Positions 1 through 64,000 of a DNA stretch of 64,000 nt are shown here, piece after piece. The stretch is from Bryobacteraceae bacterium. GTDB lineage: Bacteria > Acidobacteriota > Terriglobia > Bryobacterales > Bryobacteraceae. The notes under the pieces were generated by a model. That model was given only the letters and a program-made list of their open reading frames with translations. It did not search any database and was not told the DNA's origin. The position numbers were made by a program, and so were the translations under genes. How positions within the stretch are numbered: position 1 is the first letter of the stretch; the number at the start of each line of letters is the position of its first letter. Location of the stretch: the NCBI GenBank assembly GCA_045807965.1, contig JBJMGJ010000380.1:2218-66217 (forward strand). The letters run 5' to 3'.

Positions 1-858
1 GGCCATACCCTTCAGGTAATGCGTTCCATCCACCGCCACTCGAACCTGTGCATATCGCGATCGACCCAATGACAGATCTTCAACACCAGGCCGAACGAAT
101 ATAACTCCGTCAGCTTCAGTGCCACCCTGCTCTGCGTAACGAACAGCGAGGCGCTTGGAGCTCACAGATATGGGTGGCTGAACACCTAAGAACGATCGAC
201 CACCATCGTTGCTGTACTCTGCGATGGAGCCGATCTTGTCCTTGTTGGCCGCGATGTCCCTGTACTCGGTGCCAGGAGGTGCCAAGACTTTGATCGTGGT
301 CTTATTGCCCGTACCGAGTTGATCGACCTGAACCTTGTGAACCGTGTATCCTTGTTCACGCAGTACCGCAACAGCAGCATCGAGCTTGGTCCGGCTGACG
401 TTGGCGTGATACTCGACACCGGTGCCGATATCGAGATAACCCTTTTGATCGACCTGTCGCTTGAGCATGTCGGCCGTAGAGTTGAGTACCTTGGCCTTGT
501 CCGCTTGACCAGGAGCCAGCAAGGAGCGTACGGACGATTCGTTGATGCCCATCATCTCACCGATGCGCACATTTGAATATCCGTGATCTTTCAGCTTCTG
601 TGCTTGTGCAATCTGATCTGCCTTCTGCTGAGTCTTGGCGATCGACTTGGCAGCACGGAAGGCTGTAGTGCTCTCGATACCCAGACCTCGAGAGATCTCG
701 GTGTCACTCAGACCTTTCTTCTTCAGATCGTCAACCATTGTAAGGAAGTCACGGTTACGCTGAGATTGTGTCTCGCCCGATCCCCAAGGGTATCTTCCCG
801 ACTTGCGGAGGATCCCGTAGTGAGCGAGATAAGCTTCTTCACTGAATACGGGACTCAC
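1..858 (-). CDS. helix-turn-helix DNA-binding protein, 3' end cut by window edge
   Basis: Open minus-strand frame from GTG 858..856 (GTGA overlap with stop of 855..1415) to base 1. Absent from the track because no stop lies in the window. Hand translation shows two HTH-like segments (LSDTEISRGLGIESTTAFRAAK; YSNVRIGEMMGINESSVRSLL). Confidence 0.55.
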   Translation of the reverse strand, partial: MSPVFSEEAYLAHYGILRKSGRYPWGSGETQSQRNRDFLTMVDDLKKKGLSDTEISRGLGIESTTAFRAAKSIAKTQQKADQIAQAQKLKDHGYSNVRIGEMMGINESSVRSLLAPGQADKAKVLNSTADMLKRQVDQKGYLDIGTGVEYHANVSRTKLDAAVAVLREQGYTVHKVQVDQLGTGNKTTIKVLAPPGTEYRDIAANKDKIGSIAEYSNDGGRSFLGVQPPISVSSKRLAVRYAEQGGTEADGVIFVRPGVEDLSLGRSRYAQVRVAVDGTHYLKGMA

Positions 859-1415
859 CCAAGAGCCTCCTGCCTCATCTCGTTGATGCGACGATCAAAT
901 CCGATGATCTTGCTGATAATATGGGTCACCTCATCTGGATCGGCATCCCAAATCTGAATTGCGTCGTTCTGATAGATTCGCAGTTCCATCTCGATGTCCA
1001 TTGGCTTGTACCGATACTCGAGGCAGAATAACGCCGCATAGACGAGAAGCTGCTTCACTGAGGTCGGAGTGATTCCCGTTTTGAGATCATGCACTCGGAG
1101 CTTGTTCCGACGAAAGCCGATCGCATCAGCGGTGCCAAAACAATTGGGCGAGTAATATAACGTGACCTCCGGAGACATCCGATAGCCAAGCGCGTCATTC
1201 ACATAAGCGTTAAGCGTCTTACTGTTCGCAGGAAGCTTAACGCCTAGTCGGATCAATTGGTGCGCCAGATCATGTAACTCTGTGCCACGACGAGCAGCCA
1301 TTGCTGCAGTGTATGCAGCATCGAGCTTCTGATCGTCGTAACCAATCCAATGATACTTACTAGCGGACAGGAATGCGTGTTGCCCGGCGAGGTCGGAGTG
1401 CGTGTTGAAGATCAC
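855..1415 (-). CDS. PD-(D/E)XK (RecB/Cas4-like) nuclease, 186 aa
   Basis: Motifs TADAIGF, VHDLKTG (D-x-K) and QLLVYAAL (QxxxY), plus N-terminal LSASKYHW. Confidence 0.6.
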   Translation of the reverse strand: MIFNTHSDLAGQHAFLSASKYHWIGYDDQKLDAAYTAAMAARRGTELHDLAHQLIRLGVKLPANSKTLNAYVNDALGYRMSPEVTLYYSPNCFGTADAIGFRRNKLRVHDLKTGITPTSVKQLLVYAALFCLEYRYKPMDIEMELRIYQNDAIQIWDADPDEVTHIISKIIGFDRRINEMRQEALG

Positions 1416-1677
1416 GAAACACCTCGTCTTCGTTCTCTGGAAATATAAAGGCCGCGTAGGACATGTGATTCAGCTCTGATACGTAGTACGCCTGGTTGGG
1501 CTGAAAAGCAGAATCCTTGCTCGCCTTGACTTCCAGCATGGCCCATCGATCACCGAACAAGATGATGAGGTCTGGGACACCCTGCATATAAGAGCTGTCG
1601 TTCTTCAGAATCAGGCATCCAGGGAACTCCTTGCGGAGTCTTTTGATGACCTGAGGCTGGTAATGACGCTCCGCCAT
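1360..1677 (-). CDS. VRR-NUC-type nuclease, 105 aa
   Basis: GVPDLIILFGDRWAMLEVKAS..QPNQ matches the VRR-NUC PD..(D/E)xK core. Start moved to ATG 1677 behind GGGAGGG. Confidence 0.6.
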   Translation of the reverse strand: MAERHYQPQVIKRLRKEFPGCLILKNDSSYMQGVPDLIILFGDRWAMLEVKASKDSAFQPNQAYYVSELNHMSYAAFIFPENEDEVFRDLQHALRPRRATRIPVR

Positions 1678-1747
1678 GATGTCCCTCCCCCAAAACCAAC
1701 GGCTTGATCTCACCCCTTCTGTTATATACCGCGATTTTTGCGCGTAA

Positions 1748-2348
1748 TAGTAACTATTCTCCATCATACCGTCTGAAGGTATACATCAGCGGCCAAGCGG
1801 GCTGTATCTCACCTGCTCCCTGGAATGCGTGAAACGACTGTGCTACGTGAGTTTCGAGCACGCCGTATGTAATCGTCGCTTCCCATGAGTTCTCGAATAT
1901 AGCGCCGGTCTGTGTCTCGATGATCGGGCAGTTTACGAACGGCGGACGATATCGCTCGAACTGGTTGAGATACTTAGCAGCGTACCAACGAGGCCGCCAC
2001 AAGAGATTGTTGGCGGCGTTGTTTCGGCGATTACCATCCAGATGCATCGGTACGGTGAATATGTCATCGCTGCCGTGATGCGGCAACCAGCGATCTGCAA
2101 CGAGCTTAGCGACTCCACGTTTGTACTGACGGCCATCTCGTGTAAGGCCGACCATCACGACACCCGCTTGGTTGATGGTTGTCGCCAAAATACGCCCTGT
2201 GTCGTCATTTCGAACCCGACCTTGATCACTCACAGAATATCGCGGAAACTCGTCAATTGACAGCCAATGTTCCATGAATTCTCCCTTAAAATTCTGCCAA
2301 GATTTTTCGAAAACTTTTCTCCAACGAGTTTTACTTAGTAACTATTCT
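1748..2348 (-). mobile_element. free-standing HNH homing-endonuclease cassette bounded by a 13-bp direct repeat
   Basis: TAGTAACTATTCT occurs at 1748..1760 (covering the HNH stop codon) and at 2336..2348 (61 nt upstream of the HNH start, which is at 2275). The second copy lies inside an 11-bp palindrome (2333..2343 / 2354..2364). Confidence 0.4.
1754..2275 (-). CDS. HNH homing endonuclease (NUMOD4 + HNH), 173 aa
   Basis: N-terminal WLSIDEFPRYSVSDQGRVRN (NUMOD4-like). HLDGNRRNNAANNLLW is an HNH motif. SD AAGGGAGA upstream. Confidence 0.8.
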   Translation of the reverse strand: MEHWLSIDEFPRYSVSDQGRVRNDDTGRILATTINQAGVVMVGLTRDGRQYKRGVAKLVADRWLPHHGSDDIFTVPMHLDGNRRNNAANNLLWRPRWYAAKYLNQFERYRPPFVNCPIIETQTGAIFENSWEATITYGVLETHVAQSFHAFQGAGEIQPAWPLMYTFRRYDGE

Positions 2349-2646
2349 ACTTTAGTTACTAAGTTTGAATCGAGGAGAAAGTATTTGGCTGTGTTTTTGG
2401 CAGAAAGTTACCATGGCAGTATCAAGAATTTAGAAGGATTGTGAGGGCAAAAGCCCAGGTCAGAGGCTTGTAGGCCTCCAAGCTGAGTGTTGTGACTGAG
2501 CTGCCATTTTCTGCCATTTATGATCCCGTTTAAAATATCGACCTTTTTGATCTTGTTTTTAGCCCTTCTCGAAAGCTACTCAAAATAGCCCCAAAATTGA
2601 CCTGTTTTTTCAACGGGATCATAAACGGCAGAAAACGGTTGGCAAA
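2276..2646. repeat. AT-rich non-coding region with CTGCCA/TGGCAG iterons and inverted repeats (candidate origin or operator array)
   Basis: CTGCCA at 2294, 2501, 2511. TGGCAG/GGCAG/TGGCAA at 2398, 2414, 2626, 2640. Tandem ctgccatttt-ctgccattta. 19/20 inverted repeat 2511..2530 / 2612..2631. 20 of 60 nt are G+C in 2281..2340. No credible ORF. Confidence 0.5.
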
Positions 2647-3054
2647 TCACGGTCCGAACGTATCTTCCATCAAAGTATGTATTTGACGTGTCAATCGCAC
2701 TCCTGCATCCATTAAAGTGACCTGCGGTCGCCCAGTTCGGTTGTTTGGATATGGCTTCAGAATCCGTTGCGTGTGCTTGTTTCGGACCCTGCCTAGATTG
2801 CTTATTTCATACGCACGAGCTTCTCGTATGGTCTGCCATTCTTCCTCTTCGACCAATGCTTCTGGACCGAAAGCGATCTCGATAAGCTTTTCTACTGGAA
2901 CTGACCAACGCTCACCATCTACCATCAGCAAGACTCTTGGTCTGTAGTACATGTGGTTGTACTTAAGAATCCGAGCAGTTTTTCGGTTTCGCACTCGCCA
3001 TTCATTGCTCACTTCGTAATTTGGTGCGGGTTCAATAACACGCCATTCTTCCAT
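2647..3054 (-). CDS. tandem NUMOD4-motif protein without nuclease motif, 135 aa
   Basis: Two copies of EEW..I..AP/ARxYE(V/I)SN.GRVRN (residues 1-25 and about 70-95). No HNH or GIY motif seen. Confidence 0.5.
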   Translation of the reverse strand: MEEWRVIEPAPNYEVSNEWRVRNRKTARILKYNHMYYRPRVLLMVDGERWSVPVEKLIEIAFGPEALVEEEEWQTIREARAYEISNLGRVRNKHTQRILKPYPNNRTGRPQVTLMDAGVRLTRQIHTLMEDTFGP

Positions 3055-3063
3055 CTCACCCTC

Positions 3064-4296
3064 CTATAGTTTGAATTCACGTTCATTAAAGCTTCGCTTG
3101 GTCCGTAACGCCTTCCACACGGCATGATCGATCGGTGAGTCAGACCTGAGTACGTAATAGTGCAGATCCTCGTACGGACTGTTTAATCGATCGATCCGGC
3201 CGTGTGCCTGATGCCATAGCTTGTAGGAATATGTCAAAGAATAGAAGCACATACTGTCTGTCTCTACGCAGTTCCAGCCCTCTGCACCGGATTGGTACTG
3301 CACCAGATATACCCACTCAGAGCTCTTCGGAATCTCCTCGTGCTTGTGTCCGTTCCATTCGGCTACTCGGATCTGATCACTCAGGGCTCTTAAGATCTCC
3401 AACTCGTAATCGAAATTGTAGAAGACGATGAGCTTTGGATGCTTCCGAATCAATGAGCGAACAGCATTCAAACGGCTCACATCCGAGTTCGCAAGGCGCC
3501 TCATGACACCAAACAGCTCGCCCGCATCCTTCATCGGTCGATTCGTGTACGGGTTCCATCGTCGCTTCACCGCCAATCTCATCAGGTCCTCGTCGTAATC
3601 GACGTGCAGCAGGTGTGTATGCCTGGTGGTGTGTCTCGTACATGGCATGTCCACCAACAGCTCGTTACGGAGCCGTACAAGGCGATTAACGCCTACGTAT
3701 CGATCCACCTTCGGGTATCGGGTGATGTAGGGGGCATAGACGACATGCTGCCGCTTGAAGTCGGTGATGTTCCGGTAATATCCGTTGGCGATGAAGACCG
3801 GCGCGTAGTCGAGCCAAGTATCTCCTGGGGTAGCACTAAGAAGTATCCATCGGTTGTGTTTAGCAATATGTAGGAACGCCTTGACCCATTTGCCGATCCC
3901 CACCACTCGCTGTTCGTCAAAGATAAAGAAGGCATTCTCTACCTCGGTGTACTTTCCGATGTTGTTCCAGGAGTCGACATGCAGAACTCCAGCCAGGGTC
4001 TCGCCTTTCTTCGTCCCCACCCCGAATTTAGCTGCTTCGGCTTGCCAATCCAGAGAATCCCGCTTCTTGGCTGGGGTGATAACATATAGGTCTCGAGGCG
4101 CCTCCCGGGTAAAGTAATAGGCCATCGCCGTACGCGACTTGCCTGTACCCACACCTCCGCAGAGGATGGAACCGTTACGAAGCTTATCGACAGCTTTTTC
4201 TTGGTGTGGATATAGATCAAAGTTACCTACCCCGCCTTCGGCAATACGTTCCTGCCATTCGACCTGGATCTTGTCCATTGACATAACAGGCACCAA
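3064..4296 (-). CDS. SF2 (DEAD/SNF2-like) helicase, 410 aa
   Basis: LYPHQEKAV, Walker [11 protein letters not shown], motif II FIFDEQ. GTG start behind AAGGAGG. Confidence 0.7.
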
Positions 4297-4369
4297 ACCT
4301 CCTTACTACCTACAAATATGGTGTAGTTGTAACATCGAGGACAGCGTCTGGGTATCCGCGGATGCTTGG

Positions 4370-4720
4370 TCATGTCCAATCCTCGATCGGAGACAATTCG
4401 AACACCTGCTCCATGGCATGATCCCAATGCCGGAACCGGATGGCCCGATCGTCGATCAGAGCTACGGACGGTTCCTTGACGTTCGTCACCCGGTATTTCG
4501 GGAAACCGTGCCGGAAAAGCCAGTCCCAGATTTGCTTACCGTCTCGAGTCGAGAAGATGACTACTTCAAATCCACAAACTTCCAAGGTGTTCAGCGCTTC
4601 TTTGGCACCCTCCATCGGCTCGTCGTAAATACTGCCATCGGCCCAACCACGACTGTACCGATGGATAACGCCGTCGAAATCCACCAAAAGCTTCGGTTGA
4701 TACACCATTTGCTCCTCCAT
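4370..4720 (-). CDS. HAD-superfamily phosphatase/nucleotidase-like protein, 116 aa
   Basis: LLVDFDGVIH (DxDGV motif I), FSTR, IDDR. The start could instead be ATG 4708 behind GGAGGAG. Confidence 0.6.
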   Translation of the reverse strand: MEEQMVYQPKLLVDFDGVIHRYSRGWADGSIYDEPMEGAKEALNTLEVCGFEVVIFSTRDGKQIWDWLFRHGFPKYRVTNVKEPSVALIDDRAIRFRHWDHAMEQVFELSPIEDWT

Positions 4721-4723
4721 CGT

Positions 4724-4891
4724 CTATACCTTCTTCCTAGTACCAAAATATCGAACAGCCGATCCAGGATGCGCATGTCGTCCCCAGTTCATGAACACTC
4801 GACCACAATAAACGCACTGTGCCATGTAGGTATTCGCGACGAACTTCATCGCCCAACAAGCAGGACACATCAACGGCGGCCAGTTGTCCAT
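4724..4891 (-). CDS. zinc-ribbon microprotein, 55 aa
   Basis: Hand translation MDNWPPLMCPACWAMKFVANTYMAQCVYCGRVF... (CxxC..CxxC). ATGA overlap with stop of 4891..5109. Below the track size cutoff. Confidence 0.5.
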   Translation of the reverse strand: MDNWPPLMCPACWAMKFVANTYMAQCVYCGRVFMNWGRHAHPGSAVRYFGTRKKV

Positions 4892-5109
4892 CAGTTCTCC
4901 AACGAAAGGCGTTTCATCGTCTCTTCGATGGAGAAGGAGTTGTGCACGAACATGTGCAGCCAGGCGCCACTGTCGTCATGGAACAACACTGCGGCACTGT
5001 TCCGCTCCAATGACTGTTGATAGAGCTTCTTCAATTTCTCGAGTGGTACTTTGGTTTGGTCGCAGACCATCTCGAGAATTTCCTCTCTCAGTACGATGTA
5101 TTCGTTCAC
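4891..5109 (-). CDS. hypothetical protein, 72 aa
   Basis: Track ORF, tightly packed in the minus-strand operon. Confidence 0.5.
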   Translation of the reverse strand: MNEYIVLREEILEMVCDQTKVPLEKLKKLYQQSLERNSAAVLFHDDSGAWLHMFVHNSFSIEETMKRLSLEN

Positions 5110-5113
5110 TTCA

Positions 5114-5440
5114 TCAGTCTCGCAATCTCTCGAAGATCTTTCGCATCACGGTTGGAATATGGTATGCGTTGCTCACCCTGATCGATTCCCAGCGGTTACG
5201 TGTGAAGAAAACGACAAACTGACAGTCTGTTGTCTCCGCTTCCACCATCTGACCAGCGAGCCAATACGGATCCAGCCCACTTACCTGGGCGGTATCGTCG
5301 AACGTACCCGGCTCGACGATGAAATAGTTGTCCAACGCCGTCTCCGAATGCCAGATCACGGCGCATTTGATGCAATAATCGCCCGAATTGAGTACTCGAG
5401 GCTTACCACAGCTTCGACAGGGCTTAAGTTTCAGATCCAT
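5114..5440 (-). CDS. hypothetical protein with N-terminal zinc ribbon, 108 aa
   Basis: CRSCG..13..CIKC near the N-terminus. Confidence 0.55.
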   Translation of the reverse strand: MDLKLKPCRSCGKPRVLNSGDYCIKCAVIWHSETALDNYFIVEPGTFDDTAQVSGLDPYWLAGQMVEAETTDCQFVVFFTRNRWESIRVSNAYHIPTVMRKIFERLRD

Positions 5441-5660
5441 CCGCGATCACCTCGAATTCGGCAACGTGATAGGAATAAATTGGTCCGACGAACAGATCTG
5501 GTCGGTGAATATGGTTCATACTGCTGAGCTGTTCCCAGTTGTACTCGTGATCCGGTTCCTGCTGAGCAGCAAAAGCCTTGGCCGACTCTTCTTTTTCGAA
5601 GACACCGAGAACGACCACGTGATCCCAGGTGTTGATCCGGGTAAGGACGAAAACCTTCAT
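5424..5660 (-). CDS. hypothetical protein, 78 aa
   Basis: Start moved to ATG 5660 (MKVFVL), which makes an ATGA overlap with the upstream stop. Confidence 0.5.
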   Translation of the reverse strand: MKVFVLTRINTWDHVVVLGVFEKEESAKAFAAQQEPDHEYNWEQLSSMNHIHRPDLFVGPIYSYHVAEFEVIADGSET

Positions 5661-6097
5661 TCCTCGATCGTCACCAACTTCCGCTGAGTGTATTGACCGG
5701 GCTCGTCCTCCACCAGCGGACAGACGTCGATCACGAAGAAGCACCGGGTACCATTACCCTGTCCGGACAGAAACTGGATCTGGTCACCCAGCTCGAGGTT
5801 GAATCCTCCCCACGGATGATCCTCAAACATGTATGCGCAGCCGTCCTCAGTCATCTCCAGGTCGTCCGGCACGTTCTCCTCTATCCAGGTCACGAGTTTC
5901 ATTTTGGCCACTCCGATTTGTAAGTGACCCTCAGGCCGACATGAGCCAATCCCGAGGCCAGATCTGTGCACATGGCCCCAGCCGTCGTACACACACATCT
6001 CGCCGCAGCGCGGGCAACTCTTGGGCTCCCGGTCGTCCGGCCCGACAATGGGCTTGTGTTCTTTACCCTCCTCGATGATTCGAATATAGGTGCTCAT
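5657..6097 (-). CDS. hypothetical protein, 146 aa (paralog of 6094..6333)
   Basis: The C-terminal half LELGDQIQFLSGQGNGTRCFFVIDV matches LDVGDQVQYLSEVGTSCYFVVDK in the neighbouring gene. CPRCG motif present. Confidence 0.55.
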   Translation of the reverse strand: MSTYIRIIEEGKEHKPIVGPDDREPKSCPRCGEMCVYDGWGHVHRSGLGIGSCRPEGHLQIGVAKMKLVTWIEENVPDDLEMTEDGCAYMFEDHPWGGFNLELGDQIQFLSGQGNGTRCFFVIDVCPLVEDEPGQYTQRKLVTIEE

Positions 6098-6333
6098 CGT
6101 GCCTCCGCCGCCCGGAGTACGATCTGATACACACCTTCGGTAAACCCGCCGTCAGTGGTCGTCGGTTGCTTGTCGACCACAAAATAACAACTGGTGCCCA
6201 CCTCAGAGAGATACTGCACCTGGTCACCCACGTCGAGATTGAGCCAGTATTTGCAGTCCACGAACGTACCGTCACCATTCGGCAGTACATCCACCGGAGG
6301 ACAATCACTGTCGTCGATTCGTACGATCTTCAT
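6094..6333 (-). CDS. hypothetical protein, 79 aa (paralog of 5657..6097)
   Basis: Start moved to ATG 6333 (ATGA overlap). Confidence 0.5.
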   Translation of the reverse strand: MKIVRIDDSDCPPVDVLPNGDGTFVDCKYWLNLDVGDQVQYLSEVGTSCYFVVDKQPTTTDGGFTEGVYQIVLRAAEAR

Positions 6334-6542
6334 CCCAGTCCAATCCACATGTCGAGAATATAGATGCTGGACAACATACTGCAGAGCTCCAGAGCTAGAA
6401 TAGCGATAGCGATTCCGTGATAGATGTCTATTTCGGCTTCCGCCAACCGTTCTTGCAGCAACATCAAAATGCGCCAGGCCAGTACATTACCCAGGACGAT
6501 GAAGAATATCTTAAACAAGAGCTTTGACCCATTCTGGCGCAT
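6330..6542 (-). CDS. small membrane protein, 70 aa
   Basis: Start at ATG 6542 behind AAGGA. Hydrophobic segments LLFKIFFIVLGNVLAW and GIAIAILALELCSML. Confidence 0.45.
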   Translation of the reverse strand: MRQNGSKLLFKIFFIVLGNVLAWRILMLLQERLAEAEIDIYHGIAIAILALELCSMLSSIYILDMWIGLG

Positions 6543-7023
6543 CCTTACGAGCTCGGCGCAGCAGGCCACCTTTCTGAACATGTTCGGCCAGTTCCAGACT
6601 CAATCCTCGAGTCGTCACCGGTTTGTACCATTCGATCAGCAATGGCAGATCCTTCGGTGGTTCACTGGTCGGATACCCCATCGAATATGCCACCCCGCCA
6701 CAGTTCTCGGTGGCGAAGCACGGCGTGGTGAACGGAGTGACCCCCTCGTTCAGGTCCACCGTCAGCCAGGCACCACCGCACTCCCGGCATTTGTAGCCGT
6801 TGTACCTGTAGATCGTCGGTTCCTCGGCCAGATCACTTTCCTGCCACTTCCGGATCTTGTAAGGACGCCGAGGTGGGTCCTTCTTTGGTCGTTTGCGGTT
6901 ACTCACTTGTTGTCTCGCTACTCTCCAGCCGCAATATGTGCACCAGGCTCCTTTCTGGTCGATTGTGACGCTTGTCCGCTCACAGACCGGGCACTTTCCG
7001 AATATGCCGAAGGTGTCGGACAT
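6511..7023 (-). CDS. multi-zinc-ribbon protein, 170 aa
   Basis: CPVC..CTYC and CREC..C motifs. Confidence 0.55.
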   Translation of the reverse strand: MSDTFGIFGKCPVCERTSVTIDQKGAWCTYCGWRVARQQVSNRKRPKKDPPRRPYKIRKWQESDLAEEPTIYRYNGYKCRECGGAWLTVDLNEGVTPFTTPCFATENCGGVAYSMGYPTSEPPKDLPLLIEWYKPVTTRGLSLELAEHVQKGGLLRRARKDAPEWVKALV

Positions 7024-7036
7024 GGTTCACGGTTCC

Positions 7037-7237
7037 TCACTTTCCGATCTTCACTCGAAGCCACCAGTACGGATACCACTTGATTCGTCTTGGATCCAAA
7101 CTGGACCAGGAGCAGCCGTCCTTACACTCGATACAGCGGGCACTGAGCAGAATGAGCGGATCCTTGATGATCCGGGCCTTGCCTCCGCACATTCCGCAAC
7201 GCACCATAGGTGGATTCGGATTCGCCATCGTCTCCAT
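7037..7237 (-). CDS. zinc-ribbon protein, 66 aa
   Basis: CGMCGG..CIEC. The track start is TTG 7240; ATG 7237 overlaps the upstream stop. Confidence 0.5.
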   Translation of the reverse strand: METMANPNPPMVRCGMCGGKARIIKDPLILLSARCIECKDGCSWSSLDPRRIKWYPYWWLRVKIGK

Positions 7238-7395
7238 CAAAGATTTCCCTGTGTCTGCCTGATGTTCACCAGTGTCTCCAGAGCGATTGCGAGCCGCTCC
7301 AGGTAATCCCGTTGCTCTTCCAGAGCATCAAGTATCTGCGACAGAACGTCGTTCTCGGTCGTACGTACATCAGTAGTGTTCTCAGTCTCACTCAT
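7237..7395 (-). CDS. acidic microprotein, 52 aa
   Basis: Hand translation MSETENTTDVRTTENDVLSQILDALEEQRDYLERLAIALETLVNIRQTQGNL. Below the track cutoff. Confidence 0.45.
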   Translation of the reverse strand: MSETENTTDVRTTENDVLSQILDALEEQRDYLERLAIALETLVNIRQTQGNL

Positions 7396-7404
7396 CGTAT
7401 TCTC

Positions 7405-7608
7405 CTAGAGCTCTTCGTCATCCGGTAGTAGAATGGACGTGCCCGGGATCCAGGTCTTGTAACCTACCCCCGGAGGATTTCGGTTGGTCTGTTTTCGGGT
7501 GTATTTCGCCTCCTCGTCCTTACGCAGCTCCTTGATGTGTTCGCATTGCTGCAATTTTCGAACTCGGTGCCAGCCTCGGCCGTGCTTACCCTCACAGGGA
7601 CAGTCCAT
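7405..7608 (-). CDS. hypothetical Cys-containing protein, 67 aa
   Basis: Internal ATG 7608 (MDCPCEGKHG) behind AAGGAGGA. This replaces the 153-aa track ORF. Confidence 0.5.
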   Translation of the reverse strand: MDCPCEGKHGRGWHRVRKLQQCEHIKELRKDEEAKYTRKQTNRNPPGVGYKTWIPGTSILLPDDEEL

Positions 7609-7853
7609 CAATCCTCCTTGTGCTGACCTCGACTCTCCCAGACCACATAGAAATACGGATTGCGACCGGTGGCGAAACAGCTCTGGTCCGTATCGATGTG
7701 TATCGCCTTCTGACAGCGAATACTCGGACAGCGCGGAAACGTCTGTGGACACCGGTCTTCCTCCTTGACCGGGCAAAGACTGTAGATCAGCCGATCGTCG
7801 GAAACCGGATGGAGGTAGAAACGTCTTCGTGGTGGTATAGGCGAGTTTGCCAT
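7608..7853 (-). CDS. hypothetical Cys-rich protein, 81 aa
   Basis: ATG 7853 lies just downstream of terminator 7868..7897. Its stop overlaps ATG 7608. Confidence 0.5.
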   Translation of the reverse strand: MANSPIPPRRRFYLHPVSDDRLIYSLCPVKEEDRCPQTFPRCPSIRCQKAIHIDTDQSCFATGRNPYFYVVWESRGQHKED

Positions 7854-7867
7854 GCTCTCTCTCCAAG

Positions 7868-7897
7868 AAAAAACCATACCCCTTGTAAGGGATATGG
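7868..7897 (-). terminator. intrinsic terminator (hairpin family)
   Basis: Plus-strand ccatacccc-ttgtaa-gggatatgg preceded by aaaaaa. The one mismatch becomes a G-U pair only on the minus-strand RNA. Confidence 0.7.
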
Positions 7898-7907
7898 TCT
7901 TGAGGTG

Positions 7908-8210
7908 CTACTTCAGGCGGATCTTGAGCCGGTTGCGGTAGATGGGATCCGTTCCTTCGATGACGAACTTGTCATCGAACTCGTTCCAGGTTGCGATCCA
8001 GACGCTGTGGAAGCGACTTCCGAGAGACTTGACGAACGGATCGCTGGCGCTAATCAGCCGGATAACGGCGATGTAGCCCGGTTCGAAAGTTCGGGGTACT
8101 CCAGGGAGGTTGCTTGCGGACATGACGTCGCTAGGATCGAACTCGGCAGCGAGCTCGTTTTTGTTCTCGTCGGTGATACGGAACGCAAACCACTCAGCGG
8201 TGGGGTTCAT
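7908..8210 (-). CDS. hypothetical protein, 100 aa
   Basis: Track ORF with its own promoter box and terminator. Confidence 0.6.
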   Translation of the reverse strand: MNPTAEWFAFRITDENKNELAAEFDPSDVMSASNLPGVPRTFEPGYIAVIRLISASDPFVKSLGSRFHSVWIATWNEFDDKFVIEGTDPIYRNRLKIRLK

Positions 8211-8259
8211 GATGTCTCCTTATGTAGGGGTTTCATCATAACCCGTGTAAACTCCGCGA
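8211..8259 (-). promoter_or_regulatory. conserved promoter-like box + leader (copy 1 of 18)
   Basis: Minus strand TCGCGGAGTTTACACGGGTTATGATGAAACCCCTACATAAGGAGACATC-ATG. Confidence 0.5.
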
Positions 8260-8275
8260 AAAAAATAAACCGTGT

Positions 8276-8310
8276 GGAAAGAGCTGGGGCAGCCCGAAAG
8301 CCACCCCAGC
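8276..8310 (-). terminator. putative terminator
   Basis: Stem gctgggg/ccccagc 20 nt after the stop of 8330..8692. The U-tract is weak. Confidence 0.5.
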
Positions 8311-8329
8311 CCTTCCTCACGTCCTCAGA

Positions 8330-8692
8330 TCACCGGGGCACCTGACTGAGCATGCCTCCGATCATTCCGGGCACGATGCCTTCCGGACCGGCGAACCCAC
8401 CGGCCACGCCACCGACGAGAGCTCCACCGACGAACTGACGCAGGTGACTCCCGTCCCACGAGCAGGACGAGTTCTGGTGGTAGGCCATGTAGTGGTTCGC
8501 CGCACAACCGTCGGCCAGAGCTCGAGCAGGCGGCATGTGGTTGGACGGCCAGAATCCGGCCACGATCGGTGTGACCATCAGCGCGAGACCGACACCGACA
8601 CCGACGCGGAACCGCTTGTTGGCCCGTGGCCGCTCATCGAGCGAGTCCTCGAACTGCTCGGGGTCGTACTTGACAGGGGTCTTCTGGAGCAT
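8330..8692 (-). CDS. membrane protein with Gly-zipper C-terminus, 120 aa
   Basis: Start ATG 8692 behind GAAGGAGGAG. TM segment VGVGVGLALMVTPIVAGFW. C-terminal GGALVGGVAGGFAG. Confidence 0.55.
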   Translation of the reverse strand: MLQKTPVKYDPEQFEDSLDERPRANKRFRVGVGVGLALMVTPIVAGFWPSNHMPPARALADGCAANHYMAYHQNSSCSWDGSHLRQFVGGALVGGVAGGFAGPEGIVPGMIGGMLSQVPR

Positions 8693-8781
8693 TGCTCCTC
8701 CTTCGGGTGTCTGCTGGGAACATCCGAACCATTGCGTAGACATCCGTGTCTACTGGTCTCCCTCGTGCTGGGCGAGGAAGT

Positions 8782-8934
8782 CTATAGTTCGTACAGAGTG
8801 TTCTGTACCGGCTCACGCCTTGCGTACCAGTTTCCGCACTGCTCGCAAATATTGTCGATAGATTCGCGAGCAGCGAACCAACGGAGGAACCGATCAAGCC
8901 AGTAACGGTGTCGACAACGTGGACAGAACTGCAC
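8782..8934 (-). CDS. zinc-ribbon microprotein, 50 aa
   Basis: Hand translation from GTG 8934 behind GAAAGGA: MQFCPRCRHRYWLDRFLRWFAARESIDNICEQCGNWYARREPVQNTLYEL. Preferred over track ORF 8634..9035. Confidence 0.45.
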   Translation of the reverse strand: MQFCPRCRHRYWLDRFLRWFAARESIDNICEQCGNWYARREPVQNTLYEL

Positions 8935-8955
8935 TTGCCGGTTCCTTTCCGACTG

Positions 8956-9216
8956 TCAGAAAGCCTTCCAGTGCTCGGCGATCTGCTTGTAGGTCGTGCC
9001 CTTGGGCACGATGATCGTGATGGTGGCTTTCGCACCGGACTCGAGCTGCGTCAACGGGATCTTGTAGACGTCGACCTCGTCGTTCTCCAGCGCGACGGTC
9101 ACCGAATTGACCGTGAGATTGTGCTTGTGGGCGATGTCTCCGTCGGCCATTCCGCGCACGTTCTTGTCGTAGCGGATGGCGTCACGAAGAGCGATTCGAA
9201 CATCGGTGTTAGCCAT
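8956..9216 (-). CDS. hypothetical protein, 86 aa
   Basis: Track ORF. Extended SD CTGAGAGGAAC upstream. Confidence 0.6.
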   Translation of the reverse strand: MANTDVRIALRDAIRYDKNVRGMADGDIAHKHNLTVNSVTVALENDEVDVYKIPLTQLESGAKATITIIVPKGTTYKQIAEHWKAF

Positions 9217-9242
9217 GATAGTTCCTCTCAGAGCAGATATAG

Positions 9243-9494
9243 TTACTTGCTGGTCAGTCGGTCGAGAGCGGTGGGCAGCTTGTAGTCGTTGTAGAACGGG
9301 TCATCCAGCGAACCGTTGAGGCGCATGTAATCAGCATAGCTGCACCAGTACAGCGTGTTCATGAACGCTTGACCGATTCGCTCCTTACTACCAGTCCGCT
9401 TGTCGAGATAGTGTAGCTTCGCGGGCAGACCATACGCCCACTCGAGAATTTCGATGGCATCTTTCTCGAGTTCTTTCTGATCTGGCATAGCCAT
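9243..9494 (-). CDS. hypothetical protein, 83 aa
   Basis: The track start lies inside the leader CTATGAGAGGA. The real ATG is 9494 (MAMPDQ). Confidence 0.6.
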   Translation of the reverse strand: MAMPDQKELEKDAIEILEWAYGLPAKLHYLDKRTGSKERIGQAFMNTLYWCSYADYMRLNGSLDDPFYNDYKLPTALDRLTSK

Positions 9495-9516
9495 GCTAAT
9501 TCCTCTCATAGTCAGG

Positions 9517-9551
9517 AAAAGCTAGAGCCCGTGTGGTTAACGGGCCCTAGC
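9517..9551 (-). terminator. intrinsic terminator
   Basis: gctagagcccg-tgtggttaa-cgggccctagc preceded by aaaa. The mismatch is a G-U pair on the minus strand only. Confidence 0.65.
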
Positions 9552-9560
9552 CTTACTGCA

Positions 9561-9770
9561 TCAGGCAGTCCTGGAGTCGCCCTTGGTGAGCTTCAGCGGT
9601 GTGGTCTCCGGCTGAACACCCGCGTCGACCAGCTTGGCGTGGCGGTAGTTCTCGTGGATCTGGCTGTCGAGCTTGTGCCGCAGGGTTGCGGTGTAGCCGA
9701 TGAGCGCGATCCCGGCGAGGACTCCGGCCGTAGCGGCGGAGTTGACGGGGATGTTGGGCAGGCTGGCCAT
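9561..9770 (-). CDS. small membrane protein, 69 aa
   Basis: TM segment SAATAGVLAGIALIGYTA. Has its own box and terminator. Confidence 0.6.
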   Translation of the reverse strand: MASLPNIPVNSAATAGVLAGIALIGYTATLRHKLDSQIHENYRHAKLVDAGVQPETTPLKLTKGDSRTA

Positions 9771-9824
9771 GGTGGCTCCTTCTCATAGTGGGGTCTTTCA
9801 TTAAGACCCATGTTATTTGTGCGA
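9771..9824 (-). promoter_or_regulatory. conserved promoter-like box + leader (copy 2)
   Basis: Minus strand CTCGCACAAATAACATGGGTCTTAATGAAAGACCCCACTATGAGAAGGAGCCACC-ATG. Confidence 0.5.
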
Positions 9825-9830
9825 GGGGTG

Positions 9831-10034
9831 TTACTTGTCCTGCAGATATGCCAGGGCTGACAGTGCGTGGGCTTGCGCAGTGAATACCGGCAGCAGCGTT
9901 AGTTCTCCATTCGAGTTCACCAGTCTACTGGGATTGATTCCCTGATTGACTGCAGATGTCACTACCGACTCGTGCAGCTCCTCGAGCTGGTTCAGGATCA
10001 GTTCGAGTCGAAAAATCAGTGTCGACTTCTCCAT
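9831..10034 (-). CDS. hypothetical protein, 67 aa
   Basis: ATG 10034 behind CTGAGAGGATCG. The track ORF is longer. Confidence 0.55.
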   Translation of the reverse strand: MEKSTLIFRLELILNQLEELHESVVTSAVNQGINPSRLVNSNGELTLLPVFTAQAHALSALAYLQDK

Positions 10035-10042
10035 CGATCCTC

Positions 10043-10312
10043 TCAGTTGGCCGAGTTGAAGATACGGCTGGTTTCCATGGTCTGGACATTGCCCAGATGG
10101 TCTGCACAGACGGCGTAACCGTCCAGAATTGTGATCGCAGCCTTCGCCTTGCCCTTTCGAACATGCAGACACACCGCGCAGGACAGACTGGAATTCTTCT
10201 CCTTCTTTCCACTGTACATCGACTGCATGGTCTTCTGCCGAAAGAAGTTTTCAGCGATCATCCGAACTTCGTGAATGAGCGAAGCACTGACCGCGGGTCG
10301 ATCATAGCGCAT
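10043..10312 (-). CDS. hypothetical Cys-containing protein, 89 aa
   Basis: ATG 10312 behind CTGAGAGGATCTGTT. Confidence 0.55.
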   Translation of the reverse strand: MRYDRPAVSASLIHEVRMIAENFFRQKTMQSMYSGKKEKNSSLSCAVCLHVRKGKAKAAITILDGYAVCADHLGNVQTMETSRIFNSAN

Positions 10313-10334
10313 AACAGATCCTCTCAGATATGGT

Positions 10335-10514
10335 TTACAGGAAGTGGCCGAGGAACAGCCCGAGCAGTAAAGCGAGTACGAACACGCCCCAGACCTCTTG
10401 GTCACTCCACTTGCAGACGTGCTTACGTCGCACCGGCTTGGCAACGGGAGCCAGGGCCTCTTTCTCCAGTTCCCAGACCTTCGTAAAGCCGTCTCGAATA
10501 TGGCCCAGCTGCAT
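10335..10514 (-). CDS. tail-anchored small membrane protein, 59 aa
   Basis: ATG 10514 behind CTATGAGAGGACCGATT. C-terminal VWGVFVLALLLGLFLGHFL. Confidence 0.5.
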   Translation of the reverse strand: MQLGHIRDGFTKVWELEKEALAPVAKPVRRKHVCKWSDQEVWGVFVLALLLGLFLGHFL

Positions 10515-10536
10515 AATCGGTCCTCTCATAGTGGGA

Positions 10537-10770
10537 TTACTCGTTCTCGGAACCCTTCAACCAATCTTCTCGATCGGCAGGCGAAAACAACTCGACTTTG
10601 GCAATCTCACTGATGTCACAGACGACCAGAACTCGAACCACCACACCGTCACCGTCTTCGTGACGACCCTCGATCACCCCTTCAACCGATGCACCGTCCG
10701 TCATGGTGATCCGGGTGTGCATACCGGTCTGGTAAGCAAGTACGATATTCTCTTCGATGGTCTTGTCCAT
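10537..10770 (-). CDS. hypothetical protein, 77 aa
   Basis: Track ORF. Confidence 0.55.
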   Translation of the reverse strand: MDKTIEENIVLAYQTGMHTRITMTDGASVEGVIEGRHEDGDGVVVRVLVVCDISEIAKVELFSPADREDWLKGSENE

Positions 10771-11018
10771 TAGTCGTCATCCTCATTGTCAGTGACTCGG
10801 TGCGGTCCGTCCACCCAGCGCATTCCCAAACTCAGCAAACCGATCTTTTCATGTGCGGGTCCTTTGTGCGACATGTACTGGTAGTTCGAACTAGCCGAGT
10901 CGGTAGCGCTGATTGCGTGCGCAACCACAACCCACTGGGTCAAAAACGCACCTTCGTTTTCATCCGCCATGTGTATACGGATTGCTTCTTCCACCGCTTC
11001 ATACGTCTCTTCGCTCAT
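10770..11018 (-). CDS. hypothetical acidic protein, 82 aa
   Basis: ATG 11018 (MSEETYE) behind TTGAGAGGAAATGATTGG. Confidence 0.55.
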   Translation of the reverse strand: MSEETYEAVEEAIRIHMADENEGAFLTQWVVVAHAISATDSASSNYQYMSHKGPAHEKIGLLSLGMRWVDGPHRVTDNEDDD

Positions 11019-11039
11019 CCAATCATTTCCTCTCAAATA

Positions 11040-11156
11040 TCAGAACAAATATAACTGTGGTATCCACAATCCGATGACGATGCCAAGCATTAATCCTACT
11101 ATGAAAATTGCAAAGACATCTCTACTGTCCCAGGGTTTTTTCGATCCTGACCCCAT
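11040..11156 (-). CDS. membrane microprotein, 38 aa
   Basis: Hand translation MGSGSKKPWDSRDVFAIFIVGLMLGIVIGLWIPQLYLF. SD AAGGA upstream. Confidence 0.4.
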   Translation of the reverse strand: MGSGSKKPWDSRDVFAIFIVGLMLGIVIGLWIPQLYLF

Positions 11157-11183
11157 TCGGAAATATCCTTATCTGCAAAGCCT

Positions 11184-11210
11184 AAAACCATAACCCTTGT
11201 GGGGTTATGG
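11184..11210 (-). terminator. intrinsic terminator (hairpin family)
   Basis: aaaa + ccataaccc-ttgtg-gggttatgg. Confidence 0.75.
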
Positions 11211-11219
11211 CTCGTTGAC

Positions 11220-11441
11220 TCAGTGGTGGAGATGCATGGGGTCGTTGATGCGGGCACCGAGGACGGCGAACGAGACAGCGGCGGTCAGAAGTGCAGTCGT
11301 ACGCACATTCGTCGTCAGTGCGCGTTCCACACGTGAGGGTGTGCGGGACGTCACGAACGCGTTTGCGGCGTGCGAGCTGTACTCGAGGTTGCCACCGTAG
11401 ATCGTGTCGAGCGTCTGCTTGGTCTCGTCGAACGAGGGCAT
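11220..11441 (-). CDS. small protein with C-terminal TM, 73 aa
   Basis: TTALLTAAVSFAVLGA. Has its own box and terminator. Confidence 0.6.
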   Translation of the reverse strand: MPSFDETKQTLDTIYGGNLEYSSHAANAFVTSRTPSRVERALTTNVRTTALLTAAVSFAVLGARINDPMHLHH

Positions 11442-11492
11442 GGCTTTTCCTTTCAGAGTGGGTCTTCATTATATGCCATGTAATCCTCGCGA
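11442..11492 (-). promoter_or_regulatory. conserved promoter-like box + leader (copy 3)
   Basis: Minus strand TCGCGAGGATTACATGGCATATAATGAAGACCCACTCTGAAAGGAAAAGCC-ATG. Confidence 0.5.
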
Positions 11493-11497
11493 TCTTG

Positions 11498-11524
11498 AAA
11501 ACCATAACCCTTGTGGGGTTATGA
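11498..11524 (-). terminator. intrinsic terminator (hairpin family)
   Basis: aaaa + ccataaccc-ttgtg-gggttatg. Confidence 0.7.
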
Positions 11525-11533
11525 TTTGTTGAC

Positions 11534-11749
11534 TCAGTTCAGCGGGACTCGGGTGTAGTGGTCGATGTACAGGTGGGTCTCGTTCTCGGGCTCGACCCAT
11601 CCGAGCCACGGAGTCGCGTCCTTGATCCGGTCTCCGAGCTCAGGAAGCAGATAGTTGATGCTCATGAGTGTGAGGCCGATCAGGGCGACGACGCCGAGGA
11701 GGATGGCGATGGCGATGACGGGGGTAAAGATGTACATAGCGGTGGACAT
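11534..11749 (-). CDS. small membrane protein, 71 aa
   Basis: TM segment MYIFTPVIAIAILLGVVALIGLTLMSI. Confidence 0.6.
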   Translation of the reverse strand: MSTAMYIFTPVIAIAILLGVVALIGLTLMSINYLLPELGDRIKDATPWLGWVEPENETHLYIDHYTRVPLN

Positions 11750-11800
11750 GGGGTCTCCTTGATAGTTGGGTCTTCGTTATAACCCCCGTTATTCCTGCGA
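11750..11800 (-). promoter_or_regulatory. conserved promoter-like box + leader (copy 4)
   Basis: Minus strand TCGCAGGAATAACGGGGGTTATAACGAAGACCCAACTATCAAGGAGACCCC-ATG. The box overlaps the last codons of 11789..12151. Confidence 0.45.
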
Positions 11801-12151
11801 GGGCTCGTCGTAATGCGGGCCCCAAGCAGTCGGATCATGTCGTTTTTCCCGCGGAGGCATGATGTACTTACCTCCACCGAGTGAGTACCCGAGAATATCG
11901 CCGGTTTTCAACCGTGGATTACCCTGCGAATAACCGCTCGGATCACCGATGTCAACGTCACCTTCATGGCGACCATGTTCGTTGCGGTCGAGGTCAACGA
12001 GAATTCTCTTGAATCGATGGAGATCTTGCATGGCTTCATACCGGCTCTCAGCGATTTCCTTCCAGGTCATCGGAACCGATTTGCCACCTTCTGGACTGTC
12101 ATCAGCCACCCAAGTATTGTATGGACTGAATATCTCGTCTTCCGGATACAA
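11789..12151 (-). CDS. hypothetical protein, 120 aa
   Basis: TTG start behind CTGAAAGGATTAAG. Confidence 0.6.
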   Translation of the reverse strand: MYPEDEIFSPYNTWVADDSPEGGKSVPMTWKEIAESRYEAMQDLHRFKRILVDLDRNEHGRHEGDVDIGDPSGYSQGNPRLKTGDILGYSLGGGKYIMPPREKRHDPTAWGPHYDEPSQE

Positions 12152-12430
12152 CTTAATCCTTTCAGTAGTGGGAAGAAATGGCGTCCGCCGGGCGGGGACT
12201 TCGGCAACTAGACTCCCTTTAGGAGAGTTCAGTCCCCGAAGCCCCCTACCCGGCGTTCGTCTTCACTCGACGACGCGCTCTTCCAGTGCGCGCGGTTGGC
12301 ATTTGGCTGGAGAGTCCAAAATGCCTCCGGACTTTTCAGTCCACGAGCAGGTTTTTTAACTGCCTAGCCCGAAATGAAGCGTCCTCCACTCGGACCGCTC
12401 GGTGTTTTCCTTCACCGCGGCTTGTGTTCA
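12152..12430 (-). other. 279-bp non-coding region made of consecutive stem-loops (candidate structured RNA)
   Basis: Nested hairpin 12186..12255 (cgccggg/cccggcg enclosing ggggact/agtcccc enclosing ctcc/ggag). Further stems at 12274..12292, 12298..12325, 12329..12342 and 12395..12420. No ORF longer than about 19 codons on the minus strand. Confidence 0.4.
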
Positions 12431-12685
12431 CTACCGAACTTCGAGGATCTCACCCATTCCATTCGGCTCAAGTGAAATATCGAGGATCTCGACGGCCTGG
12501 ATCGTACGAGTCTTGCGCTTGGACTTGATGACCTCGACGACATCGGTCCGGTTGTAGCAGTATTTGCCGTTCACGTGCGACCCTCGGGAGGAGCAGGCTT
12601 TGTGTTCGATCTCGTCGACCTTGATCCGGGTTCGACCTTCGACGAGAATATCGCCGGGAACAACTTCAGTGATGCTGACCAGCAT
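12431..12685 (-). CDS. hypothetical protein, 84 aa
   Basis: ATG 12685 (MLVSITE) behind GTGAGGAGAAAACTC. Confidence 0.55.
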   Translation of the reverse strand: MLVSITEVVPGDILVEGRTRIKVDEIEHKACSSRGSHVNGKYCYNRTDVVEVIKSKRKTRTIQAVEILDISLEPNGMGEILEVR

Positions 12686-12712
12686 GAGTTTTCTCCTCAC
12701 GTTTGGGAATTG

Positions 12713-12811
12713 CTAGATAATGTAGGTGAACAGATAGTACAGACCGAAGCCGAAAGCCGTCCAGAAAATCAAGCACAGGAGAATCAGGACGAGAATTACC
12801 CGACGATTCAT
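12713..12811 (-). CDS. membrane microprotein, 32 aa
   Basis: Hand translation MNRRVILVLILLCLIFWTAFGFGLYYLFTYII. TAATG overlap with the upstream stop. Confidence 0.35.
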   Translation of the reverse strand: MNRRVILVLILLCLIFWTAFGFGLYYLFTYII

Positions 12812-13224
12812 TACATGGCTTGATGCGAGAACTCCGTCTGTGGAACGCCGGTGGCTTCGTCGACGAGATCCTCATCGTCAGTGTTCTCCCGCTCGGCGCG
12901 CTCTTCCATCCGAGCTACGACGTCCATCATCCGGTCCACCTCAGCCTCGAAGGCACTGGTGAACGCCTTGGGTGTGTAGACCTTGAAACCTGCTTTGGCC
13001 GAGAGCACCCAGTCACCGACGTAGGCACGGGTCTGCCGGTCGTTCAGCGGGTTCTTGACCAGCACGTGGATGTACTTCTCGCCCTTGTGTGCGGGGTCTT
13101 CTTCGCCGGACGTCCTTACCCGACCACCACACCAGCGAGCAACGTCCCGGAGATTGTCCTTGGTGACCTCGACGGCCTCAACGGCGAAGGGCCGACGGAC
13201 GTACTTACGAACTTCGAGTACCAT
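12811..13224 (-). CDS. hypothetical protein, 137 aa
   Basis: Track ORF. AVEVTKDNLRDVARWCGG resembles QENIKTVAAWAGA in 13272..13517. Confidence 0.6.
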   Translation of the reverse strand: MVLEVRKYVRRPFAVEAVEVTKDNLRDVARWCGGRVRTSGEEDPAHKGEKYIHVLVKNPLNDRQTRAYVGDWVLSAKAGFKVYTPKAFTSAFEAEVDRMMDVVARMEERAERENTDDEDLVDEATGVPQTEFSHQAM

Positions 13225-13271
13225 GATTCGATTTTGCCTTTCAGATGAAGAAACAGTGGGTCCGGAGAAAA

Positions 13272-13517
13272 CTAGTGGTTATCCTCCTTGGTATGTGCCA
13301 AATATGCCCTCGGCCCGAGAACGTTGAACGTGCCGTCCGAATTCCGGATGACGTAGTCACCAAGACCGGCTCGCTTGACGGTGTCGCCACATTGCACATT
13401 CAGTGCAGGATATCGCTGTGCGTCGTTGAACGGATCGATCTCCTCGACCTCGATCGCCCCAGCCCACGCAGCTACGGTTTTGATGTTCTCCTGACTGAGC
13501 TGCATGTGGGTCAGCAT
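13272..13517 (-). CDS. hypothetical protein, 81 aa
   Basis: Track ORF. Possible paralog of the N-terminal part of 12811..13224. Confidence 0.55.
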   Translation of the reverse strand: MLTHMQLSQENIKTVAAWAGAIEVEEIDPFNDAQRYPALNVQCGDTVKRAGLGDYVIRNSDGTFNVLGPRAYLAHTKEDNH

Positions 13518-13694
13518 CTACGGCCCCTCGAGGATGTCGATGATCTGTTGCGCCTTCTCCCGCAGACCAGCGTAAACCTTGACATCTGCAAGATTTACGT
13601 ACTCCGCCAGATCCATTCGAATATTGTCAAGTAAATGGGCCATCCGTTCCGGATCATCTTCCTCGAAAGATACGACCAGGACTGCTCGACTCAT
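13518..13694 (-). CDS. acidic microprotein, 58 aa
   Basis: Hand translation MSRAVLVVSFEEDDPERMAHLLDNIRMDLAEYVNLADVKVYAGLREKAQQIIDILEGP. ATGA overlap upstream, TAGATG junction downstream. Confidence 0.45.
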   Translation of the reverse strand: MSRAVLVVSFEEDDPERMAHLLDNIRMDLAEYVNLADVKVYAGLREKAQQIIDILEGP

Positions 13695-13924
13695 CTAGGC
13701 GTTCCTCGCTTTGCTCGGTTCAGGATCTCTTGTGCGATGGCGTATTCGACCTGAAGGGTGGAATTGACCGTTACCTCGGTCAGGCCTTGCAACATCATGT
13801 CCAGGGCATACTGCACGCCCGCGACGAAAACAGTTGGATTGTCCTCGTAATGCCGGTAGGAGTCACCAACGGTGGTCGCATCTTCGACACGAGCGCTCAG
13901 ATATGATCGTTTGGCGTCAGCCAT
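13691..13924 (-). CDS. hypothetical protein, 77 aa
   Basis: ATG 13924 behind AGGAAG. The track start is GTG 13930. Confidence 0.5.
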   Translation of the reverse strand: MADAKRSYLSARVEDATTVGDSYRHYEDNPTVFVAGVQYALDMMLQGLTEVTVNSTLQVEYAIAQEILNRAKRGTPR

Positions 13925-14096
13925 TACCACGCTTCCTATCTTGCTCGATCGTGTCCTGACTGATTTTCGGCATCATTCCGGTGTGCGAGTGCACTCCTGC
14001 GGGCCTACTGCGGTACCGATTCCACCGGTAGTACTGGAATATGTTCAGCAGCACCGACAGACCCAGCAGCGCCGACAGAATCACTACCAGAAACAT
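13917..14096 (-). CDS. small membrane protein, 59 aa
   Basis: ATG 14096 behind GAGGTG. TM segment MFLVVILSALLGLSVLLNIF. Confidence 0.45.
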   Translation of the reverse strand: MFLVVILSALLGLSVLLNIFQYYRWNRYRSRPAGVHSHTGMMPKISQDTIEQDRKRGNG

Positions 14097-14265
14097 CAGA
14101 CACCTCGAATATCGCTGCAATACAGTCCGGACAGAGACGCTTATCTGTGAGTTCTCGCCAACCGCCGTGCTGTGCTATCGATTTCAACTCTGCGCTGAGA
14201 ATAGTTGGTTTGAGTTCTCGTTCTTTGCCACATCGGTTGCAGGTTTGAATCGTTCGAATAGTCAT
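14005..14265 (-). CDS. zinc-ribbon protein, 86 aa
   Basis: CNRCG..CPDC. Its low-complexity tail overlaps the next gene by 92 nt. Confidence 0.5.
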   Translation of the reverse strand: MTIRTIQTCNRCGKERELKPTILSAELKSIAQHGGWRELTDKRLCPDCIAAIFEVSDVSGSDSVGAAGSVGAAEHIPVLPVESVPQ

Positions 14266-14648
14266 CTTCCACTCACCCGGCCACTAGGTTGGGATACATG
14301 GAAGATGTACTCCTTGGGATTCTTACCGTCGGTCTCTGACAGCAGATAATACGTTCTTCCGCGATTGAGTGAAAACGCCTCGCTACGCCGTTTGTTCTGC
14401 CACAGCGACACGTCTGACGTTGCCGAATATACCGATTGATCGATCCACTCGTCCGGATCGTCGGTAAGTGGACTCAGATTGTGGCCCTGCAGCAGTTCGT
14501 TCAGCATCGGGATGGCAATCGAAGCGGAGCCACCCGAGTGACCCATGTCGGCGAAGGCCTGCACCACCTTCAACAGTCCCTCGATCAGCCAGGGATCGGA
14601 TTCGACGCGCATCAACTCTCGTCGGGCATGGTCAACCAGATTGCTCAT
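14262..14648 (-). CDS. hypothetical protein, 128 aa
   Basis: Track ORF with ATGA overlaps at both ends. Confidence 0.6.
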   Translation of the reverse strand: MSNLVDHARRELMRVESDPWLIEGLLKVVQAFADMGHSGGSASIAIPMLNELLQGHNLSPLTDDPDEWIDQSVYSATSDVSLWQNKRRSEAFSLNRGRTYYLLSETDGKNPKEYIFHVSQPSGRVSGR

Positions 14649-15172
14649 CGTTCCTCCACATGCATAACCTCGGTACGCTCCATCATCGGTCCGTCGACAG
14701 TCGCTGGCATGGCCCCGCCGTACTTGAGCTCCAGTGGGTTCTCGATAATGGTGACGTAAAGACTCTGTAGATATGCCTTGCGGCCACTCTTGCCACCCAT
14801 CGACCAGTCGTTCGGTCGGATGATCAGATCCACCTGGGCGATATCGACCAGATCCAGGATCTCGACATTACTTTCATCCAGATCGACGGTTCGGCGTTCA
14901 CCATCCCGATAGGTGATCATTTTGATCATCGGTGGATACTTACCGAAGTAGACCCGTACCGAAATATATGGCTGGCCGGGCTCGTTCTCGTCCTGACTCT
15001 TCCGCAGTTTGACGTTCCAGCCGTCTCGAGCCAGTACTTCGGCAACGTCCTGAGGTAGAACGACGGCGAAGTTACGCTCGCCTTCCGCGTTGTACATTCC
15101 TTCTCGTCCGGCGAAGTTCCGGAATATGATCTCCACGTCTTCGAGCAAAACCGTGTTATCTTGCCTAGGCAT
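14645..15172 (-). CDS. hypothetical protein, 175 aa (possible ssDNA-binding/OB-fold protein, weak)
   Basis: Track ORF. The only hint is the N-terminal IIFRNFAGREGMYNAEGERNFAVVL pattern and its position among replication genes. Confidence 0.55.
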   Translation of the reverse strand: MPRQDNTVLLEDVEIIFRNFAGREGMYNAEGERNFAVVLPQDVAEVLARDGWNVKLRKSQDENEPGQPYISVRVYFGKYPPMIKMITYRDGERRTVDLDESNVEILDLVDIAQVDLIIRPNDWSMGGKSGRKAYLQSLYVTIIENPLELKYGGAMPATVDGPMMERTEVMHVEER

Positions 15173-15380
15173 CTGGATTCTCCATATTCTGTGGGTCTGT
15201 GGCCGCTTTGTAGCAGAGCTGGCTACAGTAACCGGTACCCCGAAATATCATCACCTTGACCGGCGCTTCGCATACATGGCAGAGTTCCTCAGGTGTACGG
15301 GAAGGTAGTCCCAGTTCCGTACAGACGTGATCGGACTTCATCAGTAGCTGTTTCTCCAGCGGATGAATCGGTGGTTCCAT
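15165..15380 (-). CDS. Cys-rich protein, 71 aa
   Basis: Strong SD GGAGGA. CHVCE..C..C motifs. Confidence 0.55.
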   Translation of the reverse strand: MEPPIHPLEKQLLMKSDHVCTELGLPSRTPEELCHVCEAPVKVMIFRGTGYCSQLCYKAATDPQNMENPDA

Positions 15381-15528
15381 CTAAATCCTCCTGCGGAATA
15401 TTGTTGAATCTAAGCATCGTTTGACGAGGCAGTCGATTTTTGATCTGCTCGAGAATACGGTTTGTCTGTTTCAGTTCGTGAGCAATGTTCTCGAGCGCCT
15501 TGTTCAATCTGACATTATCTCCGGCCAT
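15289..15528 (-). CDS. hypothetical protein, 79 aa
   Basis: ATG 15528 behind GGGAGA. Coiled-coil-like NKALENIAHELKQTNRILEQIKN. The last 92 nt overlap 15165..15380. Confidence 0.35.
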   Translation of the reverse strand: MAGDNVRLNKALENIAHELKQTNRILEQIKNRLPRQTMLRFNNIPQEDLDGTTDSSAGETATDEVRSRLYGTGTTFPYT

Positions 15529-15604
15529 AAATATCTCCCTAATACAGGCCTCGGCATAGCATCCTTCAGCTACGCAAATATTGCTGTTGACGTCCTTACA
15601 CGGC

Positions 15605-16150
15605 TTACTCGTCGACGACATCTTCCGGTTTCACCGAATCCAGCCCGTCCTGCAGACCCATCGAGATCTGCTGACCGGAAATGATCATTCCTTTACTGCC
15701 ACCGGCTTCCGGTTCCTTCTCGATCGGCAGATTCGGTTGGGGCGGACCGAATATCGGAATAACACCGTAGATCGGACCATGCTGGACCGTTTCACCCGGC
15801 CAGATCTTCAGCTTGGCTTCACCGATGACGTTCGACTTTCCGTGGACGTCGTAGACAGTGATAGGTACCGGAGTTTCGAGATTCACCGGCAGATCGACTC
15901 GTTCACCTCGCCAGTGCGCTCGAGACCGAATCGTCGCGTTGAACGCTTCAAGCATACTGCTCAGAAACGAGGCAAGAATGAAATCCGGTGTACCGGAATC
16001 GTTCTCCATGCTGTGATAATTGAGCAGAGATTCCAGAGCCTGTTCGAAAGTGGGCTCGACATCATCGGTACGAGGCTTGGTCATACCGGCATTCTGCGCA
16101 GCCTCATGCTGTAAACCAGCCTTCTGATAGCGGGAGAACGGATCAGGCAT
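15605..16150 (-). CDS. hypothetical protein, 181 aa
   Basis: Track ORF. Confidence 0.6.
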   Translation of the reverse strand: MPDPFSRYQKAGLQHEAAQNAGMTKPRTDDVEPTFEQALESLLNYHSMENDSGTPDFILASFLSSMLEAFNATIRSRAHWRGERVDLPVNLETPVPITVYDVHGKSNVIGEAKLKIWPGETVQHGPIYGVIPIFGPPQPNLPIEKEPEAGGSKGMIISGQQISMGLQDGLDSVKPEDVVDE

Positions 16151-16292
16151 TGTTATTCTTCTCCTTGTCCTTCTTCCGATATGGATTCTTCTTCGGTTTT
16201 CCGACAGCAGCTTGGGAAAATCCGGCCCGAAATCCTTCTTCCCAAGCTTCTTCTCGAAGTTTACGGAGGAATTCTAAAGCCTCGTCAGGCAT
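16143..16292 (-). CDS. basic-tailed microprotein, 49 aa
   Basis: Hand translation MPDEALEFLRKLREEAWEEGFRAGFSQAAVGKPKKNPYRKKDKEKNNNA. Confidence 0.4.
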   Translation of the reverse strand: MPDEALEFLRKLREEAWEEGFRAGFSQAAVGKPKKNPYRKKDKEKNNNA

Positions 16293-16315
16293 TGATCATC
16301 TCGTTTTCCGGTTAA

Positions 16316-16389
16316 TCGAGGGCGCTGGAGTGCCAGTCGTTTAAGTTACGCGCCAATACACGGGGGGATATCTCCGCGCAGCCCCTCGA
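16316..16389 (-). repeat. structured intergenic element, copy A (core GTCGTTTAAGT)
   Basis: Outer stem tcgaggg (16316..16322) / ccctcga (16383..16389). Inner ctgg-agtg-ccag. The core is shared with 26626..26678 and 26899..26971. Confidence 0.5.
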
Positions 16390-16395
16390 AGATTG

Positions 16396-16599
16396 TCAAT
16401 CCATCGATGCATGCCACTGCTCATGACGTTGGATCACATCGAACGGTGTCGCCGGATCAATCATCACCGAGACACCACAGAGTGTGCAGGTCATGAATCC
16501 GACTCGAGCACCCTCGGCTGGCACAGCACGTGCTCCGGGTATCCAATGTTCTTCGGGCGGATGGTTCTCAGGTTGTGCTGGATGGCGGTGGCGTGGCAT
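16396..16599 (-). CDS. hypothetical protein, 67 aa
   Basis: Track ORF. CTLCG..HEQWH. Overlaps the upstream gene by 32 nt. Confidence 0.4.
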   Translation of the reverse strand: MPRHRHPAQPENHPPEEHWIPGARAVPAEGARVGFMTCTLCGVSVMIDPATPFDVIQRHEQWHASMD

Positions 16600-16810
16600 C
16601 GCTCACACTCTCAACCGTACCGGAAGCGGGGAGGACGGAACCGTCATCGAGCGCGGAAGACACGTCCGTACCGATCGGTTCGCCATAGTCCACACTGAAG
16701 TTGATGTCACCAGCGATCCGCTCCGCTGCATTCCGGATCTGCACTGCCTTGTCACGTGGCACGTTCGAGAAGGTGAGCGTCATGTAGATGTTACCGCTGG
16801 ACTGGGTCAT
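16568..16810 (-). CDS. hypothetical protein, 80 aa
   Basis: ATG 16810 (MTQSSGN) behind AGGAGA, 12 nt after the replicase stop. Confidence 0.5.
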   Translation of the reverse strand: MTQSSGNIYMTLTFSNVPRDKAVQIRNAAERIAGDINFSVDYGEPIGTDVSSALDDGSVLPASGTVESVSDATPPPSSTT

Positions 16811-16821
16811 GCTGGGTTCTC

Positions 16822-19800
16822 CTATCCGTTGAGGAACTCTTCGAACGGTCCATAGTAGTCGATCGTGTTCCGAGCGATTTCCACGAGATTCTCGAAATAT
16901 CGCATGTCGATCTCGGCGTCCGATCCCATCGCTTCCACGACAGCGGCCTCCGCCCAGCGATAATCTTTCGTACCGGCGACGGCATAGAACTTGTCCTCGG
17001 CAACCCGCCATAACCGACCAGCAACCGCAGATGTCCCTGCTACCGGTACGAATATGCCGATCTTGCCGACGAATTGCATCTTCTCCTGGTCTCCGGGCTG
17101 AGGCTTGTCGATTCCGGTGAAGTCGAGATAGATAATGCCTTTACCTACCTGTTTGACCTCGCAGTAGTCGTCGAACCGAATATTGTCATCACTGAACAGC
17201 GTCTTGAATACGTAGGGATGCTGGAACTGCGCACCGACCGCGGTGTAGTGCGCGTCCTTACCCTTTCCTTCCCGGGCAATATAAACCGCGTCGTTGACCA
17301 AACAGAAAGCTTTGTAAGTCGCCTCGTGCTCGAACTCGTATCCGTACCTGGCGCCGAAGTCCATCACGAACTGAATGATCTCCGGTGTTGCCTCCGGAAT
17401 CTTGATCGAGTCGGTCTTGATGTGCGCGACTATGTAACCCTTCTGCTGTACCGCATTCTTCAGATCGATCATGAACAACGCGCCACGCTTGGCGACGATG
17501 TTGTCCTTGTTCTTCGGAATACGGAATGGATTGTCGAATTTGGCCGCAGTAAGACCATAGACCGTATTGATCACGATCTTCAGAGCATAGGCGAGATCTT
17601 TCGCCTGACTCTCGTTCTTCAGATAAGGAGCGAGTTTGCCGCCAAGCATTCGTCGCGCCTCTTCAAAATTTCCTCGCTTGATGGCGACGCGAGCATCGAG
17701 TAGAGCGACGAAGTTTGGCGTGTACTCGCCGAAGGCGTTGAGTTCCTTGATGCTAGTCGGATGCATTGACGCAACGTCCAGTACAGCAACGTCGAAATAC
17801 ATTCCTTCGTCAGCGTAGACATAACCACTTTCACCGACCTCTTCGCCACGATATGTGCTCTTGCCCATCTCGAACTCATACCCAGGGAACATCTGCGACA
17901 GATCGGTGTAGACGAACGAGAGTTTGGCATCCCGATCGTTGCCGAATATGATTCTCGCAGTGTGCTTCGCGGTGGAATCGTTCACCGTGAGTCCGGATAA
18001 CGCAGCCAGGATCTGTCTGGCTACGAAATCCTGCTCGCGGTCAACGAAGGTCAATTCGGTACCGATAACGTCGTTGACACAGTACTCGACGACCTTGTCC
18101 CAGAGCTCCTCGGGAACCGGCTTGTCCCAGGGAATATCCATCTCGACCTTACGAATCCCGAGCTGGATCATGAACCGCTTCAGACTCTGCTTGACCGAGC
18201 TGAAGTCATAAATATCCGCGTACGACAAATTGTATGCTTCACCGAACATGGCGCCGCTGTTACCAGCAATTATCTTTTGGCTCAGCGCGTACAACGCAGC
18301 GTTGTCATAACCCATGTACGCTGCATAGAGAATATGATTGTCGTACCTACGGTTGTTGAAGCCGACAAGCTTCATGTGCAGCAGTTTTTCGATCTCCTGT
18401 GCCGGAGGATTGACCATCCGAACGACCGCGGTGTTCACTCCTTCGTATTTCCAGCAGACGACGAAGAGATTGGGATATACTTCGACATCGAAGAAGACCA
18501 ACCGTCGGTCATCGTTGTCGTCCAGCTTCTCCTGCACACCCGGAACCGGATCGTCGAGATGATCTGGAATATCCGAACTCTTGAATTTCATCTGCTGAAC
18601 CTGCTTGATGCAGTACATGGCGTGATTCGTCGAGCCGGTAGCGAACGCAAATATCTGCGACCGCAGATCGGTGACATCGTAGGACATACCGCTCTCGAAC
18701 GCTTCATCCAAGATCTTCTTGATGAAGTCGACCGACGGTTTGGTACCTGGGAGAATTTCTCGACGAAGGTTGCGTGCGATCAGGCTGCGTAGGCCTTTCT
18801 CGCTCTTGATGGTATCAGCTCCCAGCATCTTCTTCTCCTTGATAGGTAACGTGTTGATCATCGTTGCGATGGGCACGTTGTTACACTTGGACAACCGACG
18901 GCGTAAGGACGAACCCCCCGTAAAGGCCTTGACCTCAACACCCTCAGAATACTCTGGCTTGAGAATAGTGACATCGCCGTCATAATTGTAGTGGAGATGA
19001 ATTCCACTGCCGGACTTGCTGATCTCTGCGTAGGTAGGAGGCCATGCAGAGGCCGCCTCGAGGTTTCGCTCGAGAGATTTGTTTCCATCGTCGTCCTTGA
19101 GGTCGAAGTCAATCACAATATGCTGATCAGGGACCTTGACGAAGTGGACTTTACTCGTATCGATGTCAGACAAAATCGTCGTGACAGTTGACCAGGACTT
19201 CTTCGGTGTGCCATTGGGTGTGGCGTACTGAGCAGGATATCCGGCAAAGTCATCATCGAAGAGCGAGTGGGTCTCCTCCATCACAAGCGAGAACGTCTGT
19301 ACATTCTTACTGGGTGCCTTGTACTTGTTGGCATTGAAACCACAATAATAACTACGCACGATCTCCCCGTCCACCTCAACTCGTTCTTTGAATCCGTCGA
19401 AGTAGTTCCGTAACTCCTCGCGGAATTTGTACTGAGGTAACGGTCGATCGATGCCACTTTCGGCACACCATTCTTTGTACATGGTGTACGCCTGTTTCAG
19501 ACTGGTGCCGTCTTGCGCCTTGAATATGTCATACGTGGCTTCGATGAAGTTGAAGAACACGTCGGTTTGGAGCATCATCTCGGTCGGACGATATGAGCTG
19601 TAGTAATTCTTACCCAGCTTGCGATAGACGCCCAGACAGTGATGTGCTATCGCGCCTAATTCGAAGTCGATTCTTGCCAACAACGCATCATAATGCTTCC
19701 GCGGAATCGTAACTCCGGTAGGATGCACATCGATCAACCGTCGGATGATACCCGACTTCGCATCAGATATCTTGACCGGTTGATTGGTACCCATGAACAG

Positions 19801-20595
19801 AAACGCATTCACCCGGGAAGTGTAACCGGGTTTGTACTTCTCGTTCATCGGCATGTCTTCGTGCGCAACGATCGAGTTGATCCGGGTATTGTCCTCGATC
19901 TTGCTCAAGTCTCCGTCATGTTGCACGGCAACCAACGGATTGTTCTTGAACGCTTCCGTAGCGAAGGTGCCATTGCTAGACCCTAACGCTTTGGCATCGA
20001 AGGTGGTTGTGTATCCTTCGAACAGCTTGAGGATGATGTTTAGAATCGTCCCCTTGCCCGAGCCAGGAAGGCCGTAGAAAACCAGGAACTTTTGAATCTT
20101 CTTGGCATCACCGGAGATTATTGCTCCGATAGCCCATTCGATTTTCTCTTGTTCCTCTACGGAGTACAGCGTTCCCACGAGTTCGTCCCAAGCGCTGTGA
20201 TCGCCTGGTTCGAGCGCATACGGCAGTCTGCGACTCACGTAGTCGGTCTTGCGGATATCCTGGTTGGCGAAGGTGAGGTTTTCATCCAGCTGGTGATAGC
20301 TGTCGGGCAGGTTGGCTACATGTTGCTGAAAACTAGCCCACATCCGATTGCTACCATTACGGAGATACTTGACGGTTACGCCGCCGTTCTTCTCCGCATA
20401 TAGGCGCAGGTCCTCGTCGACGAGTCGTTGTACGTCGTACTCGTCCGTGGACCACAGACCTCTCGATTCATCCCAGATAGCATAAACGGAATGGCCACGG
20501 ATCATGATGTCCTCGAAGCGTCCGACCAGAAAATCGGGAAACGCTTCTAGTTTGCCACCCTTTGTCTCTCTGGTTGAAATTACGTAGAAGTCCAC
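16822..20595 (-). CDS. fusion replicase: D5/P4-type SF3 helicase + AEP primase + family B DNA polymerase, 1257 aa
   Basis: Walker A GLPGSGKGT (residues 175-183). AEP motifs VIDFDLKDDDG and SGSGIHLHY (about 494-536). Exo motifs FFDVEV, NNRRYD, YCVNDV. PolB motif A DVASMHPTS, motif B KIVINTVYG, motif C HIKTDSI. Confidence 0.85.
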   Translation of the reverse strand: MDFYVISTRETKGGKLEAFPDFLVGRFEDIMIRGHSVYAIWDESRGLWSTDEYDVQRLVDEDLRLYAEKNGGVTVKYLRNGSNRMWASFQQHVANLPDSYHQLDENLTFANQDIRKTDYVSRRLPYALEPGDHSAWDELVGTLYSVEEQEKIEWAIGAIISGDAKKIQKFLVFYGLPGSGKGTILNIILKLFEGYTTTFDAKALGSSNGTFATEAFKNNPLVAVQHDGDLSKIEDNTRINSIVAHEDMPMNEKYKPGYTSRVNAFLFMGTNQPVKISDAKSGIIRRLIDVHPTGVTIPRKHYDALLARIDFELGAIAHHCLGVYRKLGKNYYSSYRPTEMMLQTDVFFNFIEATYDIFKAQDGTSLKQAYTMYKEWCAESGIDRPLPQYKFREELRNYFDGFKERVEVDGEIVRSYYCGFNANKYKAPSKNVQTFSLVMEETHSLFDDDFAGYPAQYATPNGTPKKSWSTVTTILSDIDTSKVHFVKVPDQHIVIDFDLKDDDGNKSLERNLEAASAWPPTYAEISKSGSGIHLHYNYDGDVTILKPEYSEGVEVKAFTGGSSLRRRLSKCNNVPIATMINTLPIKEKKMLGADTIKSEKGLRSLIARNLRREILPGTKPSVDFIKKILDEAFESGMSYDVTDLRSQIFAFATGSTNHAMYCIKQVQQMKFKSSDIPDHLDDPVPGVQEKLDDNDDRRLVFFDVEVYPNLFVVCWKYEGVNTAVVRMVNPPAQEIEKLLHMKLVGFNNRRYDNHILYAAYMGYDNAALYALSQKIIAGNSGAMFGEAYNLSYADIYDFSSVKQSLKRFMIQLGIRKVEMDIPWDKPVPEELWDKVVEYCVNDVIGTELTFVDREQDFVARQILAALSGLTVNDSTAKHTARIIFGNDRDAKLSFVYTDLSQMFPGYEFEMGKSTYRGEEVGESGYVYADEGMYFDVAVLDVASMHPTSIKELNAFGEYTPNFVALLDARVAIKRGNFEEARRMLGGKLAPYLKNESQAKDLAYALKIVINTVYGLTAAKFDNPFRIPKNKDNIVAKRGALFMIDLKNAVQQKGYIVAHIKTDSIKIPEATPEIIQFVMDFGARYGYEFEHEATYKAFCLVNDAVYIAREGKGKDAHYTAVGAQFQHPYVFKTLFSDDNIRFDDYCEVKQVGKGIIYLDFTGIDKPQPGDQEKMQFVGKIGIFVPVAGTSAVAGRLWRVAEDKFYAVAGTKDYRWAEAAVVEAMGSDAEIDMRYFENLVEIARNTIDYYGPFEEFLNG

Positions 20596-20607
20596 GCACC
20601 CTCCCCC

Positions 20608-21129
20608 CTAGCCCTCCAGAAGATATGCACTCATTTGGTACCAGATCTCGACATTTCTCTGGTCCTTGCGTGCATATCTTAGCGGAAACAGCCCTCCACG
20701 GCCGTTTCGATCGTAGGTTCGCCAAATGACGGTGTTGATTCGTTCATCTACCTCATCATGGTCGTATTGTGATCGGTCGGTGCAGTTCTGCAACCCGAGA
20801 TTTTTGATGAGATGCCAGAACCAGGTCTCGGCGTGGCCCTCAGCTTCGAAGGCCAAGCGCCGAGACAAGGCAACGAGCATCTCGAGAAAAGAACAGCCGC
20901 GGGCCAGCCACGTAGGATCCGGAAATATCCTACTTTCCGTAGCCCATTCGTGACGTAGCCCGCGGCCGTCCTCTACTCGGTTGTCGTCGTTTGGAACCAG
21001 CCAGATGAATTCGATTTCGTACATCTGATGGAACAGGTTCCAGTACGTGCGGGACCGGTTGCGTTCCTTGACGTCACCGACCTGGCTGTACAACCAGGAC
21101 AGGTACAGATCGTCAAGGGATTCGGTCAC
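20608..21129 (-). CDS. hypothetical protein, 173 aa
   Basis: Track ORF with GTGA overlap upstream. Confidence 0.6.
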   Translation of the reverse strand: MTESLDDLYLSWLYSQVGDVKERNRSRTYWNLFHQMYEIEFIWLVPNDDNRVEDGRGLRHEWATESRIFPDPTWLARGCSFLEMLVALSRRLAFEAEGHAETWFWHLIKNLGLQNCTDRSQYDHDEVDERINTVIWRTYDRNGRGGLFPLRYARKDQRNVEIWYQMSAYLLEG

Positions 21130-22160
21130 TCATCATCCCTCCACCTCGCCTTCCTGAGGCGCGGGGTGGAGTCCGAATGACGAAGCCCCATCACCTCTTC
21201 CGAGAATCTGCCGGTGCTGCGACCGACCTCGTAGTCAGCCTTGAGCCGGGCATTGCGGATATAGACGATGTTCGGATCTCGGGAACCGTGTCCGAATCGA
21301 GTTAGGTTGTCGCTGCCCACGATCGGATCGACTTCTTGGATCATCTCGTCGTTCTCGTCGGCGAGAATATCGTCACCCTCGTAGTACGTGAGACTCGTCT
21401 GAGTGTATTCGTCAACATTCTCGACGAACTCCTCGAACGCGATAACGTATGGTAGACCGGCATCACGTCGGGCTCCTTCCGCCTCGGCATCCCAGTCATC
21501 CTCGACGAGCGGCTTTCCGTCGACGAAGATGTTACGTTCCTGTGTTGCCTCGACGGTGACGGGATGATCTCGAATTTCCTCTTTCGCCTGAGCGTTGGTC
21601 ACGACCTTGTCGTACCGGCGTTGGTTCTTCTCGACAGGAACGTCCGTACGCTCCTCGGACTGTAGCTTCTCCTCGGGCTCTTCGCCGGAGTACTTCGTAT
21701 GAGCATCCGCTGCTTCCTCGATCAGCTTCTCGGCTGCGGTTCGAGGCGTGGAATACTTCCCATCCTTGTACCGACGAATATAGAACTGGCGCATCTCCTC
21801 GAGCTCTCGATCTTGTCGCTCTTCGAACTCCTTCTCGAGGCGCTTCTTCTGCCACTTGTAGGCCATGACGCCCAGTGCAGCTCCGGCAACTACACCACTG
21901 ATACCCAATATCACGAGCATCGTATTCGGGTTACGGAACACCTGAACACCTCGGCGAGTGACATCTGCAGTGACGTGCACGCTCCTGTCGAGCGCCTCCG
22001 GCACCACATCAGCCACCTTCTCCAGCCCGGACTCGAGGACCTCGGTGGCCTTGTCCGCACCGGAAACGACCGCGTCGATCGCGTTTTCGACCACCTCCAC
22101 ATCCTTGTCGATCTCCGTCAGCACTGGACGGATCGCTTCGATTTGAGCTCGCTTAGCCAT
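21126..22160 (-). CDS. single-pass membrane protein with charged linker and conserved-looking C-domain, 344 aa
   Basis: TM segment MLVILGISGVVAGAALGVMAY. Glu/Lys-rich middle region. Confidence 0.6.
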   Translation of the reverse strand: MAKRAQIEAIRPVLTEIDKDVEVVENAIDAVVSGADKATEVLESGLEKVADVVPEALDRSVHVTADVTRRGVQVFRNPNTMLVILGISGVVAGAALGVMAYKWQKKRLEKEFEERQDRELEEMRQFYIRRYKDGKYSTPRTAAEKLIEEAADAHTKYSGEEPEEKLQSEERTDVPVEKNQRRYDKVVTNAQAKEEIRDHPVTVEATQERNIFVDGKPLVEDDWDAEAEGARRDAGLPYVIAFEEFVENVDEYTQTSLTYYEGDDILADENDEMIQEVDPIVGSDNLTRFGHGSRDPNIVYIRNARLKADYEVGRSTGRFSEEVMGLRHSDSTPRLRKARWRDDE

Positions 22161-22171
22161 AGTGAATATCC

Positions 22172-22495
22172 TCAGACATCCGGGTTCGGGTTGGTCTTGA
22201 CGGTGTAGTCTGCTGGCTGATTAGGTGCGTCGGTTGAAACCTTCTCGAATTCGAGCCAGCCGTTGCTCTTGTTGGCCAGATAGATGCCCACGCCCACTCC
22301 GGCTGCGAAGATCAGCAACCGATGCTTCTTCGGCAGCTTGACGACGATCTGATTCGAGCGTTTGCCGATCTCACCCACGTGGCCTTCGAGGTGTGCGAAC
22401 CGACGTTGGACGCTTTCCGCGTGCCGAACCATCAAGTTCAGAACCTCGACGACTTCCTTTTCGAAAGGAGTGCTGGGCATGATTGTGTTGTTCAT
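22172..22495 (-). CDS. membrane protein, 107 aa
   Basis: SD AAGGAG. TM segment LLIFAAGVGVGIYLA. Confidence 0.55.
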   Translation of the reverse strand: MNNTIMPSTPFEKEVVEVLNLMVRHAESVQRRFAHLEGHVGEIGKRSNQIVVKLPKKHRLLIFAAGVGVGIYLANKSNGWLEFEKVSTDAPNQPADYTVKTNPNPDV

Positions 22496-22533
22496 AACGA
22501 ATCTCCTTCTAGGATATAGTGGGTGACGCAGAG

Positions 22534-23448
22534 TCAGATCAGGTGGTAAACCGTACCGTCCACGTTGAAATCGAGCCAGATGGATCCTTCTTCACCGTTC
22601 ATGAAGTCGTGTACTTCGCGAGAGTTCTCATCCAGCCCGAAAGAGACGTAACCGTCCCCGCCGGTCTTCCTGGTGTCCTTCACCCAACCGACGACACAGC
22701 CTTCCTTCGTCCGCTCCATGCCGAGCGAATCGTAGACGTCGTTCAGCAACAGATATCCGTATGCCCGCAGCCGATCATTTGCCCAAGTCTGCTGGACCTG
22801 GATGAACGTCCGGTTGTCGAGCGGGTGATTGGACCAGTGCCTGTTCAGCTGATCGAACGGACGAGCGTAACCAGACATGCCCTTCGCAGCGATGCGCTTG
22901 ACCGTCTTTACCTCGTGGCCGTGCTCGTCCTCCTCGATGATCTCCTTGAGCTTATATCCGTAGCGGAACTCACGGTCCTTGTCCTCGCCGAGTTCATCAC
23001 GGACCCGCTCCCGGTACTCCTTGAAGGCCCGATCGACCACCGCGTACGCCGCAGCCAGACTGGCATTCCGCTTGGTCAGCACCACGTGTGAACCGGTCAG
23101 CAGAGCGATCGACACGAAACCCAGTCCGACCGCAGGTGCATAGAGCTTGGTGAGATCCCGAGCGAGGTGGATCTTTACCAGCCGCTGGTCGCTCTGCCAC
23201 TTCTCGACGGTGTACTGGGCCGGGCGCTCGTCATGCACTGCATCCAGTCCAACGCGGGTCTTCTCGGCCTCCTGCAGGATTTCCTCGACCTGCAGTGTGG
23301 CCTTGCACGCCAGAACCGTCGCGGTCACTGCCGTGGCGATACCAGCTCCGAACAGCATGGCCGGAGAATGCTTCCGGGCCAGCAGAGCTTGCCGAGCCAC
23401 CGCTACGGTGACTGTATTTGGAATGAACTTCACGATATGTCCTTTCAT
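22534..23448 (-). CDS. two-TM protein, paralog family member 1, 304 aa
   Basis: TM helices followed by RLRAYGYLLLNDVYDSLGMERTKEGCVVGW. Homologous to 27006..27845 and 28366..28692. Confidence 0.65.
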   Translation of the reverse strand: MKGHIVKFIPNTVTVAVARQALLARKHSPAMLFGAGIATAVTATVLACKATLQVEEILQEAEKTRVGLDAVHDERPAQYTVEKWQSDQRLVKIHLARDLTKLYAPAVGLGFVSIALLTGSHVVLTKRNASLAAAYAVVDRAFKEYRERVRDELGEDKDREFRYGYKLKEIIEEDEHGHEVKTVKRIAAKGMSGYARPFDQLNRHWSNHPLDNRTFIQVQQTWANDRLRAYGYLLLNDVYDSLGMERTKEGCVVGWVKDTRKTGGDGYVSFGLDENSREVHDFMNGEEGSIWLDFNVDGTVYHLI

Positions 23449-23588
23449 TTGACCTTGCCCTGCTCCTTGAGGCGCAGGTAGATGGCTGAGATCTGGGCAG
23501 ACGACATCTTCCTTACTCGCTGCTCCCAGGCATCGCTAGGATATACAGCTAGAAGCGCCTCTTTTTGTTTGATTGCAGGGTTTTCCAA
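23445..23588 (-). CDS. microprotein, 47 aa
   Basis: TTG 23588 sits 1 nt after the upstream stop, behind GGAG. The track ORF 23445..23711 would overlap 23590..24249 by 122 nt. Confidence 0.35.
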   Translation of the reverse strand: MENPAIKQKEALLAVYPSDAWEQRVRKMSSAQISAIYLRLKEQGKVK

Positions 23589-23589
23589 C

Positions 23590-24249
23590 TCACCGCTCCA
23601 ACGGTTCTGGTGGGGGAAGATTGAGCAGATATCCTTGCCGAATATGCTCGATACGAGATCCGCGCAAGTCGGTCCAACCATAACGGAAGTCGGTGAAATT
23701 GGCGGATTCACCTATCAACTCGTACAGATCCGAAACGGCAACCTGCTCGTACCGTTCGAGAATGGCAAATAACCCATCGAGGACCATCTCGGCTTCGGGT
23801 CGTGATTCGAGAATGATCTCTTCGAAGTTGTGAGCACCACGTGATCGTCGACTCACCGATTCCCGGGGGTCATCCCGTAACGATCGAACCGGTGATTGCG
23901 AAAAACCACGATAGTCGACCCGTCCAGGCAGACCAACAACCCGACCGTTCATCCTTCGATGCGATGCTCGAGATTCGCCGAGCACCAGTCGTTCGACACC
24001 ACCGTTGACCACATCGATGATCAGATCGCGGAAGTTGGGAAGGACGATGTCTTCCAGCAGATACTCTCGAACGCTTATCGCATCACCTCCGATGAATGCT
24101 TCTTTCAGTCGTCTGCTGAACGGCCGCTTACGTCGAACGACTTCACCATGGACGACTCGCTCGATGTTCTTGGTTTCGGGCTGTGGTTCTGGTCCGTCCC
24201 GAGATGGTCCCCTTCTTGATCGATCACTGTTACCAGGAAATTCATCCAT
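23590..24249 (-). CDS. hypothetical protein, 219 aa
   Basis: ATG 24249 (MDEFPGN) behind CATGAGGATTATC. Confidence 0.6.
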   Translation of the reverse strand: MDEFPGNSDRSRRGPSRDGPEPQPETKNIERVVHGEVVRRKRPFSRRLKEAFIGGDAISVREYLLEDIVLPNFRDLIIDVVNGGVERLVLGESRASHRRMNGRVVGLPGRVDYRGFSQSPVRSLRDDPRESVSRRSRGAHNFEEIILESRPEAEMVLDGLFAILERYEQVAVSDLYELIGESANFTDFRYGWTDLRGSRIEHIRQGYLLNLPPPEPLER

Positions 24250-24273
24250 GATAATCCTCATGTAGGAAAAATG

Positions 24274-24302
24274 AAAAAACCATAACCCTTGTGGGGTTAT
24301 GG
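24274..24302 (-). terminator. intrinsic terminator (hairpin family)
   Basis: aaaaaa + ccataaccc-ttgtg-gggttatgg. Confidence 0.75.
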
Positions 24303-24313
24303 TCTTGAACGGT

Positions 24314-24574
24314 CTAGCTCTCGGGGTCGGACTTTTTCTTCAGCGAAGCGGCGAGGTCAGCCAGTTCGTCGATCTGCTTGTCAACGTACCCATGCGTCGC
24401 GTCCGCCACGATCTCGCCCACAACGTGCGCTCCGATGAACGTACTTGCTGATTGCAAGCGCGTCTCCGGATCGACGTTCTGGTTGATGACAGTGACGACC
24501 ATGATGCTGGTGGCACGAGCGACAATGAATCGACTCACGGTCTTGACTCCTGCACGCGTGATGCGGAGGCTCAT
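24314..24574 (-). CDS. small protein, 86 aa
   Basis: ATG 24574 (MSLRITRAG) behind the leader. Hydrophobic FIVARATSIMVVTVI. Confidence 0.55.
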   Translation of the reverse strand: MSLRITRAGVKTVSRFIVARATSIMVVTVINQNVDPETRLQSASTFIGAHVVGEIVADATHGYVDKQIDELADLAASLKKKSDPES

Positions 24575-24627
24575 AGTCTTGGTCCTTTCGATAGAGGGGT
24601 TCATTATGAGCCGTGTAGGACTCGCGA
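24575..24627 (-). promoter_or_regulatory. conserved promoter-like box + leader (copy 5)
   Basis: Minus strand TCGCGAGTCCTACACGGCTCATAATGAACCCCTCTATCGAAAGGACCAAGACT-ATG. Confidence 0.5.
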
Positions 24628-24644
24628 CCCGCTCTTCTCCGAAC

Positions 24645-24914
24645 CTAGGCAACCTGCTTGCTTGCCTCTGCTGCTGCGGTCAAGCAGTTCTTCCACAGCT
24701 CAGACTGCGCTGCATCGAATGCGTAGACCGTGAGACCTGCCGCTTGCATGCTTTCGAGCCAGAGGTTGACCGCTTCCTGGGCATTGACCACATTCATGAT
24801 GATCTTGGGCTGCTTGAAGACGAATCGAGTAGCGACCACACCGACGGTGAAGCCGAGTGCGTACATGAAATATAGCTCTCGGTTCTCGTTGACCTTACGG
24901 ATGAGGCTGTTCAT
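24645..24914 (-). CDS. small membrane protein, 89 aa
   Basis: ATG 24914 (MNSLIRK) behind GAAGGAG. TM segment LYFMYALGFTVGVVATRFVF. Confidence 0.5.
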   Translation of the reverse strand: MNSLIRKVNENRELYFMYALGFTVGVVATRFVFKQPKIIMNVVNAQEAVNLWLESMQAAGLTVYAFDAAQSELWKNCLTAAAEASKQVA

Positions 24915-25033
24915 GATAACTCCTTCGAATATGGACGGACGGATAAAGCGAGAAGACTCGTAGCGTGCACGAAGCACTTCCCATAACGGTTTAACTACGA
25001 GTCTCCTCATCATGAACCTTGTAAAACGCGCGA
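24915..25033 (-). promoter_or_regulatory. promoter-like box (copy 6) with an unusually long structured leader
   Basis: Box TCGCGCGTTTTACAAGGTTCATGATGAGGAG at about 25005..25033. The leader holds a 10-bp stem gagactcgta/tacgagtctt. Confidence 0.4.
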
Positions 25034-25098
25034 GGTGGGGGCCAGCAATAGCCAGTCCGCGACACTGACTATGAGACCCCTCTCAACCGGCCCCCACC
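25034..25098 (-). terminator. GC-clamp hairpin, putative terminator
   Basis: ggtgggggcc (25034..25043) pairs with ggcccccacc (25089..25098) around a 45-nt loop. Lies between the stop of 25110..25856 and box 6. Confidence 0.4.
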
Positions 25099-25109
25099 CC
25101 TGCGTTGGT

Positions 25110-25856
25110 TCAGTCGAAGGCCTTGGCGGCCTTCATCTTCATGGCGAGCTGCATCTCCTCGGAGCCCATCCGCATGAGCTCCTGCTTGGTCGGGTACCGA
25201 GTCTCCCGCAGCCAGGCCGGTTCGTCGTCCTTACCCGACAGAGCAGGCACCGGCGTCACCTCAGAAATGACACCCTGGAACTCCGGCGGCGTCGGATGCA
25301 CTGAAGGATCTGCCTGGACTGCCTGCTCGAACTGTGGCTGCGGTTTCTCGGCCTGGGTCTGAGCATCACCCAGAACACCGGAAATATCATCCGGAGTGTA
25401 TCCGGCCTTCTGCATGACCTCGGTCTTCTCCTCGGTCGTGAGGTCAGGCAGTTCGGCGACCGTGATGCCCTTCTCCTGCAGCGCCTTCTGCAGTTCGCCC
25501 TGGATGTTCGCTGGGAAGATCCCAGTGAGCACCGAAGCGCCTGAGTCGGACGAGGTCATGATGTCCATGAAGAACGCGTCGTAGGCTCCCGACTGCAGGA
25601 AATAGTCCGTGATCTCCTGGCTCTTCACGAACCGCATGCCCTCACGACGTCCGACGGCATCACCCAGGATTTTCTCGAACTCCTTGATGATGACAGCACC
25701 GTCCCGCTCGACGGTGAGACCTTCGAGTCGTTTACCATAATCCTCGCCCTCGACGACTGCCTTCTTGGCGATCTCGGAAGCGGTGATCTGGAACCAGAAC
25801 TCCTCGGTGACGGTCTCACCGTCGATATTGATGAACGTGATAGCCTTTTTGAGCAT
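25110..25856 (-). CDS. hypothetical acidic protein, 248 aa
   Basis: Track ORF. SD GAGGAA. Confidence 0.6.
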   Translation of the reverse strand: MLKKAITFINIDGETVTEEFWFQITASEIAKKAVVEGEDYGKRLEGLTVERDGAVIIKEFEKILGDAVGRREGMRFVKSQEITDYFLQSGAYDAFFMDIMTSSDSGASVLTGIFPANIQGELQKALQEKGITVAELPDLTTEEKTEVMQKAGYTPDDISGVLGDAQTQAEKPQPQFEQAVQADPSVHPTPPEFQGVISEVTPVPALSGKDDEPAWLRETRYPTKQELMRMGSEEMQLAMKMKAAKAFD

Positions 25857-25859
25857 GTA

Positions 25860-26021
25860 CTAGTTCCTCACGGTGTCGAAGTTGCTGTCGTAATGCGCGA
25901 TGCAGTCAGGGCAGACTTGAGATCCGTCCAGCGTTTCCGTAAGGTCCTCTTCTCGAGTTCCCTTGTGGCACCAGTCACATGTGGTCAAGCAGAGTTCATC
26001 CCCCGGCTGCAGTAGAGTCAT
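25860..26021 (-). CDS. zinc-ribbon microprotein, 53 aa
   Basis: Hand translation MTLLQPGDELCLTTCDWCHKGTREEDLTETLDGSQVCPDCIAHYDSNFDTVRN. Confidence 0.45.
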   Translation of the reverse strand: MTLLQPGDELCLTTCDWCHKGTREEDLTETLDGSQVCPDCIAHYDSNFDTVRN

Positions 26022-26025
26022 GGCA

Positions 26026-26136
26026 CTAACTCTGCCTGCGAAGCCGGTTGCCCACCAGGATCAGGATGATGCTGAGGGCAGCCAGGACGGACATCACGAT
26101 CGAGGTGTGCTGACGGGGAAGAGTAATGAACGACAT
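26026..26136 (-). CDS. membrane microprotein, 36 aa
   Basis: ATG 26136 behind AAGGAGA: MSFITLPRQHTSIVMSVLAALSIILILVGNRLRRQS. Confidence 0.4.
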   Translation of the reverse strand: MSFITLPRQHTSIVMSVLAALSIILILVGNRLRRQS

Positions 26137-26174
26137 CTTCTTAGTCTCCTTCGTTTGATGCGATTTGCGTGGAT

Positions 26175-26381
26175 TTACTTGTGGTTGTCGAAGGTCGTAT
26201 TCATCGTGCGAACCATCGGATGTAGCCAAGCGGGGGGCTGATTCAATTCTTCCTTATAAGTCCATCCTTTTTTCAACAGATCGACGATGCAAGCCCTGGA
26301 CAAACCAGTGACTCGATGAAGATGATCCACCTGTTTAGTTGTAATCGCAGGAATATCGGGATCAGGAGGTAGAACTGTCAC
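26175..26381 (-). CDS. small HTH-like protein, 68 aa
   Basis: GTG 26381 behind AGGAGAG. ITTKQVDHLHRVTGLSRACIVDLLKKG. The start could instead be the upstream GTG (L-V-P-A-Q). Confidence 0.4.
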   Translation of the reverse strand: MTVLPPDPDIPAITTKQVDHLHRVTGLSRACIVDLLKKGWTYKEELNQPPAWLHPMVRTMNTTFDNHK

Positions 26382-26448
26382 GGGAATCTCTCCTGTTTTT
26401 ATGAAATGCTCGAATGCCTTGTACTGGGCAGGCACAAGCAGCTCTCTT

Positions 26449-26595
26449 CTATCGGATATAAGAGTTACGTGTACGTGCAGCGACACGCCGAAAGTTTTCG
26501 GTGCTGAGGACGTCGTTGAGCTTGTTGGCGACAACAGGCATGATGATCGGCGAAGCGAAGACACCAATGGCGAAACCCATGGTGAACTTGAACAT
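26449..26595 (-). CDS. membrane microprotein, 48 aa
   Basis: ATG 26595: MFKFTMGFAIGVFASPIIMPVVANKLNDVL... Confidence 0.4.
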   Translation of the reverse strand: MFKFTMGFAIGVFASPIIMPVVANKLNDVLSTENFRRVAARTRNSYIR

Positions 26596-26625
26596 CTGAG
26601 ATATCCTTTCGAGAGAATATAGCTG

Positions 26626-26678
26626 GGGGGCACCATTTGGTCGTTTAAGCTTCGCAGTTCCCCTCTGCGAAAGCCCCC
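26626..26678 (-). repeat. structured intergenic element, copy C (core GGTCGTTTAAGCT)
   Basis: Outer stem gggggc/gccccc, inner ttcgcag-ttcccct-ctgcgaa. Followed on the minus strand by TATATT about 20 nt before ATG 26595. Confidence 0.5.
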
Positions 26679-26690
26679 ACTGGAATATGA

Positions 26691-26870
26691 TCAGCCCTTC
26701 GGACAACCGTAGATACGGTTGTGCTTCAGGACGCAGACGTTGGACCTGGGGTCTCCGTAGATCTTGCAGCCGAACAAGCAGTCGCTCATGCCCACTTCCC
26801 GGAACCGGCTGGCGACCTCGGGGTCTGGGTGTAGCGGTTCGCTCGGACCAGCGACGTAGGTGATCTGCAT
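26691..26870 (-). CDS. Cys-rich microprotein, 59 aa
   Basis: Hand translation MQITYVAGPSEPLHPDPEVASRFREVGMSDCLFGCKIYGDPRSNVCVLKHNRIYGCPKG. SD AAAGGAG. Confidence 0.45.
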   Translation of the reverse strand: MQITYVAGPSEPLHPDPEVASRFREVGMSDCLFGCKIYGDPRSNVCVLKHNRIYGCPKG

Positions 26871-26898
26871 GGTGCTCCTTTCTTTTGAAGATATAAAG

Positions 26899-26971
26899 TT
26901 GAGGGGCGCCGAATTTGGTTCTATTGGCGGTGGTCGTTTAAGCTACGCCGACTACAGCGCAGCCCCCTCAA
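26899..26971 (-). repeat. structured intergenic element, copy B (core GGTCGTTTAAGCT)
   Basis: Perfect 8-bp outer stem ttgagggg (26899..26906) / cccctcaa (26964..26971), inner ggcg/cgcc around the core. Followed on the minus strand by TATATC about 19 nt before ATG 26870. Confidence 0.5.
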
Positions 26972-27005
26972 ATATCATGACAGCAGCCCTAGGATTCCGC
27001 GGAGG

Positions 27006-27845
27006 TCAGTGAGTTCCGCCGAATCCCTTGTGGTAGTCCTTGATGATTCCCGGGCGATTGTAATACTCCATGACGAAGCAGGGCTTGGTTCCGCCGTCGG
27101 CCACCGTTGTCGTGAAGTTCAGCTCCATCGGACTTTCGATCGTCCAGCCTACTTCACTGGAGAACTGAGTACGTGCCAGTCCGATCTCGTCGTAGAAATC
27201 GGACAGACTCACGTACATGTCGTCGATCATCCGATGGTTCAACCGAGCTTCCGCCATCTTGACCAGATGCATCTTGCTCCGGAAGTACCGGCCGGTCCAG
27301 GCTTCCAGGAACAGCACCTCATCCTCACCCGCCAGGACCTGAATATCGTCCGATGGCGGATTGTTGTGGAATCGATCCTGATTCAGCTCGTCCCGAATCT
27401 CTTGTTCCTTCTTGATCCCGAGCTTCTCGGTCACCTTGTCGCGATACTCGTCGAACTGCTTCTCGCTGACCTTGTACGCGGCAGCCAGTCCAGCGAGCCG
27501 AGTAGCACTGATGCTGTTCGCGGTCAGGATGCAGCCTACGGTTCCGACCAGCATGAGCGCTGGCGGAATATACTCCTTCCAGACCAACTTGATCTTCTCT
27601 TTGGTCTCGAGCGGATGCCCCTTCTCCATGAAGTCCTGGTTGGTCTGCTCCGCGGCGATGATCGTCGCGGCCTTGAAGGTGGCCTTACCGGTCAGATAGG
27701 CGGTCATCGCAGCGCCGGTCACGGCGAACGCCGAGATGATCGTCGGTGAATTGTCGATGGCGTACTTTTCCGCCACCTTGAGTAAGCTACGAAGCGTCAC
27801 GATGTAAATCCTCTTCCTGATAATCGTAAAGCGGGGTTTCGACAT
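27006..27845 (-). CDS. two-TM protein, paralog family member 2, up to 279 aa
   Basis: LAGLAAAYKVSEKQFDEYRDKV and YVSLSDFYDEIGLARTQFSSEVGW align with 22534..23448. The real start may be GTG 27800. Confidence 0.6.
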   Translation of the reverse strand: MSKPRFTIIRKRIYIVTLRSLLKVAEKYAIDNSPTIISAFAVTGAAMTAYLTGKATFKAATIIAAEQTNQDFMEKGHPLETKEKIKLVWKEYIPPALMLVGTVGCILTANSISATRLAGLAAAYKVSEKQFDEYRDKVTEKLGIKKEQEIRDELNQDRFHNNPPSDDIQVLAGEDEVLFLEAWTGRYFRSKMHLVKMAEARLNHRMIDDMYVSLSDFYDEIGLARTQFSSEVGWTIESPMELNFTTTVADGGTKPCFVMEYYNRPGIIKDYHKGFGGTH

Positions 27846-28107
27846 TCACATCGAGAATATCAGTGTCCACACGGCTGTGGATATACTCGACCGGTTGCTC
27901 GGGTTCAGCCGTCCGTAGGTTTCCGGACAGCCACTGTGTTCTGATGCTGTCCCATTCTGCATCGAGACGACGCTTCCGGCGACGCTTGTACTTGAATGCA
28001 TTCGCCCAGAGCGAAAACAGGTAGTACGCCACTCCCATCATGCCGACCAGGGAGATATAGCCGACGACCATGGCGGTCGTATTGAGATCCGCCAATATCT
28101 GGCTCAT
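27787..28107 (-). CDS. membrane protein, 106 aa
   Basis: TM segment AMVVGYISLVGMMGVAYYLFSLW followed by KYKRRRKRR. Confidence 0.55.
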   Translation of the reverse strand: MSQILADLNTTAMVVGYISLVGMMGVAYYLFSLWANAFKYKRRRKRRLDAEWDSIRTQWLSGNLRTAEPEQPVEYIHSRVDTDILDVNVETPLYDYQEEDLHRDAS

Positions 28108-28122
28108 AACAGCCCCTTGGGG

Positions 28123-28323
28123 TCAGTGTGGTGGTAACAGCGAGATACCGATCATGTTCGGGATGTCACGCAGCCGGAACCGGTTGTCGTGGTAACGCTG
28201 ACTGACCCGGTCAACGGCCTGCTTGGGCGTCCGACCGTAGGCGACGAACTTCTTGTACCTCGCCTGGTAAGCGATCGGGTGCTTCTTGCTCGGCAGTGGT
28301 GTCACCTGAACGGTGCGGAACAT
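28123..28323 (-). CDS. basic protein, 66 aa
   Basis: Leader CACTATGAGAGGACCCCACC-ATG. Confidence 0.55.
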   Translation of the reverse strand: MFRTVQVTPLPSKKHPIAYQARYKKFVAYGRTPKQAVDRVSQRYHDNRFRLRDIPNMIGISLLPPH

Positions 28324-28365
28324 GGTGGGGTCCTCTCATAGTGGTGGAGCAGGGTAAGGACGTGT

Positions 28366-28692
28366 TCAGATCTTGTCGTACATGACGCCGTCGGGGTTGA
28401 GCGTCAGGATGAAGACGCCCGGCTCCTCCTCGACCTCGGTGATGTTGAAGTCGACGAACCCGGCGCCCTCGCCGTCTCGAAGCCAGCCGACCAACTGTCC
28501 CTGAGGAGTTCGGTCGAAGCCGAGCATGTCCTGGACGTCGTTCAGGAACAGATATCCGTACGCTCGCAGCACGTCGTTGCAGTAGTTCTGCTGGCACTGC
28601 AGGAACAGCCGGTTGGCATCCCGTTGAGGCGACCAGTGCTTGTTGGCCTGGTCGAAACGCCGGGAGTACTGGTTATTGACGGTCTCGGTCAT
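28366..28692 (-). CDS. stand-alone C-terminal domain of the paralog family, 108 aa
   Basis: VLRAYGYLFLNDVQDMLGFDRTPQGQLVGW, compared with RLRAYGYLLLNDVYDSLGMERTKEGCVVGW in 22534..23448. Confidence 0.65.
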   Translation of the reverse strand: MTETVNNQYSRRFDQANKHWSPQRDANRLFLQCQQNYCNDVLRAYGYLFLNDVQDMLGFDRTPQGQLVGWLRDGEGAGFVDFNITEVEEEPGVFILTLNPDGVMYDKI

Positions 28693-28715
28693 GGTGGGGT
28701 CCTCTCATAGTGGCG

Positions 28716-28746
28716 GGAAAGACTTGACACCTTGTAGGGTGTCAGG
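28716..28746 (-). terminator. putative terminator (hairpin family loop)
   Basis: tgacacc-ttgtag-ggtgtca. The U-tract is weak. Confidence 0.5.
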
Positions 28747-28870
28747 GATAAAGAGAAGAGGCTCTAGCCCAACGAAAGCTAGATTTAGCAGTCTGTCTTG
28801 TGACTGCACGCCGGGTAGGGGTTTCACCTACACATTCGTGTCTCGGCAACTCTTTCGAGTTCTCTTCTCA

Positions 28871-29110
28871 TCATGAGCCATGTATTTCTTGCGAATCACC
28901 GATCGGTTCCTGGAGGTCCTTTAAAAACTCCGGAAATTGATCAGGACGATGCAGGAAGCCTGTAGTGGAACAAGTTGGGCAACCGATCAATGTACCGGGA
29001 ACGCCGCCATCGACCATTCGATCGCCATGGCGAGGCATCCGCCGGAACGAGATGATCGGCGGCCAGTAGCCCTTGTGGAACTCGAGATGGAGAATATAAC
29101 GTTTGATCAT
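28871..29110 (-). CDS. hypothetical protein, 79 aa
   Basis: Track ORF. CPTC motif. Confidence 0.5.
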   Translation of the reverse strand: MIKRYILHLEFHKGYWPPIISFRRMPRHGDRMVDGGVPGTLIGCPTCSTTGFLHRPDQFPEFLKDLQEPIGDSQEIHGS

Positions 29111-29868
29111 GTTGATTCCTTAAGTTCTACTCGAGGAGAATCGTCTGTCCATTCCATTCTCGCATAACGATGAGGCATGGGATGTTCGTACGGCAGATTC
29201 AACCACCGTCTCAACGTCCCCGAATATCCGATGGGCTCGATGCAATGCCAGTGATCGTATCCACCAGAATTCCGTGGTGGTACTTTCTGGCAGGTGAACG
29301 GCTTCTTCTGATGTACCGCAGCATGCAGACCCTTGTAGTACAGCCATCGACGCAACCCGAACCAATCGGATTTGATCCAGCTGTCCCAGATGAACCACTT
29401 GCGGAACAGTGTCAACTCACCGGAATATGCGCCAATGCCGCTATCGTGAATATAGCCGTCTTCACTTAGCCAGCCGACCCGAAGCGTATGGCCGTCGTCC
29501 TGCCAGTCGAAGGTACGCCATTCCTCGCCTCGCTTCACACCGTCCCAGGCGGTCATGCCGTGCGTGGTGATAAACGGCTTTCCGCTTGGCTTCTCAATGC
29601 TGAGTACGTGCCGATTCTCGCCTCGTTCAGGTCCGAACCGAAGATATAGATCCGGCGCATGCGGAGGATTCCAGTTTCCACCGAAATTACGGCCAGTAAG
29701 CGCCATCAACTTGTGTGGCCAGTCTCGACCGTTGATACCACCCAACAACGCTTGTACCCGCCGGGTACGATCGTACTTACCAGCTTTACGATCCCATTGC
29801 CGAAGCTGACCTAGAATATAACTCCGAATCGGACGCTTTTTGCGCTCGGCCACAGCCCAGTTGGTCAT
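29107..29868 (-). CDS. Trp-rich hypothetical protein, 253 aa
   Basis: ATG 29868 (MTNWAVAE) behind GGAGGA. Confidence 0.6.
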   Translation of the reverse strand: MTNWAVAERKKRPIRSYILGQLRQWDRKAGKYDRTRRVQALLGGINGRDWPHKLMALTGRNFGGNWNPPHAPDLYLRFGPERGENRHVLSIEKPSGKPFITTHGMTAWDGVKRGEEWRTFDWQDDGHTLRVGWLSEDGYIHDSGIGAYSGELTLFRKWFIWDSWIKSDWFGLRRWLYYKGLHAAVHQKKPFTCQKVPPRNSGGYDHWHCIEPIGYSGTLRRWLNLPYEHPMPHRYARMEWTDDSPRVELKEST

Positions 29869-29870
29869 AG

Positions 29871-30059
29871 TTATCGTAATCCTCCAGGAATGCGGACAAT
29901 ACCGTACACCCAATCGGGCTTGCTGGGAGTTGGGCTGTTGCTGAACCGCATCACCCATTCTTCGGCTATCTTCTTGTCCGAATAACCGACAGGCATGACC
30001 GTGGGTCCATCCCCGTTTTGCGTATCGAGGGTAATATAGAATTCGTCGTTCTCGTTCAC
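29871..30059 (-). CDS. hypothetical protein, 62 aa
   Basis: GTGA overlap with the upstream stop. Confidence 0.5.
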   Translation of the reverse strand: MNENDEFYITLDTQNGDGPTVMPVGYSDKKIAEEWVMRFSNSPTPSKPDWVYGIVRIPGGLR

Positions 30060-30454
30060 GTATTCTTACCTTTCTGAATAGTCAGGAAATTGATCAACAG
30101 ATGAATCGTGTTGTCCACAATGATCATCAGCCAGACGGACAACCACCACGGTACATCTGTCGGATAACCGGTGTCCTTACAGTTTCGCCAAGGTTCTCGT
30201 ATTCGAGCCGGACCGATTTGATTCTTGGCCCAGGATATGTGCTTGGCCAACCGATATCGATCGATCACGGCATGTGTACCGCCGATGATCAACAATCGCC
30301 AGGGCGATCGAGTCACCAGAACATGACTCGCGCCATAGATAGTGCCGTGCGTGGCTGCCACTGACCAACGTTGGGTTTTTTCCTGACTCATCCAGTGCGG
30401 CTGGAGCAGGTAGTCACCGATCAGATGTGCCAGCAGGAATCGAATTGCGATCAT
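30056..30454 (-). CDS. integral membrane protein, DUF3307-like, 132 aa
   Basis: N-terminal FLLAHLIGDYLLQPHWM, which I recall as the DUF3307 signature. Several hydrophobic segments. Confidence 0.55.
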   Translation of the reverse strand: MIAIRFLLAHLIGDYLLQPHWMSQEKTQRWSVAATHGTIYGASHVLVTRSPWRLLIIGGTHAVIDRYRLAKHISWAKNQIGPARIREPWRNCKDTGYPTDVPWWLSVWLMIIVDNTIHLLINFLTIQKGKNT

Positions 30455-30687
30455 GCTTTCCCCTGATCAGATAAATATAGCGTGATCATGACGCCGAGTT
30501 GGACACTAGCGCCCGGGTGTCCGATCACTTCGGGATTCAACTGACGAATCAAACGCTCGATCCGAATCACCCGAGCATGAAACTCTGGATCATTCAAATA
30601 TAGAGAGACTGCTGCCTGATAAACTTCCATCGCATCGTCAGGTAGCTCGTAGAATCTGGGATTCTGTGGCCTTTCCGGAAGTACCAT
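30451..30687 (-). CDS. hypothetical protein, 78 aa
   Basis: ATG 30687 (MVLPERP) behind AAGGGTAAGGA. Confidence 0.5.
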   Translation of the reverse strand: MVLPERPQNPRFYELPDDAMEVYQAAVSLYLNDPEFHARVIRIERLIRQLNPEVIGHPGASVQLGVMITLYLSDQGKA

Positions 30688-30692
30688 TGTCC

Positions 30693-30800
30693 TTACCCTT
30701 TCCAACCATTGAGCACGACAACAGTCAGCAATATCATTGCGATGAACCAGATAATGAGAACCGGAGTACCGATTCGTTCCAAGAGGTGCGGTCTGTCCAT
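30693..30800 (-). CDS. membrane microprotein, 35 aa
   Basis: Hand translation MDRPHLLERIGTPVLIIWFIAMILLTVVVLNGWKG. Confidence 0.4.
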   Translation of the reverse strand: MDRPHLLERIGTPVLIIWFIAMILLTVVVLNGWKG

Positions 30801-30827
30801 GAGGGGTCCTCTTCGAATGGGAAAAAC

Positions 30828-30859
30828 GAAAACCTAGAATCCGTGTTAGGGATTCTAGG
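30828..30859 (-). terminator. intrinsic terminator (hairpin family)
   Basis: aaaa + cctagaatcc-gtgttag-ggattctagg (10 bp). Confidence 0.75.
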
Positions 30860-30866
30860 CCTGAAG

Positions 30867-31127
30867 TCAGTTCTTCTTCTCGGGCTCGGGCTTGGGCTCG
30901 GTGGCCTCCGCCTTCAGCTCCTCGACGGCTTCCTTGCTGCGGTGGAACAGGGAGACGACGCGGGGCTTCAGGTAGTTGAACGCGACGAATCCGCCGATGA
31001 CAACAGCCGCGGTTGCGGTGCTGACCAGGGCGGTCGAGGCGAGCTCCTTCCCGAAGCCATTGGCTTCGTCCTCCAGAACCTCCGCGTCGGAAACGACGAG
31101 GTCGGTGGTGGTGGTTGCGGTGTCCAT
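30867..31127 (-). CDS. cassette gene: single-pass membrane protein, 86 aa
   Basis: TM segment LVSTATAAVVIGGFVAFNYL. Has its own box and terminator. Confidence 0.6.
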   Translation of the reverse strand: MDTATTTTDLVVSDAEVLEDEANGFGKELASTALVSTATAAVVIGGFVAFNYLKPRVVSLFHRSKEAVEELKAEATEPKPEPEKKN

Positions 31128-31182
31128 AGTGGGCTCCTAGATAGAGGGGTCTTCTTCATTATGTGCCTTGTAAATTTTGCGA
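31128..31182 (-). promoter_or_regulatory. conserved promoter-like box + leader (copy 7)
   Basis: Minus strand TCGCAAAATTTACAAGGCACATAATGAAGAAGACCCCTCTATCTAGGAGCCCACT-ATG. Confidence 0.5.
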
Positions 31183-31398
31183 ATCTAAGACGTTGTTCCT
31201 TCCTCGTTGACGGAGAATAACAGCACATCCCGGACAGAACTCAATATGCACGTTCGATGGCAGATTATCAAAGTTAGCCACATGCATAGGCATACAAATG
31301 GCTACATCAGTACCATCGACAACCAAATGTTTAAGCACTGTGGGAATAAGACTTTGTGTGGGAAGGCCATCACGCAATGGAATGTATTTGTCAATCAT
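31159..31398 (-). CDS. cassette-region gene: soluble Cys-containing protein, 79 aa
   Basis: SD AAGGAGCG. Its 3' end runs through box 7. It has no box of its own. Confidence 0.5.
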   Translation of the reverse strand: MIDKYIPLRDGLPTQSLIPTVLKHLVVDGTDVAICMPMHVANFDNLPSNVHIEFCPGCAVILRQRGRNNVLDSQNLQGT

Positions 31399-31413
31399 AA
31401 TCGCTCCTTAGCT

Positions 31414-31440
31414 AAAACCAGAATCCTTGTGGGATCCTGG
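31414..31440 (-). terminator. intrinsic terminator (hairpin family)
   Basis: aaaa + ccagaatcc-ttgtg-ggatcctgg. The mismatch is a G-U pair on the minus strand only. Confidence 0.7.
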
Positions 31441-31450
31441 TCGTTGAGGG

Positions 31451-31642
31451 TTACTCCTCGTCGGAGGGGGTGTAGAACTCTTCGTAGAGGTCGTGCTCCT
31501 TGAGGAAGTCGTCGTGAGCCTTCAGCGCACTCTTGTTCAGCGCCAGGCCAAGGGCGGCGGTGGCGGTGACGGCAAGTGCGGTCTTGTGCTTGATGACGAA
31601 CTTCTTCGTGGAGGAGGCGGCCTTCTGGACGATGCGGTTCAT
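31451..31642 (-). CDS. cassette gene: membrane protein, 63 aa
   Basis: ATG 31642 (MNRIVQ). TM segment ALAVTATAALGLAL. Confidence 0.55.
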   Translation of the reverse strand: MNRIVQKAASSTKKFVIKHKTALAVTATAALGLALNKSALKAHDDFLKEHDLYEEFYTPSDEE

Positions 31643-31695
31643 GGTGGCTCCTTGGTTGAGGGTCTTCTTCATTAGAAGCCATGTTGATCTTGCGA
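31643..31695 (-). promoter_or_regulatory. conserved promoter-like box + leader (copy 8)
   Basis: Minus strand TCGCAAGATCAACATGGCTTCTAATGAAGAAGACCCTCAACCAAGGAGCCACC-ATG. Confidence 0.5.
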
Positions 31696-31696
31696 G

Positions 31697-31723
31697 AAAA
31701 CCAGAATCCTTGTGGGATCCTGG
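31697..31723 (-). terminator. intrinsic terminator (hairpin family)
   Basis: aaaa + ccagaatcc-ttgtg-ggatcctgg. Confidence 0.7.
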
Positions 31724-31731
31724 TTGTTGAA

Positions 31732-31899
31732 TCAGAACTTCTTGTGGGACTTGCGGAACTCGTCGACCTTCATCCAGATCAGTCCGATCCCGGCGAGGAG
31801 ACCGAGCGCGGCGACGTTCACGGCGAGTGCCTGAGCGTAGCCCTTTGCGGTCTCGACGGCGATGATCTTGCTGATCTCGGTAACGTCAGAGCGGTCCAT
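31732..31899 (-). CDS. cassette gene: membrane protein, 55 aa
   Basis: ATG 31899 (MDRSDV). TM segment LAVNVAALGLLAGIGLIWM. Confidence 0.55.
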   Translation of the reverse strand: MDRSDVTEISKIIAVETAKGYAQALAVNVAALGLLAGIGLIWMKVDEFRKSHKKF

Positions 31900-31954
31900 G
31901 GTGGGTCCTTTCAAAGAGGGGTCTTCTTCGTTATAGGACGTGTTGATCTTGCGA
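31900..31954 (-). promoter_or_regulatory. conserved promoter-like box + leader (copy 9)
   Basis: Minus strand TCGCAAGATCAACACGTCCTATAACGAAGAAGACCCCTCTTTGAAAGGACCCACC-ATG. Confidence 0.5.
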
Positions 31955-31993
31955 GAGATTTCTAGAAATTCCCCCCGGGGTTTTTCTGGGGTG

Positions 31994-32020
31994 AAAAAAC
32001 CTAAAGCCCTTGTGGGGCTT
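31994..32020 (-). terminator. intrinsic terminator (hairpin family loop)
   Basis: aaaaaa + aagccc-ttgtg-gggctt. Confidence 0.6.
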
Positions 32021-32039
32021 GTCGGTTTGGAACTCTTAC

Positions 32040-32267
32040 TCAGAGCTTGGCACGAGCGGCGACGATGGCGATCTGCGAAGCGGTGTCGATCAACTTCTTG
32101 GCGGCGTAGGCGAGCACGGCTAGTTTGGCAACCGTCTGCGAGGTCTCCTGGGCGATCTTTCCGATCTTGTCCCAGTCGACGTCTGCGGTGACGGTCTCAG
32201 TAGTGGCGTCCTTACCAGCCTTGGGCTGCTTGACGAGCTGCACAGAAACGGCGCGATTGCCGAACAT
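32040..32267 (-). CDS. cassette gene: amphipathic or membrane-associated protein, 75 aa
   Basis: ATG 32267 (MFGNRAV). C-terminal VAKLAVLAYAAKKLIDTASQIAIVAA. Confidence 0.55.
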   Translation of the reverse strand: MFGNRAVSVQLVKQPKAGKDATTETVTADVDWDKIGKIAQETSQTVAKLAVLAYAAKKLIDTASQIAIVAARAKL

Positions 32268-32317
32268 GGCGATAGTCCTTTCATAGGGGTTCATTATGAC
32301 CCATGTATACTCTGCGA
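32268..32317 (-). promoter_or_regulatory. conserved promoter-like box + leader (copy 10)
   Basis: Minus strand TCGCAGAGTATACATGGGTCATAATGAACCCCTATGAAAGGACTATCGCC-ATG. Confidence 0.5.
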
Positions 32318-32334
32318 ACGCCCCTATTTTGACG

Positions 32335-32362
32335 AAAACTAGAATCCTTGTGGGGATCCTAG
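32335..32362 (-). terminator. intrinsic terminator (hairpin family)
   Basis: aaaa + ctagaatcc-ttgtgg-ggatcctag. Confidence 0.7.
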
Positions 32363-32372
32363 CTTTGAGGTG

Positions 32373-32546
32373 TTACTCTTCTGTTTCGGTCTCGTCGTTG
32401 GTCTTGTTGATGTAGTACCACCCGGCAGCAGCGCCAGTTGCAGCGAGGAGCGTGTAGCCGAAGATCTTTTGGATCTTCTCTTTCGTCTCCCAGTGCAACT
32501 TGACTTCGTACGTGCCGAGGCCATTCTTCATCACGTTGAACTTCAT
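32373..32546 (-). CDS. cassette gene: membrane protein, 57 aa
   Basis: ATG 32546 (MKFNVMK). TM segment FGYTLLAATGAAAGWYYI. Confidence 0.55.
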   Translation of the reverse strand: MKFNVMKNGLGTYEVKLHWETKEKIQKIFGYTLLAATGAAAGWYYINKTNDETETEE

Positions 32547-32602
32547 GACAGGGTCCTTTCGAAGAGGGGTTCTTCTCATCATGACCCGTGTGAAACATGC
32601 GA
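32547..32602 (-). promoter_or_regulatory. conserved promoter-like box + leader (copy 11)
   Basis: Minus strand TCGCATGTTTCACACGGGTCATGATGAGAAGAACCCCTCTTCGAAAGGACCCTGTC-ATG. Confidence 0.5.
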
Positions 32603-32631
32603 AGAACTAGAGCCCTTGTTAGGGGCTCTAG
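32601..32631 (-). terminator. intrinsic terminator (hairpin family)
   Basis: ctagagccc-ttgttag-gggctctag. The U-tract is interrupted. Confidence 0.6.
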
Positions 32632-32635
32632 TCGC

Positions 32636-32830
32636 TCAGTGATTGAACGCTTCTTGGAGCAGGGCCTTGGCTCGGGTGAATTCCTCGTCGGTGAATCGGG
32701 GCTGCTGCACGGCCGGACAACGCTTGCGGTTTCGCCTGCTCTCGATCGATTGAGTGATCTCGAGCGACTTGACGGCGGCGGTCGGGCCTGCAACTGCCCA
32801 GATGGCGATTGCGAGGAGGTTCTTCTTCAT
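32636..32830 (-). CDS. cassette gene: signal-peptide or TM protein, 64 aa
   Basis: MKKNLLAIAIWAVAGPTAAV at the N-terminus. Confidence 0.6.
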   Translation of the reverse strand: MKKNLLAIAIWAVAGPTAAVKSLEITQSIESRRNRKRCPAVQQPRFTDEEFTRAKALLQEAFNH

Positions 32831-32886
32831 CAGGGGGTCCTTTCAAAGAGGGGTCTTCTTCGTTATGTGCCATGTGATCTTTGCGA
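32831..32886 (-). promoter_or_regulatory. conserved promoter-like box + leader (copy 12)
   Basis: Minus strand TCGCAAAGATCACATGGCACATAACGAAGAAGACCCCTCTTTGAAAGGACCCCCTG-ATG. Confidence 0.5.
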
Positions 32887-32913
32887 AAAACCATAACCCT
32901 TGTGAGGTTATGG
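32886..32913 (-). terminator. intrinsic terminator (hairpin family)
   Basis: aaaaa + ccataacc-cttgtga-ggttatgg. Confidence 0.75.
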
Positions 32914-32940
32914 TCTTGATCGAACTGATGGATCGGACCG

Positions 32941-33054
32941 TCAGAAGCCGTCGAGTGGCTTGGTGACGAATTCGATGAGCGCGATCAGCGGAAGTACGGT
33001 GACAACCTTGATCACCTCGACGATGACGTTCTCATTGCGGCGGTGCTTGGCCAT
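32941..33054 (-). CDS. cassette gene: membrane microprotein, 37 aa
   Basis: Hand translation MAKHRRNENVIVEVIKVVTVLPLIALIEFVTKPLDGF. Flanked by a full box and a terminator although it is below the track cutoff. Confidence 0.5.
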   Translation of the reverse strand: MAKHRRNENVIVEVIKVVTVLPLIALIEFVTKPLDGF

Positions 33055-33107
33055 GATGGTCCTTTCATAGAGGGGTTCTTTCATTATGATCCATGTAATA
33101 CGTGCGA
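33055..33107 (-). promoter_or_regulatory. conserved promoter-like box + leader (copy 13)
   Basis: Minus strand TCGCACGTATTACATGGATCATAATGAAAGAACCCCTCTATGAAAGGACCATC-ATG. Confidence 0.5.
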
Positions 33108-33113
33108 TGAGGC

Positions 33114-33141
33114 AAAAACCATAACCCTTGTGAGGTTATGG
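33114..33141 (-). terminator. intrinsic terminator (hairpin family)
   Basis: aaaaa + ccataacc-cttgtga-ggttatgg. Confidence 0.75.
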
Positions 33142-33151
33142 TCTTGGGAAC

Positions 33152-33373
33152 TCAGTTGAAAGGCGCGAGGAGATAGGTGCGATTGCGCTCAGCACGCTGA
33201 CCTTGCTGGTAGCCTGCCGTCCAACCCTCCTGGAAGGTCTTAGAGAATTCCTCATAGCTGGTCAAGCGCGTGATGCGCTTGTTCAGCTTGAGGATCTCCT
33301 GATCCTTCTTTTGGGTTGTAACGACGACGCCAACAATGAATGCGAGAGCAGCTGCGATCAGCGACTTGATCAT
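33152..33373 (-). CDS. cassette gene: N-terminally anchored membrane protein, 73 aa
   Basis: MIKSLIAAALAFIVGVVVTT. Confidence 0.6.
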   Translation of the reverse strand: MIKSLIAAALAFIVGVVVTTQKKDQEILKLNKRITRLTSYEEFSKTFQEGWTAGYQQGQRAERNRTYLLAPFN

Positions 33374-33425
33374 GTCTGGTCCTTTCGTGGAGGGGTTTCC
33401 ATTATGAGCCGTGTAATACGTGCGA
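33374..33425 (-). promoter_or_regulatory. conserved promoter-like box + leader (copy 14)
   Basis: Minus strand TCGCACGTATTACACGGCTCATAATGGAAACCCCTCCACGAAAGGACCAGAC-ATG. Confidence 0.5.
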
Positions 33426-33455
33426 AAAGCTAGAGCCCTTGTTAGGGGCTCTAGC
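33425..33455 (-). terminator. intrinsic terminator (hairpin family)
   Basis: aaaa + gctagagccc-ttgtta-ggggctctagc. Confidence 0.75.
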
Positions 33456-33468
33456 CTTCCAGCTACTG

Positions 33469-33702
33469 CTAGAGTCGAACGACTGGACGGAACTCATCCA
33501 GGGACTCTGGTCCGACAAACTCGTAGCTCTCGAAGAAGTCCTCGATGGAAACGATCACGGCGTGATGGTTGGGGTCGTCCGGAAGAATGAAGTAGGTCCC
33601 CGGGTGTCCGTGGGGCCCTGCTTCGATTTCCGGCCTGAGTCCACCGTTGTTGGTAGCGATCAGATCCAGTGACTTCTCGTTGATACTCACTGCGTGCGGC
33701 AT
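33469..33702 (-). CDS. cassette gene: soluble acidic protein, 77 aa
   Basis: Track ORF with its own box and terminator. Confidence 0.6.
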   Translation of the reverse strand: MPHAVSINEKSLDLIATNNGGLRPEIEAGPHGHPGTYFILPDDPNHHAVIVSIEDFFESYEFVGPESLDEFRPVVRL

Positions 33703-33756
33703 GGTATTCCTTTCGGGTTGTAGGGTCGTTCACTATGGCACGTGTAAACTCTGCGA
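33703..33756 (-). promoter_or_regulatory. conserved promoter-like box + leader (copy 15)
   Basis: Minus strand TCGCAGAGTTTACACGTGCCATAGTGAACGACCCTACAACCCGAAAGGAATACC-ATG. Confidence 0.5.
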
Positions 33757-33785
33757 AAAACCAGAATCCGTGTTAGGGATTCTGG
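33756..33785 (-). terminator. intrinsic terminator (hairpin family)
   Basis: aaaaa + ccagaatcc-gtgttag-ggattctgg. Confidence 0.75.
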
Positions 33786-33795
33786 TCTTGAGGTC

Positions 33796-33975
33796 TTACT
33801 TGTCGGACAGCAGAAGGTTCTTGATGTGGTGCGACAGCGGCTTCGGGGCCGGGGGCATCCGGAGCGCGGGCTTCTTCACGAGCCGCATCGACTTGTAGTA
33901 GGTGGTCGTACGGGGCGTGGAAGCGGGCGCGGTGAATGCGTCGGTACCGAAGGGGTTGGCAACATCGTTGAACAT
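33796..33975 (-). CDS. cassette gene: basic proline-rich protein, 59 aa
   Basis: ATG 33975 (MFNDVANPFG) behind CTATGAGAGGACCCCGCATC. Confidence 0.55.
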   Translation of the reverse strand: MFNDVANPFGTDAFTAPASTPRTTTYYKSMRLVKKPALRMPPAPKPLSHHIKNLLLSDK

Positions 33976-34031
33976 GATGCGGGGTCCTCTCATAGTAGTG
34001 GTTCTCATTATGAGCCATGCAATTCTTGCGA
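33976..34031 (-). promoter_or_regulatory. conserved promoter-like box + leader (copy 16)
   Basis: Minus strand TCGCAAGAATTGCATGGCTCATAATGAGAACCACTACTATGAGAGGACCCCGCATC-ATG. Confidence 0.5.
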
Positions 34032-34036
34032 TCTTG

Positions 34037-34064
34037 AAAAACTAGAATCCTTGTGGGATTCTAG
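34037..34064 (-). terminator. intrinsic terminator (hairpin family)
   Basis: aaaaa + ctagaatcc-ttgtg-ggattctag. Confidence 0.75.
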
Positions 34065-34072
34065 CTTTGGGA

Positions 34073-34372
34073 TCACTCCACCTTGACGAGGTAGTCAGAG
34101 GTGATGTCTTCCGGCATGATGGCCAGGCCCCCGCGATTGATCTCGGCAAGGAGATTGATCACTTGAGCCACCTTGTCCCATGCTTCAGACTCTTCTCGCG
34201 TCCAGGAAATCCGGATCGGCTCTTCGGGCTTCCATTCCCGACCGTAAACGATCTTGTGATTTCTTTGGGCTGCGAACCAGGCGTCTTGTGCACGGTTGTA
34301 AGCGGCTGCAAGGTCATCGTCCAGGACGAGGTGCAGCGGGGAGCCCATCCATGCATAGGTCGACTGGGTCAT
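34073..34372 (-). CDS. cassette gene: soluble protein, 99 aa
   Basis: Track ORF with its own box and terminator. Confidence 0.6.
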   Translation of the reverse strand: MTQSTYAWMGSPLHLVLDDDLAAAYNRAQDAWFAAQRNHKIVYGREWKPEEPIRISWTREESEAWDKVAQVINLLAEINRGGLAIMPEDITSDYLVKVE

Positions 34373-34430
34373 TGTCTTTCCTTTCGATATGTGGAGGGGT
34401 TTCCATTAGAACCCATGTAATCCCCGCGAG
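34373..34430 (-). promoter_or_regulatory. conserved promoter-like box + leader (copy 17)
   Basis: Minus strand TCGCGGGGATTACATGGGTTCTAATGGAAACCCCTCCACATATCGAAAGGAAAGACA-ATG. Confidence 0.5.
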
Positions 34431-34456
34431 CGGCAATTTTTTATACACCTTGTCCG

Positions 34457-34502
34457 AAAACCAGAGAGCCTGTAAACGGGTCAAGGTCTACAGGCTCTCT
34501 GG
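34457..34502 (-). terminator. strong intrinsic terminator
   Basis: aaaa + perfect 14-bp stem ccagagagcctgta / tacaggctctctgg with a 14-nt loop. Confidence 0.75.
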
Positions 34503-34531
34503 CGGTCGGAGATCTATCTCGGGTCGATGTC

Positions 34532-34819
34532 TCAGCGAAGCTTCATGATGAAGCTCAGAGCTTTCGAGGTCACGATGTGCACTCGTTCATGGCCGACGAT
34601 GATGATAATTCCGGCGAGGTTCGCGACGATGGTGGCAACAGTGTCCGGGCTGATGCGCGGCTGACGTTCTACGGTCTTCAGCGCATGCAGCTTGGCCAGC
34701 TGGTCCACCATTTGGGCGTACGGCTCGGAATCAACGGTCTCGTTGTCCATCTCTTCGAGTACACGATCGATTGCCTTCTCCAGCCCGGACTTTTCGGCAG
34801 GGGGCTTCTGGATGTTCAT
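34532..34819 (-). CDS. cassette gene: tail-anchored membrane protein, 95 aa
   Basis: ATG 34819 (MNIQKPP). TM segment VATIVANLAGIIIIVG. Confidence 0.55.
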   Translation of the reverse strand: MNIQKPPAEKSGLEKAIDRVLEEMDNETVDSEPYAQMVDQLAKLHALKTVERQPRISPDTVATIVANLAGIIIIVGHERVHIVTSKALSFIMKLR

Positions 34820-34872
34820 ATCGATCCTTTCGGTAGGGGTCTCTTTCACTATAAGCGATGTATTATCCGCGA
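34820..34872 (-). promoter_or_regulatory. conserved promoter-like box + leader (copy 18)
   Basis: Minus strand TCGCGGATAATACATCGCTTATAGTGAAAGAGACCCCTACCGAAAGGATCGAT-ATG. Confidence 0.5.
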
Positions 34873-34890
34873 TTGACCCCTATTTTGACA

Positions 34891-35241
34891 CTACTGCCCA
34901 GAAGCGCCCGGATGGTTGATCTTGAACTCCATCGAGTGTTTGCCCGGCTCGTCGACGACATCCTCCGGCGGCTGATTGAAGGCGATCTGTACCTTCTTGC
35001 CGCCGTCATCGGCGGGAAAGACATTGACGTCACCGTCGAAGTTCGAACCGGACTTGTAGTACTGACCCGTGCTGAGATGCAAGATCACACCGAGGAAAGT
35101 ATCCAATGCGGTGATCGACCCGATTACCTTTTCCGCTGCTGGAATGCCCCAGATCCCGGCCAGTGCGAAATATAACGTCCCTAGTGCAGGCAGCAGCACC
35201 AGTGCAACGAATTTCAGTCGATCGTACAATCCGTTCGACAT
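34891..35241 (-). CDS. holin, Dp-1-like family, 116 aa
   Basis: From ATG 35241: MSNGLYDRLKFVALVLLPALGTLYFALAGIWGIPAAEKVIGSITALDTFLGVIL. This matches my memory of the Dp-1 holin family pattern (YD.LK.IA...LPAL.TLYFAL..IWG.P....V.GTI.A.DTFLG). Confidence 0.6.
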   Translation of the reverse strand: MSNGLYDRLKFVALVLLPALGTLYFALAGIWGIPAAEKVIGSITALDTFLGVILHLSTGQYYKSGSNFDGDVNVFPADDGGKKVQIAFNQPPEDVVDEPGKHSMEFKINHPGASGQ

Positions 35242-35260
35242 CTGGCTCCGAGTAGTCTGA

Positions 35261-35713
35261 TCAGAGCTGCCCGGGTTTGTCACGATAATCTCCCATCGGG
35301 TTGGTATCATCTTCGCGCTCACGGATAAGTTCGGTCGAACCCGTAGGTAATCCTCGCTCGAGCCGAGTAAACCTGGTTCGAAGATGCGCAAGTTCTTCGC
35401 GAAGCCTTCGGTTATCCGCTAACACCATCTGATTTTCTTGATGCAACCGATCATTTGCATAATGAAGCTGCTGAATATCGCGCTCATGTTCATCAGCTTC
35501 TTCGCGTAGTTCCAATAGTTCAACTTTCTGCCGGTTAATGGTTTCGGTATCAAGTGCCCGAGCTCGTTCGTACGCTTCTTTCTCCATCTCGACTCGAGAC
35601 GAGGTGACTACGTTTGTCGTAGACGCTCTTGAAGAAGCCTTTGCCGAAGCCCAACCACCTAAGGCAGCTATCAAAGAAACGATGATACTACCTACGGCTA
35701 TTCCTGTTGTCAT
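35261..35713 (-). CDS. N-terminal TM + coiled-coil protein (lysis accessory?), 150 aa
   Basis: ATG 35713 behind AAGGA. TM segment TTGIAVGSIIVSLIAALGGWA, then heptad-like ELLELREEADEHERDIQQLHYANDRLHQEN. Confidence 0.5.
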   Translation of the reverse strand: MTTGIAVGSIIVSLIAALGGWASAKASSRASTTNVVTSSRVEMEKEAYERARALDTETINRQKVELLELREEADEHERDIQQLHYANDRLHQENQMVLADNRRLREELAHLRTRFTRLERGLPTGSTELIREREDDTNPMGDYRDKPGQL

Positions 35714-36170
35714 CGTCCTTGTCCACCACCACCACAACGGTTTTATCAGGGTTGACAAACCCACTGACAGCCCACCACAAGAAAGCCAACAACCCCCAGT
35801 TCAGAACGGCTGTCAGATTAATGGTTGGCGACTTTTCGAAGATCACTCCCGCGGCATAGGTAGCACTCCAGCCCGCGGAAAGTGCGGTAAGGACGGTATA
35901 CCCCCAGGTATCTGCTACTGGTGGCCATCTAGCGGAAAGAATGGCCAACAAACCGGCAAATATGAACAAACCTCCCCAGAACTCGACCGGGAACCAGCGA
36001 AGCGCAAGGACTAATGCAAGCTTACGACTCGGCGTTGGCTTAGCCAAGATATAAGTCACCCCAACGAGTACGTACGCAATCCCACCAACCAACAGCACAA
36101 GACTATGGCGCTTGAAAGGACGTACACCCCAATAGTTTGTGCGCCAATTCCGGCCAGATGGCTGGCTCAC
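35688..36170 (-). CDS. four-TM membrane protein (holin-like), 160 aa
   Basis: GTG 36170 behind GGAGAC, with GTGA overlap with the FN3 gene stop. Four hydrophobic spans. Confidence 0.5.
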   Translation of the reverse strand: MSQPSGRNWRTNYWGVRPFKRHSLVLLVGGIAYVLVGVTYILAKPTPSRKLALVLALRWFPVEFWGGLFIFAGLLAILSARWPPVADTWGYTVLTALSAGWSATYAAGVIFEKSPTINLTAVLNWGLLAFLWWAVSGFVNPDKTVVVVVDKDDDNRNSRR

Positions 36171-37150
36171 GCTGTCTCCTTCCAGACCCCGGCTATCTTT
36201 GCCCAACCTTGAGCCACTTTCCATACCCCATTTTGACGTACGTACGGTACTGCCTGTTTCCAGGTATTACCGACCAGTATCCAGACCCCACCGGCCGTAC
36301 GTACGCTTTTGGAAGCGGAATACGGACCCCAGCCATAGGAGTTCTTTGCTCGTGCCCAGAAGTAGTAGGTCGCTCCAGGAGTCAGTCCACTGATCGTTGT
36401 CGACCCGTCAGAGGTGACCGTTGTCGTCGGTCCGGACGAACTGGTGCCATAGCCGATCTGATGATCCGTGATGCTGGATCCGTTGTTATCATTGTCGGAG
36501 AAAGTCACATACACCGATATCGGCATGATGGATGAGATCACCGGTGTGGTTGGCGCGTCCGGTGTACCCTCCATCGTGACCGAAGCTCGGGTGCTCCATT
36601 CGCTCCAACCGATTGCGTTGTGCGCTCTAGCCCAGAAGTAATACGTCGTTTTCGGCGTGAATCCGGTCAGTGGCGTATTACCATCCGACGTCCGGTACTG
36701 CGGATCGCCTCCGGTGTACATCGACGTCGTGGTGTTGTAACCGATCTGGTACTCGTCGATTACCGAACCGTGGATAGCACCCGGAGAGAACGTCACCGTC
36801 AAGGTGGTATCGGTGACGTTACTGAGCTTGAGTCCGAACGGTGGATTCGGCACATCATCGGTCGTTACATCCGATCTCGGGCTCCAGTCACCCCAGCCGA
36901 TCGCATTTCGACCGCGTGCCCAGAAGTAATAGGTGGTGCCAGGGGTAAGACCGACGATAGGCGTGTTTCCATCAGAGGAAACGTAATGCGGAGTGGCACC
37001 GGAATACAGCGAAGTACTGGTGCTGTATCCGATCTGCCACTCGAGAACTGTTGAACCACCGGTGCCATTACCGTTGAACGCCGCGGTAAGTGTTGTATCT
37101 TTGATGTTGAAGAATACAACAGCATCTGGTGCCGGAGGAGCCGTAGCCAT
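36167..37150 (-). CDS. minor tail/fibre protein with three FN3-like repeats, 327 aa
   Basis: The block L(T/S)PGTTYYFWAR(G/A)xNAIGW(G/S)(D/E)WS recurs three times at roughly 100-aa spacing (more divergent in the third copy). C-terminal GVWK repeats. Confidence 0.65.
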   Translation of the reverse strand: MATAPPAPDAVVFFNIKDTTLTAAFNGNGTGGSTVLEWQIGYSTSTSLYSGATPHYVSSDGNTPIVGLTPGTTYYFWARGRNAIGWGDWSPRSDVTTDDVPNPPFGLKLSNVTDTTLTVTFSPGAIHGSVIDEYQIGYNTTTSMYTGGDPQYRTSDGNTPLTGFTPKTTYYFWARAHNAIGWSEWSTRASVTMEGTPDAPTTPVISSIMPISVYVTFSDNDNNGSSITDHQIGYGTSSSGPTTTVTSDGSTTISGLTPGATYYFWARAKNSYGWGPYSASKSVRTAGGVWILVGNTWKQAVPYVRQNGVWKVAQGWAKIAGVWKETA

Positions 37151-37152
37151 AC

Positions 37153-37392
37153 TTACACCACGATCTTGAAGTAAACATCCCCGTCGCTACCACCGGTGGG
37201 AGATGCCGTGCCGGACGAAACGCCCGCCGCCGAGCGATAGGCGGACTTACCGACCGGAATGAGTGCTTTGACCGCCGCGACGAAATCCCGGGTACGGTTT
37301 AGCTCCCGGGCACCCCAGCGAACTCGACCTTCCTCGCCGGTATCCGGAACGGTGGGATATCCACCAGCGACTGCCTGATCGCCAATAGCCAT
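37153..37392 (-). CDS. hypothetical tail-module protein, 79 aa
   Basis: SD GAAGGAGG. Confidence 0.55.
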   Translation of the reverse strand: MAIGDQAVAGGYPTVPDTGEEGRVRWGARELNRTRDFVAAVKALIPVGKSAYRSAAGVSSGTASPTGGSDGDVYFKIVV

Positions 37393-37407
37393 GTCATGCC
37401 TCCTTCG

Positions 37408-38592
37408 TTACGGCAGGGTACCCCAGACCGTCGTGGTGTCGGTGTCGTAGTCAGCCCAGACCTTGTCGGATTCCCAGGACAGCCACGATCCGGTGTTGAT
37501 GTACTGGTAGAGGGTCAACGTCGGGTAAGAACGCTCGCCTTCGGTATCGGACACGAATATCTGCTCGGTGACCCGCATGTTGTTGGCCACACCGTCGATG
37601 TTCTGCAGTTCGACCATGTCACCTAGACGATAATCCGTTCCGTACTTGTACGAGCTGTTCTGGCTGATCTCACCGTCGAAGCCGAAATATACGATGGCGT
37701 TCGTCAGCGCTTCCCGGCCCTTCTGGGTCAAATATGCGTTGATCTCATCGGTTGTCGGCGTACCGTCCAGAGTGTCCGCCTGAACCAACATCACATTACG
37801 ATCGAATCCCGAGATGGTCGACGAGACGTCCTGGGGATAGACCGTCAAATATCCCTGCTCAGAGAAGACGTAGGCAACATTCTTCGCCTGATCGATAGCA
37901 GTCAGCTCATTGGTGTTCTGCAGATTGTCGAGATTGGGCGAAAATACCACCGGAGGTAAAACCGTCTGTCCGGTTGTCCGGTCGCTGCCGGTGTACAGAT
38001 CGAAATATAGCTGCGAAGTATCGAAGTTACGCAGCAGCCGGAAGCCGATACCGTATGCGTCGCCAAGACCCTTCAACGCGTTGTACAGCGTGTCCGGATC
38101 CTGGGTCCAGGTGATCGGATCGATCGGCGCAGGCAAGGTACTTGCAGGCATGATGGATCCGGGCTGCAGAAATGGAATGGCGTCATTGGGATTAAGATCT
38201 CCCCGCCGAGCCATGCCATCGAACAGCCAGGTCATGATCTGCGTAGGCGTACCATTGAGTACCCAGTTGGGTTCGGTGGTGAGATTCTGCCAGTGCCGCT
38301 TCACCACTCGACTGTCCAACAAGGTACCCTCGAGTGACCGGCCTTTCAGGGTCAGCATGGATTTGCCGTCGGTATCGGTGGCATTCTCGACCGATTCCAC
38401 CGTCATTACATAGTAGGATTCGTTGATCGCCAGTTGAGTACCGGCTGAGAATAAGCTTCGAGCTGCTGGTGTAGATCGAACCACCAACTCGAAATCACCC
38501 CAAGCGGTGAACCGCTCGGTCCAGATCAATGATTCGAACACATCCACGACTTGCTCACGACGGAGGAGACTGTCCAGAGTGTACACCTCCAT
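37408..38592 (-). CDS. minor tail protein, siphovirus Gp37-like / Tal N-domain-like, 394 aa
   Basis: Lies directly after Dit and the tape measure gene. The N-terminal pattern MEVYTLD..R....V.D.FESLIWTERF is typical of Gp37-like proteins as I recall them. Confidence 0.55.
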   Translation of the reverse strand: MEVYTLDSLLRREQVVDVFESLIWTERFTAWGDFELVVRSTPAARSLFSAGTQLAINESYYVMTVESVENATDTDGKSMLTLKGRSLEGTLLDSRVVKRHWQNLTTEPNWVLNGTPTQIMTWLFDGMARRGDLNPNDAIPFLQPGSIMPASTLPAPIDPITWTQDPDTLYNALKGLGDAYGIGFRLLRNFDTSQLYFDLYTGSDRTTGQTVLPPVVFSPNLDNLQNTNELTAIDQAKNVAYVFSEQGYLTVYPQDVSSTISGFDRNVMLVQADTLDGTPTTDEINAYLTQKGREALTNAIVYFGFDGEISQNSSYKYGTDYRLGDMVELQNIDGVANNMRVTEQIFVSDTEGERSYPTLTLYQYINTGSWLSWESDKVWADYDTDTTTVWGTLP

Positions 38593-39431
38593 TACAAGCC
38601 TCCATACCGAGTGTCATAGGTGAGATCGTAGGGAATAGGTGTTCCCTCTAGGTAAAGACGCAGATAGTTGTCGCCCGGCTGAAACTCCAACCAGGCAGAC
38701 TGTGGCGAAACTCCGTAGAGTGCCGAAGTGTCTACATTGGCCCGAGTGAGAGTGACGCCCTTGGCGCCGGTGAGCGTGCTGATCTCCAGCGTGTCACCGG
38801 CAACCAAGGGAATCGAGAAGTCGAGCTGACGGAGTGTTCCATCCGGAGGTCGTAGATAGAACGTGAACGCTGTCACGCTACGGTCCGGACGAATCGTGAA
38901 CACTCCGCCAGTTTCGACGGTTCCCGCATAGCTGATAATCGTATCGACAGCGTCAGTGAACGACGAGGAAGTAACCGACATAACGCCCGTCAACGACACC
39001 GGATTCGGATCGACGAAGTCCGGATCGAAGCACATCAACGAAATATCAGCTTCTGGCTCCTGGGTGAAGAGTGGAGTCTCGAAAGTCTCGACCCTGCCCA
39101 GGATATCGACGTACAGATCGTCGTCCATGACGAACCGAAGGCTTACTTCGGATTTCGGCATGAAGAAGCCGTACAGCCGCTTCCGCAGATCTGCTACCGA
39201 CGTGTCCACATAGTCCGGTTCGAGCCCTATTTTGAGCTTGATGTTGCGGGACTCTCGCCGGGCCGAGTGATACTGTTCGCCGTCCTGTCCAGCGAAGCTG
39301 GATGAGACCAACGTCGCATTGACCGGATCCAACCCTTCGATCTCTTCGATGATCAACCCAGAGGTCGTGTCATCCAGTGGAAGGGTCAGCAGCGAGCCCT
39401 GACTAGTACGGACTTCAACTCGGACGAGCAT
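38592..39431 (-). CDS. distal tail protein (Dit)-like, 279 aa
   Basis: First gene after the tape measure gene, overlapping it by 17 nt. Size and position are typical of Dit. Confidence 0.55.
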   Translation of the reverse strand: MLVRVEVRTSQGSLLTLPLDDTTSGLIIEEIEGLDPVNATLVSSSFAGQDGEQYHSARRESRNIKLKIGLEPDYVDTSVADLRKRLYGFFMPKSEVSLRFVMDDDLYVDILGRVETFETPLFTQEPEADISLMCFDPDFVDPNPVSLTGVMSVTSSSFTDAVDTIISYAGTVETGGVFTIRPDRSVTAFTFYLRPPDGTLRQLDFSIPLVAGDTLEISTLTGAKGVTLTRANVDTSALYGVSPQSAWLEFQPGDNYLRLYLEGTPIPYDLTYDTRYGGL

Positions 39432-42400
39432 TACTGGTCAGAGCTCCCTTCGCACGAGAAATCTGGTTGTTGGTCTGACGATAGATCTCCGCACGAGACA
39501 GAGCCTTGGGCGACATGTTGTTCTGGATGAACGTGAGCGGCGCCGGTGGTTCTGCCGTTGCTGCTGCGGTGCTTGCCCGCTGATTGGCTGCATAAGCCGC
39601 AGAGGCATCTCGTGCTTTGGTCGTATCGACGGTGAGCGGTTTGCTTGCCAGCATCGACCCGATTTGCGAAGCGCCCTTCTGAACGTTGGACAGATCCAGC
39701 ACCGGAGAGATGACCGGATTCATATCCATGTCTCCATTGACAGCAGAGCCCAGTCCAGCGATAGTCTTCTTCATCGAATCGATGGCAGTATTGCCGATAA
39801 CCTCCGCTGACCGTCCTACTGCAGTGGCGTTTGCTTCCAACCCTTGCGCCATACCCTGTGCAGTAAATGCGCCCAGCTCAGCGAACACCTCGGAAGGAGA
39901 CTTGATTCTCAACGCCTTCTTCATGCGAGCAACCATGTAGTCGGCGATCTGATCCATCTGCTTCTGAATGTTCTTCTGCTGAGACTGTAGACCCTTGACC
40001 AGACCGGCAGCCGAGTCGACCGCAGCCTGGTAGAGCGACGACGAAGCGGACTTGCCGATGCCCGCCGCTGCTTTGTCCAACGACGAACCCAGGGTGTTGA
40101 GATTCTGCACCGCAGACTTACCACCGGCAAGAAGTTGCTGCATGAACGGCATCGCATCGAGACCTGTTCCCAACAACTGCTGGTACATCTCGTTGTTGAG
40201 TCCACGCTTGCGAAGTTCCTGAATTGCGATCGAGAACTTCTGGGTATCGACGATTTGCTGTTGAAGATTCTTGACGTAATCGTTCAGGCTGGTGTCTTTA
40301 GCAACAGCTTGCTGGGCACCATACTGATCCTGCAGGCTCTTGTTGTAGTCGTCACGGGTTTTCGTGGCGTCGGATAGAGCCTGCTTTGCGTCCTTGATCT
40401 TCTGGGTAAGGACGTCATTCTGATCCGCCAGCTTCTTCTGCCTGGCATACTCGTCGTCCAGTTGGGTCTTCAAATATTGATGCGTTCGAATGCTGGTCTT
40501 GTACTCGGTTGTAGCAGCAGCCAGCACCTTCTTCTCGTCTGCGATCTGCTTGACGGTCTTGCCTCGAGCAGTTAGCAGCCGATCATATGCTGCCTTTGCA
40601 GAATCGATCGCGTTCTGCCTGGCCTGTGCCGACCGCTTACGCTCAGATGCCTTCTTACCGGTGACATCTCTAGCTTCTGCTTGATCGATTCGTTTCTGCG
40701 CAGCAGCAAGATCCTTGGCGTTCTGTACGTTTCTTGCCCGCAGGTCGGCGATACTCTTGTTAGCTGAAGCCATTCGCTCTTTAGACTTCTGCGTCAAGTT
40801 GTCGATATCAGTAAACATGCTCTGCACGGCATCGTGGATTTGTTGTTTGTTGCCCACGATACCAATAGCGAAACCTCGAGTTAGATCATGGCCAATCTTG
40901 ATGAACTCTTTCGAAGGTGAATGCGAATCAAGGATGTTTCTCGCCCAATCGAGAGCACCCCCGGCCATGTTCTTTACCGCATCCCAAACATGGCTGGCCA
41001 GGTTCTTGACACCATCGACCATACCATCGATGATTGCCTTGGCCAGATTCCAACCGGCATCGCTCATCCGCTTACCATTCTTACGAATAGCGTCGGCAAT
41101 GCCATTGACGAAGGATATGATCAGGTTGACACCGGCCTGAATGATTCGCCCAATGTTCCGGGAGATACCATTCAGGAAATTGACGATGATGTCAGCAGCC
41201 TTGTCAACGACCTTGCCGATGTTCTTACCGATGCCATCGAGGAATCCGATGATCACCTTCATACCGGCATCGACGATTTGAGGAATCGCCGTAACGATAA
41301 CCTTCAATATCGCCTTGAGCACGACCAGCATGGTCTGTGCCGCCTTGGGCACGAACTTGATGATGGCGTTGGCGAACGCAATCAGAACGGCCGTGATGGC
41401 CATCGTAATCGCTCCACCGGATATGGCGATGACCTTGGCAAAGGCGACAATGCCCAGCCCAATCTGCTGTGCCACATACGGAATAAGGCCAACCAACCCC
41501 GATACGATCGCTACGATCGCAGCCGTACCCGCAGCACCCGCTGCCGCCAACAGGGTCAAACCAGTGGCGAACGCCAGCACACCCACACCGGCCAAGAGCA
41601 TCGCAGCACCGAGCAGAGCAATGGATGCCGCCAAGCCGAGCAACACCGGCACAACCGGCGCAAGGATAAGCCCAGCCAGACCAATGACAGTAAAGACGCC
41701 CGCCAACATACCCAGACTGGCCGCGATCTGACCAATCGACATGTTGGCGAACGCCATCAGTACCGGCATCAGCATGTTCAGTGCAACCGCCATGACCACC
41801 ATCGCGGCAGCACCGGCCAAGCCGCCTTCCATGGCCCGCATGGCAACGACCAATATCGCCAACGATATGCCTAGTCCGACCAGACCCTTGGCGAGTTGTT
41901 CCCAACTAAGCGCAGCCATAATGCTGAGTGCATTGGCGAGAACCTCAATCGCCACAGCAACCACTAGCAGGCCGAGCATCTTGAGGAAGTTGATCTTCGA
42001 CAGGAATTTCATCGACAAAGCGATCAAACCAAGACCGCCAGCGATGCCGACCAGACCCTTGGCAATATCATTCCAACTGAGAGTTGCCATCTGTTGGAAC
42101 GCCTGCACCAGGACCATCAAAGCGCCGATTACCTTCGCCACCGACAACGCCGACATGAGCGACGTCGCTGGCATGATCTTGAGTGCTCCGGCAATACCAA
42201 GCAGACCGACCATCAATCCGGTAAAGCCACGCTCCATGTCAGACCAGGACATGGTCGCGAACTTGATGACTGCGTTAGCCAGAACATTGATAGCCGTAGC
42301 CATGATAAGGAGACTGAGTGCATCGGCAACGCCGGTTGCACCGGACTTCTGCAGTCTGCTGAATATAGCCAAAGCCGCCAGTGTTCCGGCCAGCCCGGCG

Positions 42401-44889
42401 AGACCCTTGCCGATGGTCGCCATGTCCAGTTGGCCAAGCGACTTAACTGCCTTGACGAGAATATTGAGTGCGACGCCCATGAGGATCATGGACAGGCCGA
42501 CCTTGATCATGTCCTTGCTGCTCTTGGACAATACCTTTGCCCCGGCAGCCAGCAGACCGATCAGAATCGTGATACCGATGAGGCCATTACGAAGCTGGTC
42601 GATCGGAATGCCGGACAGAATCTTGACTGCGGACGCCAGCAGAATCAATGCCACGCCCAGCCCGACGAGTCCGATGGCCATCAAATCCAACTTGGCGATG
42701 GCTCCGTACGATCCGACCTTGTCGAAGGCCTTCAACGCACCAGCGAGTTGAGCGAACATGACCGTAATGGCACCGGTTGCAGCGGCCAGCCGAGCTGGCG
42801 GAATCGTAGAAATGATCAACAGGGATACAGCCAGAATTCCGATAGCACCAGCGATCTTGAGAAGCGCCGTAGCCTTGAGATTCTGCTGCATGGCCTTCAT
42901 GGTTCCGGTCAGACCCTCAAGACTGTCCTTGAAGGAGCTGAGGAATCCCCCAGGACCGTTTTTGCCACCGAACAGGTTGAAGTTCTTGATGCTGGCGGCA
43001 AGCTTCTTGAGTACTAGAATAAGTCCAGCACCGAGACCGGTCTGGATTGCTCCCAGAACCTCGTCCCAGTTGATGTTTCCGAGTCCACCACTGAACTGCT
43101 TGGCCAGACCGGAGAACCAATTGCCAATAACAGTGGCCATGTTGTAGAAGAAGGCTATGAAGCCCTTGAAGCCGTTGAGCAACTTGGTCCAGATGCCAGA
43201 TGCTTTTTGGCCGGTGTCGGCAACCGCACTGAGACCGGCATTGAAGTTCGCCAACGCCTTGGTGACGTTTCCGGTGTCGAAACCCGCGAACAGCGAACCG
43301 ATCCATGCTCCGAACTGACTGAGCAACCGAATCGGAACTTTGAGAACATCACCGATCTTGCCGAATATCTGGCCAAAGGTGTCACCGGCCTTGATTCCCT
43401 TGTCCAGTGCAACAAGGAAATCGCCGATGCTCCCAGTGAACTGCAGAATTCCGCCAGCACCGCCACCAAACTCACCGAGCAAGTCGGCAACGAATTTGAC
43501 ACCAGCCTTGATGATCTGCCAACCGATGTCGAGCACGGCGAACAGGCCAGCGAACGTACGTCGGAGATTCTCTGACGTCTGCTGACTGGGAACCAGCGAT
43601 CGCATGAGCATTTCGAACGAATATGTGAGCTTGACCAGATCGGTAGCGGTCTTCCGTGGAAATATGTCACGGAAAGCGTTACCTATCGGACCCAGGATAC
43701 CGCCGAGGGCGGCAAATGCATCCTTAAGACCGAGAATAAGGTCCTGGCGGCCACCCATGGCCTTCCAGTCCTTGAGCACACTGTTTCGAGCATTGGCTGA
43801 ACGCTGAACGAATCCACTGACGACATTGTTGATGTTGGTGAACAGAACCGTGGCCTCGTTGAAGTCACCAAATAAAGTACGGAAGGTGTCAGTCCAACCA
43901 GAACCGACCGCTTCTCGAATTGTACCCATCAACTGCGTGAAGGTACGAACCTTGGTAGCCGCATCCTGAGCAGTCTTCTGCTGTGACTGGAACGACTTGA
44001 TCTGCGCATCGGAAAGACCCATAGTCTTCATCTGCGCGACGGTCATGTCGCCAGCCATGATCTTCAAATACTTCGACATGACATCGGCAGTCAGCCAGCC
44101 CTTTTCGAGCGAGCCGTTGAAGTTCTTCTGAATCTTCGACGCCGTTTCGCCATGCGCAGAGACGGTTCCCATCGCATCAGCGATCTGGACCAGACTGTCC
44201 TGCATGTTCTTGTTACCCATGCCGACGTTCTGTAGTGAACGCCAGTCCATGAGTCGGATGGTGCCTGCCGAAAGTGCCTGAGACAACTGATAGGCTGCGC
44301 TTGCGGCACCTTCTGCATTGGTACCAGATGCAGCGGCTTCGTTCGAAAAGCCCTTGATCATCGATGTGGCGTCGCCGATCTTGATGCCAGCATTGGTGAA
44401 CAAACCAATGTTCTGGGTCATCTGACCGAAGTCATAGATCGTCTGGTCAGCATACGTGTTCAGCTCGTTGAGATTCTTCTGAACCTCAGGGAGTTTGGTG
44501 CCGTATCGTGCCGTGTTCGCTAGAATAGTCTGAGTCGAACCCATCATGAGTTCGTACTCGTGGAAACCTGCCGAAATCGGCGCAATCGTCATCGACTTGG
44601 CAAGCTGCAGTCCAGCGTTAACTGCCTTGTTAGTGATGTTGCTGAGCGCCGTGATCGCAGTAACTTGCAGAGCGGAGAATCCGCCCATCAAACTGCTGAT
44701 CGAATTCTTCATCCCGTCCAGGGAAAATCGACCAGCTGCGGCAGCAGCTTCCTCGATACCCTTGGCGGCGCCCTCGAGCCTCAGCCCGCTTTTCAGATTG
44801 TTCAGATCGCCGATCGTCTTGTTGACACCGGAGCCGAACGCTTTGTTGTCGAACTGCATCTCGACAACGCGCTGATCGATGCTGCTCAT
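39415..44889 (-). CDS. tape measure protein, 1824 aa
   Basis: Very long and Ala/Gly/Leu/Ile-rich. N-terminal MSSIDQRVVEMQFDNKAFGSGV. Long hydrophobic core and C-terminal coiled coil. ATGA overlap at 44886..44889. Confidence 0.85.
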   Translation of the reverse strand: MSSIDQRVVEMQFDNKAFGSGVNKTIGDLNNLKSGLRLEGAAKGIEEAAAAAGRFSLDGMKNSISSLMGGFSALQVTAITALSNITNKAVNAGLQLAKSMTIAPISAGFHEYELMMGSTQTILANTARYGTKLPEVQKNLNELNTYADQTIYDFGQMTQNIGLFTNAGIKIGDATSMIKGFSNEAAASGTNAEGAASAAYQLSQALSAGTIRLMDWRSLQNVGMGNKNMQDSLVQIADAMGTVSAHGETASKIQKNFNGSLEKGWLTADVMSKYLKIMAGDMTVAQMKTMGLSDAQIKSFQSQQKTAQDAATKVRTFTQLMGTIREAVGSGWTDTFRTLFGDFNEATVLFTNINNVVSGFVQRSANARNSVLKDWKAMGGRQDLILGLKDAFAALGGILGPIGNAFRDIFPRKTATDLVKLTYSFEMLMRSLVPSQQTSENLRRTFAGLFAVLDIGWQIIKAGVKFVADLLGEFGGGAGGILQFTGSIGDFLVALDKGIKAGDTFGQIFGKIGDVLKVPIRLLSQFGAWIGSLFAGFDTGNVTKALANFNAGLSAVADTGQKASGIWTKLLNGFKGFIAFFYNMATVIGNWFSGLAKQFSGGLGNINWDEVLGAIQTGLGAGLILVLKKLAASIKNFNLFGGKNGPGGFLSSFKDSLEGLTGTMKAMQQNLKATALLKIAGAIGILAVSLLIISTIPPARLAAATGAITVMFAQLAGALKAFDKVGSYGAIAKLDLMAIGLVGLGVALILLASAVKILSGIPIDQLRNGLIGITILIGLLAAGAKVLSKSSKDMIKVGLSMILMGVALNILVKAVKSLGQLDMATIGKGLAGLAGTLAALAIFSRLQKSGATGVADALSLLIMATAINVLANAVIKFATMSWSDMERGFTGLMVGLLGIAGALKIMPATSLMSALSVAKVIGALMVLVQAFQQMATLSWNDIAKGLVGIAGGLGLIALSMKFLSKINFLKMLGLLVVAVAIEVLANALSIMAALSWEQLAKGLVGLGISLAILVVAMRAMEGGLAGAAAMVVMAVALNMLMPVLMAFANMSIGQIAASLGMLAGVFTVIGLAGLILAPVVPVLLGLAASIALLGAAMLLAGVGVLAFATGLTLLAAAGAAGTAAIVAIVSGLVGLIPYVAQQIGLGIVAFAKVIAISGGAITMAITAVLIAFANAIIKFVPKAAQTMLVVLKAILKVIVTAIPQIVDAGMKVIIGFLDGIGKNIGKVVDKAADIIVNFLNGISRNIGRIIQAGVNLIISFVNGIADAIRKNGKRMSDAGWNLAKAIIDGMVDGVKNLASHVWDAVKNMAGGALDWARNILDSHSPSKEFIKIGHDLTRGFAIGIVGNKQQIHDAVQSMFTDIDNLTQKSKERMASANKSIADLRARNVQNAKDLAAAQKRIDQAEARDVTGKKASERKRSAQARQNAIDSAKAAYDRLLTARGKTVKQIADEKKVLAAATTEYKTSIRTHQYLKTQLDDEYARQKKLADQNDVLTQKIKDAKQALSDATKTRDDYNKSLQDQYGAQQAVAKDTSLNDYVKNLQQQIVDTQKFSIAIQELRKRGLNNEMYQQLLGTGLDAMPFMQQLLAGGKSAVQNLNTLGSSLDKAAAGIGKSASSSLYQAAVDSAAGLVKGLQSQQKNIQKQMDQIADYMVARMKKALRIKSPSEVFAELGAFTAQGMAQGLEANATAVGRSAEVIGNTAIDSMKKTIAGLGSAVNGDMDMNPVISPVLDLSNVQKGASQIGSMLASKPLTVDTTKARDASAAYAANQRASTAAATAEPPAPLTFIQNNMSPKALSRAEIYRQTNNQISRAKGALTSNARPS

Positions 44890-45266
44890 GCTGAGGTCAC
44901 CGCCTTCCACACAGTCTGTGCGATGTCGTCAAAGATCGGGCGAATAGCTGGATTGATAAAATCACGACCTTGGACGTAACCTCCGGTGCCGGTTCCATGG
45001 CCGTATTGAAGCATGATCACGACCGGAAAGCCATTCTCGATGTCAGAGTTGGTCCAGACAATCGCAAATCCGCCCCTATTTTGACGAACTTCATAACCCC
45101 ACGACCGAGCGGCCAAGCTGGTACGAACCGGGGTTGCGGCTGCCAAAGCTTGAGCACCTCTTGCCGCCTGGGCATCCACTAGTCGTGGAATGTCTAGCTT
45201 TTGGGCGGTTTGAAGAAAGCGCTCGGTGTTTTTGAAGGAGCCACGCTGGGTGATTCGGATCGCCAT
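44886..45266 (-). CDS. HK97 gp10-like tail/neck protein, 126 aa
   Basis: IENGFPVVIMLQYGHGTGTGGYVQGRDFINPA resembles the gp10-family core (E.G....P..PF..PA) as I recall it. Confidence 0.5.
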   Translation of the reverse strand: MAIRITQRGSFKNTERFLQTAQKLDIPRLVDAQAARGAQALAAATPVRTSLAARSWGYEVRQNRGGFAIVWTNSDIENGFPVVIMLQYGHGTGTGGYVQGRDFINPAIRPIFDDIAQTVWKAVTSA

Positions 45267-45287
45267 GCGGCTCCTTTCTGTATGTCG

Positions 45288-45476
45288 TTAAGACGTCACG
45301 ATGTGGTAGCTGTTTCGGGCTTCGAAGTAGCTTCCATTGGAGGAATCCACTCGATAAGGCTCACCGGTTTCGAGTACGGTAGCCGTTCCGCCCAGATCGG
45401 AGAGCTGCTTGGTGAAAGATCCAGCCAGTCCACCATCATCTGTTGTCTTCGCTGTCAGAGTGATGTCAAATTCCAT
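45288..45476 (-). CDS. hypothetical protein, 62 aa
   Basis: ATG 45476 (MEFDITL) behind GGAG. The 152-aa track ORF overlaps the fibre gene. Confidence 0.45.
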   Translation of the reverse strand: MEFDITLTAKTTDDGGLAGSFTKQLSDLGGTATVLETGEPYRVDSSNGSYFEARNSYHIVTS

Positions 45477-45486
45477 CGGCACTCCA

Positions 45487-46359
45487 CTAGGTTTTGATGA
45501 TGTAGTTGAGGACGACGTAGGGCTGGAGGTTGTTGTGGGCGCCACCACCGCCTGTTGCTTGGTTGGTAGCTGTAGTTGAGTTGTTGGTTGCGGTGGTATT
45601 ATTGCTCGTTGCTGTGGCGGCATTGGACGTCGCAGTCGTCGATTGGTTAGTTGCGGTATTCGATGCGATTCCGGTATAGCCGATGCCATCGATGTTGGTC
45701 GACGGCGCCGTGATGGCATACGGACTTGTCGTAGTGCCTGCTGCAACCCGAGCGCGAGCCGCTACGCCACTCACATAACCCTGAAATCCATCCACCGCAG
45801 CATTTGACTGCGCGTGACCGTGAGCATCCTGGGTATGATTGTGCGCATTCTGTGTGTGACTGTGCGAGTTCTGCACGTGAGTATGCGCAGTCTGGGTATG
45901 CGTGTGCGAATCTTGAGTATGGCTGTGCGTAGGCATCTCTGCTGCGGTGAGCAAATGGGTCTTCTCGCCACCCGTCTCACCTAGTACATCGAATTCGGTC
46001 TGCGTAGGATCTGCTCCTACCGGGACGCGTCCTTTGAGATTGGGGAGATTAAAGGTGTTAACACCATCTCCGGCGCCGTAGGTGGTTCCGATGGCGGCGA
46101 AGAGATCGGGGTACACAAAGCGACTAAGAGCACTTCCGTCACAAACGTGCCAACCCGTCGGAGCCGTGGCACCCGCAAACATTGTAACCGTACCAGGTGG
46201 TCCAACGCCTTCCGGACCACGAACACCCCCCGCATTGATTTCATCTCCGCCGCGTGTACTAAGAAGAAGATTTCCCTGTGGATCGACCAGCCCACCCGTA
46301 ACCGAGGATGCTTCGATCTCGAGCATTCGCGCCGCTGTGAATGCGGTAACCGTGGCCAT
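45487..46359 (-). CDS. tail-collar-domain fibre protein with six HxH heptads, 290 aa
   Basis: FAGATAPTGWHVCDGSALSRFVYPDLFAAIGTTYGAGDGVNTFNLPNLKGRVPVG (tail collar). HSHTQDS-HTHTQTA-HTHVQNS-HSHTQNA-HNHTQDA-HGHAQSN. C-terminal HNNLQPYVVLNYIIK. Confidence 0.75.
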   Translation of the reverse strand: MATVTAFTAARMLEIEASSVTGGLVDPQGNLLLSTRGGDEINAGGVRGPEGVGPPGTVTMFAGATAPTGWHVCDGSALSRFVYPDLFAAIGTTYGAGDGVNTFNLPNLKGRVPVGADPTQTEFDVLGETGGEKTHLLTAAEMPTHSHTQDSHTHTQTAHTHVQNSHSHTQNAHNHTQDAHGHAQSNAAVDGFQGYVSGVAARARVAAGTTTSPYAITAPSTNIDGIGYTGIASNTATNQSTTATSNAATATSNNTTATNNSTTATNQATGGGGAHNNLQPYVVLNYIIKT

Positions 46360-46371
46360 GCATCCTCCTTT

Positions 46372-47067
46372 CTAAAGTGAGCTGATTTCATAAGTGTTGC
46401 TGTCAATCACCACAACGGATGGCCAGTTGATCTCGAACGTCGTGTCATCCAGCATCGTGATCGCATCATCCGGGCCAGTAACGGTGAACGTTCCATCACC
46501 ATTGTCGACAACCCGAAGAATGGAATTCGCTTCAAATATGTCAAAGATTTCTTGCGGATTCGGTAACCGAGCCAAGCCTACTTCGGTTCCATAGAGCACA
46601 TCTTCGAGTTGTGCTCGTGCCGAAGAATATGCGGTTTCATTGACAATGAGATGCGCACTGGGTTTTGCTCCCGGAATGGCAATCGGCGTCGTCGTAATAT
46701 CGAAACTCCATTCGATCGGAGTCTCGTTCTCATACGTCGCATCAGACCATTTGGCTCGAGCATTGTAAACCAGATGCAATCGATAACCACTCTCGGTCAG
46801 CACTCGATAAGAGAAACCAAACGGTAATCCTGGAATGAGCGACACAGGATATGTATACGCCTTGATGGTAGCAGAGAAACTTTCTTCACTTCGTTGATTA
46901 ACTACTTTTACACCGTCTCGATAACGAACTCGAGTACGAAGATCCGCAGGTGTCTGATGCACCGAGATTAACCCGTTCCATGCCTCGGCATCTTCATTAG
47001 CCGGAAATATGACGCCTTGATCAACGCCATCCCGATAGCTACCGGTAGGCCATTGGATTCTAGCCAT
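46372..47067 (-). CDS. tail tube (major tail)-like protein, paralog 3, 231 aa
   Basis: ATG 47067. MARIQWPTGSYRDGVDQGVIFP and SYRVLTESGYRLHLVYNA align with the other two paralogs. Confidence 0.5.
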   Translation of the reverse strand: MARIQWPTGSYRDGVDQGVIFPANEDAEAWNGLISVHQTPADLRTRVRYRDGVKVVNQRSEESFSATIKAYTYPVSLIPGLPFGFSYRVLTESGYRLHLVYNARAKWSDATYENETPIEWSFDITTTPIAIPGAKPSAHLIVNETAYSSARAQLEDVLYGTEVGLARLPNPQEIFDIFEANSILRVVDNGDGTFTVTGPDDAITMLDDTTFEINWPSVVVIDSNTYEISSL

Positions 47068-47695
47068 TGAACAAGTCAATCAGTTCGGTGACGGACGGCA
47101 AACGAGAACTACCTACCTCGTTGCCGTAAAGAATATCTTCGACCGAAGCAAGCAACGTAGGATCAGCAAAGCGCGAATCGATCACGAAATGCGCTGTCGG
47201 TTTCACTCCGGAGCCCATCGGAGGCGTGGTTGTGATGGCCCAACTGTATTGTGCTGGATCAATCGAGTCGTTAAGCGTGCTGTTCTCTCGATCCGTTGGG
47301 GCAGACAGCGCATTATACACGAGATGTATCTTGTATGCGTGATCTGCGCCATCGATATCGTTTCCAACGCGGGTACGATACGAAAGACCGAAGGGCTTTC
47401 TAGGTTGCTGAGTTGCGAACAATCCGTTGTGTACCGAAACGGTACCATCACAGGCATTGAACTCGGCTGGTGCGAAGAATGCATTGATCGTGGCCTCGAA
47501 TTCTTCCGCAGCAGCAATGTTCAAGTACTTGATGCCATCGAGGTAGAATGGCTTTGCATCACCACCGCTCGGAGATTCGGTAACCGAGATCAATCCAGGC
47601 CAAGCGATTCCATCTTCTCCGACATACAGAACGCCCTGATCGATTCCTGTCTCGTAATATCGTTCACCGATAGCACTCCAGTCCAGTCTTGCCAC
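47060..47695 (-). CDS. tail tube (major tail)-like protein, paralog 2, 211 aa
   Basis: GTG start behind GGAGGA. GERYYETGIDQGVLYV..AWPGLISVTESPSGGD..LSYRTRVGND..YKIHLVYNA. Confidence 0.55.
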   Translation of the reverse strand: MARLDWSAIGERYYETGIDQGVLYVGEDGIAWPGLISVTESPSGGDAKPFYLDGIKYLNIAAAEEFEATINAFFAPAEFNACDGTVSVHNGLFATQQPRKPFGLSYRTRVGNDIDGADHAYKIHLVYNALSAPTDRENSTLNDSIDPAQYSWAITTTPPMGSGVKPTAHFVIDSRFADPTLLASVEDILYGNEVGSSRLPSVTELIDLFNG

Positions 47696-47708
47696 GCCAT
47701 TCCTCCTC

Positions 47709-48248
47709 TCATCCGCGAGTCCTCAAGTTTGCTCGTCGTTGTGCATTCAACTCACGCTGTTGTCTTGCTGCCTCGGCTCGACTCATCTTCTTCGGTGGCG
47801 CGCTCTTGTGGTTGCAGACTCGAACGAGTGTGATGAGCCGGTTCAGATGCCAATGCTCACATTCGAACGGAATCTGATAGGTGACCATCCAGTGATAGAT
47901 GATCTCTGCCGTGATGATCTCATTGTTCGGACGTTGATCACGCTCAGTGATCGTGGTGGCCGTCATCTTTGCATTGATGTACTCGTTGATGTCGGTTAAG
48001 TTCAAACTACTGAGTCGTGCATAGACGATATCAGGAACATCCAACGTAAGTGTCATTGCTCGAACGTACCATAGGGTTTCTTCGTCGGTCTTTTCATTCT
48101 TACCGAGGAAGGGTTTCTCGAACTTGGACTCCCATTTTGACAGGGAGGCCAGAGAATGCTCCAGGTCCAAGACGAATACTTCCGAAGGAACGAACTCGCT
48201 CGTCGCCTCGTCGAAAGCCTCGTCCATTACAACCCTAAGTCGGAGCAT
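47709..48248 (-). CDS. tail assembly chaperone-like protein, 179 aa
   Basis: ATG 48248 behind GGGAGG. Lies inside the tube gene cluster. LEHSLASLSKWES..IIYHWMV..WHLNRLITLV resembles chaperone-like proteins I recall from Gram-positive phages (weak). Confidence 0.35.
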   Translation of the reverse strand: MLRLRVVMDEAFDEATSEFVPSEVFVLDLEHSLASLSKWESKFEKPFLGKNEKTDEETLWYVRAMTLTLDVPDIVYARLSSLNLTDINEYINAKMTATTITERDQRPNNEIITAEIIYHWMVTYQIPFECEHWHLNRLITLVRVCNHKSAPPKKMSRAEAARQQRELNAQRRANLRTRG

Positions 48249-48274
48249 CCTCGGCCTCCCTGTCAAAATCGGTC

Positions 48275-48949
48275 TTACGGACCCGTCGGAGCGAACATGG
48301 TGATGACCTCGTCCGGGAGAGGAAGGCTCGCCCCGGTGTCGGCATCGCCGTACAGTGCCGCTTCCAGCGTGGCCAGCGCGCCTGCCTGAACCTTGGTTGA
48401 GTCGATGGTGAGCAGCGCCGTCGGCTTGCTTCCAGCGACCGGAACTGCCGTGGTCGTGAAGTCCCAGCTGAAACTCAGCGCCTCCGGAGAGTCGTTGATC
48501 GTGCCGAAGGCCTTCTCCGACGGGGCGGCCAGAGCACCGTAGACGAGGTGCAGCTTGTAGCCGTAGTCGGTACCCAGTGCATCGTTGCCCTTGCGCGTGC
48601 GGTAGGACAGACCGAAGATCTTCCGGCTCTGCTGACCGACGTAAACACCCGGATGCGGTACCACGGTACCGTCGCAGAGAGCGAATTCCTCGGGGTACGT
48701 GAAAGCCTCGATCGTACCGCCGAACTCTTCGGCCGCGACCAGGTTCAGGTACTTGATGTTGTCCGCATACTGCGGGCTGGCGTCAGCTCCGGATGGTGAT
48801 TCGGTGACGGTGGTCAAGCCGTTCCAGGCATAACCGACGCCGTAGACGCCAGCGTTGTCCCGAATGTAGAGCACCCCCTTGTCGACGCCTGTCTCGTAGT
48901 AGCGATTTCCGACCTGATCCCAGACAAGCGGACCTGCTGGTGCAGTCAT
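48275..48949 (-). CDS. tail tube (major tail)-like protein, paralog 1, 224 aa
   Basis: GNRYYETGVDKGVLYI..AWNGLTTVTESPSGAD..LSYRTRKGND..YKLHLVYGA. First tail gene after the head-tail joining genes. Confidence 0.6.
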   Translation of the reverse strand: MTAPAGPLVWDQVGNRYYETGVDKGVLYIRDNAGVYGVGYAWNGLTTVTESPSGADASPQYADNIKYLNLVAAEEFGGTIEAFTYPEEFALCDGTVVPHPGVYVGQQSRKIFGLSYRTRKGNDALGTDYGYKLHLVYGALAAPSEKAFGTINDSPEALSFSWDFTTTAVPVAGSKPTALLTIDSTKVQAGALATLEAALYGDADTGASLPLPDEVITMFAPTGP

Positions 48950-48959
48950 GGTGTTCCTT

Positions 48960-49274
48960 TCAGAAGTAGATCATGAAAACGTCGTGATTGAGACCGTTGG
49001 CAGCAAACCATCGCTGATGCGTGGTCATCGGAAGAGCAGCCATTCGATCCGGTATCGGACTATTCGGATCCCGGTCGATGACCATCACTTGATACCGTTT
49101 GGTATAGGTATAAGGAACGTCATCGGCGAACCGGGTAACTGCCTGATCCCGCTGATATACGATTGCGGGATACTTCATCTGGATGTTTGGTGGCGGTTGA
49201 AAGTAGACGTTCCCGTTACCCAGTACCTCCAGCAGGCGTTGCTGGAGCTGTTGGCGTCGGTCCGTTGTAAACAC
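48960..49274 (-). CDS. head-tail joining / tail completion-like protein, 104 aa
   Basis: Position only. The GTG start has poor SD spacing and overlaps the upstream gene by 59 nt. Confidence 0.45.
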   Translation of the reverse strand: MFTTDRRQQLQQRLLEVLGNGNVYFQPPPNIQMKYPAIVYQRDQAVTRFADDVPYTYTKRYQVMVIDRDPNSPIPDRMAALPMTTHQRWFAANGLNHDVFMIYF

Positions 49275-49575
49275 CTCCCAAACGCAAGAGCAGACGGGGA
49301 GCCTGCACTTCTACGTCTGTAACAACCCACAGACTCCCCATCCACTCCACATAGCGAATGGCAAAGATGTTATCGAGAGCATAAGCATCGGCAACTACAC
49401 TAATGGAATTACCGGTGGTCAGATCCGAGTTCAGATCCTCACCGGTGATGAGACGTCGAGTGTTCCGCACTACGTCTCCGTAGAGCGGACGCTCGATCAT
49501 CACTTCAGTCCATACCCCATTTTGACTATCCGTGGGCGAATGTGCGTAGCCGACCTTCCCGTAGAACTTTGCCAT
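49216..49575 (-). CDS. head-tail connector-like protein, 119 aa
   Basis: First gene after the capsid gene. Call is from position only. Confidence 0.45.
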   Translation of the reverse strand: MAKFYGKVGYAHSPTDSQNGVWTEVMIERPLYGDVVRNTRRLITGEDLNSDLTTGNSISVVADAYALDNIFAIRYVEWMGSLWVVTDVEVQAPRLLLRLGGVYNGPTPTAPATPAGGTG

Positions 49576-49588
49576 GTCGCCCTACTTA

Positions 49589-51640
49589 TCAGACGTTGCG
49601 AGTGAACGCCCAGTCGTTGGCGGTGTTCGGCGGGAAGTAGTAACCGGTTGCCGGGTCACCCACAACCCGGATCGTGGCACCAGCAGCCAGCGGAGGCTGG
49701 TCGCCAGCGGTCAGCACGTCGTTGGTGTCATCATTGGTGTAGATCACACCTGCCGTCGCCGGGATCGTCAGCACACCCGTCACCGGGTCGAAGGTCGGAG
49801 CGGTCGGCGTCACCAGCGTGCCAGAGGACCGGACGAAGACAAGCGCCGACTTGAACTTCGTCAACGCACCCGACATCCGGGTCTCGATCAGGTACTTGTA
49901 CTGGTTGTAGTCGATGTCGAAGTCGTCGAACAGCGAGACGGCGCCACCCCGATCGGCACCGACGGTGTAGTCGTTCATGTTGACCAGCACCGCGAGCAGA
50001 TCCCCACCGTCGACGGTGTGGTCCTCCATAGCATCGACCGTGATGATGTCACTGACCCGGAGCGCGGTCTTGAGCTCGTTCTGATCCATGTAGTATCGAC
50101 GGCCCATCTTGTCCTTACCGAGCAGCAGGTCGGTCAGGAGGTCCTCGGTGCAGTACATCGCCGGAGTACCGGAACCCCGGTACTTGGTACGAGACCGCAG
50201 GATGGACTCGACCAGCGAATCGCTTCCGGTATTGGCCGGAACAACCACACGATGCGCGAAGAAGTCGTCATCGGTCGCGATCGGCCGAATGTTGGCTTCG
50301 CTGATCTTGTCGTCGTCGTCGACCTCACGGCCGTCACCGAGCAAGATCGCCCGCGCGATCTCCTCGTCCAGCATCAGCCGCATCTCGCCCTTGAGGAAGG
50401 CGACCACGTCGAGGTCCGTGATGTCGATGATGTCATCACGGTCCAGCTTCTGCTTCTTGTAGATCGTGGTGGGAGTGGTGATCCGCTTGGCCAGCGAGAA
50501 CCACTCTTCCTTCTTCAGGCTACCCTTGACGTAACCCTTGGCACGGGCCTGATCGAGAGTGATGTCGGCGGAGACGGTCTTGATCCTCGAGAACGGCGTC
50601 TTGCGAGCACCGCCGATGACCGTGTTGACCCACTCCTGCCGACGAGCGATCAGCTCAGGCGTGTTGGAGATCGCCTTGGCATCCGGGAACAGGATGTCGA
50701 TGTTCTCGATCCCATACTCCACGGCGTGCTTGAGGAACGACTCCTTGAACGAACCCAGCTTCTTCGCGTCCTCGACGATGGTCGCGAGCTGAGAGTGGGA
50801 CAGGGTCGCGCCCGGAGCCTTCTTGTCCTGATCGAAGACGTTTGCCATGATCGTTTCGGTACCTTCCTCGTCACTGTGCTGAATGGTCTCGCCGGTGTTG
50901 TTCTGCTGGTCCGCGGGCGGAGTTTCACCAGCATCCTTATTGCCGTTCTGCTCTTCGTCGTCCTCGTCGTCCTCGTCCTCAGCCAGTGCGGACTGCTGCA
51001 GAGCCCCAGCCTGAGCCGCCTGGACAGCTTCACCGATCATGAAGTAGACGACGTTCTTCTGGTCATCGGTGAGCGTGTCGAAGACATCCTGCACGGTTCG
51101 GGTATCCTCAGCGGGAGCAGTCGAACCGTTCCCACCACCGGAGTCACCCGCAGCGTGCTCGATGTTCTCTCCTTCGAGCGGAAGACCGGTGTAGATGATC
51201 GCCTCGTCCTCGAGCTCCTCGACACCACTTCCATCGGAGTGTGCGATGGAAACATTGTCGATCAGCGCACCAGGATTCGCTCCCGACAGAACGAGTGAGA
51301 CCTCGTGGATCACACCGTGGAAGACCTGCTTGCTCCGCTCGATCAGCTTGTTGGCGTAGATCGAAAGCGTCGTGATGTCGCCGTGCTGAACGAGGGCCTT
51401 GGCCTGCTGGCCGGACTGAGTCTGATTGAAAAAGCCGTAGGTGTAAACACCTTCGTCTCGAGCTTCCAGAACCGCGTGACCCAACACGTTGGAAGGATCG
51501 TTGTGACCGTGCTGCCAGACGAGCGGAACGGTCATCTTGTCCTGGTGCTTGAACGCCTCAGGCATGATGGTTCGACCATCAGTGCACTTGAGACCAGCCT
51601 TGGTTGCCCAACCGCTGAAGTCAGCTTGTGCTGCTCCCAT
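49589..51640 (-). CDS. prohead protease - acidic linker - HK97-fold major capsid fusion protein, 683 aa
   Basis: ATG 51640 behind AAGGAGA. N-terminal VPLVWQHGHN..TLSIYAN..IHEVSLVLSGANPGA (S78-type protease pattern). EDEDDEDDEEQNG linker. The later part has a capsid-like LKGEMRLMLDEEIARAILLGDG. Confidence 0.7.
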   Translation of the reverse strand: MGAAQADFSGWATKAGLKCTDGRTIMPEAFKHQDKMTVPLVWQHGHNDPSNVLGHAVLEARDEGVYTYGFFNQTQSGQQAKALVQHGDITTLSIYANKLIERSKQVFHGVIHEVSLVLSGANPGALIDNVSIAHSDGSGVEELEDEAIIYTGLPLEGENIEHAAGDSGGGNGSTAPAEDTRTVQDVFDTLTDDQKNVVYFMIGEAVQAAQAGALQQSALAEDEDDEDDEEQNGNKDAGETPPADQQNNTGETIQHSDEEGTETIMANVFDQDKKAPGATLSHSQLATIVEDAKKLGSFKESFLKHAVEYGIENIDILFPDAKAISNTPELIARRQEWVNTVIGGARKTPFSRIKTVSADITLDQARAKGYVKGSLKKEEWFSLAKRITTPTTIYKKQKLDRDDIIDITDLDVVAFLKGEMRLMLDEEIARAILLGDGREVDDDDKISEANIRPIATDDDFFAHRVVVPANTGSDSLVESILRSRTKYRGSGTPAMYCTEDLLTDLLLGKDKMGRRYYMDQNELKTALRVSDIITVDAMEDHTVDGGDLLAVLVNMNDYTVGADRGGAVSLFDDFDIDYNQYKYLIETRMSGALTKFKSALVFVRSSGTLVTPTAPTFDPVTGVLTIPATAGVIYTNDDTNDVLTAGDQPPLAAGATIRVVGDPATGYYFPPNTANDWAFTRNV

Positions 51641-51659
51641 TTTGACTGTCTCCTTCCTT

Positions 51660-52961
51660 CTATTCGATTGCTGGTACTGTCGTCGTTCTGGTCGAAGGCA
51701 CTCGAATCGGTTCGTTGATCGAAGGGTCAACAGACGTGTCAATTGGAGTGCCAACAGGGGGTGCCTGCTGGCCTAGCTCCGATTGAGGCATGTTGCTGTT
51801 CCGAAGTTGATTCGCCTTCGGGTCGTTGGACGGCTGCATTCCGATGACCTGACGGATCTCATTGGAAGACAGGATCTCATTCCGAGTGAACTTATCCGCG
51901 ATTTCAGCAAGGTCACCGACCGGTACCAGCTTGAACGGCTCTCGGAAGTACTCAATGGACTGCTTCTGCGTTCGGGCAGTCTTGGTAAGGAAACTCCGGC
52001 GCATTGCCTCCACGATGGCAGTCAGAAGGGGCTCGATGGTACGGTTCTGATAGTTGAGCATGGTCTTCTCATCCGCCGTACCATTCATGATCTCCGGCGT
52101 AAGGCCAAGCTGACCGTAGAGCATCTCAGTCAGATACTTGATCTGAGCAAGAAGATTGTTCTCCACCGGCCGGTTCAATTGGGTGATCTTCTCAGTTCCA
52201 TCCACATAAGCAATACCATACTGGCTGCCCTTGAGCTGGAACTCGATGTCAGCGCGACGCTGTTCGGCTTGCTGTCGCCGTGCTTCCGATTTGATAACAT
52301 ATGGAAGCTGAATAACCATGTCCAGTTTGCCTGAACTCGACTGTTCATCCACGGAATCCAGAAGCCCTAGCTTCCGAATAAGCCGTTGCATGGTCGAGTT
52401 CGGCTGGTTCATGATGTCGTAGAACGGATTCTCGACAATAGCTACTGCTCTCTTGCTGAGCGTAATCTCTTCACGACGTCCGCGTCGTTCGTTGTACAGC
52501 GAAATCGTGACATGCTGTGGATGCCACTGAATAATTTCGCCAACCCGCATGGTCAAGATGTCAAAGTTGCCAGAATTCTGCGGATTTAGCGTGGTATCCA
52601 CTGGAACGATCGCGATAGTACCCTGCTGAATCAGCGACATGACCATGTCTTGCCGAAAAGCTCGTGCGCCTTGATCCAGATTAGCTTCAACGGTAAGACA
52701 ATTGTTCAACCCACTAGTGAGCTCTTCAACAAACCAGCCATTGTCATCCAGCCGAACGTGCTTCATTGCGACCGAAGCAGCATCCGTCGCAAGTCTTGTG
52801 TAAACCGAGGTGACGATCGATCGTTCATTGGTAGTCAGCAAACGAGTTCGATCTGGTCGAAGTGTGTAGCCCGGTCCCATGTCAGTACTAGGAATCCGAC
52901 CTACATCGTCCATGTTAGTGAACGCATTCCAGGCGTGAACTAATCGGTCCTTAAAGGACAT
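51660..52961 (-). CDS. portal protein, 433 aa
   Basis: Size, and position directly upstream of the protease-capsid gene. Confidence 0.6.
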   Translation of the reverse strand: MSFKDRLVHAWNAFTNMDDVGRIPSTDMGPGYTLRPDRTRLLTTNERSIVTSVYTRLATDAASVAMKHVRLDDNGWFVEELTSGLNNCLTVEANLDQGARAFRQDMVMSLIQQGTIAIVPVDTTLNPQNSGNFDILTMRVGEIIQWHPQHVTISLYNERRGRREEITLSKRAVAIVENPFYDIMNQPNSTMQRLIRKLGLLDSVDEQSSSGKLDMVIQLPYVIKSEARRQQAEQRRADIEFQLKGSQYGIAYVDGTEKITQLNRPVENNLLAQIKYLTEMLYGQLGLTPEIMNGTADEKTMLNYQNRTIEPLLTAIVEAMRRSFLTKTARTQKQSIEYFREPFKLVPVGDLAEIADKFTRNEILSSNEIRQVIGMQPSNDPKANQLRNSNMPQSELGQQAPPVGTPIDTSVDPSINEPIRVPSTRTTTVPAIE

Positions 52962-53006
52962 CTTTCACCTCCTTTCTGGAATTTAGCCTAATGCGATCAC
53001 TTACTC

Positions 53007-53606
53007 TTATTGCGTGACCACTCGTCGTCTCAGTTGACGCTGGAAAAAATTGCTTCCAACTTGAATTGTTTCTGGTGAATTACGAAGAGCACGTTTCAGC
53101 TCAACATTACGATATGCTCGAGCGATCGCTTGAATAGACTTCCGACCACCTTCGAGAGTCTTAGTCACGCTGGTACTAGTACCCTTTGCAATTCCTCGGG
53201 CTGTTCCTCGGCCAGCAGCGGTTGCTACCTTGACTCCGCCCTTACCACTTACGGTAGCCACCTTGAAGCCGACTTTGCCAGTGCCTTTGGCTACCTTCGG
53301 CACGGTTTGATAACTCGCTTTTCCAAGCTTTCCGAGAAGTTTGCCTGCGATCTTCATACCCGCCCGATTGGACTTGGATGAAAATGCGGCAGTCTTTGGA
53401 CTTTGTCCACTTTTCGCAATAATGTATAAAGCTGTCGTAGCAGCCGCGGCCACGCCTACACCGACAGCGACTTTCTTCGCTCGGGACATCTGTGGCCGAT
53501 TACCAACCAGGGGATCGTCGGGCTTTCGAACACCCCAGTGCATTCCTTTAACGCCGAAGTGAACGAGGAGGTCTTCATTGAGTTGTGGTTTATCAGCAAC
53601 GAGCAT
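53007..53606 (-). CDS. GVKGMHWGVR-tagged protein with TM and Lys/Gly-rich tail, 199 aa
   Basis: HFGVKGMHWGVRK at residues 16-28. TM segment VAVGVGVAAAATTALYIIA. Lys/Gly-rich repeats. Confidence 0.6.
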   Translation of the reverse strand: MLVADKPQLNEDLLVHFGVKGMHWGVRKPDDPLVGNRPQMSRAKKVAVGVGVAAAATTALYIIAKSGQSPKTAAFSSKSNRAGMKIAGKLLGKLGKASYQTVPKVAKGTGKVGFKVATVSGKGGVKVATAAGRGTARGIAKGTSTSVTKTLEGGRKSIQAIARAYRNVELKRALRNSPETIQVGSNFFQRQLRRRVVTQ

Positions 53607-53620
53607 GAATCCTCCTTTCG

Positions 53621-54277
53621 CTACTTCAGAAAGCCAAGGTCGACCTTGGTGCCGAATCGCAGCGTATTGATGAATCCCTTTCCTGCGTTGACCACCTTGG
53701 TGTCCAAGCCGGTTTTGTGCATGTAGCCGTATGCACCAAGCACGGCGGCGGCCGCTACTGAACCAGCGAATGGACCGTTGATACTACGATTGATCGCGCG
53801 AACGTTCTTCATCGTAGTGTTTTTGACATCCTTGCGCTTTCGCTCGGATCTAGCCTTGTCGGCATGAGTACTGAGATCTTGTTGAGCCAGGTGATGTTCG
53901 AAGGCCTTTTTGTAATCGGGGTTCCGTTTCGACTTGGCTTCGACACTCGCCTTGATCAACTTGCGTCGGGTACCCGCACCTTCGCCGTAGAACATCTTGG
54001 CTCGCGCGAATTCTACAGCATCTTTGCGAGCTTCTTTGTTGGTAGCTCGCGTAACTCCCGGAGCATCGTCCTTACGGACGCCCCAGTGCATACCCTTGAT
54101 GCCGAAGTGAATAAGCGTATCTTCATCCAGCGGAGGTTTGTTCGCACCGAAATGCATGAAACTAGATGCATCGAACGGCGTGAACCCAGCTGCTTCGTCA
54201 CGTCGTCGAAGATCGCTCTCCAACTCTTCTTGCGAAGAATAAGCCGAGGGAATGATCAAACCGGGAGTTCTAACCAT
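53621..54277 (-). CDS. GIKGMHWGVR-tagged basic protein, 218 aa
   Basis: HFGIKGMHWGVRK at residues 57-69. An alternative start at M41 would put the tag at the same N-terminal distance as in the neighbouring genes. Confidence 0.6.
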   Translation of the reverse strand: MVRTPGLIIPSAYSSQEELESDLRRRDEAAGFTPFDASSFMHFGANKPPLDEDTLIHFGIKGMHWGVRKDDAPGVTRATNKEARKDAVEFARAKMFYGEGAGTRRKLIKASVEAKSKRNPDYKKAFEHHLAQQDLSTHADKARSERKRKDVKNTTMKNVRAINRSINGPFAGSVAAAAVLGAYGYMHKTGLDTKVVNAGKGFINTLRFGTKVDLGFLK

Positions 54278-55016
54278 GTTTCACTACCTCTCTGAATGGC
54301 GTGGCATCAATGCCCATCTCCCGGTGAAGGGTTTCACCCCACGCCTTCACGAAGGCTGGTGGATTCGGATTCCAATGGTATTGAGAAAATAACTCAGCTT
54401 CGAGTTCTTCTCGAGACCCAGATGCTGCTGCGTAGCCAGAAACCCTGGATATCTGTAGATGTTCCGGAATGCCGTCTGATGCGGCTTGCTTCGTCGCAGC
54501 TTTCAACGCCGCATTCCGCGCATCTATGTTTCCGCCGACTACTTTTTGCCTAAATAAACCCGGTCTGATCTCTTGCTCGGCATGGAACAAAGCGTGTGCA
54601 GATTCGTGAGTGATGAAACCATTCACGTTGCCCGTACCTTCGGCGAACCAACCGGTTTTTTCGGCATTAGCCAGCTCTTTCCGCTGATCACCCGGACGCA
54701 TGTGCACGACACCACCGCGCTGTCCAGGAGTACTTTCCACATAACCGACCGTTCCATAGGCGTACTCTGCTGGGTTGGTTTGCTTCAGATCTTTAAAATC
54801 ACTGATCTGAAAACCATACCTCGACGCCATCAACGGAGCAATTCTCTTTGCGCCGTCCTTCGTTGAAGGATGTAAGGACGCAGCAATGGTCGGAGATGCG
54901 GCATGAAGCCGATACCCGTGGGAATCATCTGCCTTACGTACGCCCCACTTCATGCCCTTGACGCCGAAGTGAACGAGTTCATCCAGTGGCGGTTTATCAT
55001 CCTGTCCCAAAATCAC
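54270..55016 (-). CDS. GVKGMKWGVR-tagged putative zinc metalloprotease (HExxH), 248 aa
   Basis: HFGVKGMKWGVRK at residues 16-28. FITHESAHALFH (HExxH at 54594..54608). Confidence 0.6.
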   Translation of the reverse strand: MILGQDDKPPLDELVHFGVKGMKWGVRKADDSHGYRLHAASPTIAASLHPSTKDGAKRIAPLMASRYGFQISDFKDLKQTNPAEYAYGTVGYVESTPGQRGGVVHMRPGDQRKELANAEKTGWFAEGTGNVNGFITHESAHALFHAEQEIRPGLFRQKVVGGNIDARNAALKAATKQAASDGIPEHLQISRVSGYAAASGSREELEAELFSQYHWNPNPPAFVKAWGETLHREMGIDATPFREVVKHG

Positions 55017-56764
55017 TCGAACACCTCCTTATTGGCCTTCCAGGCGATGTAGGCGTCCATCAGGGCGGCCACGTTGTCGATCTTGTCTTCCCGTCGAGTC
55101 TTGAGCAACTTTCGGTTGCCATTGGTATCCTCAACGGTGATTGCGTTACCCATTGTGAACGACATTAGATTCTGATCGAACAGGAGAAGCCGCTGCTCGC
55201 TCAGAATCTTTAGCTCACCGAGCGGAACCGACTCGGTTTTGGCTCCCTGGATGACTTTCTCGATCCCGAACGGCCCGTTCTCGGCTTCCCAACGAGTAAC
55301 GAATTCCTTGGCGTTGTAGGGGTCGAAGCCCAGGGTTCTTACGTCGAACCTTTGGTCTTGAATGTAGTTATCAAGGTCGTCATAGACCTCCATCATGTCG
55401 AGGATGTTCCCGTCGAGGACATGCAAGCTGCCCTCTTGGATGAACTCCTCGTACTTCTGCCGCATTGCACCTGGCAGTTTGAATAGTGTCAACTCGGTGA
55501 TGTAACTCCGAGTCTTGACACCGAACTTACCGTTACCGAGCGGAAACAAAAATGTGAACGCACAGAAGTCATCACCCTGAGAAAGGTCTGCGCCCAGTGA
55601 ACAGGGCAGACCCCAGAATTCCCGCTGGCGATGCGGAAGCGTTTCCTCATACGTGAAGAAATACGTGTATCCTTCCATCGGAAGGCCGAATCGTTTGGCG
55701 AGAATATCATTCCGCGAAGCGGGAGCCTTCTCGGCACGTTCCACATCCAACTGATAGGTTTCATAGCTGACCGTCTTACCGATGTTCGGCTGCGCTTTGG
55801 GCCAAGTGGCCGGATCGGCAACCTCGTCGACCTCGTCCAGCCGGTAGTGCCAGATCGATACGTGCGGTGCAAGATAGTCGCCCTTGAGAATGTCCTCGAG
55901 CTCCATCTTGATGGTGTCACCCGAGCCGTTACGAACCGTTCCCTCGGAACTGATCGCGACAATCAGGTAATCATCAAGCTTGGAAGCACCCTGTTCGATA
56001 GCCCCGACGACGTCTTCCCGAATATCGCCGGAAAGCCATTCGTCCACAGTTGACACTTTGGGCCGAAGTCCCTGTAGCTTGTTGATCGACATCGGCCGGA
56101 CTTCGAGCAGACTTCCAGTAAGGAAGTTCTCGATGCCCTTCTTGGTAGCAGCAAGCTTCTGCCGAAGCAATCGGTTACCCGTGGTGTTTTGCATCGAGCC
56201 TTCGGTGAGGAACCTGAACAACGGTCCTCTGGCTCGGGTGATGGCGGTCCGAAACGGACTCATCACCTCGTCAGCCTGCTTCATGGTCGGAGCAGTCGTG
56301 ATCTGGTGCGTGGTCGCGGTGTCGACGTTGAGAAAATACGCTTGTACTGTCGAGCCGTACATCGACTTCGCCGCACCGCGAGCCACAATAAGATACTGCT
56401 TGCGAATCAAACGCTTTTTGATCAGCTTCTTCACATAGTGTCCGCCACGATGTTTGGCGTCCGGCTCATAGACGCTACGCTCCTCGAAGTAGTACCAACA
56501 GAATATCTGCTCACCCCACAGCTTGAAGGTGTCGAGCAGATGCAGATCGGTGCCATCGGTAAGCGTGAGCTCGTTCTCGCAATAGAGAATCCATCCCTCG
56601 ACGGGGCCGGGGTCGTAGTAGATGTTCGGGTTGGCGATGAGCGCGTCGATACGGTTCATCTCCATTGAGATCTGCCGGTTCACCGGGATCTCACCCCGAA
56701 TCACCGCGTCTCGGAACTGACCGTAGTAATATGGGACTGCTGTGTTCGACAGACTCATCGCCAA
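55013..56764 (-). CDS. terminase large subunit, 583 aa
   Basis: Size. P-loop-like VARGAAKS in the Terminase_1 position (R.nGKS). Acidic nuclease-half motifs. Lies in the head module. Confidence 0.75.
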   Translation of the reverse strand: MAMSLSNTAVPYYYGQFRDAVIRGEIPVNRQISMEMNRIDALIANPNIYYDPGPVEGWILYCENELTLTDGTDLHLLDTFKLWGEQIFCWYYFEERSVYEPDAKHRGGHYVKKLIKKRLIRKQYLIVARGAAKSMYGSTVQAYFLNVDTATTHQITTAPTMKQADEVMSPFRTAITRARGPLFRFLTEGSMQNTTGNRLLRQKLAATKKGIENFLTGSLLEVRPMSINKLQGLRPKVSTVDEWLSGDIREDVVGAIEQGASKLDDYLIVAISSEGTVRNGSGDTIKMELEDILKGDYLAPHVSIWHYRLDEVDEVADPATWPKAQPNIGKTVSYETYQLDVERAEKAPASRNDILAKRFGLPMEGYTYFFTYEETLPHRQREFWGLPCSLGADLSQGDDFCAFTFLFPLGNGKFGVKTRSYITELTLFKLPGAMRQKYEEFIQEGSLHVLDGNILDMMEVYDDLDNYIQDQRFDVRTLGFDPYNAKEFVTRWEAENGPFGIEKVIQGAKTESVPLGELKILSEQRLLLFDQNLMSFTMGNAITVEDTNGNRKLLKTRREDKIDNVAALMDAYIAWKANKEVFE

Positions 56765-56773
56765 CCTCCCCTC

Positions 56774-58012
56774 TTACTTCGATGTTGCGATAATGCCCTT
56801 TGTCTTTAGTTGAGCTGCGCCGTGGCTCTTGATCACCTCAGCGGCCAACTGCTTACCGACGCTGTTCAGCACATCGCCAGTCCATTTGGCACCGACCGAG
56901 GCCGCACTCTTCTGCTTGGTCTTGGTCGTGAGGTTCGTATAGTTCTGTTCGAGGTTGAGCCTACGGTTCAACTCCTCGAGATCTTTGTTCGACAATTTCC
57001 GGGTGCCATGCGCCTTGGCTGTGGCCTGCGCTTTTCGTGCATGGATGTGTTCCGGAGCATCCGGAATATGTGGCGCACTGTCAATCTGACTGCGATCCCG
57101 CCGGACACCCCACTTCATGCCTTTGATACCGAAGTGCTCGAGGAACTCAGCACCTTCAATGGCTGTCTGCGCCATGCTCTTCTTCGGCGCACCGATCTTG
57201 GTGATATGACCGGTCGAATCATAGGTGACCTTGATCACAGTACCGTCGAGCTCGTCGAACGCATCGTGCTTGACGTCAACAACCTGAACACCCCAGTTGC
57301 CGTCCGAATCAGTGACGATCTTCAGCTCTCGGGTTCCGGATGCATTGGTACCGGCTTCCTGCGCAGCTTGGCGAAGCCGCTTGATATAGGCCTGCTGGTG
57401 TTCGTTGTAGTACTGCCGACGAAGCGGTGAATCCTTGCTAAAGTCCTTGTTCTTGTACTGCGGCTTGTTGTTGATCCGGTCAATGTCACCGTGATTGGCC
57501 AGATCAGCAGCCCGGTTGTGCAGATTGATCCAGGTCGCGGTAGTGGCGGCCTTCTTCTCGAACCGCTTGTCTTCCTTGGCAATCTTCCTGGTCTTGGCTC
57601 GTTCGCCTTCATGACCGCGGTCTCGACGGACACCCCACTTCATACCCTTGACACCGTGATGCTCGACGGCATCCTCATCCTCGATGATCGCCGACTGCGC
57701 GATCGACGGAGGTGCCTGCTCGTTCAACTGGCCGTACAGCCCTTTGAGCGCCGCTCTAGCCGCCGCAAGCTTGACCGGCGGAGCTTGCACACCACCTCGC
57801 GCACCAGCCAGAGCTGCGGCCGCAGCGTGCACACCGTTTCGGTTGAGCGCTCCGTTCGGTGTCCGGACCGGAACCTTGCACTGGTCCTTGCTGGTCGGTG
57901 GTCCCTGGTGCAGATGAATCAGACACGCTGCGTGCCACTGCTCGATCGAGTAGTCGGCTTTGGTGTAGTCGCTCCATGGCTTCTCACTGACATGTTTGAG
58001 ACTGTCGGTCAT
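56774..58012 (-). CDS. doubly GVKGMKWGVR-tagged head-module protein, 412 aa
   Basis: HHGVKGMKWGVRR (residues 118-130) and HFGIKGMKWGVRR (293-305). N-terminal PWSDYTKADYSIEQWHAACLIH domain. Sits where a small terminase gene would normally be. Confidence 0.6.
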   Translation of the reverse strand: MTDSLKHVSEKPWSDYTKADYSIEQWHAACLIHLHQGPPTSKDQCKVPVRTPNGALNRNGVHAAAAALAGARGGVQAPPVKLAAARAALKGLYGQLNEQAPPSIAQSAIIEDEDAVEHHGVKGMKWGVRRDRGHEGERAKTRKIAKEDKRFEKKAATTATWINLHNRAADLANHGDIDRINNKPQYKNKDFSKDSPLRRQYYNEHQQAYIKRLRQAAQEAGTNASGTRELKIVTDSDGNWGVQVVDVKHDAFDELDGTVIKVTYDSTGHITKIGAPKKSMAQTAIEGAEFLEHFGIKGMKWGVRRDRSQIDSAPHIPDAPEHIHARKAQATAKAHGTRKLSNKDLEELNRRLNLEQNYTNLTTKTKQKSAASVGAKWTGDVLNSVGKQLAAEVIKSHGAAQLKTKGIIATSK

Positions 58013-58026
58013 GGGTCACCTCCTTC

Positions 58027-58302
58027 CTATCGACGTCGGTCTCCTTGTCGGCGCTCACCACGACGACGGTCGCCGCCAAAGATTCCGTTTCGTTTCAACC
58101 AGTCGTCAACCTCGTCCGGGCTCATCTCACGAATACGGCGCTCTTGTCGGCGACGATCATCACCAATTCGAGGATCTCCCAACGGATGCTCGAGGGTCTT
58201 TTCACCAGGATGACGATGCCGAATGATCCCTCCTATCACAATCGCCACGATTAGCACCACCACTAGCAACACCACAAATTGTCCTATCCATAACCAGAGC
58301 AT
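58027..58302 (-). CDS. membrane protein with Arg-rich tail, 91 aa
   Basis: TM segment LWLWIGQFVVLLVVVLIVAIVIGGII. C-terminal GDRRRGERRQGDRRR. Confidence 0.55.
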   Translation of the reverse strand: MLWLWIGQFVVLLVVVLIVAIVIGGIIRHRHPGEKTLEHPLGDPRIGDDRRRQERRIREMSPDEVDDWLKRNGIFGGDRRRGERRQGDRRR

Positions 58303-60254
58303 TATGCCGCCGGAATAATCAGAGAAAGCACCGATTCGTTTCGAGTAGTTCCTTCCAGACCCCGATCGAAATCTCCTGGAGTGAAACTGTTCTGTCCAGG
58401 TGGTACCAAACCGGATTTGATAGCCATTACCGCATTACCACTCGGATCTGAATACAACATGTCTGAACTCGTTGCCCAAGTAGCCGAGGAATTGACGCTG
58501 GCTACCGCAATATAGACTTCATTACCTAGTGCAACTCTGCCTAGCGATACGGCTTGGGCGGCAATGGCTGCAGTGGTATTGTTACCTATGTTGTTTGCCG
58601 CTGCGGCAACGGCAGCAGTTAGACTGGCTTGAGTATAAGCTCCACACCACCAGCGAATAATACCGTTGGTAACGACATTGACGACCGCCGAAACCGAACC
58701 CGCCGTTGGTGTAAGGCGGAACGCCTGCAACAGGCCAGCGTTGGGATCACCAGGAGTACTGGTGCCAACGGCCGGAGCGAGCAGCAGGGATATGGCCAGG
58801 CCGGTGTCGGAAGTCGAGCAGGTGGCTGTGTAGGAAGCGGCCGGGGAGGACAGCGCGTCGAAGGCGTACAGGGATTCCGCGCTGGCCGCCTGAGCGGACG
58901 CGCGGGCGGCCGGTCCGGAGGCGGTGAACGTGTTGCCGTTGTACGATCCAAACGCCACCACCTTGCCGTCCCCTGCCGCCGGGATCTGCGACGGCGAGGC
59001 GAACGAGGTGGTGCTCGTCGAGACGCGGGTGAACAACGGCGGCCCGTCCAGGCCGGTCGCGCCTGCGTGTTGCAGCACCACGGCACAGGTGTAGGCGACG
59101 AGCGTCGAGAACGTGTAGCTCGTGGGTTCGGAGGCGGTGGCGGTCTTGGTGTAGACCGCGCCCTGGCCGGTGCCGGAGAACTGGCCTATGCTGCCCGCAA
59201 GGGTCCAGCCGGAGGGTGCGGAGTAGGTAGCGATCCCGGTGTTCGCCATGTAGATGATGGCGGTGAGCAGGTTCCCGGCTGCAATGTTCGCCGGGGCGGG
59301 GACGGTGACCGAGCTGCCCGAGCCCGCCGCTGCGCCGGAGCCGGAGACGTAGGTAGGGCCACCAGATACTGCCGCAATTGGCGGTCCAGAAGTTGCTAAC
59401 TGAGTAAAGGCATCCACTCGAGTGGGAAACGTCAGCGTCTGCGTATAGTTGCTATTGACAAGCAATAGCAGAAAATCACTGGCCGTCCAGTTGTCCGGTA
59501 ATGTGATCGTTGCCGATGTACCAGTCGTGGAACCGGCCTTCGATCCAGATCGAAGTTGCGGACCCGACTTCAACTCAGGATATGGATAGCCTCGAGACGA
59601 AGAAGATCCCGCGGTACCCGACCATTGCCAATTCTTTAAAGTTCCCACTCCAAGAGCTCGAGCCGGTACATAGTCACCCAAATAAAGCTGCACATTGGAA
59701 ATCTCGGCCCAGACTCCCGCAGTCAACGGCAAGTTCTGCAGATTGACTCGAATGGAAGTAATGTTCGTAACACCGACACCAATGGTAAACGTAACCCAGA
59801 CCCGAGTCGGTACTCCGGCCTTGATCGTGTTAACTCCCGAAATCGCTGCATTCTGAGTTACCGTGCCGCCAGTAACACCGGTAATCGTAATGCCATTCCA
59901 AGCATTGTCATTTGACAGCATCACGTCCCAGACAGCAGTAATCCTCTGCCCGATCAATTCCGGCCAACGGGCAGCAGCAACACCGTTTCCAGTATTGTTG
60001 AATGACAAGCCGATATCGCCGTTGGCAACACTTCGGGTCGTCCAAGTTATCCGAAAAGCGCGTCCTGATTGGGGCCAACTCGATGCCACTATCTGTTGAG
60101 TGATCGCATTGGGTGTCGTTCCCGCATAAGAACCGAACCCACCAGGGACACCGGTAACCGGCAAACTGGCAAGCGAATAATTCTCCAAGCCAGGGCGAAG
60201 AAACAAGTTTTCATACGATTGACTAGGGGCATCGAGAATTGCTGCTGCTCGCAT
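58302..60254 (-). CDS. fibre / receptor-binding-like protein, 650 aa
   Basis: ATG 60254 overlaps the upstream stop. Ala/Gly/Ser/Thr-rich beta-type sequence with a jelly-roll/CBM-like N-region (weak). Confidence 0.5.
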   Translation of the reverse strand: MRAAAILDAPSQSYENLFLRPGLENYSLASLPVTGVPGGFGSYAGTTPNAITQQIVASSWPQSGRAFRITWTTRSVANGDIGLSFNNTGNGVAAARWPELIGQRITAVWDVMLSNDNAWNGITITGVTGGTVTQNAAISGVNTIKAGVPTRVWVTFTIGVGVTNITSIRVNLQNLPLTAGVWAEISNVQLYLGDYVPARALGVGTLKNWQWSGTAGSSSSRGYPYPELKSGPQLRSGSKAGSTTGTSATITLPDNWTASDFLLLLVNSNYTQTLTFPTRVDAFTQLATSGPPIAAVSGGPTYVSGSGAAAGSGSSVTVPAPANIAAGNLLTAIIYMANTGIATYSAPSGWTLAGSIGQFSGTGQGAVYTKTATASEPTSYTFSTLVAYTCAVVLQHAGATGLDGPPLFTRVSTSTTSFASPSQIPAAGDGKVVAFGSYNGNTFTASGPAARASAQAASAESLYAFDALSSPAASYTATCSTSDTGLAISLLLAPAVGTSTPGDPNAGLLQAFRLTPTAGSVSAVVNVVTNGIIRWWCGAYTQASLTAAVAAAANNIGNNTTAAIAAQAVSLGRVALGNEVYIAVASVNSSATWATSSDMLYSDPSGNAVMAIKSGLVPPGQNSFTPGDFDRGLEGTTRNESVLSLIIPAA

Positions 60255-61600
60255 CAGTAGAACACCCCCATCACCACGCCGTACCATTGGTTTACGCCAT
60301 CCCAGAACATGTTTACTGCCAGTCGTGCACTAACCGTCGCTGGTATGCTGGGCGCAACTGCACCACCGGCCCATTTGATTCCGGTTGGCCAGGTAAGCGT
60401 ATACGGTCCACCGGTAGCCGCTTGAATAACGATGATTGTCACGGTACCGGACTTACCGAGATTGGCACTGGTCGGAAAAACGCCAATCGTAAGATTAGCC
60501 GCCAAAGTCCACACCTGAGTACCAGGCACCCAGGTTGTACCGGGAGTTACCGTTGCAACACCAGTGTTGGTCCAGGTCGACGTCGGGGCAAGATCCCCAG
60601 GATCTCCCTTTACTCCTTGGATTCCCTGAATGCCTTGAATACCTTGTGGACCGCGAACCGATGGCGTATAGAGATGGTCACCATCGGAAAGAGTAAGGTC
60701 CAATCCACTGTCGGCAGCCAACGTTGCATCGACGATACTTACACCTTGTATGCCCTGTGGGCCCTGAATTCCCTGCGGACCTTGTGCACCCGGATTACCA
60801 GGTGGGATATAGAATCGGAGCTGGACATCTTGCGGAGTTCCGATGTTCTCGACCCCAGCGTAGTCACCAGGATTGGTCATGATCGTGTTTGCAACGGCTA
60901 CTGTTGCTGCTGCTCCAGGTTCTCCTTGGATACCCTGGATTCCCTGCTCTCCCGGAGTTCCCGGTACACCCTGCGCACCGCGAGCCGCAAGCGGCTGCCA
61001 GTCGGTTCCGGGATCAGTGTCTGGTACAACACCGGTAGATCCAGCAACTGCAAACCAGGCGGAACCGTTGTAGTAGGTTGCGTCGTTCGGCGCATAGGCG
61101 GTGTTTGCATTCCAGACACCGCGCCAGGTCAATCCAGCCGGACCTGCTGGACCTTGAGCTCCAGGCTCACCAGGAATTCCCTGGATACCTTGAATGCCCG
61201 GTATACCTTGATCACCCTTGGCCCCTTGAATGCCCGGCAATCCTTGCAGACCTTGATCGCCTTTCGGACCGGCATCTCCCGGGTCGCCCTTAGCACCTGG
61301 ATCACCAGGATTACCTTTGATACCCTGGTCGCCTTTGGGGCCAGGTGCACCGTCGATGCCTCGTTCCCCAGGATCGCCTTTCGGCCCAGGTGGGCCTGGA
61401 GCTCCGTCGATCCCTCGAATGCCGATATCACCCTTAGGACCCGGGTCACCCTGTGGCCCTGGCGGGCCTACTTCACCATCTCGACCGGCTTCACCAGGAA
61501 AACCCTGCGGGCCCCGTGGGCCGACCAGGGCAACCTCAGCGAATTCGACGACTACTTCCGGCAACGGCGGCTCTACGACGACGATCACATCATCAGGCAT
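60254..61600 (-). CDS. collagen-like repeat fibre protein, 448 aa
   Basis: About 130 uninterrupted residues of G-X-Y (about 61136..61522) plus three shorter G-X-Y blocks, with a globular C-terminus. Confidence 0.8.
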
Positions 61601-61955
61601 AGGTCACCTCCGTAACCAGTTGATTGACCTGCAGTCGACCGGACAGAATTACCAGTCCGCGAGCATTCGGATCGTTGGCGTCGGCGATCACCACGTCGTA
61701 ATAACCGCCGTGCACGGTTTTGGACTGATTCCCGTCCAATGCGAAGTCGATGACGATGTCCTCGGCATCGTAGGAAGGGGTCATAAACGGCGTCAGATCC
61801 GTTTTGAGCGTCGAACGGCTGTTGTTCCCTACCCGTACCTGGCTGAGGACTGAAAAATCAGCCAAGGTGGGCCAGACGGCCCGTCCACCGACGATCCGGA
61901 AGCGCCTAGCGTAGGAAAGACCGGCTACGATGGTAAGGTCAAGGGTGACTGCCAT
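61593..61955 (-). CDS. hypothetical fibre-module protein, 120 aa
   Basis: ATG 61955 (MAVTLDL) behind GAAGGA. Confidence 0.5.
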
Positions 61956-62296
61956 GCCGATCCTTCCCGTTGCACACTGAGCCGCCACTCGAGTTCCCGG
62001 ATCTGCTCGTTCAGCGCATTCATCACGAATGAGTTACCCGGCGGATCGAACAGGATCTTGACCCGGAGAAATACGTAAGTACGCACCGAGTTCAGTTGCT
62101 TGTCGATCCCGAGGAAATCTTCCCAGACGGCTTCGGCATCCTCGACCAGAAAGCCGTCCTCGGGTCCGATCCCCAGTTGCGAAAGAACCGTGAACACCGT
62201 GTTGATGTGCATCAGGATATCGACATCGAACACGTCGTAGTCGGGAGCGATTCCGAGAGCCTTCTTGGTACTGTCGAGGATGCTTTCGCCTGCCAT
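61925..62296 (-). CDS. hypothetical fibre-module protein, 123 aa
   Basis: Track ORF. ILDSTKKALGIAPDYDVFDVDILMHINTVFTVLSQLGIGP resembles small proteins I recall beside fibre genes in Gram-positive phages. Confidence 0.55.
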   Translation of the reverse strand: MAGESILDSTKKALGIAPDYDVFDVDILMHINTVFTVLSQLGIGPEDGFLVEDAEAVWEDFLGIDKQLNSVRTYVFLRVKILFDPPGNSFVMNALNEQIRELEWRLSVQREGSAWQSPLTLPS

Positions 62297-62320
62297 TCAG
62301 AACACCTCCTTGGAAATGAG

Positions 62321-63862
62321 TTAGGACACGCCTGCCCAGAAAGCCGAAACGGATGCCGCACTGGCCAGAGCGATGGAAGTTGGCAAGGCAGTCTGACCGG
62401 TTCCGATACTGCCGAACCGATAAGCACCGGCAGCCAGGCCAATGTTGTTACCAGCATTCTGGCTACCCGAACGCCATAGCGTCGGCGGCGTAGTGCCGTT
62501 GGCCAGGAAACCGACATAGACCAAATCGCTACCGGCAATAGCCAGTGACTTTCCCGCCACCGGAGTGACGACAGCTGAATGTGCGCCAACAGCTCCGAAC
62601 GCAGTGGTCTGGTCCGGGCAGGTTCCGATCAGCGCGCCAGATGAGTCGTAAACCCCGACCAGGTTCTGTCCTGCGGTGAGACCAGCACCTGCTGCGTTGA
62701 AGCCATACCAGACCTTGCTGATCGTGGCAGGCTGACGAATCGGCACCTTGACGAAGATAACCGTGCCGTTCAGTAGAGGAGAGTTCGATCCGATTGCCGC
62801 CGGATCGAACGCAGCAGCGATCAATCCATTATCGACCGGATTCCAGGCGGCAAGCGAGCCAATCGGCGCAGGTACCTGTTCGCTCTGCATGGCTGCGTAG
62901 TGCGCAGCGATCTGCTGGGCAGTCAGCGCTTTGCCATAGATGGCAACCTTGCCCATCCCGCCCTTGAAATAAGAATGCCCAGGCCGTCCGCCGAGATAGA
63001 TTGGTGAGTCACCGTTGACCGGAACGATGTTGTACGGGTCACCCCAGGAATCCTGGTCCCGCTGGACACCATTCTTGTAAAGGGTGACCGTGCCCCAACC
63101 ATCGGCACCTTTGTTGACCCCGTCGAAAACCGCGACCAGATGCATCCATTGACCGCTGGTAAGGACATCTTCGGCATAAGATCCTGCACCCAATCCACCT
63201 TCAGGATTGAATACATAGGATGAAGTTCGATTGGGTCGAGTCGAATTGCGACTGTACATCCGCACGCAGTACTCGATGTTACCCCCGGGCCCAGTACGGT
63301 TCCCCTTGTACAAAGGATAGACCAACGGTCCATCAGTCGAAGTTTCTGGGTTGGGGAAGTCATAAACATCGGGCCGGATCCAGACCTCGAGAGTCAACTG
63401 TCCAGTCTTGGGAACCGAAAAATTATCTGCATCCGGAACTGTCAAGTACTGTGTGATTCCATCGAAGGTAACCGCTGCATCGCCATTGGGCATGGCAGAA
63501 ACACCCGGTGTTCCGGTGAATGTCGCTGTGTTCGAACCGACCTTGTCGGCGACCGTTGTCAGTCCAGCGGATAGCGGCCAGAACCCTACCGGTTTGTCGG
63601 CTAATATGACCGCATCGTAGGACCCTGCTTGAGCGATCGTCTGGACAACTTCAGCCTGCGAAACGCCTAGCTCAGAAATGACCGGCGCAGGAAGCGTGTA
63701 CGGCGCCAGGTCGTCCCGATACGGAAGGTCGTTCCAGTGCGTATGGCCGTCACCGATCTTGACCTTACCGGTGTCCTCGTCGAACCCGGGCTCACCACTG
63801 CCGAGAATCGGGTTACGGCTCTGCCATTGTGCCTGAGTGCGAAACTTAGGAAGATCAGCCAT
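62321..63862 (-). CDS. fibre protein: Mtd_N-like N-terminus + LamG/ConA-like lectin domain, 513 aa
   Basis: N-terminal FRTQAQWQSRNPILGSGEPGFDEDTGKVKIGDGHTHWNDLPY. LTLEVWIRPDV..WMHLVAVFDG..VTLYKNGV (LamG-like). Confidence 0.65.
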   Translation of the reverse strand: MADLPKFRTQAQWQSRNPILGSGEPGFDEDTGKVKIGDGHTHWNDLPYRDDLAPYTLPAPVISELGVSQAEVVQTIAQAGSYDAVILADKPVGFWPLSAGLTTVADKVGSNTATFTGTPGVSAMPNGDAAVTFDGITQYLTVPDADNFSVPKTGQLTLEVWIRPDVYDFPNPETSTDGPLVYPLYKGNRTGPGGNIEYCVRMYSRNSTRPNRTSSYVFNPEGGLGAGSYAEDVLTSGQWMHLVAVFDGVNKGADGWGTVTLYKNGVQRDQDSWGDPYNIVPVNGDSPIYLGGRPGHSYFKGGMGKVAIYGKALTAQQIAAHYAAMQSEQVPAPIGSLAAWNPVDNGLIAAAFDPAAIGSNSPLLNGTVIFVKVPIRQPATISKVWYGFNAAGAGLTAGQNLVGVYDSSGALIGTCPDQTTAFGAVGAHSAVVTPVAGKSLAIAGSDLVYVGFLANGTTPPTLWRSGSQNAGNNIGLAAGAYRFGSIGTGQTALPTSIALASAASVSAFWAGVS

Positions 63863-64000
63863 GCCCGATTCTCACTTTCTTAAAGAGTCAATCCCAAGGG
63901 AGACGCCCCGGACCCGAGGGTAGGAATCCAGGGCGCCTCCGCTTTTGGGTGAGCGTTCAGACGCTCGGATTCATGTTCTGGGTCGAGGTCGGGTCGTTGG

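Follow-up and report, generated by a model that had tools for sequence, protein, structure and literature searches.

The region 3' of the holin gene in the window (the 64,000-nucleotide stretch of DNA that was analysed) very probably consists of 12 autonomous transcription units in tandem, each with its own promoter-like box and predicted terminator, together with two promoterless passenger genes. The array belongs to a siphovirus of the Pepy6/DJ/BI/1706 supercluster and is flanked there by the lysis gene on one side and the replication genes on the other. As the preliminary description had reported, 14 ORFs of 35-99 aa follow the holin gene (Dp-1 family, 34891..35391; Phage_holin_Dp1, Pfam PF16938, E=4.9e-26); all, like the holin gene, are on the minus strand, between 34819 and 30693, and their products are in order 95, 99, 59, 77, 73, 37, 64, 57, 75, 55, 63, 79, 86 and 35 amino acids long (the starts of three mechanical ORF calls were moved to the ATG after GAAAGGA, at 34819, 33975 and 32267). 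A box and a GA-rich/ACCCCUC/GAAAGGA leader were found upstream of 12 of the 14 ORFs, and 12 ORFs are followed by a hairpin with a T-run, which bears out the claim that the units carry their own promoter-like box, leader and terminator. The proposed order of hairpin, box, leader and ATG held for box and leader in all 12 units, but of the 12 boxed genes 10 have a hairpin directly upstream, the exceptions being cassette A (after the holin stop codon) and cassette M (after gene L). The flanks had been called near-identical and were found to be 60-100% identical to the reference copy.

Past the holin stop codon come the motif TCAAAATAGGGG and then the cassette A box; no terminator intervenes. Cassette A (34460..34872) has its box at 34872-34848 (hexamer TATAGT), an ORF at 34819-34532 (95 aa, C-terminal hydrophobic helix) and a hairpin at 34503-34460 with an 18-bp stem, which falls outside the loop family. 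It is followed by cassette B (34038..34429; box 34429-34405, ORF 34372-34073, 99 aa, soluble, hairpin 34068-34038 with loop CACAA), cassette C (33757..34031; box 34031-34007, ORF 33975-33796, 59 aa, hairpin 33789-33757 with loop CUAACAC), cassette D (33423..33756; box 33756-33732, ORF 33702-33469, 77 aa, hairpin 33461-33423 with loop CUAACAA) and cassette E (33115..33425; box 33425-33401, ORF 33373-33152, 73 aa, N-terminal TM segment, hairpin 33145-33115 with loop CACAA). Cassette F (32887..33107) consists of a box at 33107-33083, an ORF at 33054-32941 (37 aa, TM) and a hairpin at 32917-32887; cassette G (32605..32886) of a box at 32886-32862, an ORF at 32830-32636 (64 aa, signal-like N-terminus) and a hairpin at 32633-32605 (loop CUAACAA, weak T-run); and cassette H (32335..32602) of a box at 32602-32578, an ORF at 32546-32373 (57 aa, borderline TM) and a hairpin at 32366-32335. 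The motif TCAAAATAGGGG recurs at 32332-32321, just before the box (32317-32293) of cassette I (32004..32317), whose ORF (32267-32040, 75 aa) is followed by a weak hairpin at 32020-32004 and then a T-run. The remaining boxed units are cassette J (31699..31954; box 31954-31930, ORF 31899-31732, 55 aa, TM, hairpin 31725-31699), cassette K (31416..31695; box 31695-31671, ORF 31642-31451, 63 aa, hairpin 31442-31416) and cassette M (30830..31182; box 31182-31158, ORF 31127-30867, 86 aa, TM, hairpin 30862-30830 with loop CUAACAC).

Genes L and N each have an upstream hairpin and no box. Gene L (31159..31398, 79 aa) lies between the hairpin of cassette K and the box of cassette M, which its 3' end overlaps; because its GC content is 0.42 and its GC3 0.36, against an in-frame GC3 of 0.69-0.89 in cassettes A-K and M, its composition suggests a recent foreign insertion. 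Gene N (30693..30800, 35 aa, TM) overlaps the beginning of the following operon (30705-30451 onward); this operon likewise has no box.

The box follows the pattern TCGCR-N14-(C/T)ATA(A/G)T, with about 30 nt conserved. A profile HMM built from the 12 units found exactly 12 copies in the array region (E 1e-11 to 1e-17) and seven more elsewhere in the window; all 19 are intergenic, on the minus (coding) strand and below position 35000, and none was found by the HMM in the structural genes at 36000-64000. With a relaxed regular expression, 22 matches were obtained on the minus strand versus one on the plus strand. Of 91 instances in 14 contigs, 89 are spaced by exactly 14 nt between TCGCR and the hexamer. 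Most copies have TATAAT or CATAAT as the hexamer, conservation past it runs through GAGA, and a consensus scan found no -35 element at the boxes. The shell had been taken as special to the array; judged from the distribution of its copies, the box is instead the predicted general promoter of the non-structural half of the phage genome.

Five of the outlying copies (all minus strand) carry the usual leader and lie 5' of small genes: at 24603..24627 (86-aa gene, ATG 24574), 11776..11800 (71-aa TM gene, ATG 11749), 11468..11492 (73-aa gene, ATG 11441, with a family hairpin just upstream at 11527), 9800..9824 (69-aa gene, ATG 9770) and 8235..8259 (100-aa gene, ATG 8210). The copy at 25009..25033 lacks the usual leader and has a long hairpin, GAGGAGACUCGUAG...CUACGAGUCUUCUC, after it. 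Another (28894-28870; unit 28749..28894, minus strand) precedes a candidate non-coding RNA of about 120 nt (28869-28749), whose closing helix is GAGAAGAG/CUCUUCUC and whose conserved core is GAGACACGAAUGUGUAGGUGAAACCCCUACCC; it gave no match to Rfam, even at E<=10. This conserved structured RNA is preceded by the box in 25 IMG/VR loci as well as in the window. The base immediately past the hexamer opens the closing helix in 14 of 19 homologues, and the helix covaries (GAGAAGAG/CTCTTCTC, GAGGAG/CTCCTC, GAGAGG/CCTCTC), although part of the P1 pairing could be fortuitous because the helix is of low complexity (GA-rich versus CU-rich beside a T-run). A box copy is also located 5' of tRNA-Ala in ReqiPepy6 and ReqiPoco6, and since the box precedes both this tRNA and the structured RNA it is separable from leader and ORF.

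The same box of about 30 nt is present in phages of Streptomyces, Gordonia, Rhodococcus and Lactococcus (phage 1706), and an RdRP-like gene is present in every lineage that has it (annotation and tblastn; bioRxiv 10.1101/842583). In the window, the gene at 1..849 (minus strand), which is cut by the window end and represented by its N-terminal third only (283 aa), is a homologue of ReqiPepy6 gp106 and 1706 gp75 (tblastn, 55% identity, E=1e-86), annotated as an RNA-dependent RNA polymerase with an HTH domain, and HTH matches were obtained for it in Pfam; its product is the candidate enzyme for transcription from the boxes. The full ReqiPepy6 protein matched Pfam RdRP at E=0.0045, below cut-off, and the polymerase assignment is based on this sub-threshold similarity and on HHpred (95.7%; preprint); in 1706 the putative RdRP/YonO-like polymerase carries the annotation of a structural protein. 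The Shine-Dalgarno sequence of phage 1706 starts 2 nt past the hexamer, and transcription would begin at or beside the hexamer end. From the co-occurrence of box and RdRP-like gene across hosts from Streptomyces to Lactococcus, and from this start site, it is argued that the box is a phage-polymerase promoter, read, somewhat more probably than otherwise, by the phage's own RdRP/YonO-like polymerase and not by the host sigma-A holoenzyme. The T7 promoter has the sequence CTATAGGGAGA, and conservation past the hexamer in the box, CTATAGTGAGA, is a feature of this type. Two points appear to be new: the cross-genus box with a shared RdRP/YonO-like polymerase, and the inferred start right at a TATA-like hexamer.

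The same units could, with lower probability but as a serious alternative, be read immediately after infection from ordinary host sigma-A early promoters, each made up of a TATAAT -10 and a phage-specific upstream element. In most copies the hexamer matches a sigma-70 -10 perfectly or nearly so, a good -35 is often missing from actinobacterial sigma-A promoters, and the tRNA of ReqiPepy6, which begins 8 nt past the hexamer, fits a start 6-7 nt downstream. The reports on Vardy and Conley, which describe a motif of 43-50 bp, also read the hexamer as a sigma-70 -10 (PMC9671010, PMC10868162). Transcription by the host RNA polymerase is likewise assumed for the PeSLs of T4-like phages. Against host sigma-A stand the retention of some 30 nt with rigid spacing in phages of such different hosts, the missing -35, the T7-like conservation through GAGA, and the position of the ncRNA closing helix and the 1706 Shine-Dalgarno sequence right past the hexamer.

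It was also considered that the boxes are not promoters and that one read-through transcript from upstream carries repeats which serve in regulation or processing, the leader holding an operator or a site for a translational repressor and the hairpins being RNase sites or stabilisers. Consistent with this, the leader (ACCCCUC...GAAAGGA) shows conservation of its own, apart from the promoter part, and is missing before the tRNA and the ncRNA, and therefore probably has a post-transcriptional role; holin and cassette A, moreover, are without a separating terminator. However, the upstream half of the box behaves like a promoter in standing without the leader before the tRNA and the structured RNA, the boxes are confined to intergenic sites on the coding strand, and the 12 hairpins, 3-30 nt past the stop codons and followed by T-runs, resemble classical intrinsic terminators (deltaG -15 to -33 kcal/mol and z-scores -4.3 to -8.2 in 11 of 12; -8.4 kcal/mol and z -2.1 for the weak one at 32020), which makes a single transcript improbable.

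We infer promoter activity for the boxes and terminator activity for the hairpins from these sequence features. RNA polymerase would start at the promoter of about 30 nt, next to the hexamer end, giving a transcript that opens purine-rich and continues through ACCCCUC to a strong GAAAGGA site 5-8 nt before the ATG, and this leader would favour efficient translation of the 35-99 aa product. A stable hairpin with a U-run a few bases past the stop codon would end the transcript and insulate the next unit, whose promoter the terminator T-run abuts. The predicted outcome is a burst of short monocistronic mRNAs, about a dozen in number, for small, mostly single-pass membrane proteins, made, presumably, alongside the other non-structural genes. 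Genes L and N would be expressed by terminator read-through, as would the operon from 30705, which has no box and therefore presumably relies on it.

A matching array was found 3' of the holin gene, or of the tail genes where the holin gene is elsewhere, in the related viral contig L002 (12 boxes), ReqiPepy6, ReqiPoco6, Vardy, Streptomyces phage HazuAndZazu (11 boxes) and Lactococcus phage 1706 (12 copies of TTTTACATAYACTATAGTAGAAAG). The layout had been considered undescribed, but promoter-terminator cassettes of the same concept are known as PeSL in T4-like phages (PMC2839356, PMC4122927), and within this lineage the layout has already been noted in Gordonia phages of cluster DJ and Rhodococcus phages of cluster CC. 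For Vardy and Conley, both of cluster DJ, the motif, the terminators and the TM genes were reported (PMC9671010, PMC10868162), and a centre of small TM genes for clusters CC, DJ, AM, AU and AW (PMC13313380). The suggestion of cassette exchange was supported. ReqiPepy6 and ReqiPoco6 differ by gains, losses and swaps of unit size, and window and L002 by box-bounded indels and replacements of unit size: cassettes G and H are absent from L002, as is J, where the same spacer runs straight to the K box, and the slot of gene L (14115-14471 in L002) holds a different promoterless gene. No close relative of the window's phage was found, and turnover at its own boundaries was seen only against a contig of about 60% identity. 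The repeated shells of 60-100 bp would provide homology for unequal recombination and, as in the PeSL model, whole units would therefore be gained, lost and swapped among relatives. Swaps had been expected at the hairpin boundaries; those between ReqiPepy6 and ReqiPoco6 have their breakpoints in the boxes. An integron-like system, with the hairpins as attC-like recombination sites, would account for tandem single-gene cassettes that each end in an imperfect hairpin, and for a loop (CYAACAM) kept on wholly different stems in the window, L002, ReqiPepy6, ReqiPoco6, L016, L051 and Vardy, but is very unlikely given these breakpoints, the promoter in each cassette (unlike integron cassettes), hairpins of about 30 nt with a T-run and without attC R/L box architecture, and the lack of an integrase or other recombinase among the window proteins scanned.

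The products showed no mutual similarity, as claimed (all-vs-all blastp, best off-diagonal E=0.09), and most are small membrane or signal-like proteins: in Kyte-Doolittle windows of 19 residues a clear hydrophobic helix was seen in seven (A, E, F, G, J, M and N) and a borderline one in two (H and K), which makes the earlier figure of at least nine of 14 acceptable but soft. Roles in exclusion, takeover or lysis timing are guesses. It is scarcely credible that many of the micro-ORFs are chance ORFs in a repeat-rich non-coding spacer: sizes of 35-60 aa are difficult to validate and no database family was found for D, E, F, G, H and J, but each unit is filled by a single ORF, every start has a GAAAGGA or AAGGAG site 5-8 nt before it, GC3 is high in frame in cassettes A-K and M, orthologues in L002 and other phages retain length and sequence, and the annotations of ReqiPepy6, ReqiPoco6, Vardy and HazuAndZazu include equivalent genes. 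The payload does not vary freely, as had been supposed, since six to nine products have positional orthologues in L002, clear for A, B, C, I, K and M (47-72% aa identity) and weaker for D, E and F (31-35%), with synonymous sites near saturation, a level that blurs any measure of purifying selection on the micro-ORFs, and four match PHROG families. Product A matches phrog_5818 (E=2.7e-32), and eight other contigs, L002 and ReqiPepy6 among them, encode homologues of it downstream of their box copies; B matches phrog_26203 and is 72% identical to its L002 orthologue; and I matches phrog_6618, with an orthologue in L002 and a homologue in L051. Product K matches phrog_12653 (E=2.3e-14) and has homologues in L002, ReqiPepy6, L004, L016 and L052, and its cassette also matched Streptomyces BI phages weakly at the DNA level.

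Fourteen ORFs of 35-99 aa were found between positions 34872 and 30693 of the window, as the preliminary description had stated, and this array is real and well above chance. A promoter-like box and a leader precede 12 of the 14 ORFs (cassettes A-K and M); L and N have no box. The box consists in the 12 array units of TCGCR, exactly 14 nt and a hexamer (CATAAT in 5 of 12; TATAGT, CATAGT, CATGAT, CATAAC, TATAAC or TCTAAT in the rest), and the leader runs through 3-8 purines, ACCCCUC, 3-5 nt, GAAAGGA (or AAGGAG) and 5-8 nt to the ATG. The 12 array copies were scored by an HMM of the units at E-values of 1e-11 to 1e-17. The flanks, initially called near-identical, are similar rather than identical; no similarity was detectable among the 14 products, in agreement with the first reading. 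A clear hydrophobic helix was present in seven products and a further two were borderline, where at least nine membrane products had been counted.

A hairpin with a T-run is located within a few bases 3' of 12 genes. Eleven of these 12 hairpins are strong (deltaG -15 to -33 kcal/mol, z below -4), 10 of the 11 share a CACAA, CCACAA or CUAACAM loop, and the stems form several groups set apart by compensatory changes. The hairpins lie 0-49 nt upstream of the next box and are terminators by prediction; the automatic terminator rule overlooks most of the family because the T-run belongs to the stem. The expected hairpin before each unit was observed for the other boxed cassettes, but cassette A has none, because the holin stop codon directly precedes it, and in front of cassette M stands gene L. 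The 'terminators' predicted in antisense to the leaders were dismissed as plus-strand G·U artefacts.

All credible genes in the window are on the minus strand. Virion protein genes extend from 64000 to 36000 and include TerL (55013-56764), the portal (51660-52961), a protease-capsid fusion, a 1,831-aa tape measure and a Sipho_Gp37 tail protein. They are followed by a Dp-1-type holin (34891-35391), the micro-gene region, three DUF6353 paralogues, a ssDNA-binding protein, a 1,257-aa primase-polymerase, a helicase, an HNH endonuclease and an exonuclease. Two of the DUF6353 paralogues (27006-27845 and 22534-23448, minus strand) are full-length and one (28366-28692, minus strand) comprises the C-terminal 100 residues only. 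Upstream of the terminase module, at 60254-63862 (minus strand), are genes for a 448-aa collagen-repeat protein and a 513-aa Mtd_N/Laminin_G_3 protein, Mtd_N being the major tropism determinant domain; no reverse transcriptase was seen in the window.

The window TerL is 82-83% identical to those of Streptomyces cluster BI phages and of the Rhodococcus phages ReqiPepy6 and ReqiPoco6, and the GC content (approximately 54%, compared with 53.4% in ReqiPepy6) is similar. By these sequence measures the phage is assigned to the supercluster comprising Streptomyces BI, Gordonia DJ, Rhodococcus CC, Arthrobacter AM/AU/AW, Microbacterium EL, Lactococcus 1706-like phages and Faecalibacterium FP_oengus (bioRxiv 10.1101/842583). 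The core genes of the supercluster (TerL, portal, primase-polymerase, helicase, exonuclease and RdRP-like HTH protein) are all present, as is a repeated TATAAT-type intergenic motif upstream of central small genes. The exonuclease, endonuclease, HNH protein and the N-terminus of the RNA polymerase-like protein are 39-59% identical to their ReqiPepy6 counterparts, in the same order. At the nucleotide level, megablast with the 6-kb array region as query gave no match among 50,697 phage records, and sensitive blastn gave short matches only, in genes A and K, that of gene A being to DJ phages. An exact-pattern search of the viral contigs for the window's box plus leader found no match, and a single metagenome scan with protein A identified one distant locus only.

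The layout of the array, in which the holin (or the tail genes where the holin is elsewhere) is followed by repeated units of box, leader, micro-gene and hairpin, was also identified in the related IMG/VR contig L002 (12 boxes), in contigs L003, L004, L016 and L051, in ReqiPepy6 gp041-gp054, in ReqiPoco6, in Gordonia phage Vardy and in Streptomyces phage HazuAndZazu (11 strict boxes). Lactococcus phage 1706 carries a diverged layout with 12 copies of TTTTACATAYACTATAGTAGAAAG(AAGG). The first six are in front of orf23-orf26, no gene being annotated after the third, and the rest are further on, each behind a T-run hairpin. Across 14 actinophage contigs the 14-nt spacing is kept in 89 of 91 box instances, with the consensus TCGCa..aattACAcggccTATAaTGAgAcccc; the fuller consensus is TCGCR-N7-ACAY-N4-TATA(A/G)T|GAGA in actinophages and TTTTACATAYACTATAGT|AGAAAG in phage 1706. 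Judged from these comparisons, the array layout is a trait of the lineage.

Parts of this arrangement are on record. Vardy was reported to carry 'five copies of a 50-bp motif' with TATAAT, six terminators and 13 TM/signal genes (PMC9671010), Conley was described likewise (PMC10868162), and the motif in both DJ phages is intergenic and 43-50 bp long (PMC9671010, PMC10868162). The Vardy motif belongs to the same sequence family as the window box (TCGCR-N14-TATAATGAGACCCCTACGAAAGGA, 7 strict copies), and in these phages, which belong to the same supercluster, it is likewise located centrally, accompanied by reported terminators and 13 TM/signal genes. The DJ notes count 5 copies, whereas the window has 19, of which 12 are in tandem, and its hexamer is mostly CATAAT. 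A central small-membrane-protein region is also on record for ReqiPepy6, ReqiPoco6 (cluster CC) and relatives (PMC13313380; GenBank annotation). The window resembles these two phages in GC content, gene order and TerL (82% identical), and the 35-93 aa 'membrane/periplasmic' proteins of ReqiPepy6 gp041-gp054 are separated by the window's box and loop-family hairpins. The window differs from both in having no nucleotide-level similarity to them and in sharing only the A and K product families; moreover, ReqiPepy6 has a tRNA inside its array, as well as the ncRNA that in the window is 2 kb downstream.

The array had been taken for an undescribed module; this does not hold, as it is PeSL-like and had already been noted in the phage's own lineage. 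Promoter-early stem-loop (PeSL) cassettes occur in the hyperplastic regions of T4-like myoviruses (Arbiol et al. 2010, PMC2839356; Comeau et al. 2014, PMC4122927), where composite promoter and terminator repeats of approximately 100 bp surround single, functionally uncharacterised small genes and cluster in a plastic region, each gene having its own promoter and terminator, as in the window. Indels between close relatives are bounded by the repeats, a PeSL signature (PMC2839356), and the same applies to ReqiPepy6/ReqiPoco6 and to the window and L002. The window thus shares with PeSLs a stem-loop within a composite repeat (a terminator by prediction), a plastic small-gene region and repeat-bounded changes. 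The promoter differs, since PeSL promoters have a full sigma-70 consensus (-35 TTGACA, 16-18 nt spacer, -10 TATAAT) and an AT-rich upstream element, and the window boxes lack this arrangement, having no -35. PeSL stem-loops overlap the promoter in several registers while the window hairpin is 5' of the box, the PeSL hosts and viruses are Gram-negative bacteria and myoviruses as opposed to an actinobacterial-type siphovirus here, and the conserved mRNA leader and hairpin loop are traits of the window and not of PeSLs. Excision as encapsidated mini-circles is a further trait of PeSL cassettes. An integron cassette array, which also has tandem single-gene cassettes with a 3' hairpin-forming element, was judged very unlikely, as integron cassettes are promoterless whereas those of the window each have their own promoter, the hairpins are terminator-like without attC architecture, the breakpoints are in promoters, and no recombinase or IntI-type integrase domain was found by Pfam among the 34 window proteins scanned.

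The proposal that the payload varies within constant flanks was in part contradicted, as L002 has orthologues of A, B, C, I, K and M in collinear order (59, 72, 52, 47, 51 and 57% aa identity, respectively), with weaker orthologues of D, E and F at 31-35%; boundary-associated turnover is nevertheless real. Eight other contigs, among them L002 and ReqiPepy6, have a box with a gene for a homologue of protein A downstream of it, K-like proteins (…KHK…FLxxHxLxDEFY) recur in ReqiPepy6, L004, L016 and L052, and A, B, I and K are members of PHROG families with function unannotated. For the comparison of the window with L002, dN/dS is uninformative, synonymous sites being nearly saturated (pS 0.3-0.68).

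The idea of a hot spot for exchange was partly supported by box-bounded indels and replacements. ReqiPepy6 and ReqiPoco6 align collinearly up to a break exactly at the end of a box/leader (9440/1461). They differ by two single-unit indels (gp044 and gp046), for which both bracketing boxes match the single box of the other genome, and by two gene replacements (gp041 by gp042, gp051 by gp050). Turnover at the window's own boundaries was judged against L002, no closer relative having been found in the searched collections: G, H and J are missing from L002, two other cassettes and a duplicate M-like gene are present, and at the position of J its spacer, the same as that of the window, leads directly to the K box. 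Gene L (31159-31398, minus strand), which has no box and lies between the K terminator and the M box, has a GC of 0.42 and a GC3 of 0.36 (0.69-0.89 for cassettes A-K and M), and the corresponding slot of L002 (14115-14471) is occupied by a promoterless gene unrelated to it. Insertion is therefore tolerated at this terminator-promoter junction, which looks like a moron-type insertion point.

Seven further boxes were located on the minus strand outside the array, at 28894, 25033, 24627, 11800, 11492, 9824 and 8259. All 19 boxes are on the coding strand in the non-structural half of the window, 12 of them within 4.2 kb, and none was found in the 28 kb of structural genes; their protein-coding targets are all of 37-100 aa. 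Hairpins of the same family occur outside the array at 24306, 11527, 11213, 9554 and 7901. The array is therefore a local concentration of the general promoter and terminator of the phage.

The terminator loop CYAACAM is kept in the window, L002, ReqiPepy6, ReqiPoco6, L016, L051 and Vardy, on stems without a common sequence. CUAACAC or CUAACAA (short form CACAA) was found at 33789, 33461, 32633, 30862 and other positions of the window, and in related contigs L001 (10157, 12222, 12704), L083 (4042, 4498), L016 (11508), L051 (1468) and L084 (8604). Ordinary intrinsic terminators need no specific loop. This conservation suggests that the loop itself is under selection, and it could be a protein-binding or polymerase-specific signal. 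In the mRNA leaders of actinophages ACCCCUC persists whatever the ribosome site (GAAAGGA here, GATTGGA in a BI phage), and the element is absent before RNAs.

A tRNA-Ala gene of ReqiPepy6 and ReqiPoco6 is preceded, at a distance of 8 nt, by a box that lacks the ACCCCUC/GAAAGGA leader, an arrangement which points to a box that acts as a promoter and is separable from the leader. Similarly, the approximately 120 nt following the box at 28894 contain no convincing ORF and are predicted to adopt a multi-branched fold (deltaG -42.6 kcal/mol, z -3.1); this candidate structured RNA (28749-28869, minus strand) has a closing helix, a core GAGACACGAAUGUGUAGGUGAAACCCCUACCC and helices P3 and P5. A core-motif search of the viral contigs returned 71 loci, 26 of which have a box no more than 90 nt upstream and the whole RNA. 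Homologues include L001 11322-11450, L083 3124-3250 and L005 13072-13200, together with approximately 20 IMG/VR loci (such as those on L094, L097, L099, L108, L112, L129 and L146). In a 19-sequence alignment P3 pairing is kept through two-sided changes at 4 of 5 pairs (non-pairing cells 1 of 95), P5 covaries, and the closing helix, a low-complexity P1, also covaries (GAGAAGAG/CTCTTCTC, AGAGGAG/CTCCTCT, GAGAGG/CCTCTC, GAAGAG/CTCTTC). The next 3' base is A in 12 of the 19 homologues and could pair with the last T of the hexamer. There was no Rfam match for the window at gathering thresholds, nor for the ncRNA stretch at E ≤ 10.

Behind the box at 25033 (region 24950-25033, minus strand) lies a perfect long hairpin of approximately 56 nt (GAGGAGACUCGUAG...CUACGAGUCUUCUC), with a 5' arm similar to the first bases of the ReqiPepy6 tRNA-Ala (GACUCGUAGCUCAG). 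The hairpin may be what remains of a tRNA, or a small RNA of another kind; no tRNA was detected in the window by ARAGORN. In phage 1706 (L157) diverged box copies at 31061, 35720 and 46468 precede non-coding sequence, one resembling the 5' end of a tRNA (GGATATAGCTCAGAAGGG) and another being a short T-run hairpin RNA, so that small RNAs driven by the box seem to be general in this group of phages.

The best explanation of these observations includes a box that is, on comparative sequence grounds, slightly more likely than not to be the promoter of the phage's own polymerase. The main rival is a host sigma-A promoter; the published notes on Vardy and Conley take the hexamer as a sigma-70 -10 element, and they describe the terminators as rho-dependent (PMC9671010, PMC10868162). 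Against the sigma-70 reading, a consensus scan found no -35/-10 pair at any box, and the conserved upstream element TCGCR lies 14 nt away from the hexamer, nearer than a -35 could be. Conservation is instead long, rigid and unbroken through the hexamer into GAGA, and it is retained although the sigma-A promoters of the hosts, from Streptomyces to Lactococcus, differ widely. Furthermore, the closing helix of the RNA starts at the first base after the hexamer in 14 of 19 homologues (offsets measured on hand-trimmed sequences, P1 being of low complexity), and the Shine-Dalgarno sequence of phage 1706, GAAAGAAGG, starts 2 nt after the hexamer. Transcripts from sigma-70/sigma-A promoters begin 5-9 nt beyond the -10 hexamer. 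With a closing helix at the hexamer edge, the transcript would have to start at or before that point and not 6-8 nt downstream; transcription thus seems, from the position of the helix, to start at the hexamer.

These features resemble those of promoters read by phage polymerases (T7-type class II/III promoters; early promoters of the virion RNAP of N4 and crAss-like phages), in which a long conserved stretch reaches the start site and a TATA-like melting segment is followed by a purine-rich initial transcript, as in the box units. The window box CCTATAGTGAGA resembles the T7 promoter, whose sequence is CACTATAGGGAGA, although the resemblance of the box to CTATAGGGAGA may be convergent, and the candidate polymerase of the window is not T7-like, its homology to RdRP/YonO being weak.

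As in phage-polymerase systems, the box co-occurs with a gene, here for a candidate polymerase: an annotated RNA-dependent RNA polymerase of approximately 900 aa was present in every box-bearing lineage, the phage 1706 homologue being designated a structural protein in the ReqiPepy6 annotation. The window encodes the N-terminal 283 aa of the homologue of ReqiPepy6 gp106 (1-849, minus strand; 55% identical). The RNAP-like gene is penultimate in ReqiPepy6, at the end of the non-structural arm, and the window stops inside the homologue at the same relative position. For this protein the supercluster preprint describes a DxDGD loop and, by HHpred, a match to RdRP at 95.7% probability (bioRxiv 10.1101/842583). 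Pfam identified HTH domains at both ends of the ReqiPepy6 polymerase, with a sub-threshold RdRP match (E=0.0045), and a PDB sequence search with it gave a trivial HTH match only. YonO of SPbeta is the one characterised relative, and the promoter of YonO-like enzymes has not yet been defined (PMC5467207). The 120 best homologues listed for the part at 1-849 are all of 496 aa or fewer, apparently N-terminal fragments, and four of the 120 are on contigs of 37-73 kb; assemblies may therefore often break in or beside the polymerase gene.

The full form of the phage-polymerase explanation, in which the box is the promoter of the RdRP/YonO-like enzyme common to this inter-phylum group of phages, the CYAACAM hairpins are its terminators and the same promoter drives the approximately 120-nt RNA, is proposed tentatively, at slightly less than an even chance. 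If true, a promoter consensus would be available for the first time for a bacteriophage RNA polymerase of the YonO/RdRP-like kind. If, in addition, the polymerase is injected with the DNA, the array would constitute a rifampicin-independent early programme of host takeover. As for the working of the array itself, the best explanation is that it most likely yields about a dozen short monocistronic mRNAs, insulated from one another and efficiently translated into small membrane proteins, at the same time as the non-structural genes are expressed; the promoterless genes and the downstream operon would be fed by read-through, and the repeated shells would double as recombination substrates. By analogy to small membrane proteins made early by other phages, the micro-proteins may act in takeover, exclusion or envelope remodelling, and as candidate host-takeover or exclusion factors they are short enough for one-by-one screening.

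The array itself is a further example of a known phenomenon, the logic being that of PeSLs and the motif with its small-TM-gene centre being recorded in DJ and CC phages. What makes it valuable is its cleanness and density, for its 12 units within 4.2 kb reveal the regulatory grammar used by a large and little-studied phage supercluster: a long promoter found from Streptomyces to Lactococcus phages, a separable mRNA leader, conserved-loop terminators and a box-driven structured RNA. Beyond this, most interest attaches to the probable connection of the promoter with the phage polymerase and to the RNA driven by the box; should the promoter belong to the RdRP/YonO-like polymerase, both polymerase recognition and an injected early programme would become directly testable.

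The sequence TCAAAATRGGGG was considered as a second class of promoter and rejected: five one-mismatch matches are apparently inside coding sequence or at a gene start, so three exact copies are only noted. The exact motif TCAAAATAGGGG (minus strand) was found at 34877-34888 and 32321-32332, 4-5 nt upstream of boxes A and I, and at 45073-45084 in the tail-gene region. In L002, TCAAAATGGGGG is present at the places equivalent to those of TCAAAATAGGGG in the window (approximately 10497 and 13163).

Follow-up and report, generated by a model that had tools for sequence, protein, structure and literature searches.

The peptide tag that recurs around the terminase gene in the window, by which we mean the whole 64-kb stretch of DNA analysed, marks one phage head/packaging module with a very conserved large terminase subunit (TerL), a portal protein and a prohead protease–major capsid fusion. 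The explanation that we favour, at a probability of about 0.45, is that the tag is a capsid- or packaging-vertex-targeting peptide working like the capsid-targeting sequences of T4 or P1.

Results

All five copies of the tag listed in the preliminary description were recovered (Table 1), four by a degenerate DNA pattern, all on the minus strand, and the fifth by a six-frame peptide scan of the window, which revealed no sixth copy. The DNA pattern gave zero matches in 100 dinucleotide-preserving shuffles (chance expectation 0). The copies share the consensus L-x-H-[FH]-G-[VI]-K-G-M-[KH]-W-G-V-R-[KR], and each matches Pfam PF23847 (DUF7211) above the gathering score, with E values from 3.6e-10 to 1.3e-23. 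They are confined to four minus-strand genes that flank terL or precede the portal gene, in agreement with the gene context first described. Pairwise, the copies differ at 5–14 of 39 nucleotides, mostly at synonymous sites, and in nine of the ten pairs synonymous codon differences are at least as numerous as non-synonymous ones. As the preliminary description had proposed, selection therefore acts on the peptide, and recent duplication does not account for the copies. Apart from their tags the four proteins have no significant similarity to one another, which bears out the earlier statement that the sequences following the tag are unrelated.

Table 1. Features of the tagged head/packaging module in the window.
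Feature	Sequence	Position	Strand	Location or evidence
Protease (S78)–major capsid fusion, candidate tag partner		49589..51754	-	Peptidase_S78 E 2.3e-5; phrog_3270 E 4e-238
Portal protein, candidate tag partner		51660..52961	-	Pfam Phage_portal E 1.2e-17; phrog_12 E 3.9e-50
199-aa protein: N-terminal tag, TM-like segment, Lys/Gly/Ala-rich basic tail		53007..53606	-	DUF7211 E 3.6e-10
Tag copy 5	HFGVKGMHWGVRK	53523..53561	-	aa 16–28 of 199-aa protein; DNA pattern and peptide scan
218-aa basic helical protein		53621..54277	-	tag core aa 57–69; DUF7211 E 1.9e-10; phrog_6291 E 9e-60
Tag copy 4	HFGIKGMHWGVRK	54071..54109	-	218-aa basic protein; DNA pattern and peptide scan
248-aa protein: N-terminal tag and HExxH domain (aa 40–248)		54270..55016	-	DUF7211 E 7.7e-12
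Tag copy 3	HFGVKGMKWGVRK	54933..54971	-	aa 16–28 of 248-aa HExxH protein; DNA pattern and peptide scan
Terminase large subunit (terL)		55013..56764	-	Pfam TerL_nuclease E 4.7e-36; phrog_9 E 2.3e-108
412-aa two-tag protein, directly upstream of terL		56774..58012	-	ORF; two DUF7211 stretches, E 1.3e-23
C-terminal helical domain	LSNKDLEELNRRLNLEQ...	56777..57088	-	aa 309–412; three long helices in AF2
Tag copy 2	HFGIKGMKWGVRR	57098..57136	-	aa 293–305 of 412-aa protein; DNA pattern and peptide scan
Middle module	NNKPQY...YYNEH...DSTGHI	57188..57610	-	aa 135–275; pLDDT 90–98; helices and beta-sheet
Tag copy 1	HHGVKGMKWGVRR	57623..57661	-	aa 118–130 of 412-aa protein; six-frame peptide scan, DUF7211 match
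N-terminal folded domain	PWSDYTKADY...CKVPV...NRNGVHAAAAALAGARGG	57713..57988	-	aa 9–100; pLDDT 92–97
Lactococcus 1706 ORF6-family protein		61925..62296	-	phrog_4247 E 5.3e-49

The preliminary description had not assigned the motif to a characterised family; it is already catalogued as DUF7211, a nearly invariant peptide of roughly 20 residues to which Pfam assigns no function. The tag is borne by 21,178 protein clusters, and the module that it marks is found in Actinobacteria and Firmicutes, both in phages and in prophages. No paper in the literature library searched mentions DUF7211 or the motif. The first tag lies within 60 residues of the upstream in-frame stop in 196 of 202 tag-bearing ORFs (77 loci); tags are also internal, between the modules of beads-on-a-string proteins, and long tagged proteins carry three to five of them at a spacing of about 150–350 aa. 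In two independent AF2 models the tag has a pLDDT of about 50 or less beside flanking domains at 90–98; it is thus predicted to be disordered, with confidently folded domains on either side. The motif is absent from all PDB chains. Since the tag is predicted disordered and matches no fold or solved structure, nothing links it to the core of a known enzymatic fold, which is one part of the outcome that the preliminary description had named as speaking against its own reading.

Might the tag mainly be a proteolytic processing site? Multi-tag polyproteins would then be cut at each tag and N-terminal tags would be removed propeptides, with the fused prohead protease or another protease as the cutter. 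The position of three to five tags at module boundaries and in predicted disordered linkers agrees with this, as do modules that are found either fused or as separate genes starting just upstream of the tag, and a protease domain is present on every capsid subunit. In T4, too, the targeting sequence is reportedly removed by cleavage (work cited in PMC9024508). However, the residue preceding the invariant His of the tag is variable, which leaves no T4-like L-x-E site, the protease–capsid fusion has no tag-like sequence despite being necessarily self-processed, and about 13 nearly invariant residues are more than a plain cleavage site needs. We consider such a main role unlikely. Processing and targeting are compatible, as targeting followed by cleavage is possible.

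The two-tag protein (phrog_7021, of unknown function, with a 99%-identical counterpart in a JGI metagenome) consists of an N-terminal domain, a tag, a middle module, a second tag and a C-terminal domain. Its AF2 model has a mean pLDDT of 80, with values below 50 at the tags, for most of aa 108–130 and aa 281–297. The N-terminal domain, for which searches of Pfam, NCBIfam and the PDB gave no match, is also present in stand-alone proteins of 230–260 aa, always followed by the tag, and motifs of the middle module recur between tags in the consensus of multi-tag proteins. The C-terminal domain is the single-copy core domain of the system: jackhmmer detected it in 60 of 77 loci, with 51 of the 61 hits just upstream of TerL and 10 just downstream. 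The initial picture of variable cargo is therefore right in that unrelated proteins share the tag, but the protein upstream of terL, which holds this conserved domain, is not just variable cargo.

The other three tagged proteins of the window differ in character. The 248-aa protein is modelled by AF2 at a mean pLDDT of 89 and a pTM of 0.82 (near 50 pLDDT in the tag region), and T136, H137, E138, H141, H145, E204, E206 and E208 are invariant among 109 homologues, which are annotated as peptidase or protease in Streptomyces and Arthrobacter phages. A search of the PDB gave no significant fold match; the HExxH domain is a putative zincin-like metallopeptidase. Cargo homologous to the 218-aa protein is found at 8 of 77 loci. 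If the real start of this protein is the ATG at 54277, which has a Shine-Dalgarno-like GAGAGG upstream, its tag is not N-terminal: the core begins only at residue 57. The TM-like segment of the 199-aa protein (aa 46–64, nt 53415–53471; Kyte-Doolittle 19-residue maximum 2.04) lies 17 residues past the tag core, and the protein has a net charge of +0.146 per residue.

Searches across genomes, a check of the kind that the preliminary description had suggested, linked the tag to the head/packaging cluster in hundreds of them. The tag was found in 161 of 50,697 phage records, all from host genera that also hold this TerL lineage. The lineage comprises 251 phage records, and among the matches listed from these the TerL proteins are 58–83% identical in amino acids to that of the window. 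Three further phages of the lineage were all tagged in a tag-profile scan, Arthrobacter phage Qui nine times. At 72 bacterial-genome loci located through the tag alone, homologues of TerL, portal and protease–capsid fusion adjoin the tags in most cases, with phmmer E values of about 1e-247 or lower for full-length TerL hits. The genes at tag loci follow the order 1706-ORF6-like gene, tag gene(s), TerL, tag genes, portal, and the 1706-ORF6-like gene is directly upstream of the core tag gene in most relatives (synteny, 63 loci). 1706 ORF6 carries the RefSeq label “virion structural protein”, and its homologue in Streptomyces phage Namo the note “head-to-tail connector complex protein”. The tag was not found on TerL, portal, capsid or the 1706-ORF6-like protein. 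The protease–capsid fusion of the window, which likely starts at the ATG at 51640, has an acidic linker and a net charge of -0.07 per residue.

The co-occurrence of tag and head module could partly reflect the shared ancestry of one phage lineage and not a functional link. The tag might then bind a conserved host factor or nucleic acid, for instance as a degron or as a ribosome-, Clp- or DNA-binding motif, and its association with head genes would be inherited gene order. The lineage is monophyletic, so the co-occurrence is indeed partly phylogenetic (bioRxiv 10.1101/842583), and the tag itself is basic, as are the attached proteins. However, tagged genes are confined to the late head/packaging cluster and are not found in early or replication regions, and tags co-vary within a phage genome. 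At its variable positions the core tag has an identity of 0.50 to the other tags of its own genome versus 0.37 to the core tags of other genomes, it is closer to own-genome tags in 39 of 44 loci (Wilcoxon p = 2e-7), and all nine Qui tags have the variant GMKWGK[RH]K. This co-variation suggests a phage-specific partner rather than a host partner common to phyla. We regard a host-factor or nucleic-acid role as quite improbable. The similarity within genomes could also have arisen from duplication or recombination and not from co-adaptation.

Each genome encodes one conserved core member, in which the tag is joined to the helical C-terminal domain and which adjoins terL, together with a variable set of basic or membrane proteins, GNAT, 2H phosphoesterase and HExxH proteins. 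The 211 post-tag segments fall into 84 sequence clusters, and the recognisable domains attached to tags are 2H phosphoesterase and GNAT. On average the attached proteins are basic (+0.097 per residue), which, next to an acidic protease–capsid fusion, fits proteins inside a DNA-filled head. A TM-like, strongly hydrophobic segment is present in 50 of 206 post-tag segments (24%), unusual for soluble head cargo and thus a point against targeting.

These segments raise the alternative that the tag is a membrane or secretion signal for monoderm hosts, like YSIRK, KxYKxGKxW or an interfacial Trp/Lys anchor, and that the proteins act at the host envelope in lysis control, superinfection exclusion or assembly anchoring. 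The 199-aa protein of the window has such a segment, many Qui homologues are annotated as membrane proteins, the hosts are Actinobacteria and Firmicutes, and a lysis cassette lies just upstream in relatives. Nevertheless, three quarters of the tagged modules lack such a segment, and where there is one its distance from the tag is widely variable (median 75 residues). Internal tags follow folded domains of cytoplasmic type (GNAT, 2H), NCBIfam signal-peptide models gave no match, and the invariant H, G, G, W and G across two phyla suggest a protein partner and not a lipid. We regard a membrane signal as very improbable.

The position of the core gene bears on a further alternative. It occupies the usual place of the small terminase subunit, and the genes scanned near terL include no recognisable small terminase, which also counts against targeting. 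The tag could be a handle for the terminase: the core protein would be the small-terminase equivalent and bind TerL through the tag, and the remaining tagged proteins would work at the packaging motor or control it and stay unpackaged. The core domain is small, basic, helical and single-copy and directly adjoins terL in 60 of 77 loci. No other protein of the lineage is as conserved as TerL, in keeping with the near-invariance of the tag, and the small terminases of lambda and P22 are established to dock on TerL through peptide motifs. The core protein, however, matches no small-terminase family in Pfam, PHROG or NCBIfam, and one protein with the core domain, Lactococcus phage 1706 ORF7, has a structural-protein annotation, whereas terminase subunits are not normally in virions. 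It is also hard to explain why as many as nine different proteins, enzymes and membrane proteins among them, should dock on TerL. We therefore judge a terminase handle to be rather unlikely.

Discussion

How could the tag work as a targeting peptide? DUF7211 would be a short docking peptide, intrinsically disordered and specific to a single type of phage head/packaging module. Its partner may be a single conserved component, either of the prohead during assembly or of the packaging vertex, and binding would bring the attached protein into the particle. Two classes of protein would be recruited: a core class, encoded beside terL, with the tag joined to a C-terminal domain that is basic and helical, and a fast-changing accessory class of basic or single-pass membrane proteins and of enzymes, among them the HExxH protein, GNAT acetyltransferases and 2H phosphoesterases. 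By analogy with T4 internal proteins and P1 DarB, the tagged proteins may be internal head proteins that are delivered to the host with the DNA.

Phage 1706 ORF7, in which a tag, the core domain, a second tag and an HExxH-motif segment follow one another, carries the GenBank label “structural protein”, as does ReqiPepy6 gp019, which has an N-terminal tag; both labels are database annotations. In the 2008 paper on phage 1706, structural proteins were reportedly identified by SDS-PAGE and LC-MS/MS. Virion support for targeting thus consists of database labels for one or two relatives, which counts against it. The preliminary description had proposed a shared addressing or processing signal; head-cluster linkage and an annotated virion relative fit addressing best, and processing is retained as a rival.

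Several known systems resemble this one in part. MuF-family polymorphic toxins and SPP1 gp7-type minor head proteins likewise combine a conserved N-terminal part with variable C-terminal domains and have a gene adjoining the portal gene of temperate or virulent siphophages, and they are thought to be head-internal and injected (PMC5576092). MuF (PF04233), however, folds into a domain of some 200 residues or more, whereas DUF7211 is a disordered stretch of about 20 residues on many genes per genome; a Pfam search of the window found no MuF match.

In Staphylococcus phage 80alpha, capsid and scaffold proteins share a Prp/L27-type N-terminal cleavage motif, again a conserved motif on otherwise unrelated head proteins. 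That motif imitates ribosomal protein L27, and a host protease present in Firmicutes cleaves it. To our knowledge the sequence of the 80alpha motif is unrelated to DUF7211, and Actinobacteria, whose phages also carry DUF7211, are believed to lack that protease. Encapsulin cargo-loading peptides, which are short, Gly-rich and disordered and have a flexible linker, bring unrelated cargo proteins to the inside of a shell with the HK97 fold. They bear a superficial likeness to the tag, in which Gly, hydrophobic residues and Lys alternate, and capsid binding by DUF7211 is a candidate interaction. Encapsulin peptides are usually C-terminal with a GSL-type consensus different from that of DUF7211, and encapsulins have neither DNA nor a portal.

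The capsid-targeting sequence (CTS) of T4 has about 10 residues, and we know of no obvious resemblance of DUF7211 to it or to the DarB signal. Unlike T4 and P1, the tagged phages are siphoviruses whose capsid protein is fused to the protease and which lack a separate scaffolding core. Their tag is also internal and repeated, about a quarter of the attached proteins look membrane-anchored, and the tagged genes are arrayed around terL; loading and cleavage are here candidate steps. The T4 and P1 proteins are made late, loaded into the prohead and delivered with the DNA, and their cargo includes enzymes and counter-defence proteins (PMC3012670, PMC9024508). In DarB the first 30 residues are enough to direct the protein to the capsid (PMC9024508), and the diverse T4 internal proteins have the capsid-targeting sequence as their only common feature (PMC3012670). 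In T4 (IPI–III, Alt) and P1 DarB, as with DUF7211, a short N-terminal peptide is the only feature common to diverse, fast-evolving phage proteins.

Results

Five tag copies on four unrelated proteins

A degenerate DNA pattern for H-F-G-x-K-G-M-x-W-G-x-R-K has four matches in the window, all on the minus strand, and none in 100 dinucleotide-preserving shuffles of it. The fifth copy comes from a six-frame peptide scan, which revealed no further tag in the 64 kb. The five copies are spread over four minus-strand ORFs (see the table), and outside the tag the four proteins show no significant similarity to one another. Pairwise, the copies differ at 5–14 of 39 nucleotides, with synonymous codon differences equalling or outnumbering non-synonymous ones in nine of the ten pairs. 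Because of the copy scans, the ORF positions, the synonymous excess and the dissimilar non-tag parts, the preliminary description, which placed motif copies on otherwise unrelated proteins flanking terL and preceding the portal gene, stands in all material points. We reject a chance origin, for which zero matches are expected, and also a recent duplication, against which the preliminary description had argued as well, since the differences between copies are mostly synonymous.

Features of the window discussed in the text
Feature	Position	Strand	Remarks
Tail-fibre-like genes	58302-63862	minus	Upstream of the terL cluster; 513-aa protein with tail-fibre-type N-terminus, 448-aa collagen-like fibre protein, 661-aa protein without matches
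1706-ORF6-like gene	61925-62296		Interleaved with the tail-fibre-like genes
91-aa ORF	58027-58302	minus	Just upstream of the two-tag gene
412-aa protein	58012-56774	minus	Directly upstream of terL; two tag copies
Fifth tag copy, HHGVKGMKWGVRR	57623-57661	minus	From the six-frame peptide scan
terL	56764-55013
248-aa protein	55016-54270	minus	Between terL and portal gene; one tag
218-aa protein	54277-53621	minus	Between terL and portal gene; one tag
199-aa protein	53606-53007	minus	Between terL and portal gene; one tag
Portal gene	52961-51660
721-aa ORF	51754-49589		Downstream of the tagged genes; S78 prohead protease joined to major capsid protein
Primase–polymerase, 1257 aa	16822-20595	minus	Full-length match to phrog_4210; lineage-typical

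Family assignment and anatomy of the tag

All five copies match PF23847 (DUF7211), a 25-position Pfam family without assigned function, with 39.5–44.8 bits for the three single-tag proteins and 82.4 bits for the two-tag protein (gathering score 27 bits). The motif has been catalogued before as a DUF only, and a literature search with "DUF7211" and motif strings returned no relevant paper. A Pfam scan of the four proteins (E up to 0.1) found nothing besides DUF7211 and a sub-threshold DUF6681 in the 218-aa protein. The PHROG families that they match are of no known function, except phrog_35934 ("virion structural protein"), which is matched via the tag alone. From 187 distinct tags the consensus reads [DN]-[EYF]-L-x-H-[HYF]-G-[VI]-K-G-[MQ]-K-W-G-V-R-[RK], where H, G, G and W are fixed by the extraction pattern, which 203 of the 211 profile matches fit. 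The linker that follows is usually Gly/Ser-rich or basic. Firmicutes tags (e.g. at loci L015, L016, L018 and L061) carry a second conserved stretch, RRYQN-x-DGSLT-x-AGKKRY or NGPPYPL, an extension absent from actinobacterial tags.

In AlphaFold2 models built from 92- and 109-sequence alignments, the pLDDT of the tag is about 50 or less, against 90–98 for the adjoining domains. Near-invariant yet predicted to be disordered alone, the tag has the signature of a linear motif that would bind a partner or be processed, outside any fold. The preliminary description had also considered that the motif might be the core of a known enzymatic fold; the disorder in both models, the absence of the tag from all PDB chains searched and the insignificance of fold matches speak against this, and we reject it. 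Two known motifs were likewise rejected as the identity of the tag: the Prp/L27-type host cleavage motif, with which sequence and host range disagree, and the WXG motif of type VII secretion, for which spacing and context are unfit.

In 196 of the 202 tag-bearing ORFs at the 77 loci of our census, no more than 60 residues separate the first tag from the in-frame stop upstream, the exceptions being internal tags of fused proteins. The best matches in the representative library are proteins of 500–1500 aa with 3–5 tags spaced about 150–350 residues apart, and the modules between tags are found either fused or as separate genes, which start just ahead of the tag. Domains that lack a tag of their own precede the first tag at the far N-terminal end; they are the N-terminal domain seen in the window, 2H phosphoesterase and GNAT. 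Such strings of modules bring up the rival reading of the tag as a polyprotein processing site; no conserved T4-like L-x-E cleavage site was found beside it, and tag cleavage would be compatible with docking (see Discussion). In T4, the prohead protease removes the targeting sequence. A tag-only alignment search returned exclusively predicted proteins of 29–86 aa (P0001–P0120), many of them little more than a tag, and so was uninformative about attached domains. Some of these small proteins are encoded on long contigs; P0073 (29 aa), for instance, is present on 28 contigs, the longest of 132 kb. Fragments, wrongly called starts and genuine tag-only peptides are possible explanations.

Lineage of the phage and distribution of the tag

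The window derives from an uncultured siphovirus. Its 412-aa protein has a counterpart of 99% identity in a JGI metagenome, and its 248-aa protein recurs unchanged (100% identity) as an NCBI protein from a contig that was binned as "Bryobacteraceae bacterium" (Acidobacteria). Because all cultured relatives infect Actinobacteria or Firmicutes, this is probably a phage contig binned in error. By megablast, about a quarter of the head-gene region aligns to Streptomyces phages such as Rima, Namo and Bing at ~77% nucleotide identity. At the protein level, TerL shares 71–83% identity with the listed TerLs from phages of Streptomyces, Gordonia, Arthrobacter, Rhodococcus, Curtobacterium and Microbacterium; for the listed Lactococcus phages P092 and P078 the value is 58%. 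This lineage, comprising an actinophage supercluster, 1706-like phages and Faecalibacterium phages, has been described, with a YonO-like RNA polymerase (bioRxiv 10.1101/842583), and for Arthrobacter clusters AM and AU a protease–capsid fusion and an endolysin upstream of the terminase were noted (PMC5513430). Protease–capsid fusion and gene order are described in these two papers; the motif is mentioned in neither.

Every relative examined carries the tag, mostly N-terminally, in the gene upstream of terL and in genes between terL and the portal gene. Tag numbers are four in Streptomyces phage Namo, five in Streptomyces phage Bing, seven in ReqiPoco6, eight in ReqiPepy6, nine in Arthrobacter phage Qui and two each in P092, Camille and Lactococcus phage 1706 (both in ORF7). 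Searching a 25-aa consensus tag retrieved 161 of 50,697 phage records, all from host genera of this TerL lineage, and a profile of the five window tags matched 21,178 protein clusters (50% identity) in 1.84 billion representative proteins at E <=0.001, from soil Actinobacteria phages and human-gut Lachnospiraceae, Faecalibacterium and Blautia prophages. Scanning 185,579 bacterial and archaeal species genomes yielded 72 loci; most belong to Lachnospiraceae, Oscillospiraceae, Blautia, Faecalibacterium, Hungatella, Atopobium, Collinsella and Actinomyces, or lie on MAG contigs of phage size.

Our census of these loci places the tag beside a head module in nearly all of them: close homologues of the window TerL (full-length matches at phmmer E ~1e-247 or lower), portal and protease–capsid proteins adjoin it, the exceptions being short contigs, contig-end cuts and three loci with tags but no head genes within 10 kb (L061, L070 and L064). 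The order is 1706-ORF6-like gene, tag gene(s), TerL, tag gene(s), portal, sometimes another tag gene, and protease–capsid. At L061 (JAEEHF010000085.1), four tags in three ORFs lie 16–36 kb from the head module that the same contig (89.8 kb) carries; at L070, a contig binned as Kiritimatiellae has a single tag gene and, over 10 kb around it, no homologue of the head genes; and L064, on a Streptomyces chromosome, has a perfect HYGVKGMKWGVR inside a repeated "FHALASGFPSER" sequence, probably a relic or out of frame. On a Saccharibacteria-binned contig (L021, 10883–13022), the portal gene has its first ~95 codons in two copies, and a tag gene (11175–11690) separates the truncated copy from the intact gene, an arrangement that looks like a scar from recombinational insertion of a tag-gene cassette.

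Core protein and the terminase question

The C-terminal 104 residues of the 412-aa protein make up a core domain of three long helices (AlphaFold2) with the motif LSNKDLEELNRRLNLEQ. It was found in 60 of the 77 loci, with 51 of its 61 matches just upstream of TerL and ten just downstream. Could the tag be a terminase handle and the core protein (tag plus core domain) the equivalent of a small terminase? As for a small terminase, the core gene directly adjoins terL and is present once per genome, and the tagged core protein is the sole conserved small gene product encoded beside terL; no terminase small subunit or separate scaffolding gene was recognisable among the scanned head and packaging genes (window 49589–58012 and relatives). 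A helical C-terminal domain is by itself not diagnostic, however, and the core protein matched no small-terminase family, nor the small-terminase fold of a DNA-binding domain plus oligomerisation helices, in Pfam, PHROG, NCBIfam, PDB-sequence or Foldseek searches.

The 91-aa ORF just upstream of the two-tag gene encodes a protein that combines a hydrophobic N-terminal segment with a tail rich in Arg (GDRRRGERRQGDRRR) and gave no match in family searches; relatives have a holin at this place. The capsid gene is followed downstream by the tape-measure and major tail genes, and the unusual order of fibre and tail genes is also seen in ReqiPepy6 and ReqiPoco6.

Accessory proteins and their tags

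The 211 post-tag segments fall into 84 sequence clusters, the second largest of which (36 members from 31 loci, ~300 aa) has a hydrophobic segment. Post-tag segments are basic, with a mean net charge of +0.097 per residue, and 50 of 206 contain a transmembrane-like segment at variable distance from the tag. These segments raise the possibility of a membrane or secretion signal. The extended signal peptides of Gram-positive bacteria (YSIRK, KxYKxGKxW), however, have their motif in the n-region at a short fixed distance from the hydrophobic h-region, which is not seen here; there is no NCBIfam signal-peptide match, and internal tags exist.

Among 63 multi-tag proteins, 2H phosphoesterase/LigT domains occur in 14 and 6 (two Pfam models) and GNAT in 5, in agreement with the annotations "RNA ligase", "phosphoesterase", "hydrolase" and "acetyltransferase" in phages of Gordonia and Streptomyces; eight post-tag segments taken at other loci gave no match in Pfam. 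Zincin metallopeptidases, for which the 248-aa protein is a candidate, combine an HExxH motif with a third ligand in a zincin fold. The 248-aa protein contains a confidently folded domain (AF2 pTM 0.82) in which T136, H137, E138, H141, H145, E204, E206 and E208 are invariant in 109 homologues, and homologues are annotated as peptidase or protease. The Foldseek search suggested by the preliminary description found no significant match for this folded part; likeness to anthrax lethal factor and MMP-11 was insignificant (E >1).

Do the tags of one genome resemble each other? At variable positions, the core tag has a mean identity of 0.50 to accessory tags of its own genome and of 0.37 to core tags of other genomes (TerL identity <=85%), and the likeness is higher within the genome in 39 of 44 loci (Wilcoxon p = 2e-7). 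In Qui (L078), which at 113.7 kb is about twice the usual genome size of the lineage, all nine tags read GMKWGK[RH]K instead of the usual GMKWGVR[KR]; eight of the tagged genes are consecutive within the terL–portal interval, where five genes are annotated as membrane proteins, four of them tagged. The within-genome likeness fits adaptation to a genome-specific partner, but could also stem from duplication or recombination inside the genome. One rival reading takes the tag as a host-factor motif. A possible self-mimicry was also considered, and no tag-like sequence was found in TerL, portal, capsid or the 1706-ORF6-like protein (all E >1).

Virion labels

ORF7 of phage 1706, encoded directly upstream of terL, consists of a tag, the core domain, a second tag and a C-terminal segment with HExxH (HELHH), and is a "structural protein" in the authors' GenBank record. 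The structural proteins of this phage were reportedly identified in 2008 by SDS-PAGE and LC-MS/MS. ReqiPepy6 gp019, with an N-terminal tag, bears the same label, in contrast to its ReqiPoco6 homologue; this difference hints at experimental support in Pepy6, although the label may merely reflect similarity to phage 1706. The GenBank labels of 1706 ORF7 and ReqiPepy6 gp019 are what supports a putative presence of tagged proteins in proheads or virions.

Discussion

In the best-supported model, to which we assign a probability of about 0.45, the tag is a putative docking or addressing peptide through which late proteins, a modular set, would reach the head during assembly. The partner of the tag could be the inner surface or the acidic linker of the protease–capsid fusion, comparable to encapsulin cargo peptides, or the portal, as for SPP1 gp7 and MuF proteins, or TerL. 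Among the weakest points of the docking model is the high share of membrane-type proteins attached to the tag. A more far-reaching version, which we hold only tentatively and consider less likely than not, is that DUF7211 serves as a portable cargo-loading peptide of a DNA phage capsid, with an arsenal that would be injected along with the genome. Binding partners would then be the portal or the protease–capsid fusion, the latter through its inner surface or acidic linker, and modular, rapidly exchanged enzymes and membrane-active proteins would enter Actinobacteria and gut Firmicutes.

If the tag is a loading signal, it would define a large undescribed class of virion-delivered phage proteins, hundreds of families of no known function would become candidate injected effectors, and enzymes such as GNAT and 2H phosphoesterases could counter host defences. 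The same role would account for the unusual array of genes that separates terL from the portal gene. A 20-residue handle could serve to package foreign proteins in phages that infect Gram-positive hosts, which has been done with the signals of T4 and P1, and, should these proteins indeed be injected, deliver chosen proteins into Actinobacteria and gut Firmicutes. Even with TerL or portal as its partner, the tag would offer a testable entry to the assembly of a head module without recognisable small terminase or scaffold.

How does this arrangement compare to known systems? Tagged genes adjoin the portal gene and have a variable C-terminal domain, similar to SPP1 gp7 and MuF proteins, which associate with the portal (PMC5576092); in contrast, the Phage_Mu_F domain (PF04233) was not found in the four tagged proteins. 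As a cargo-loading peptide, DUF7211 would be a phage counterpart of encapsulin targeting peptides, which bind the shell protein, of HK97 fold, on its inner surface. In T4, a capsid-targeting sequence is the sole common signal of diverse internal proteins (PMC3012670), and DarB of P1 has an N-terminal signal (PMC9024508); the tag, too, is a short N-terminal peptide common to unrelated proteins of one phage. The proposed kind of system, in which diverse internal proteins bear a signal for capsid targeting, is known from T4 and P1; new are the peptide itself, its beads-on-a-string repetition, the arraying of tagged genes around terL, the organisation into core and accessory proteins and the breadth over Actinobacteria and gut Firmicutes.
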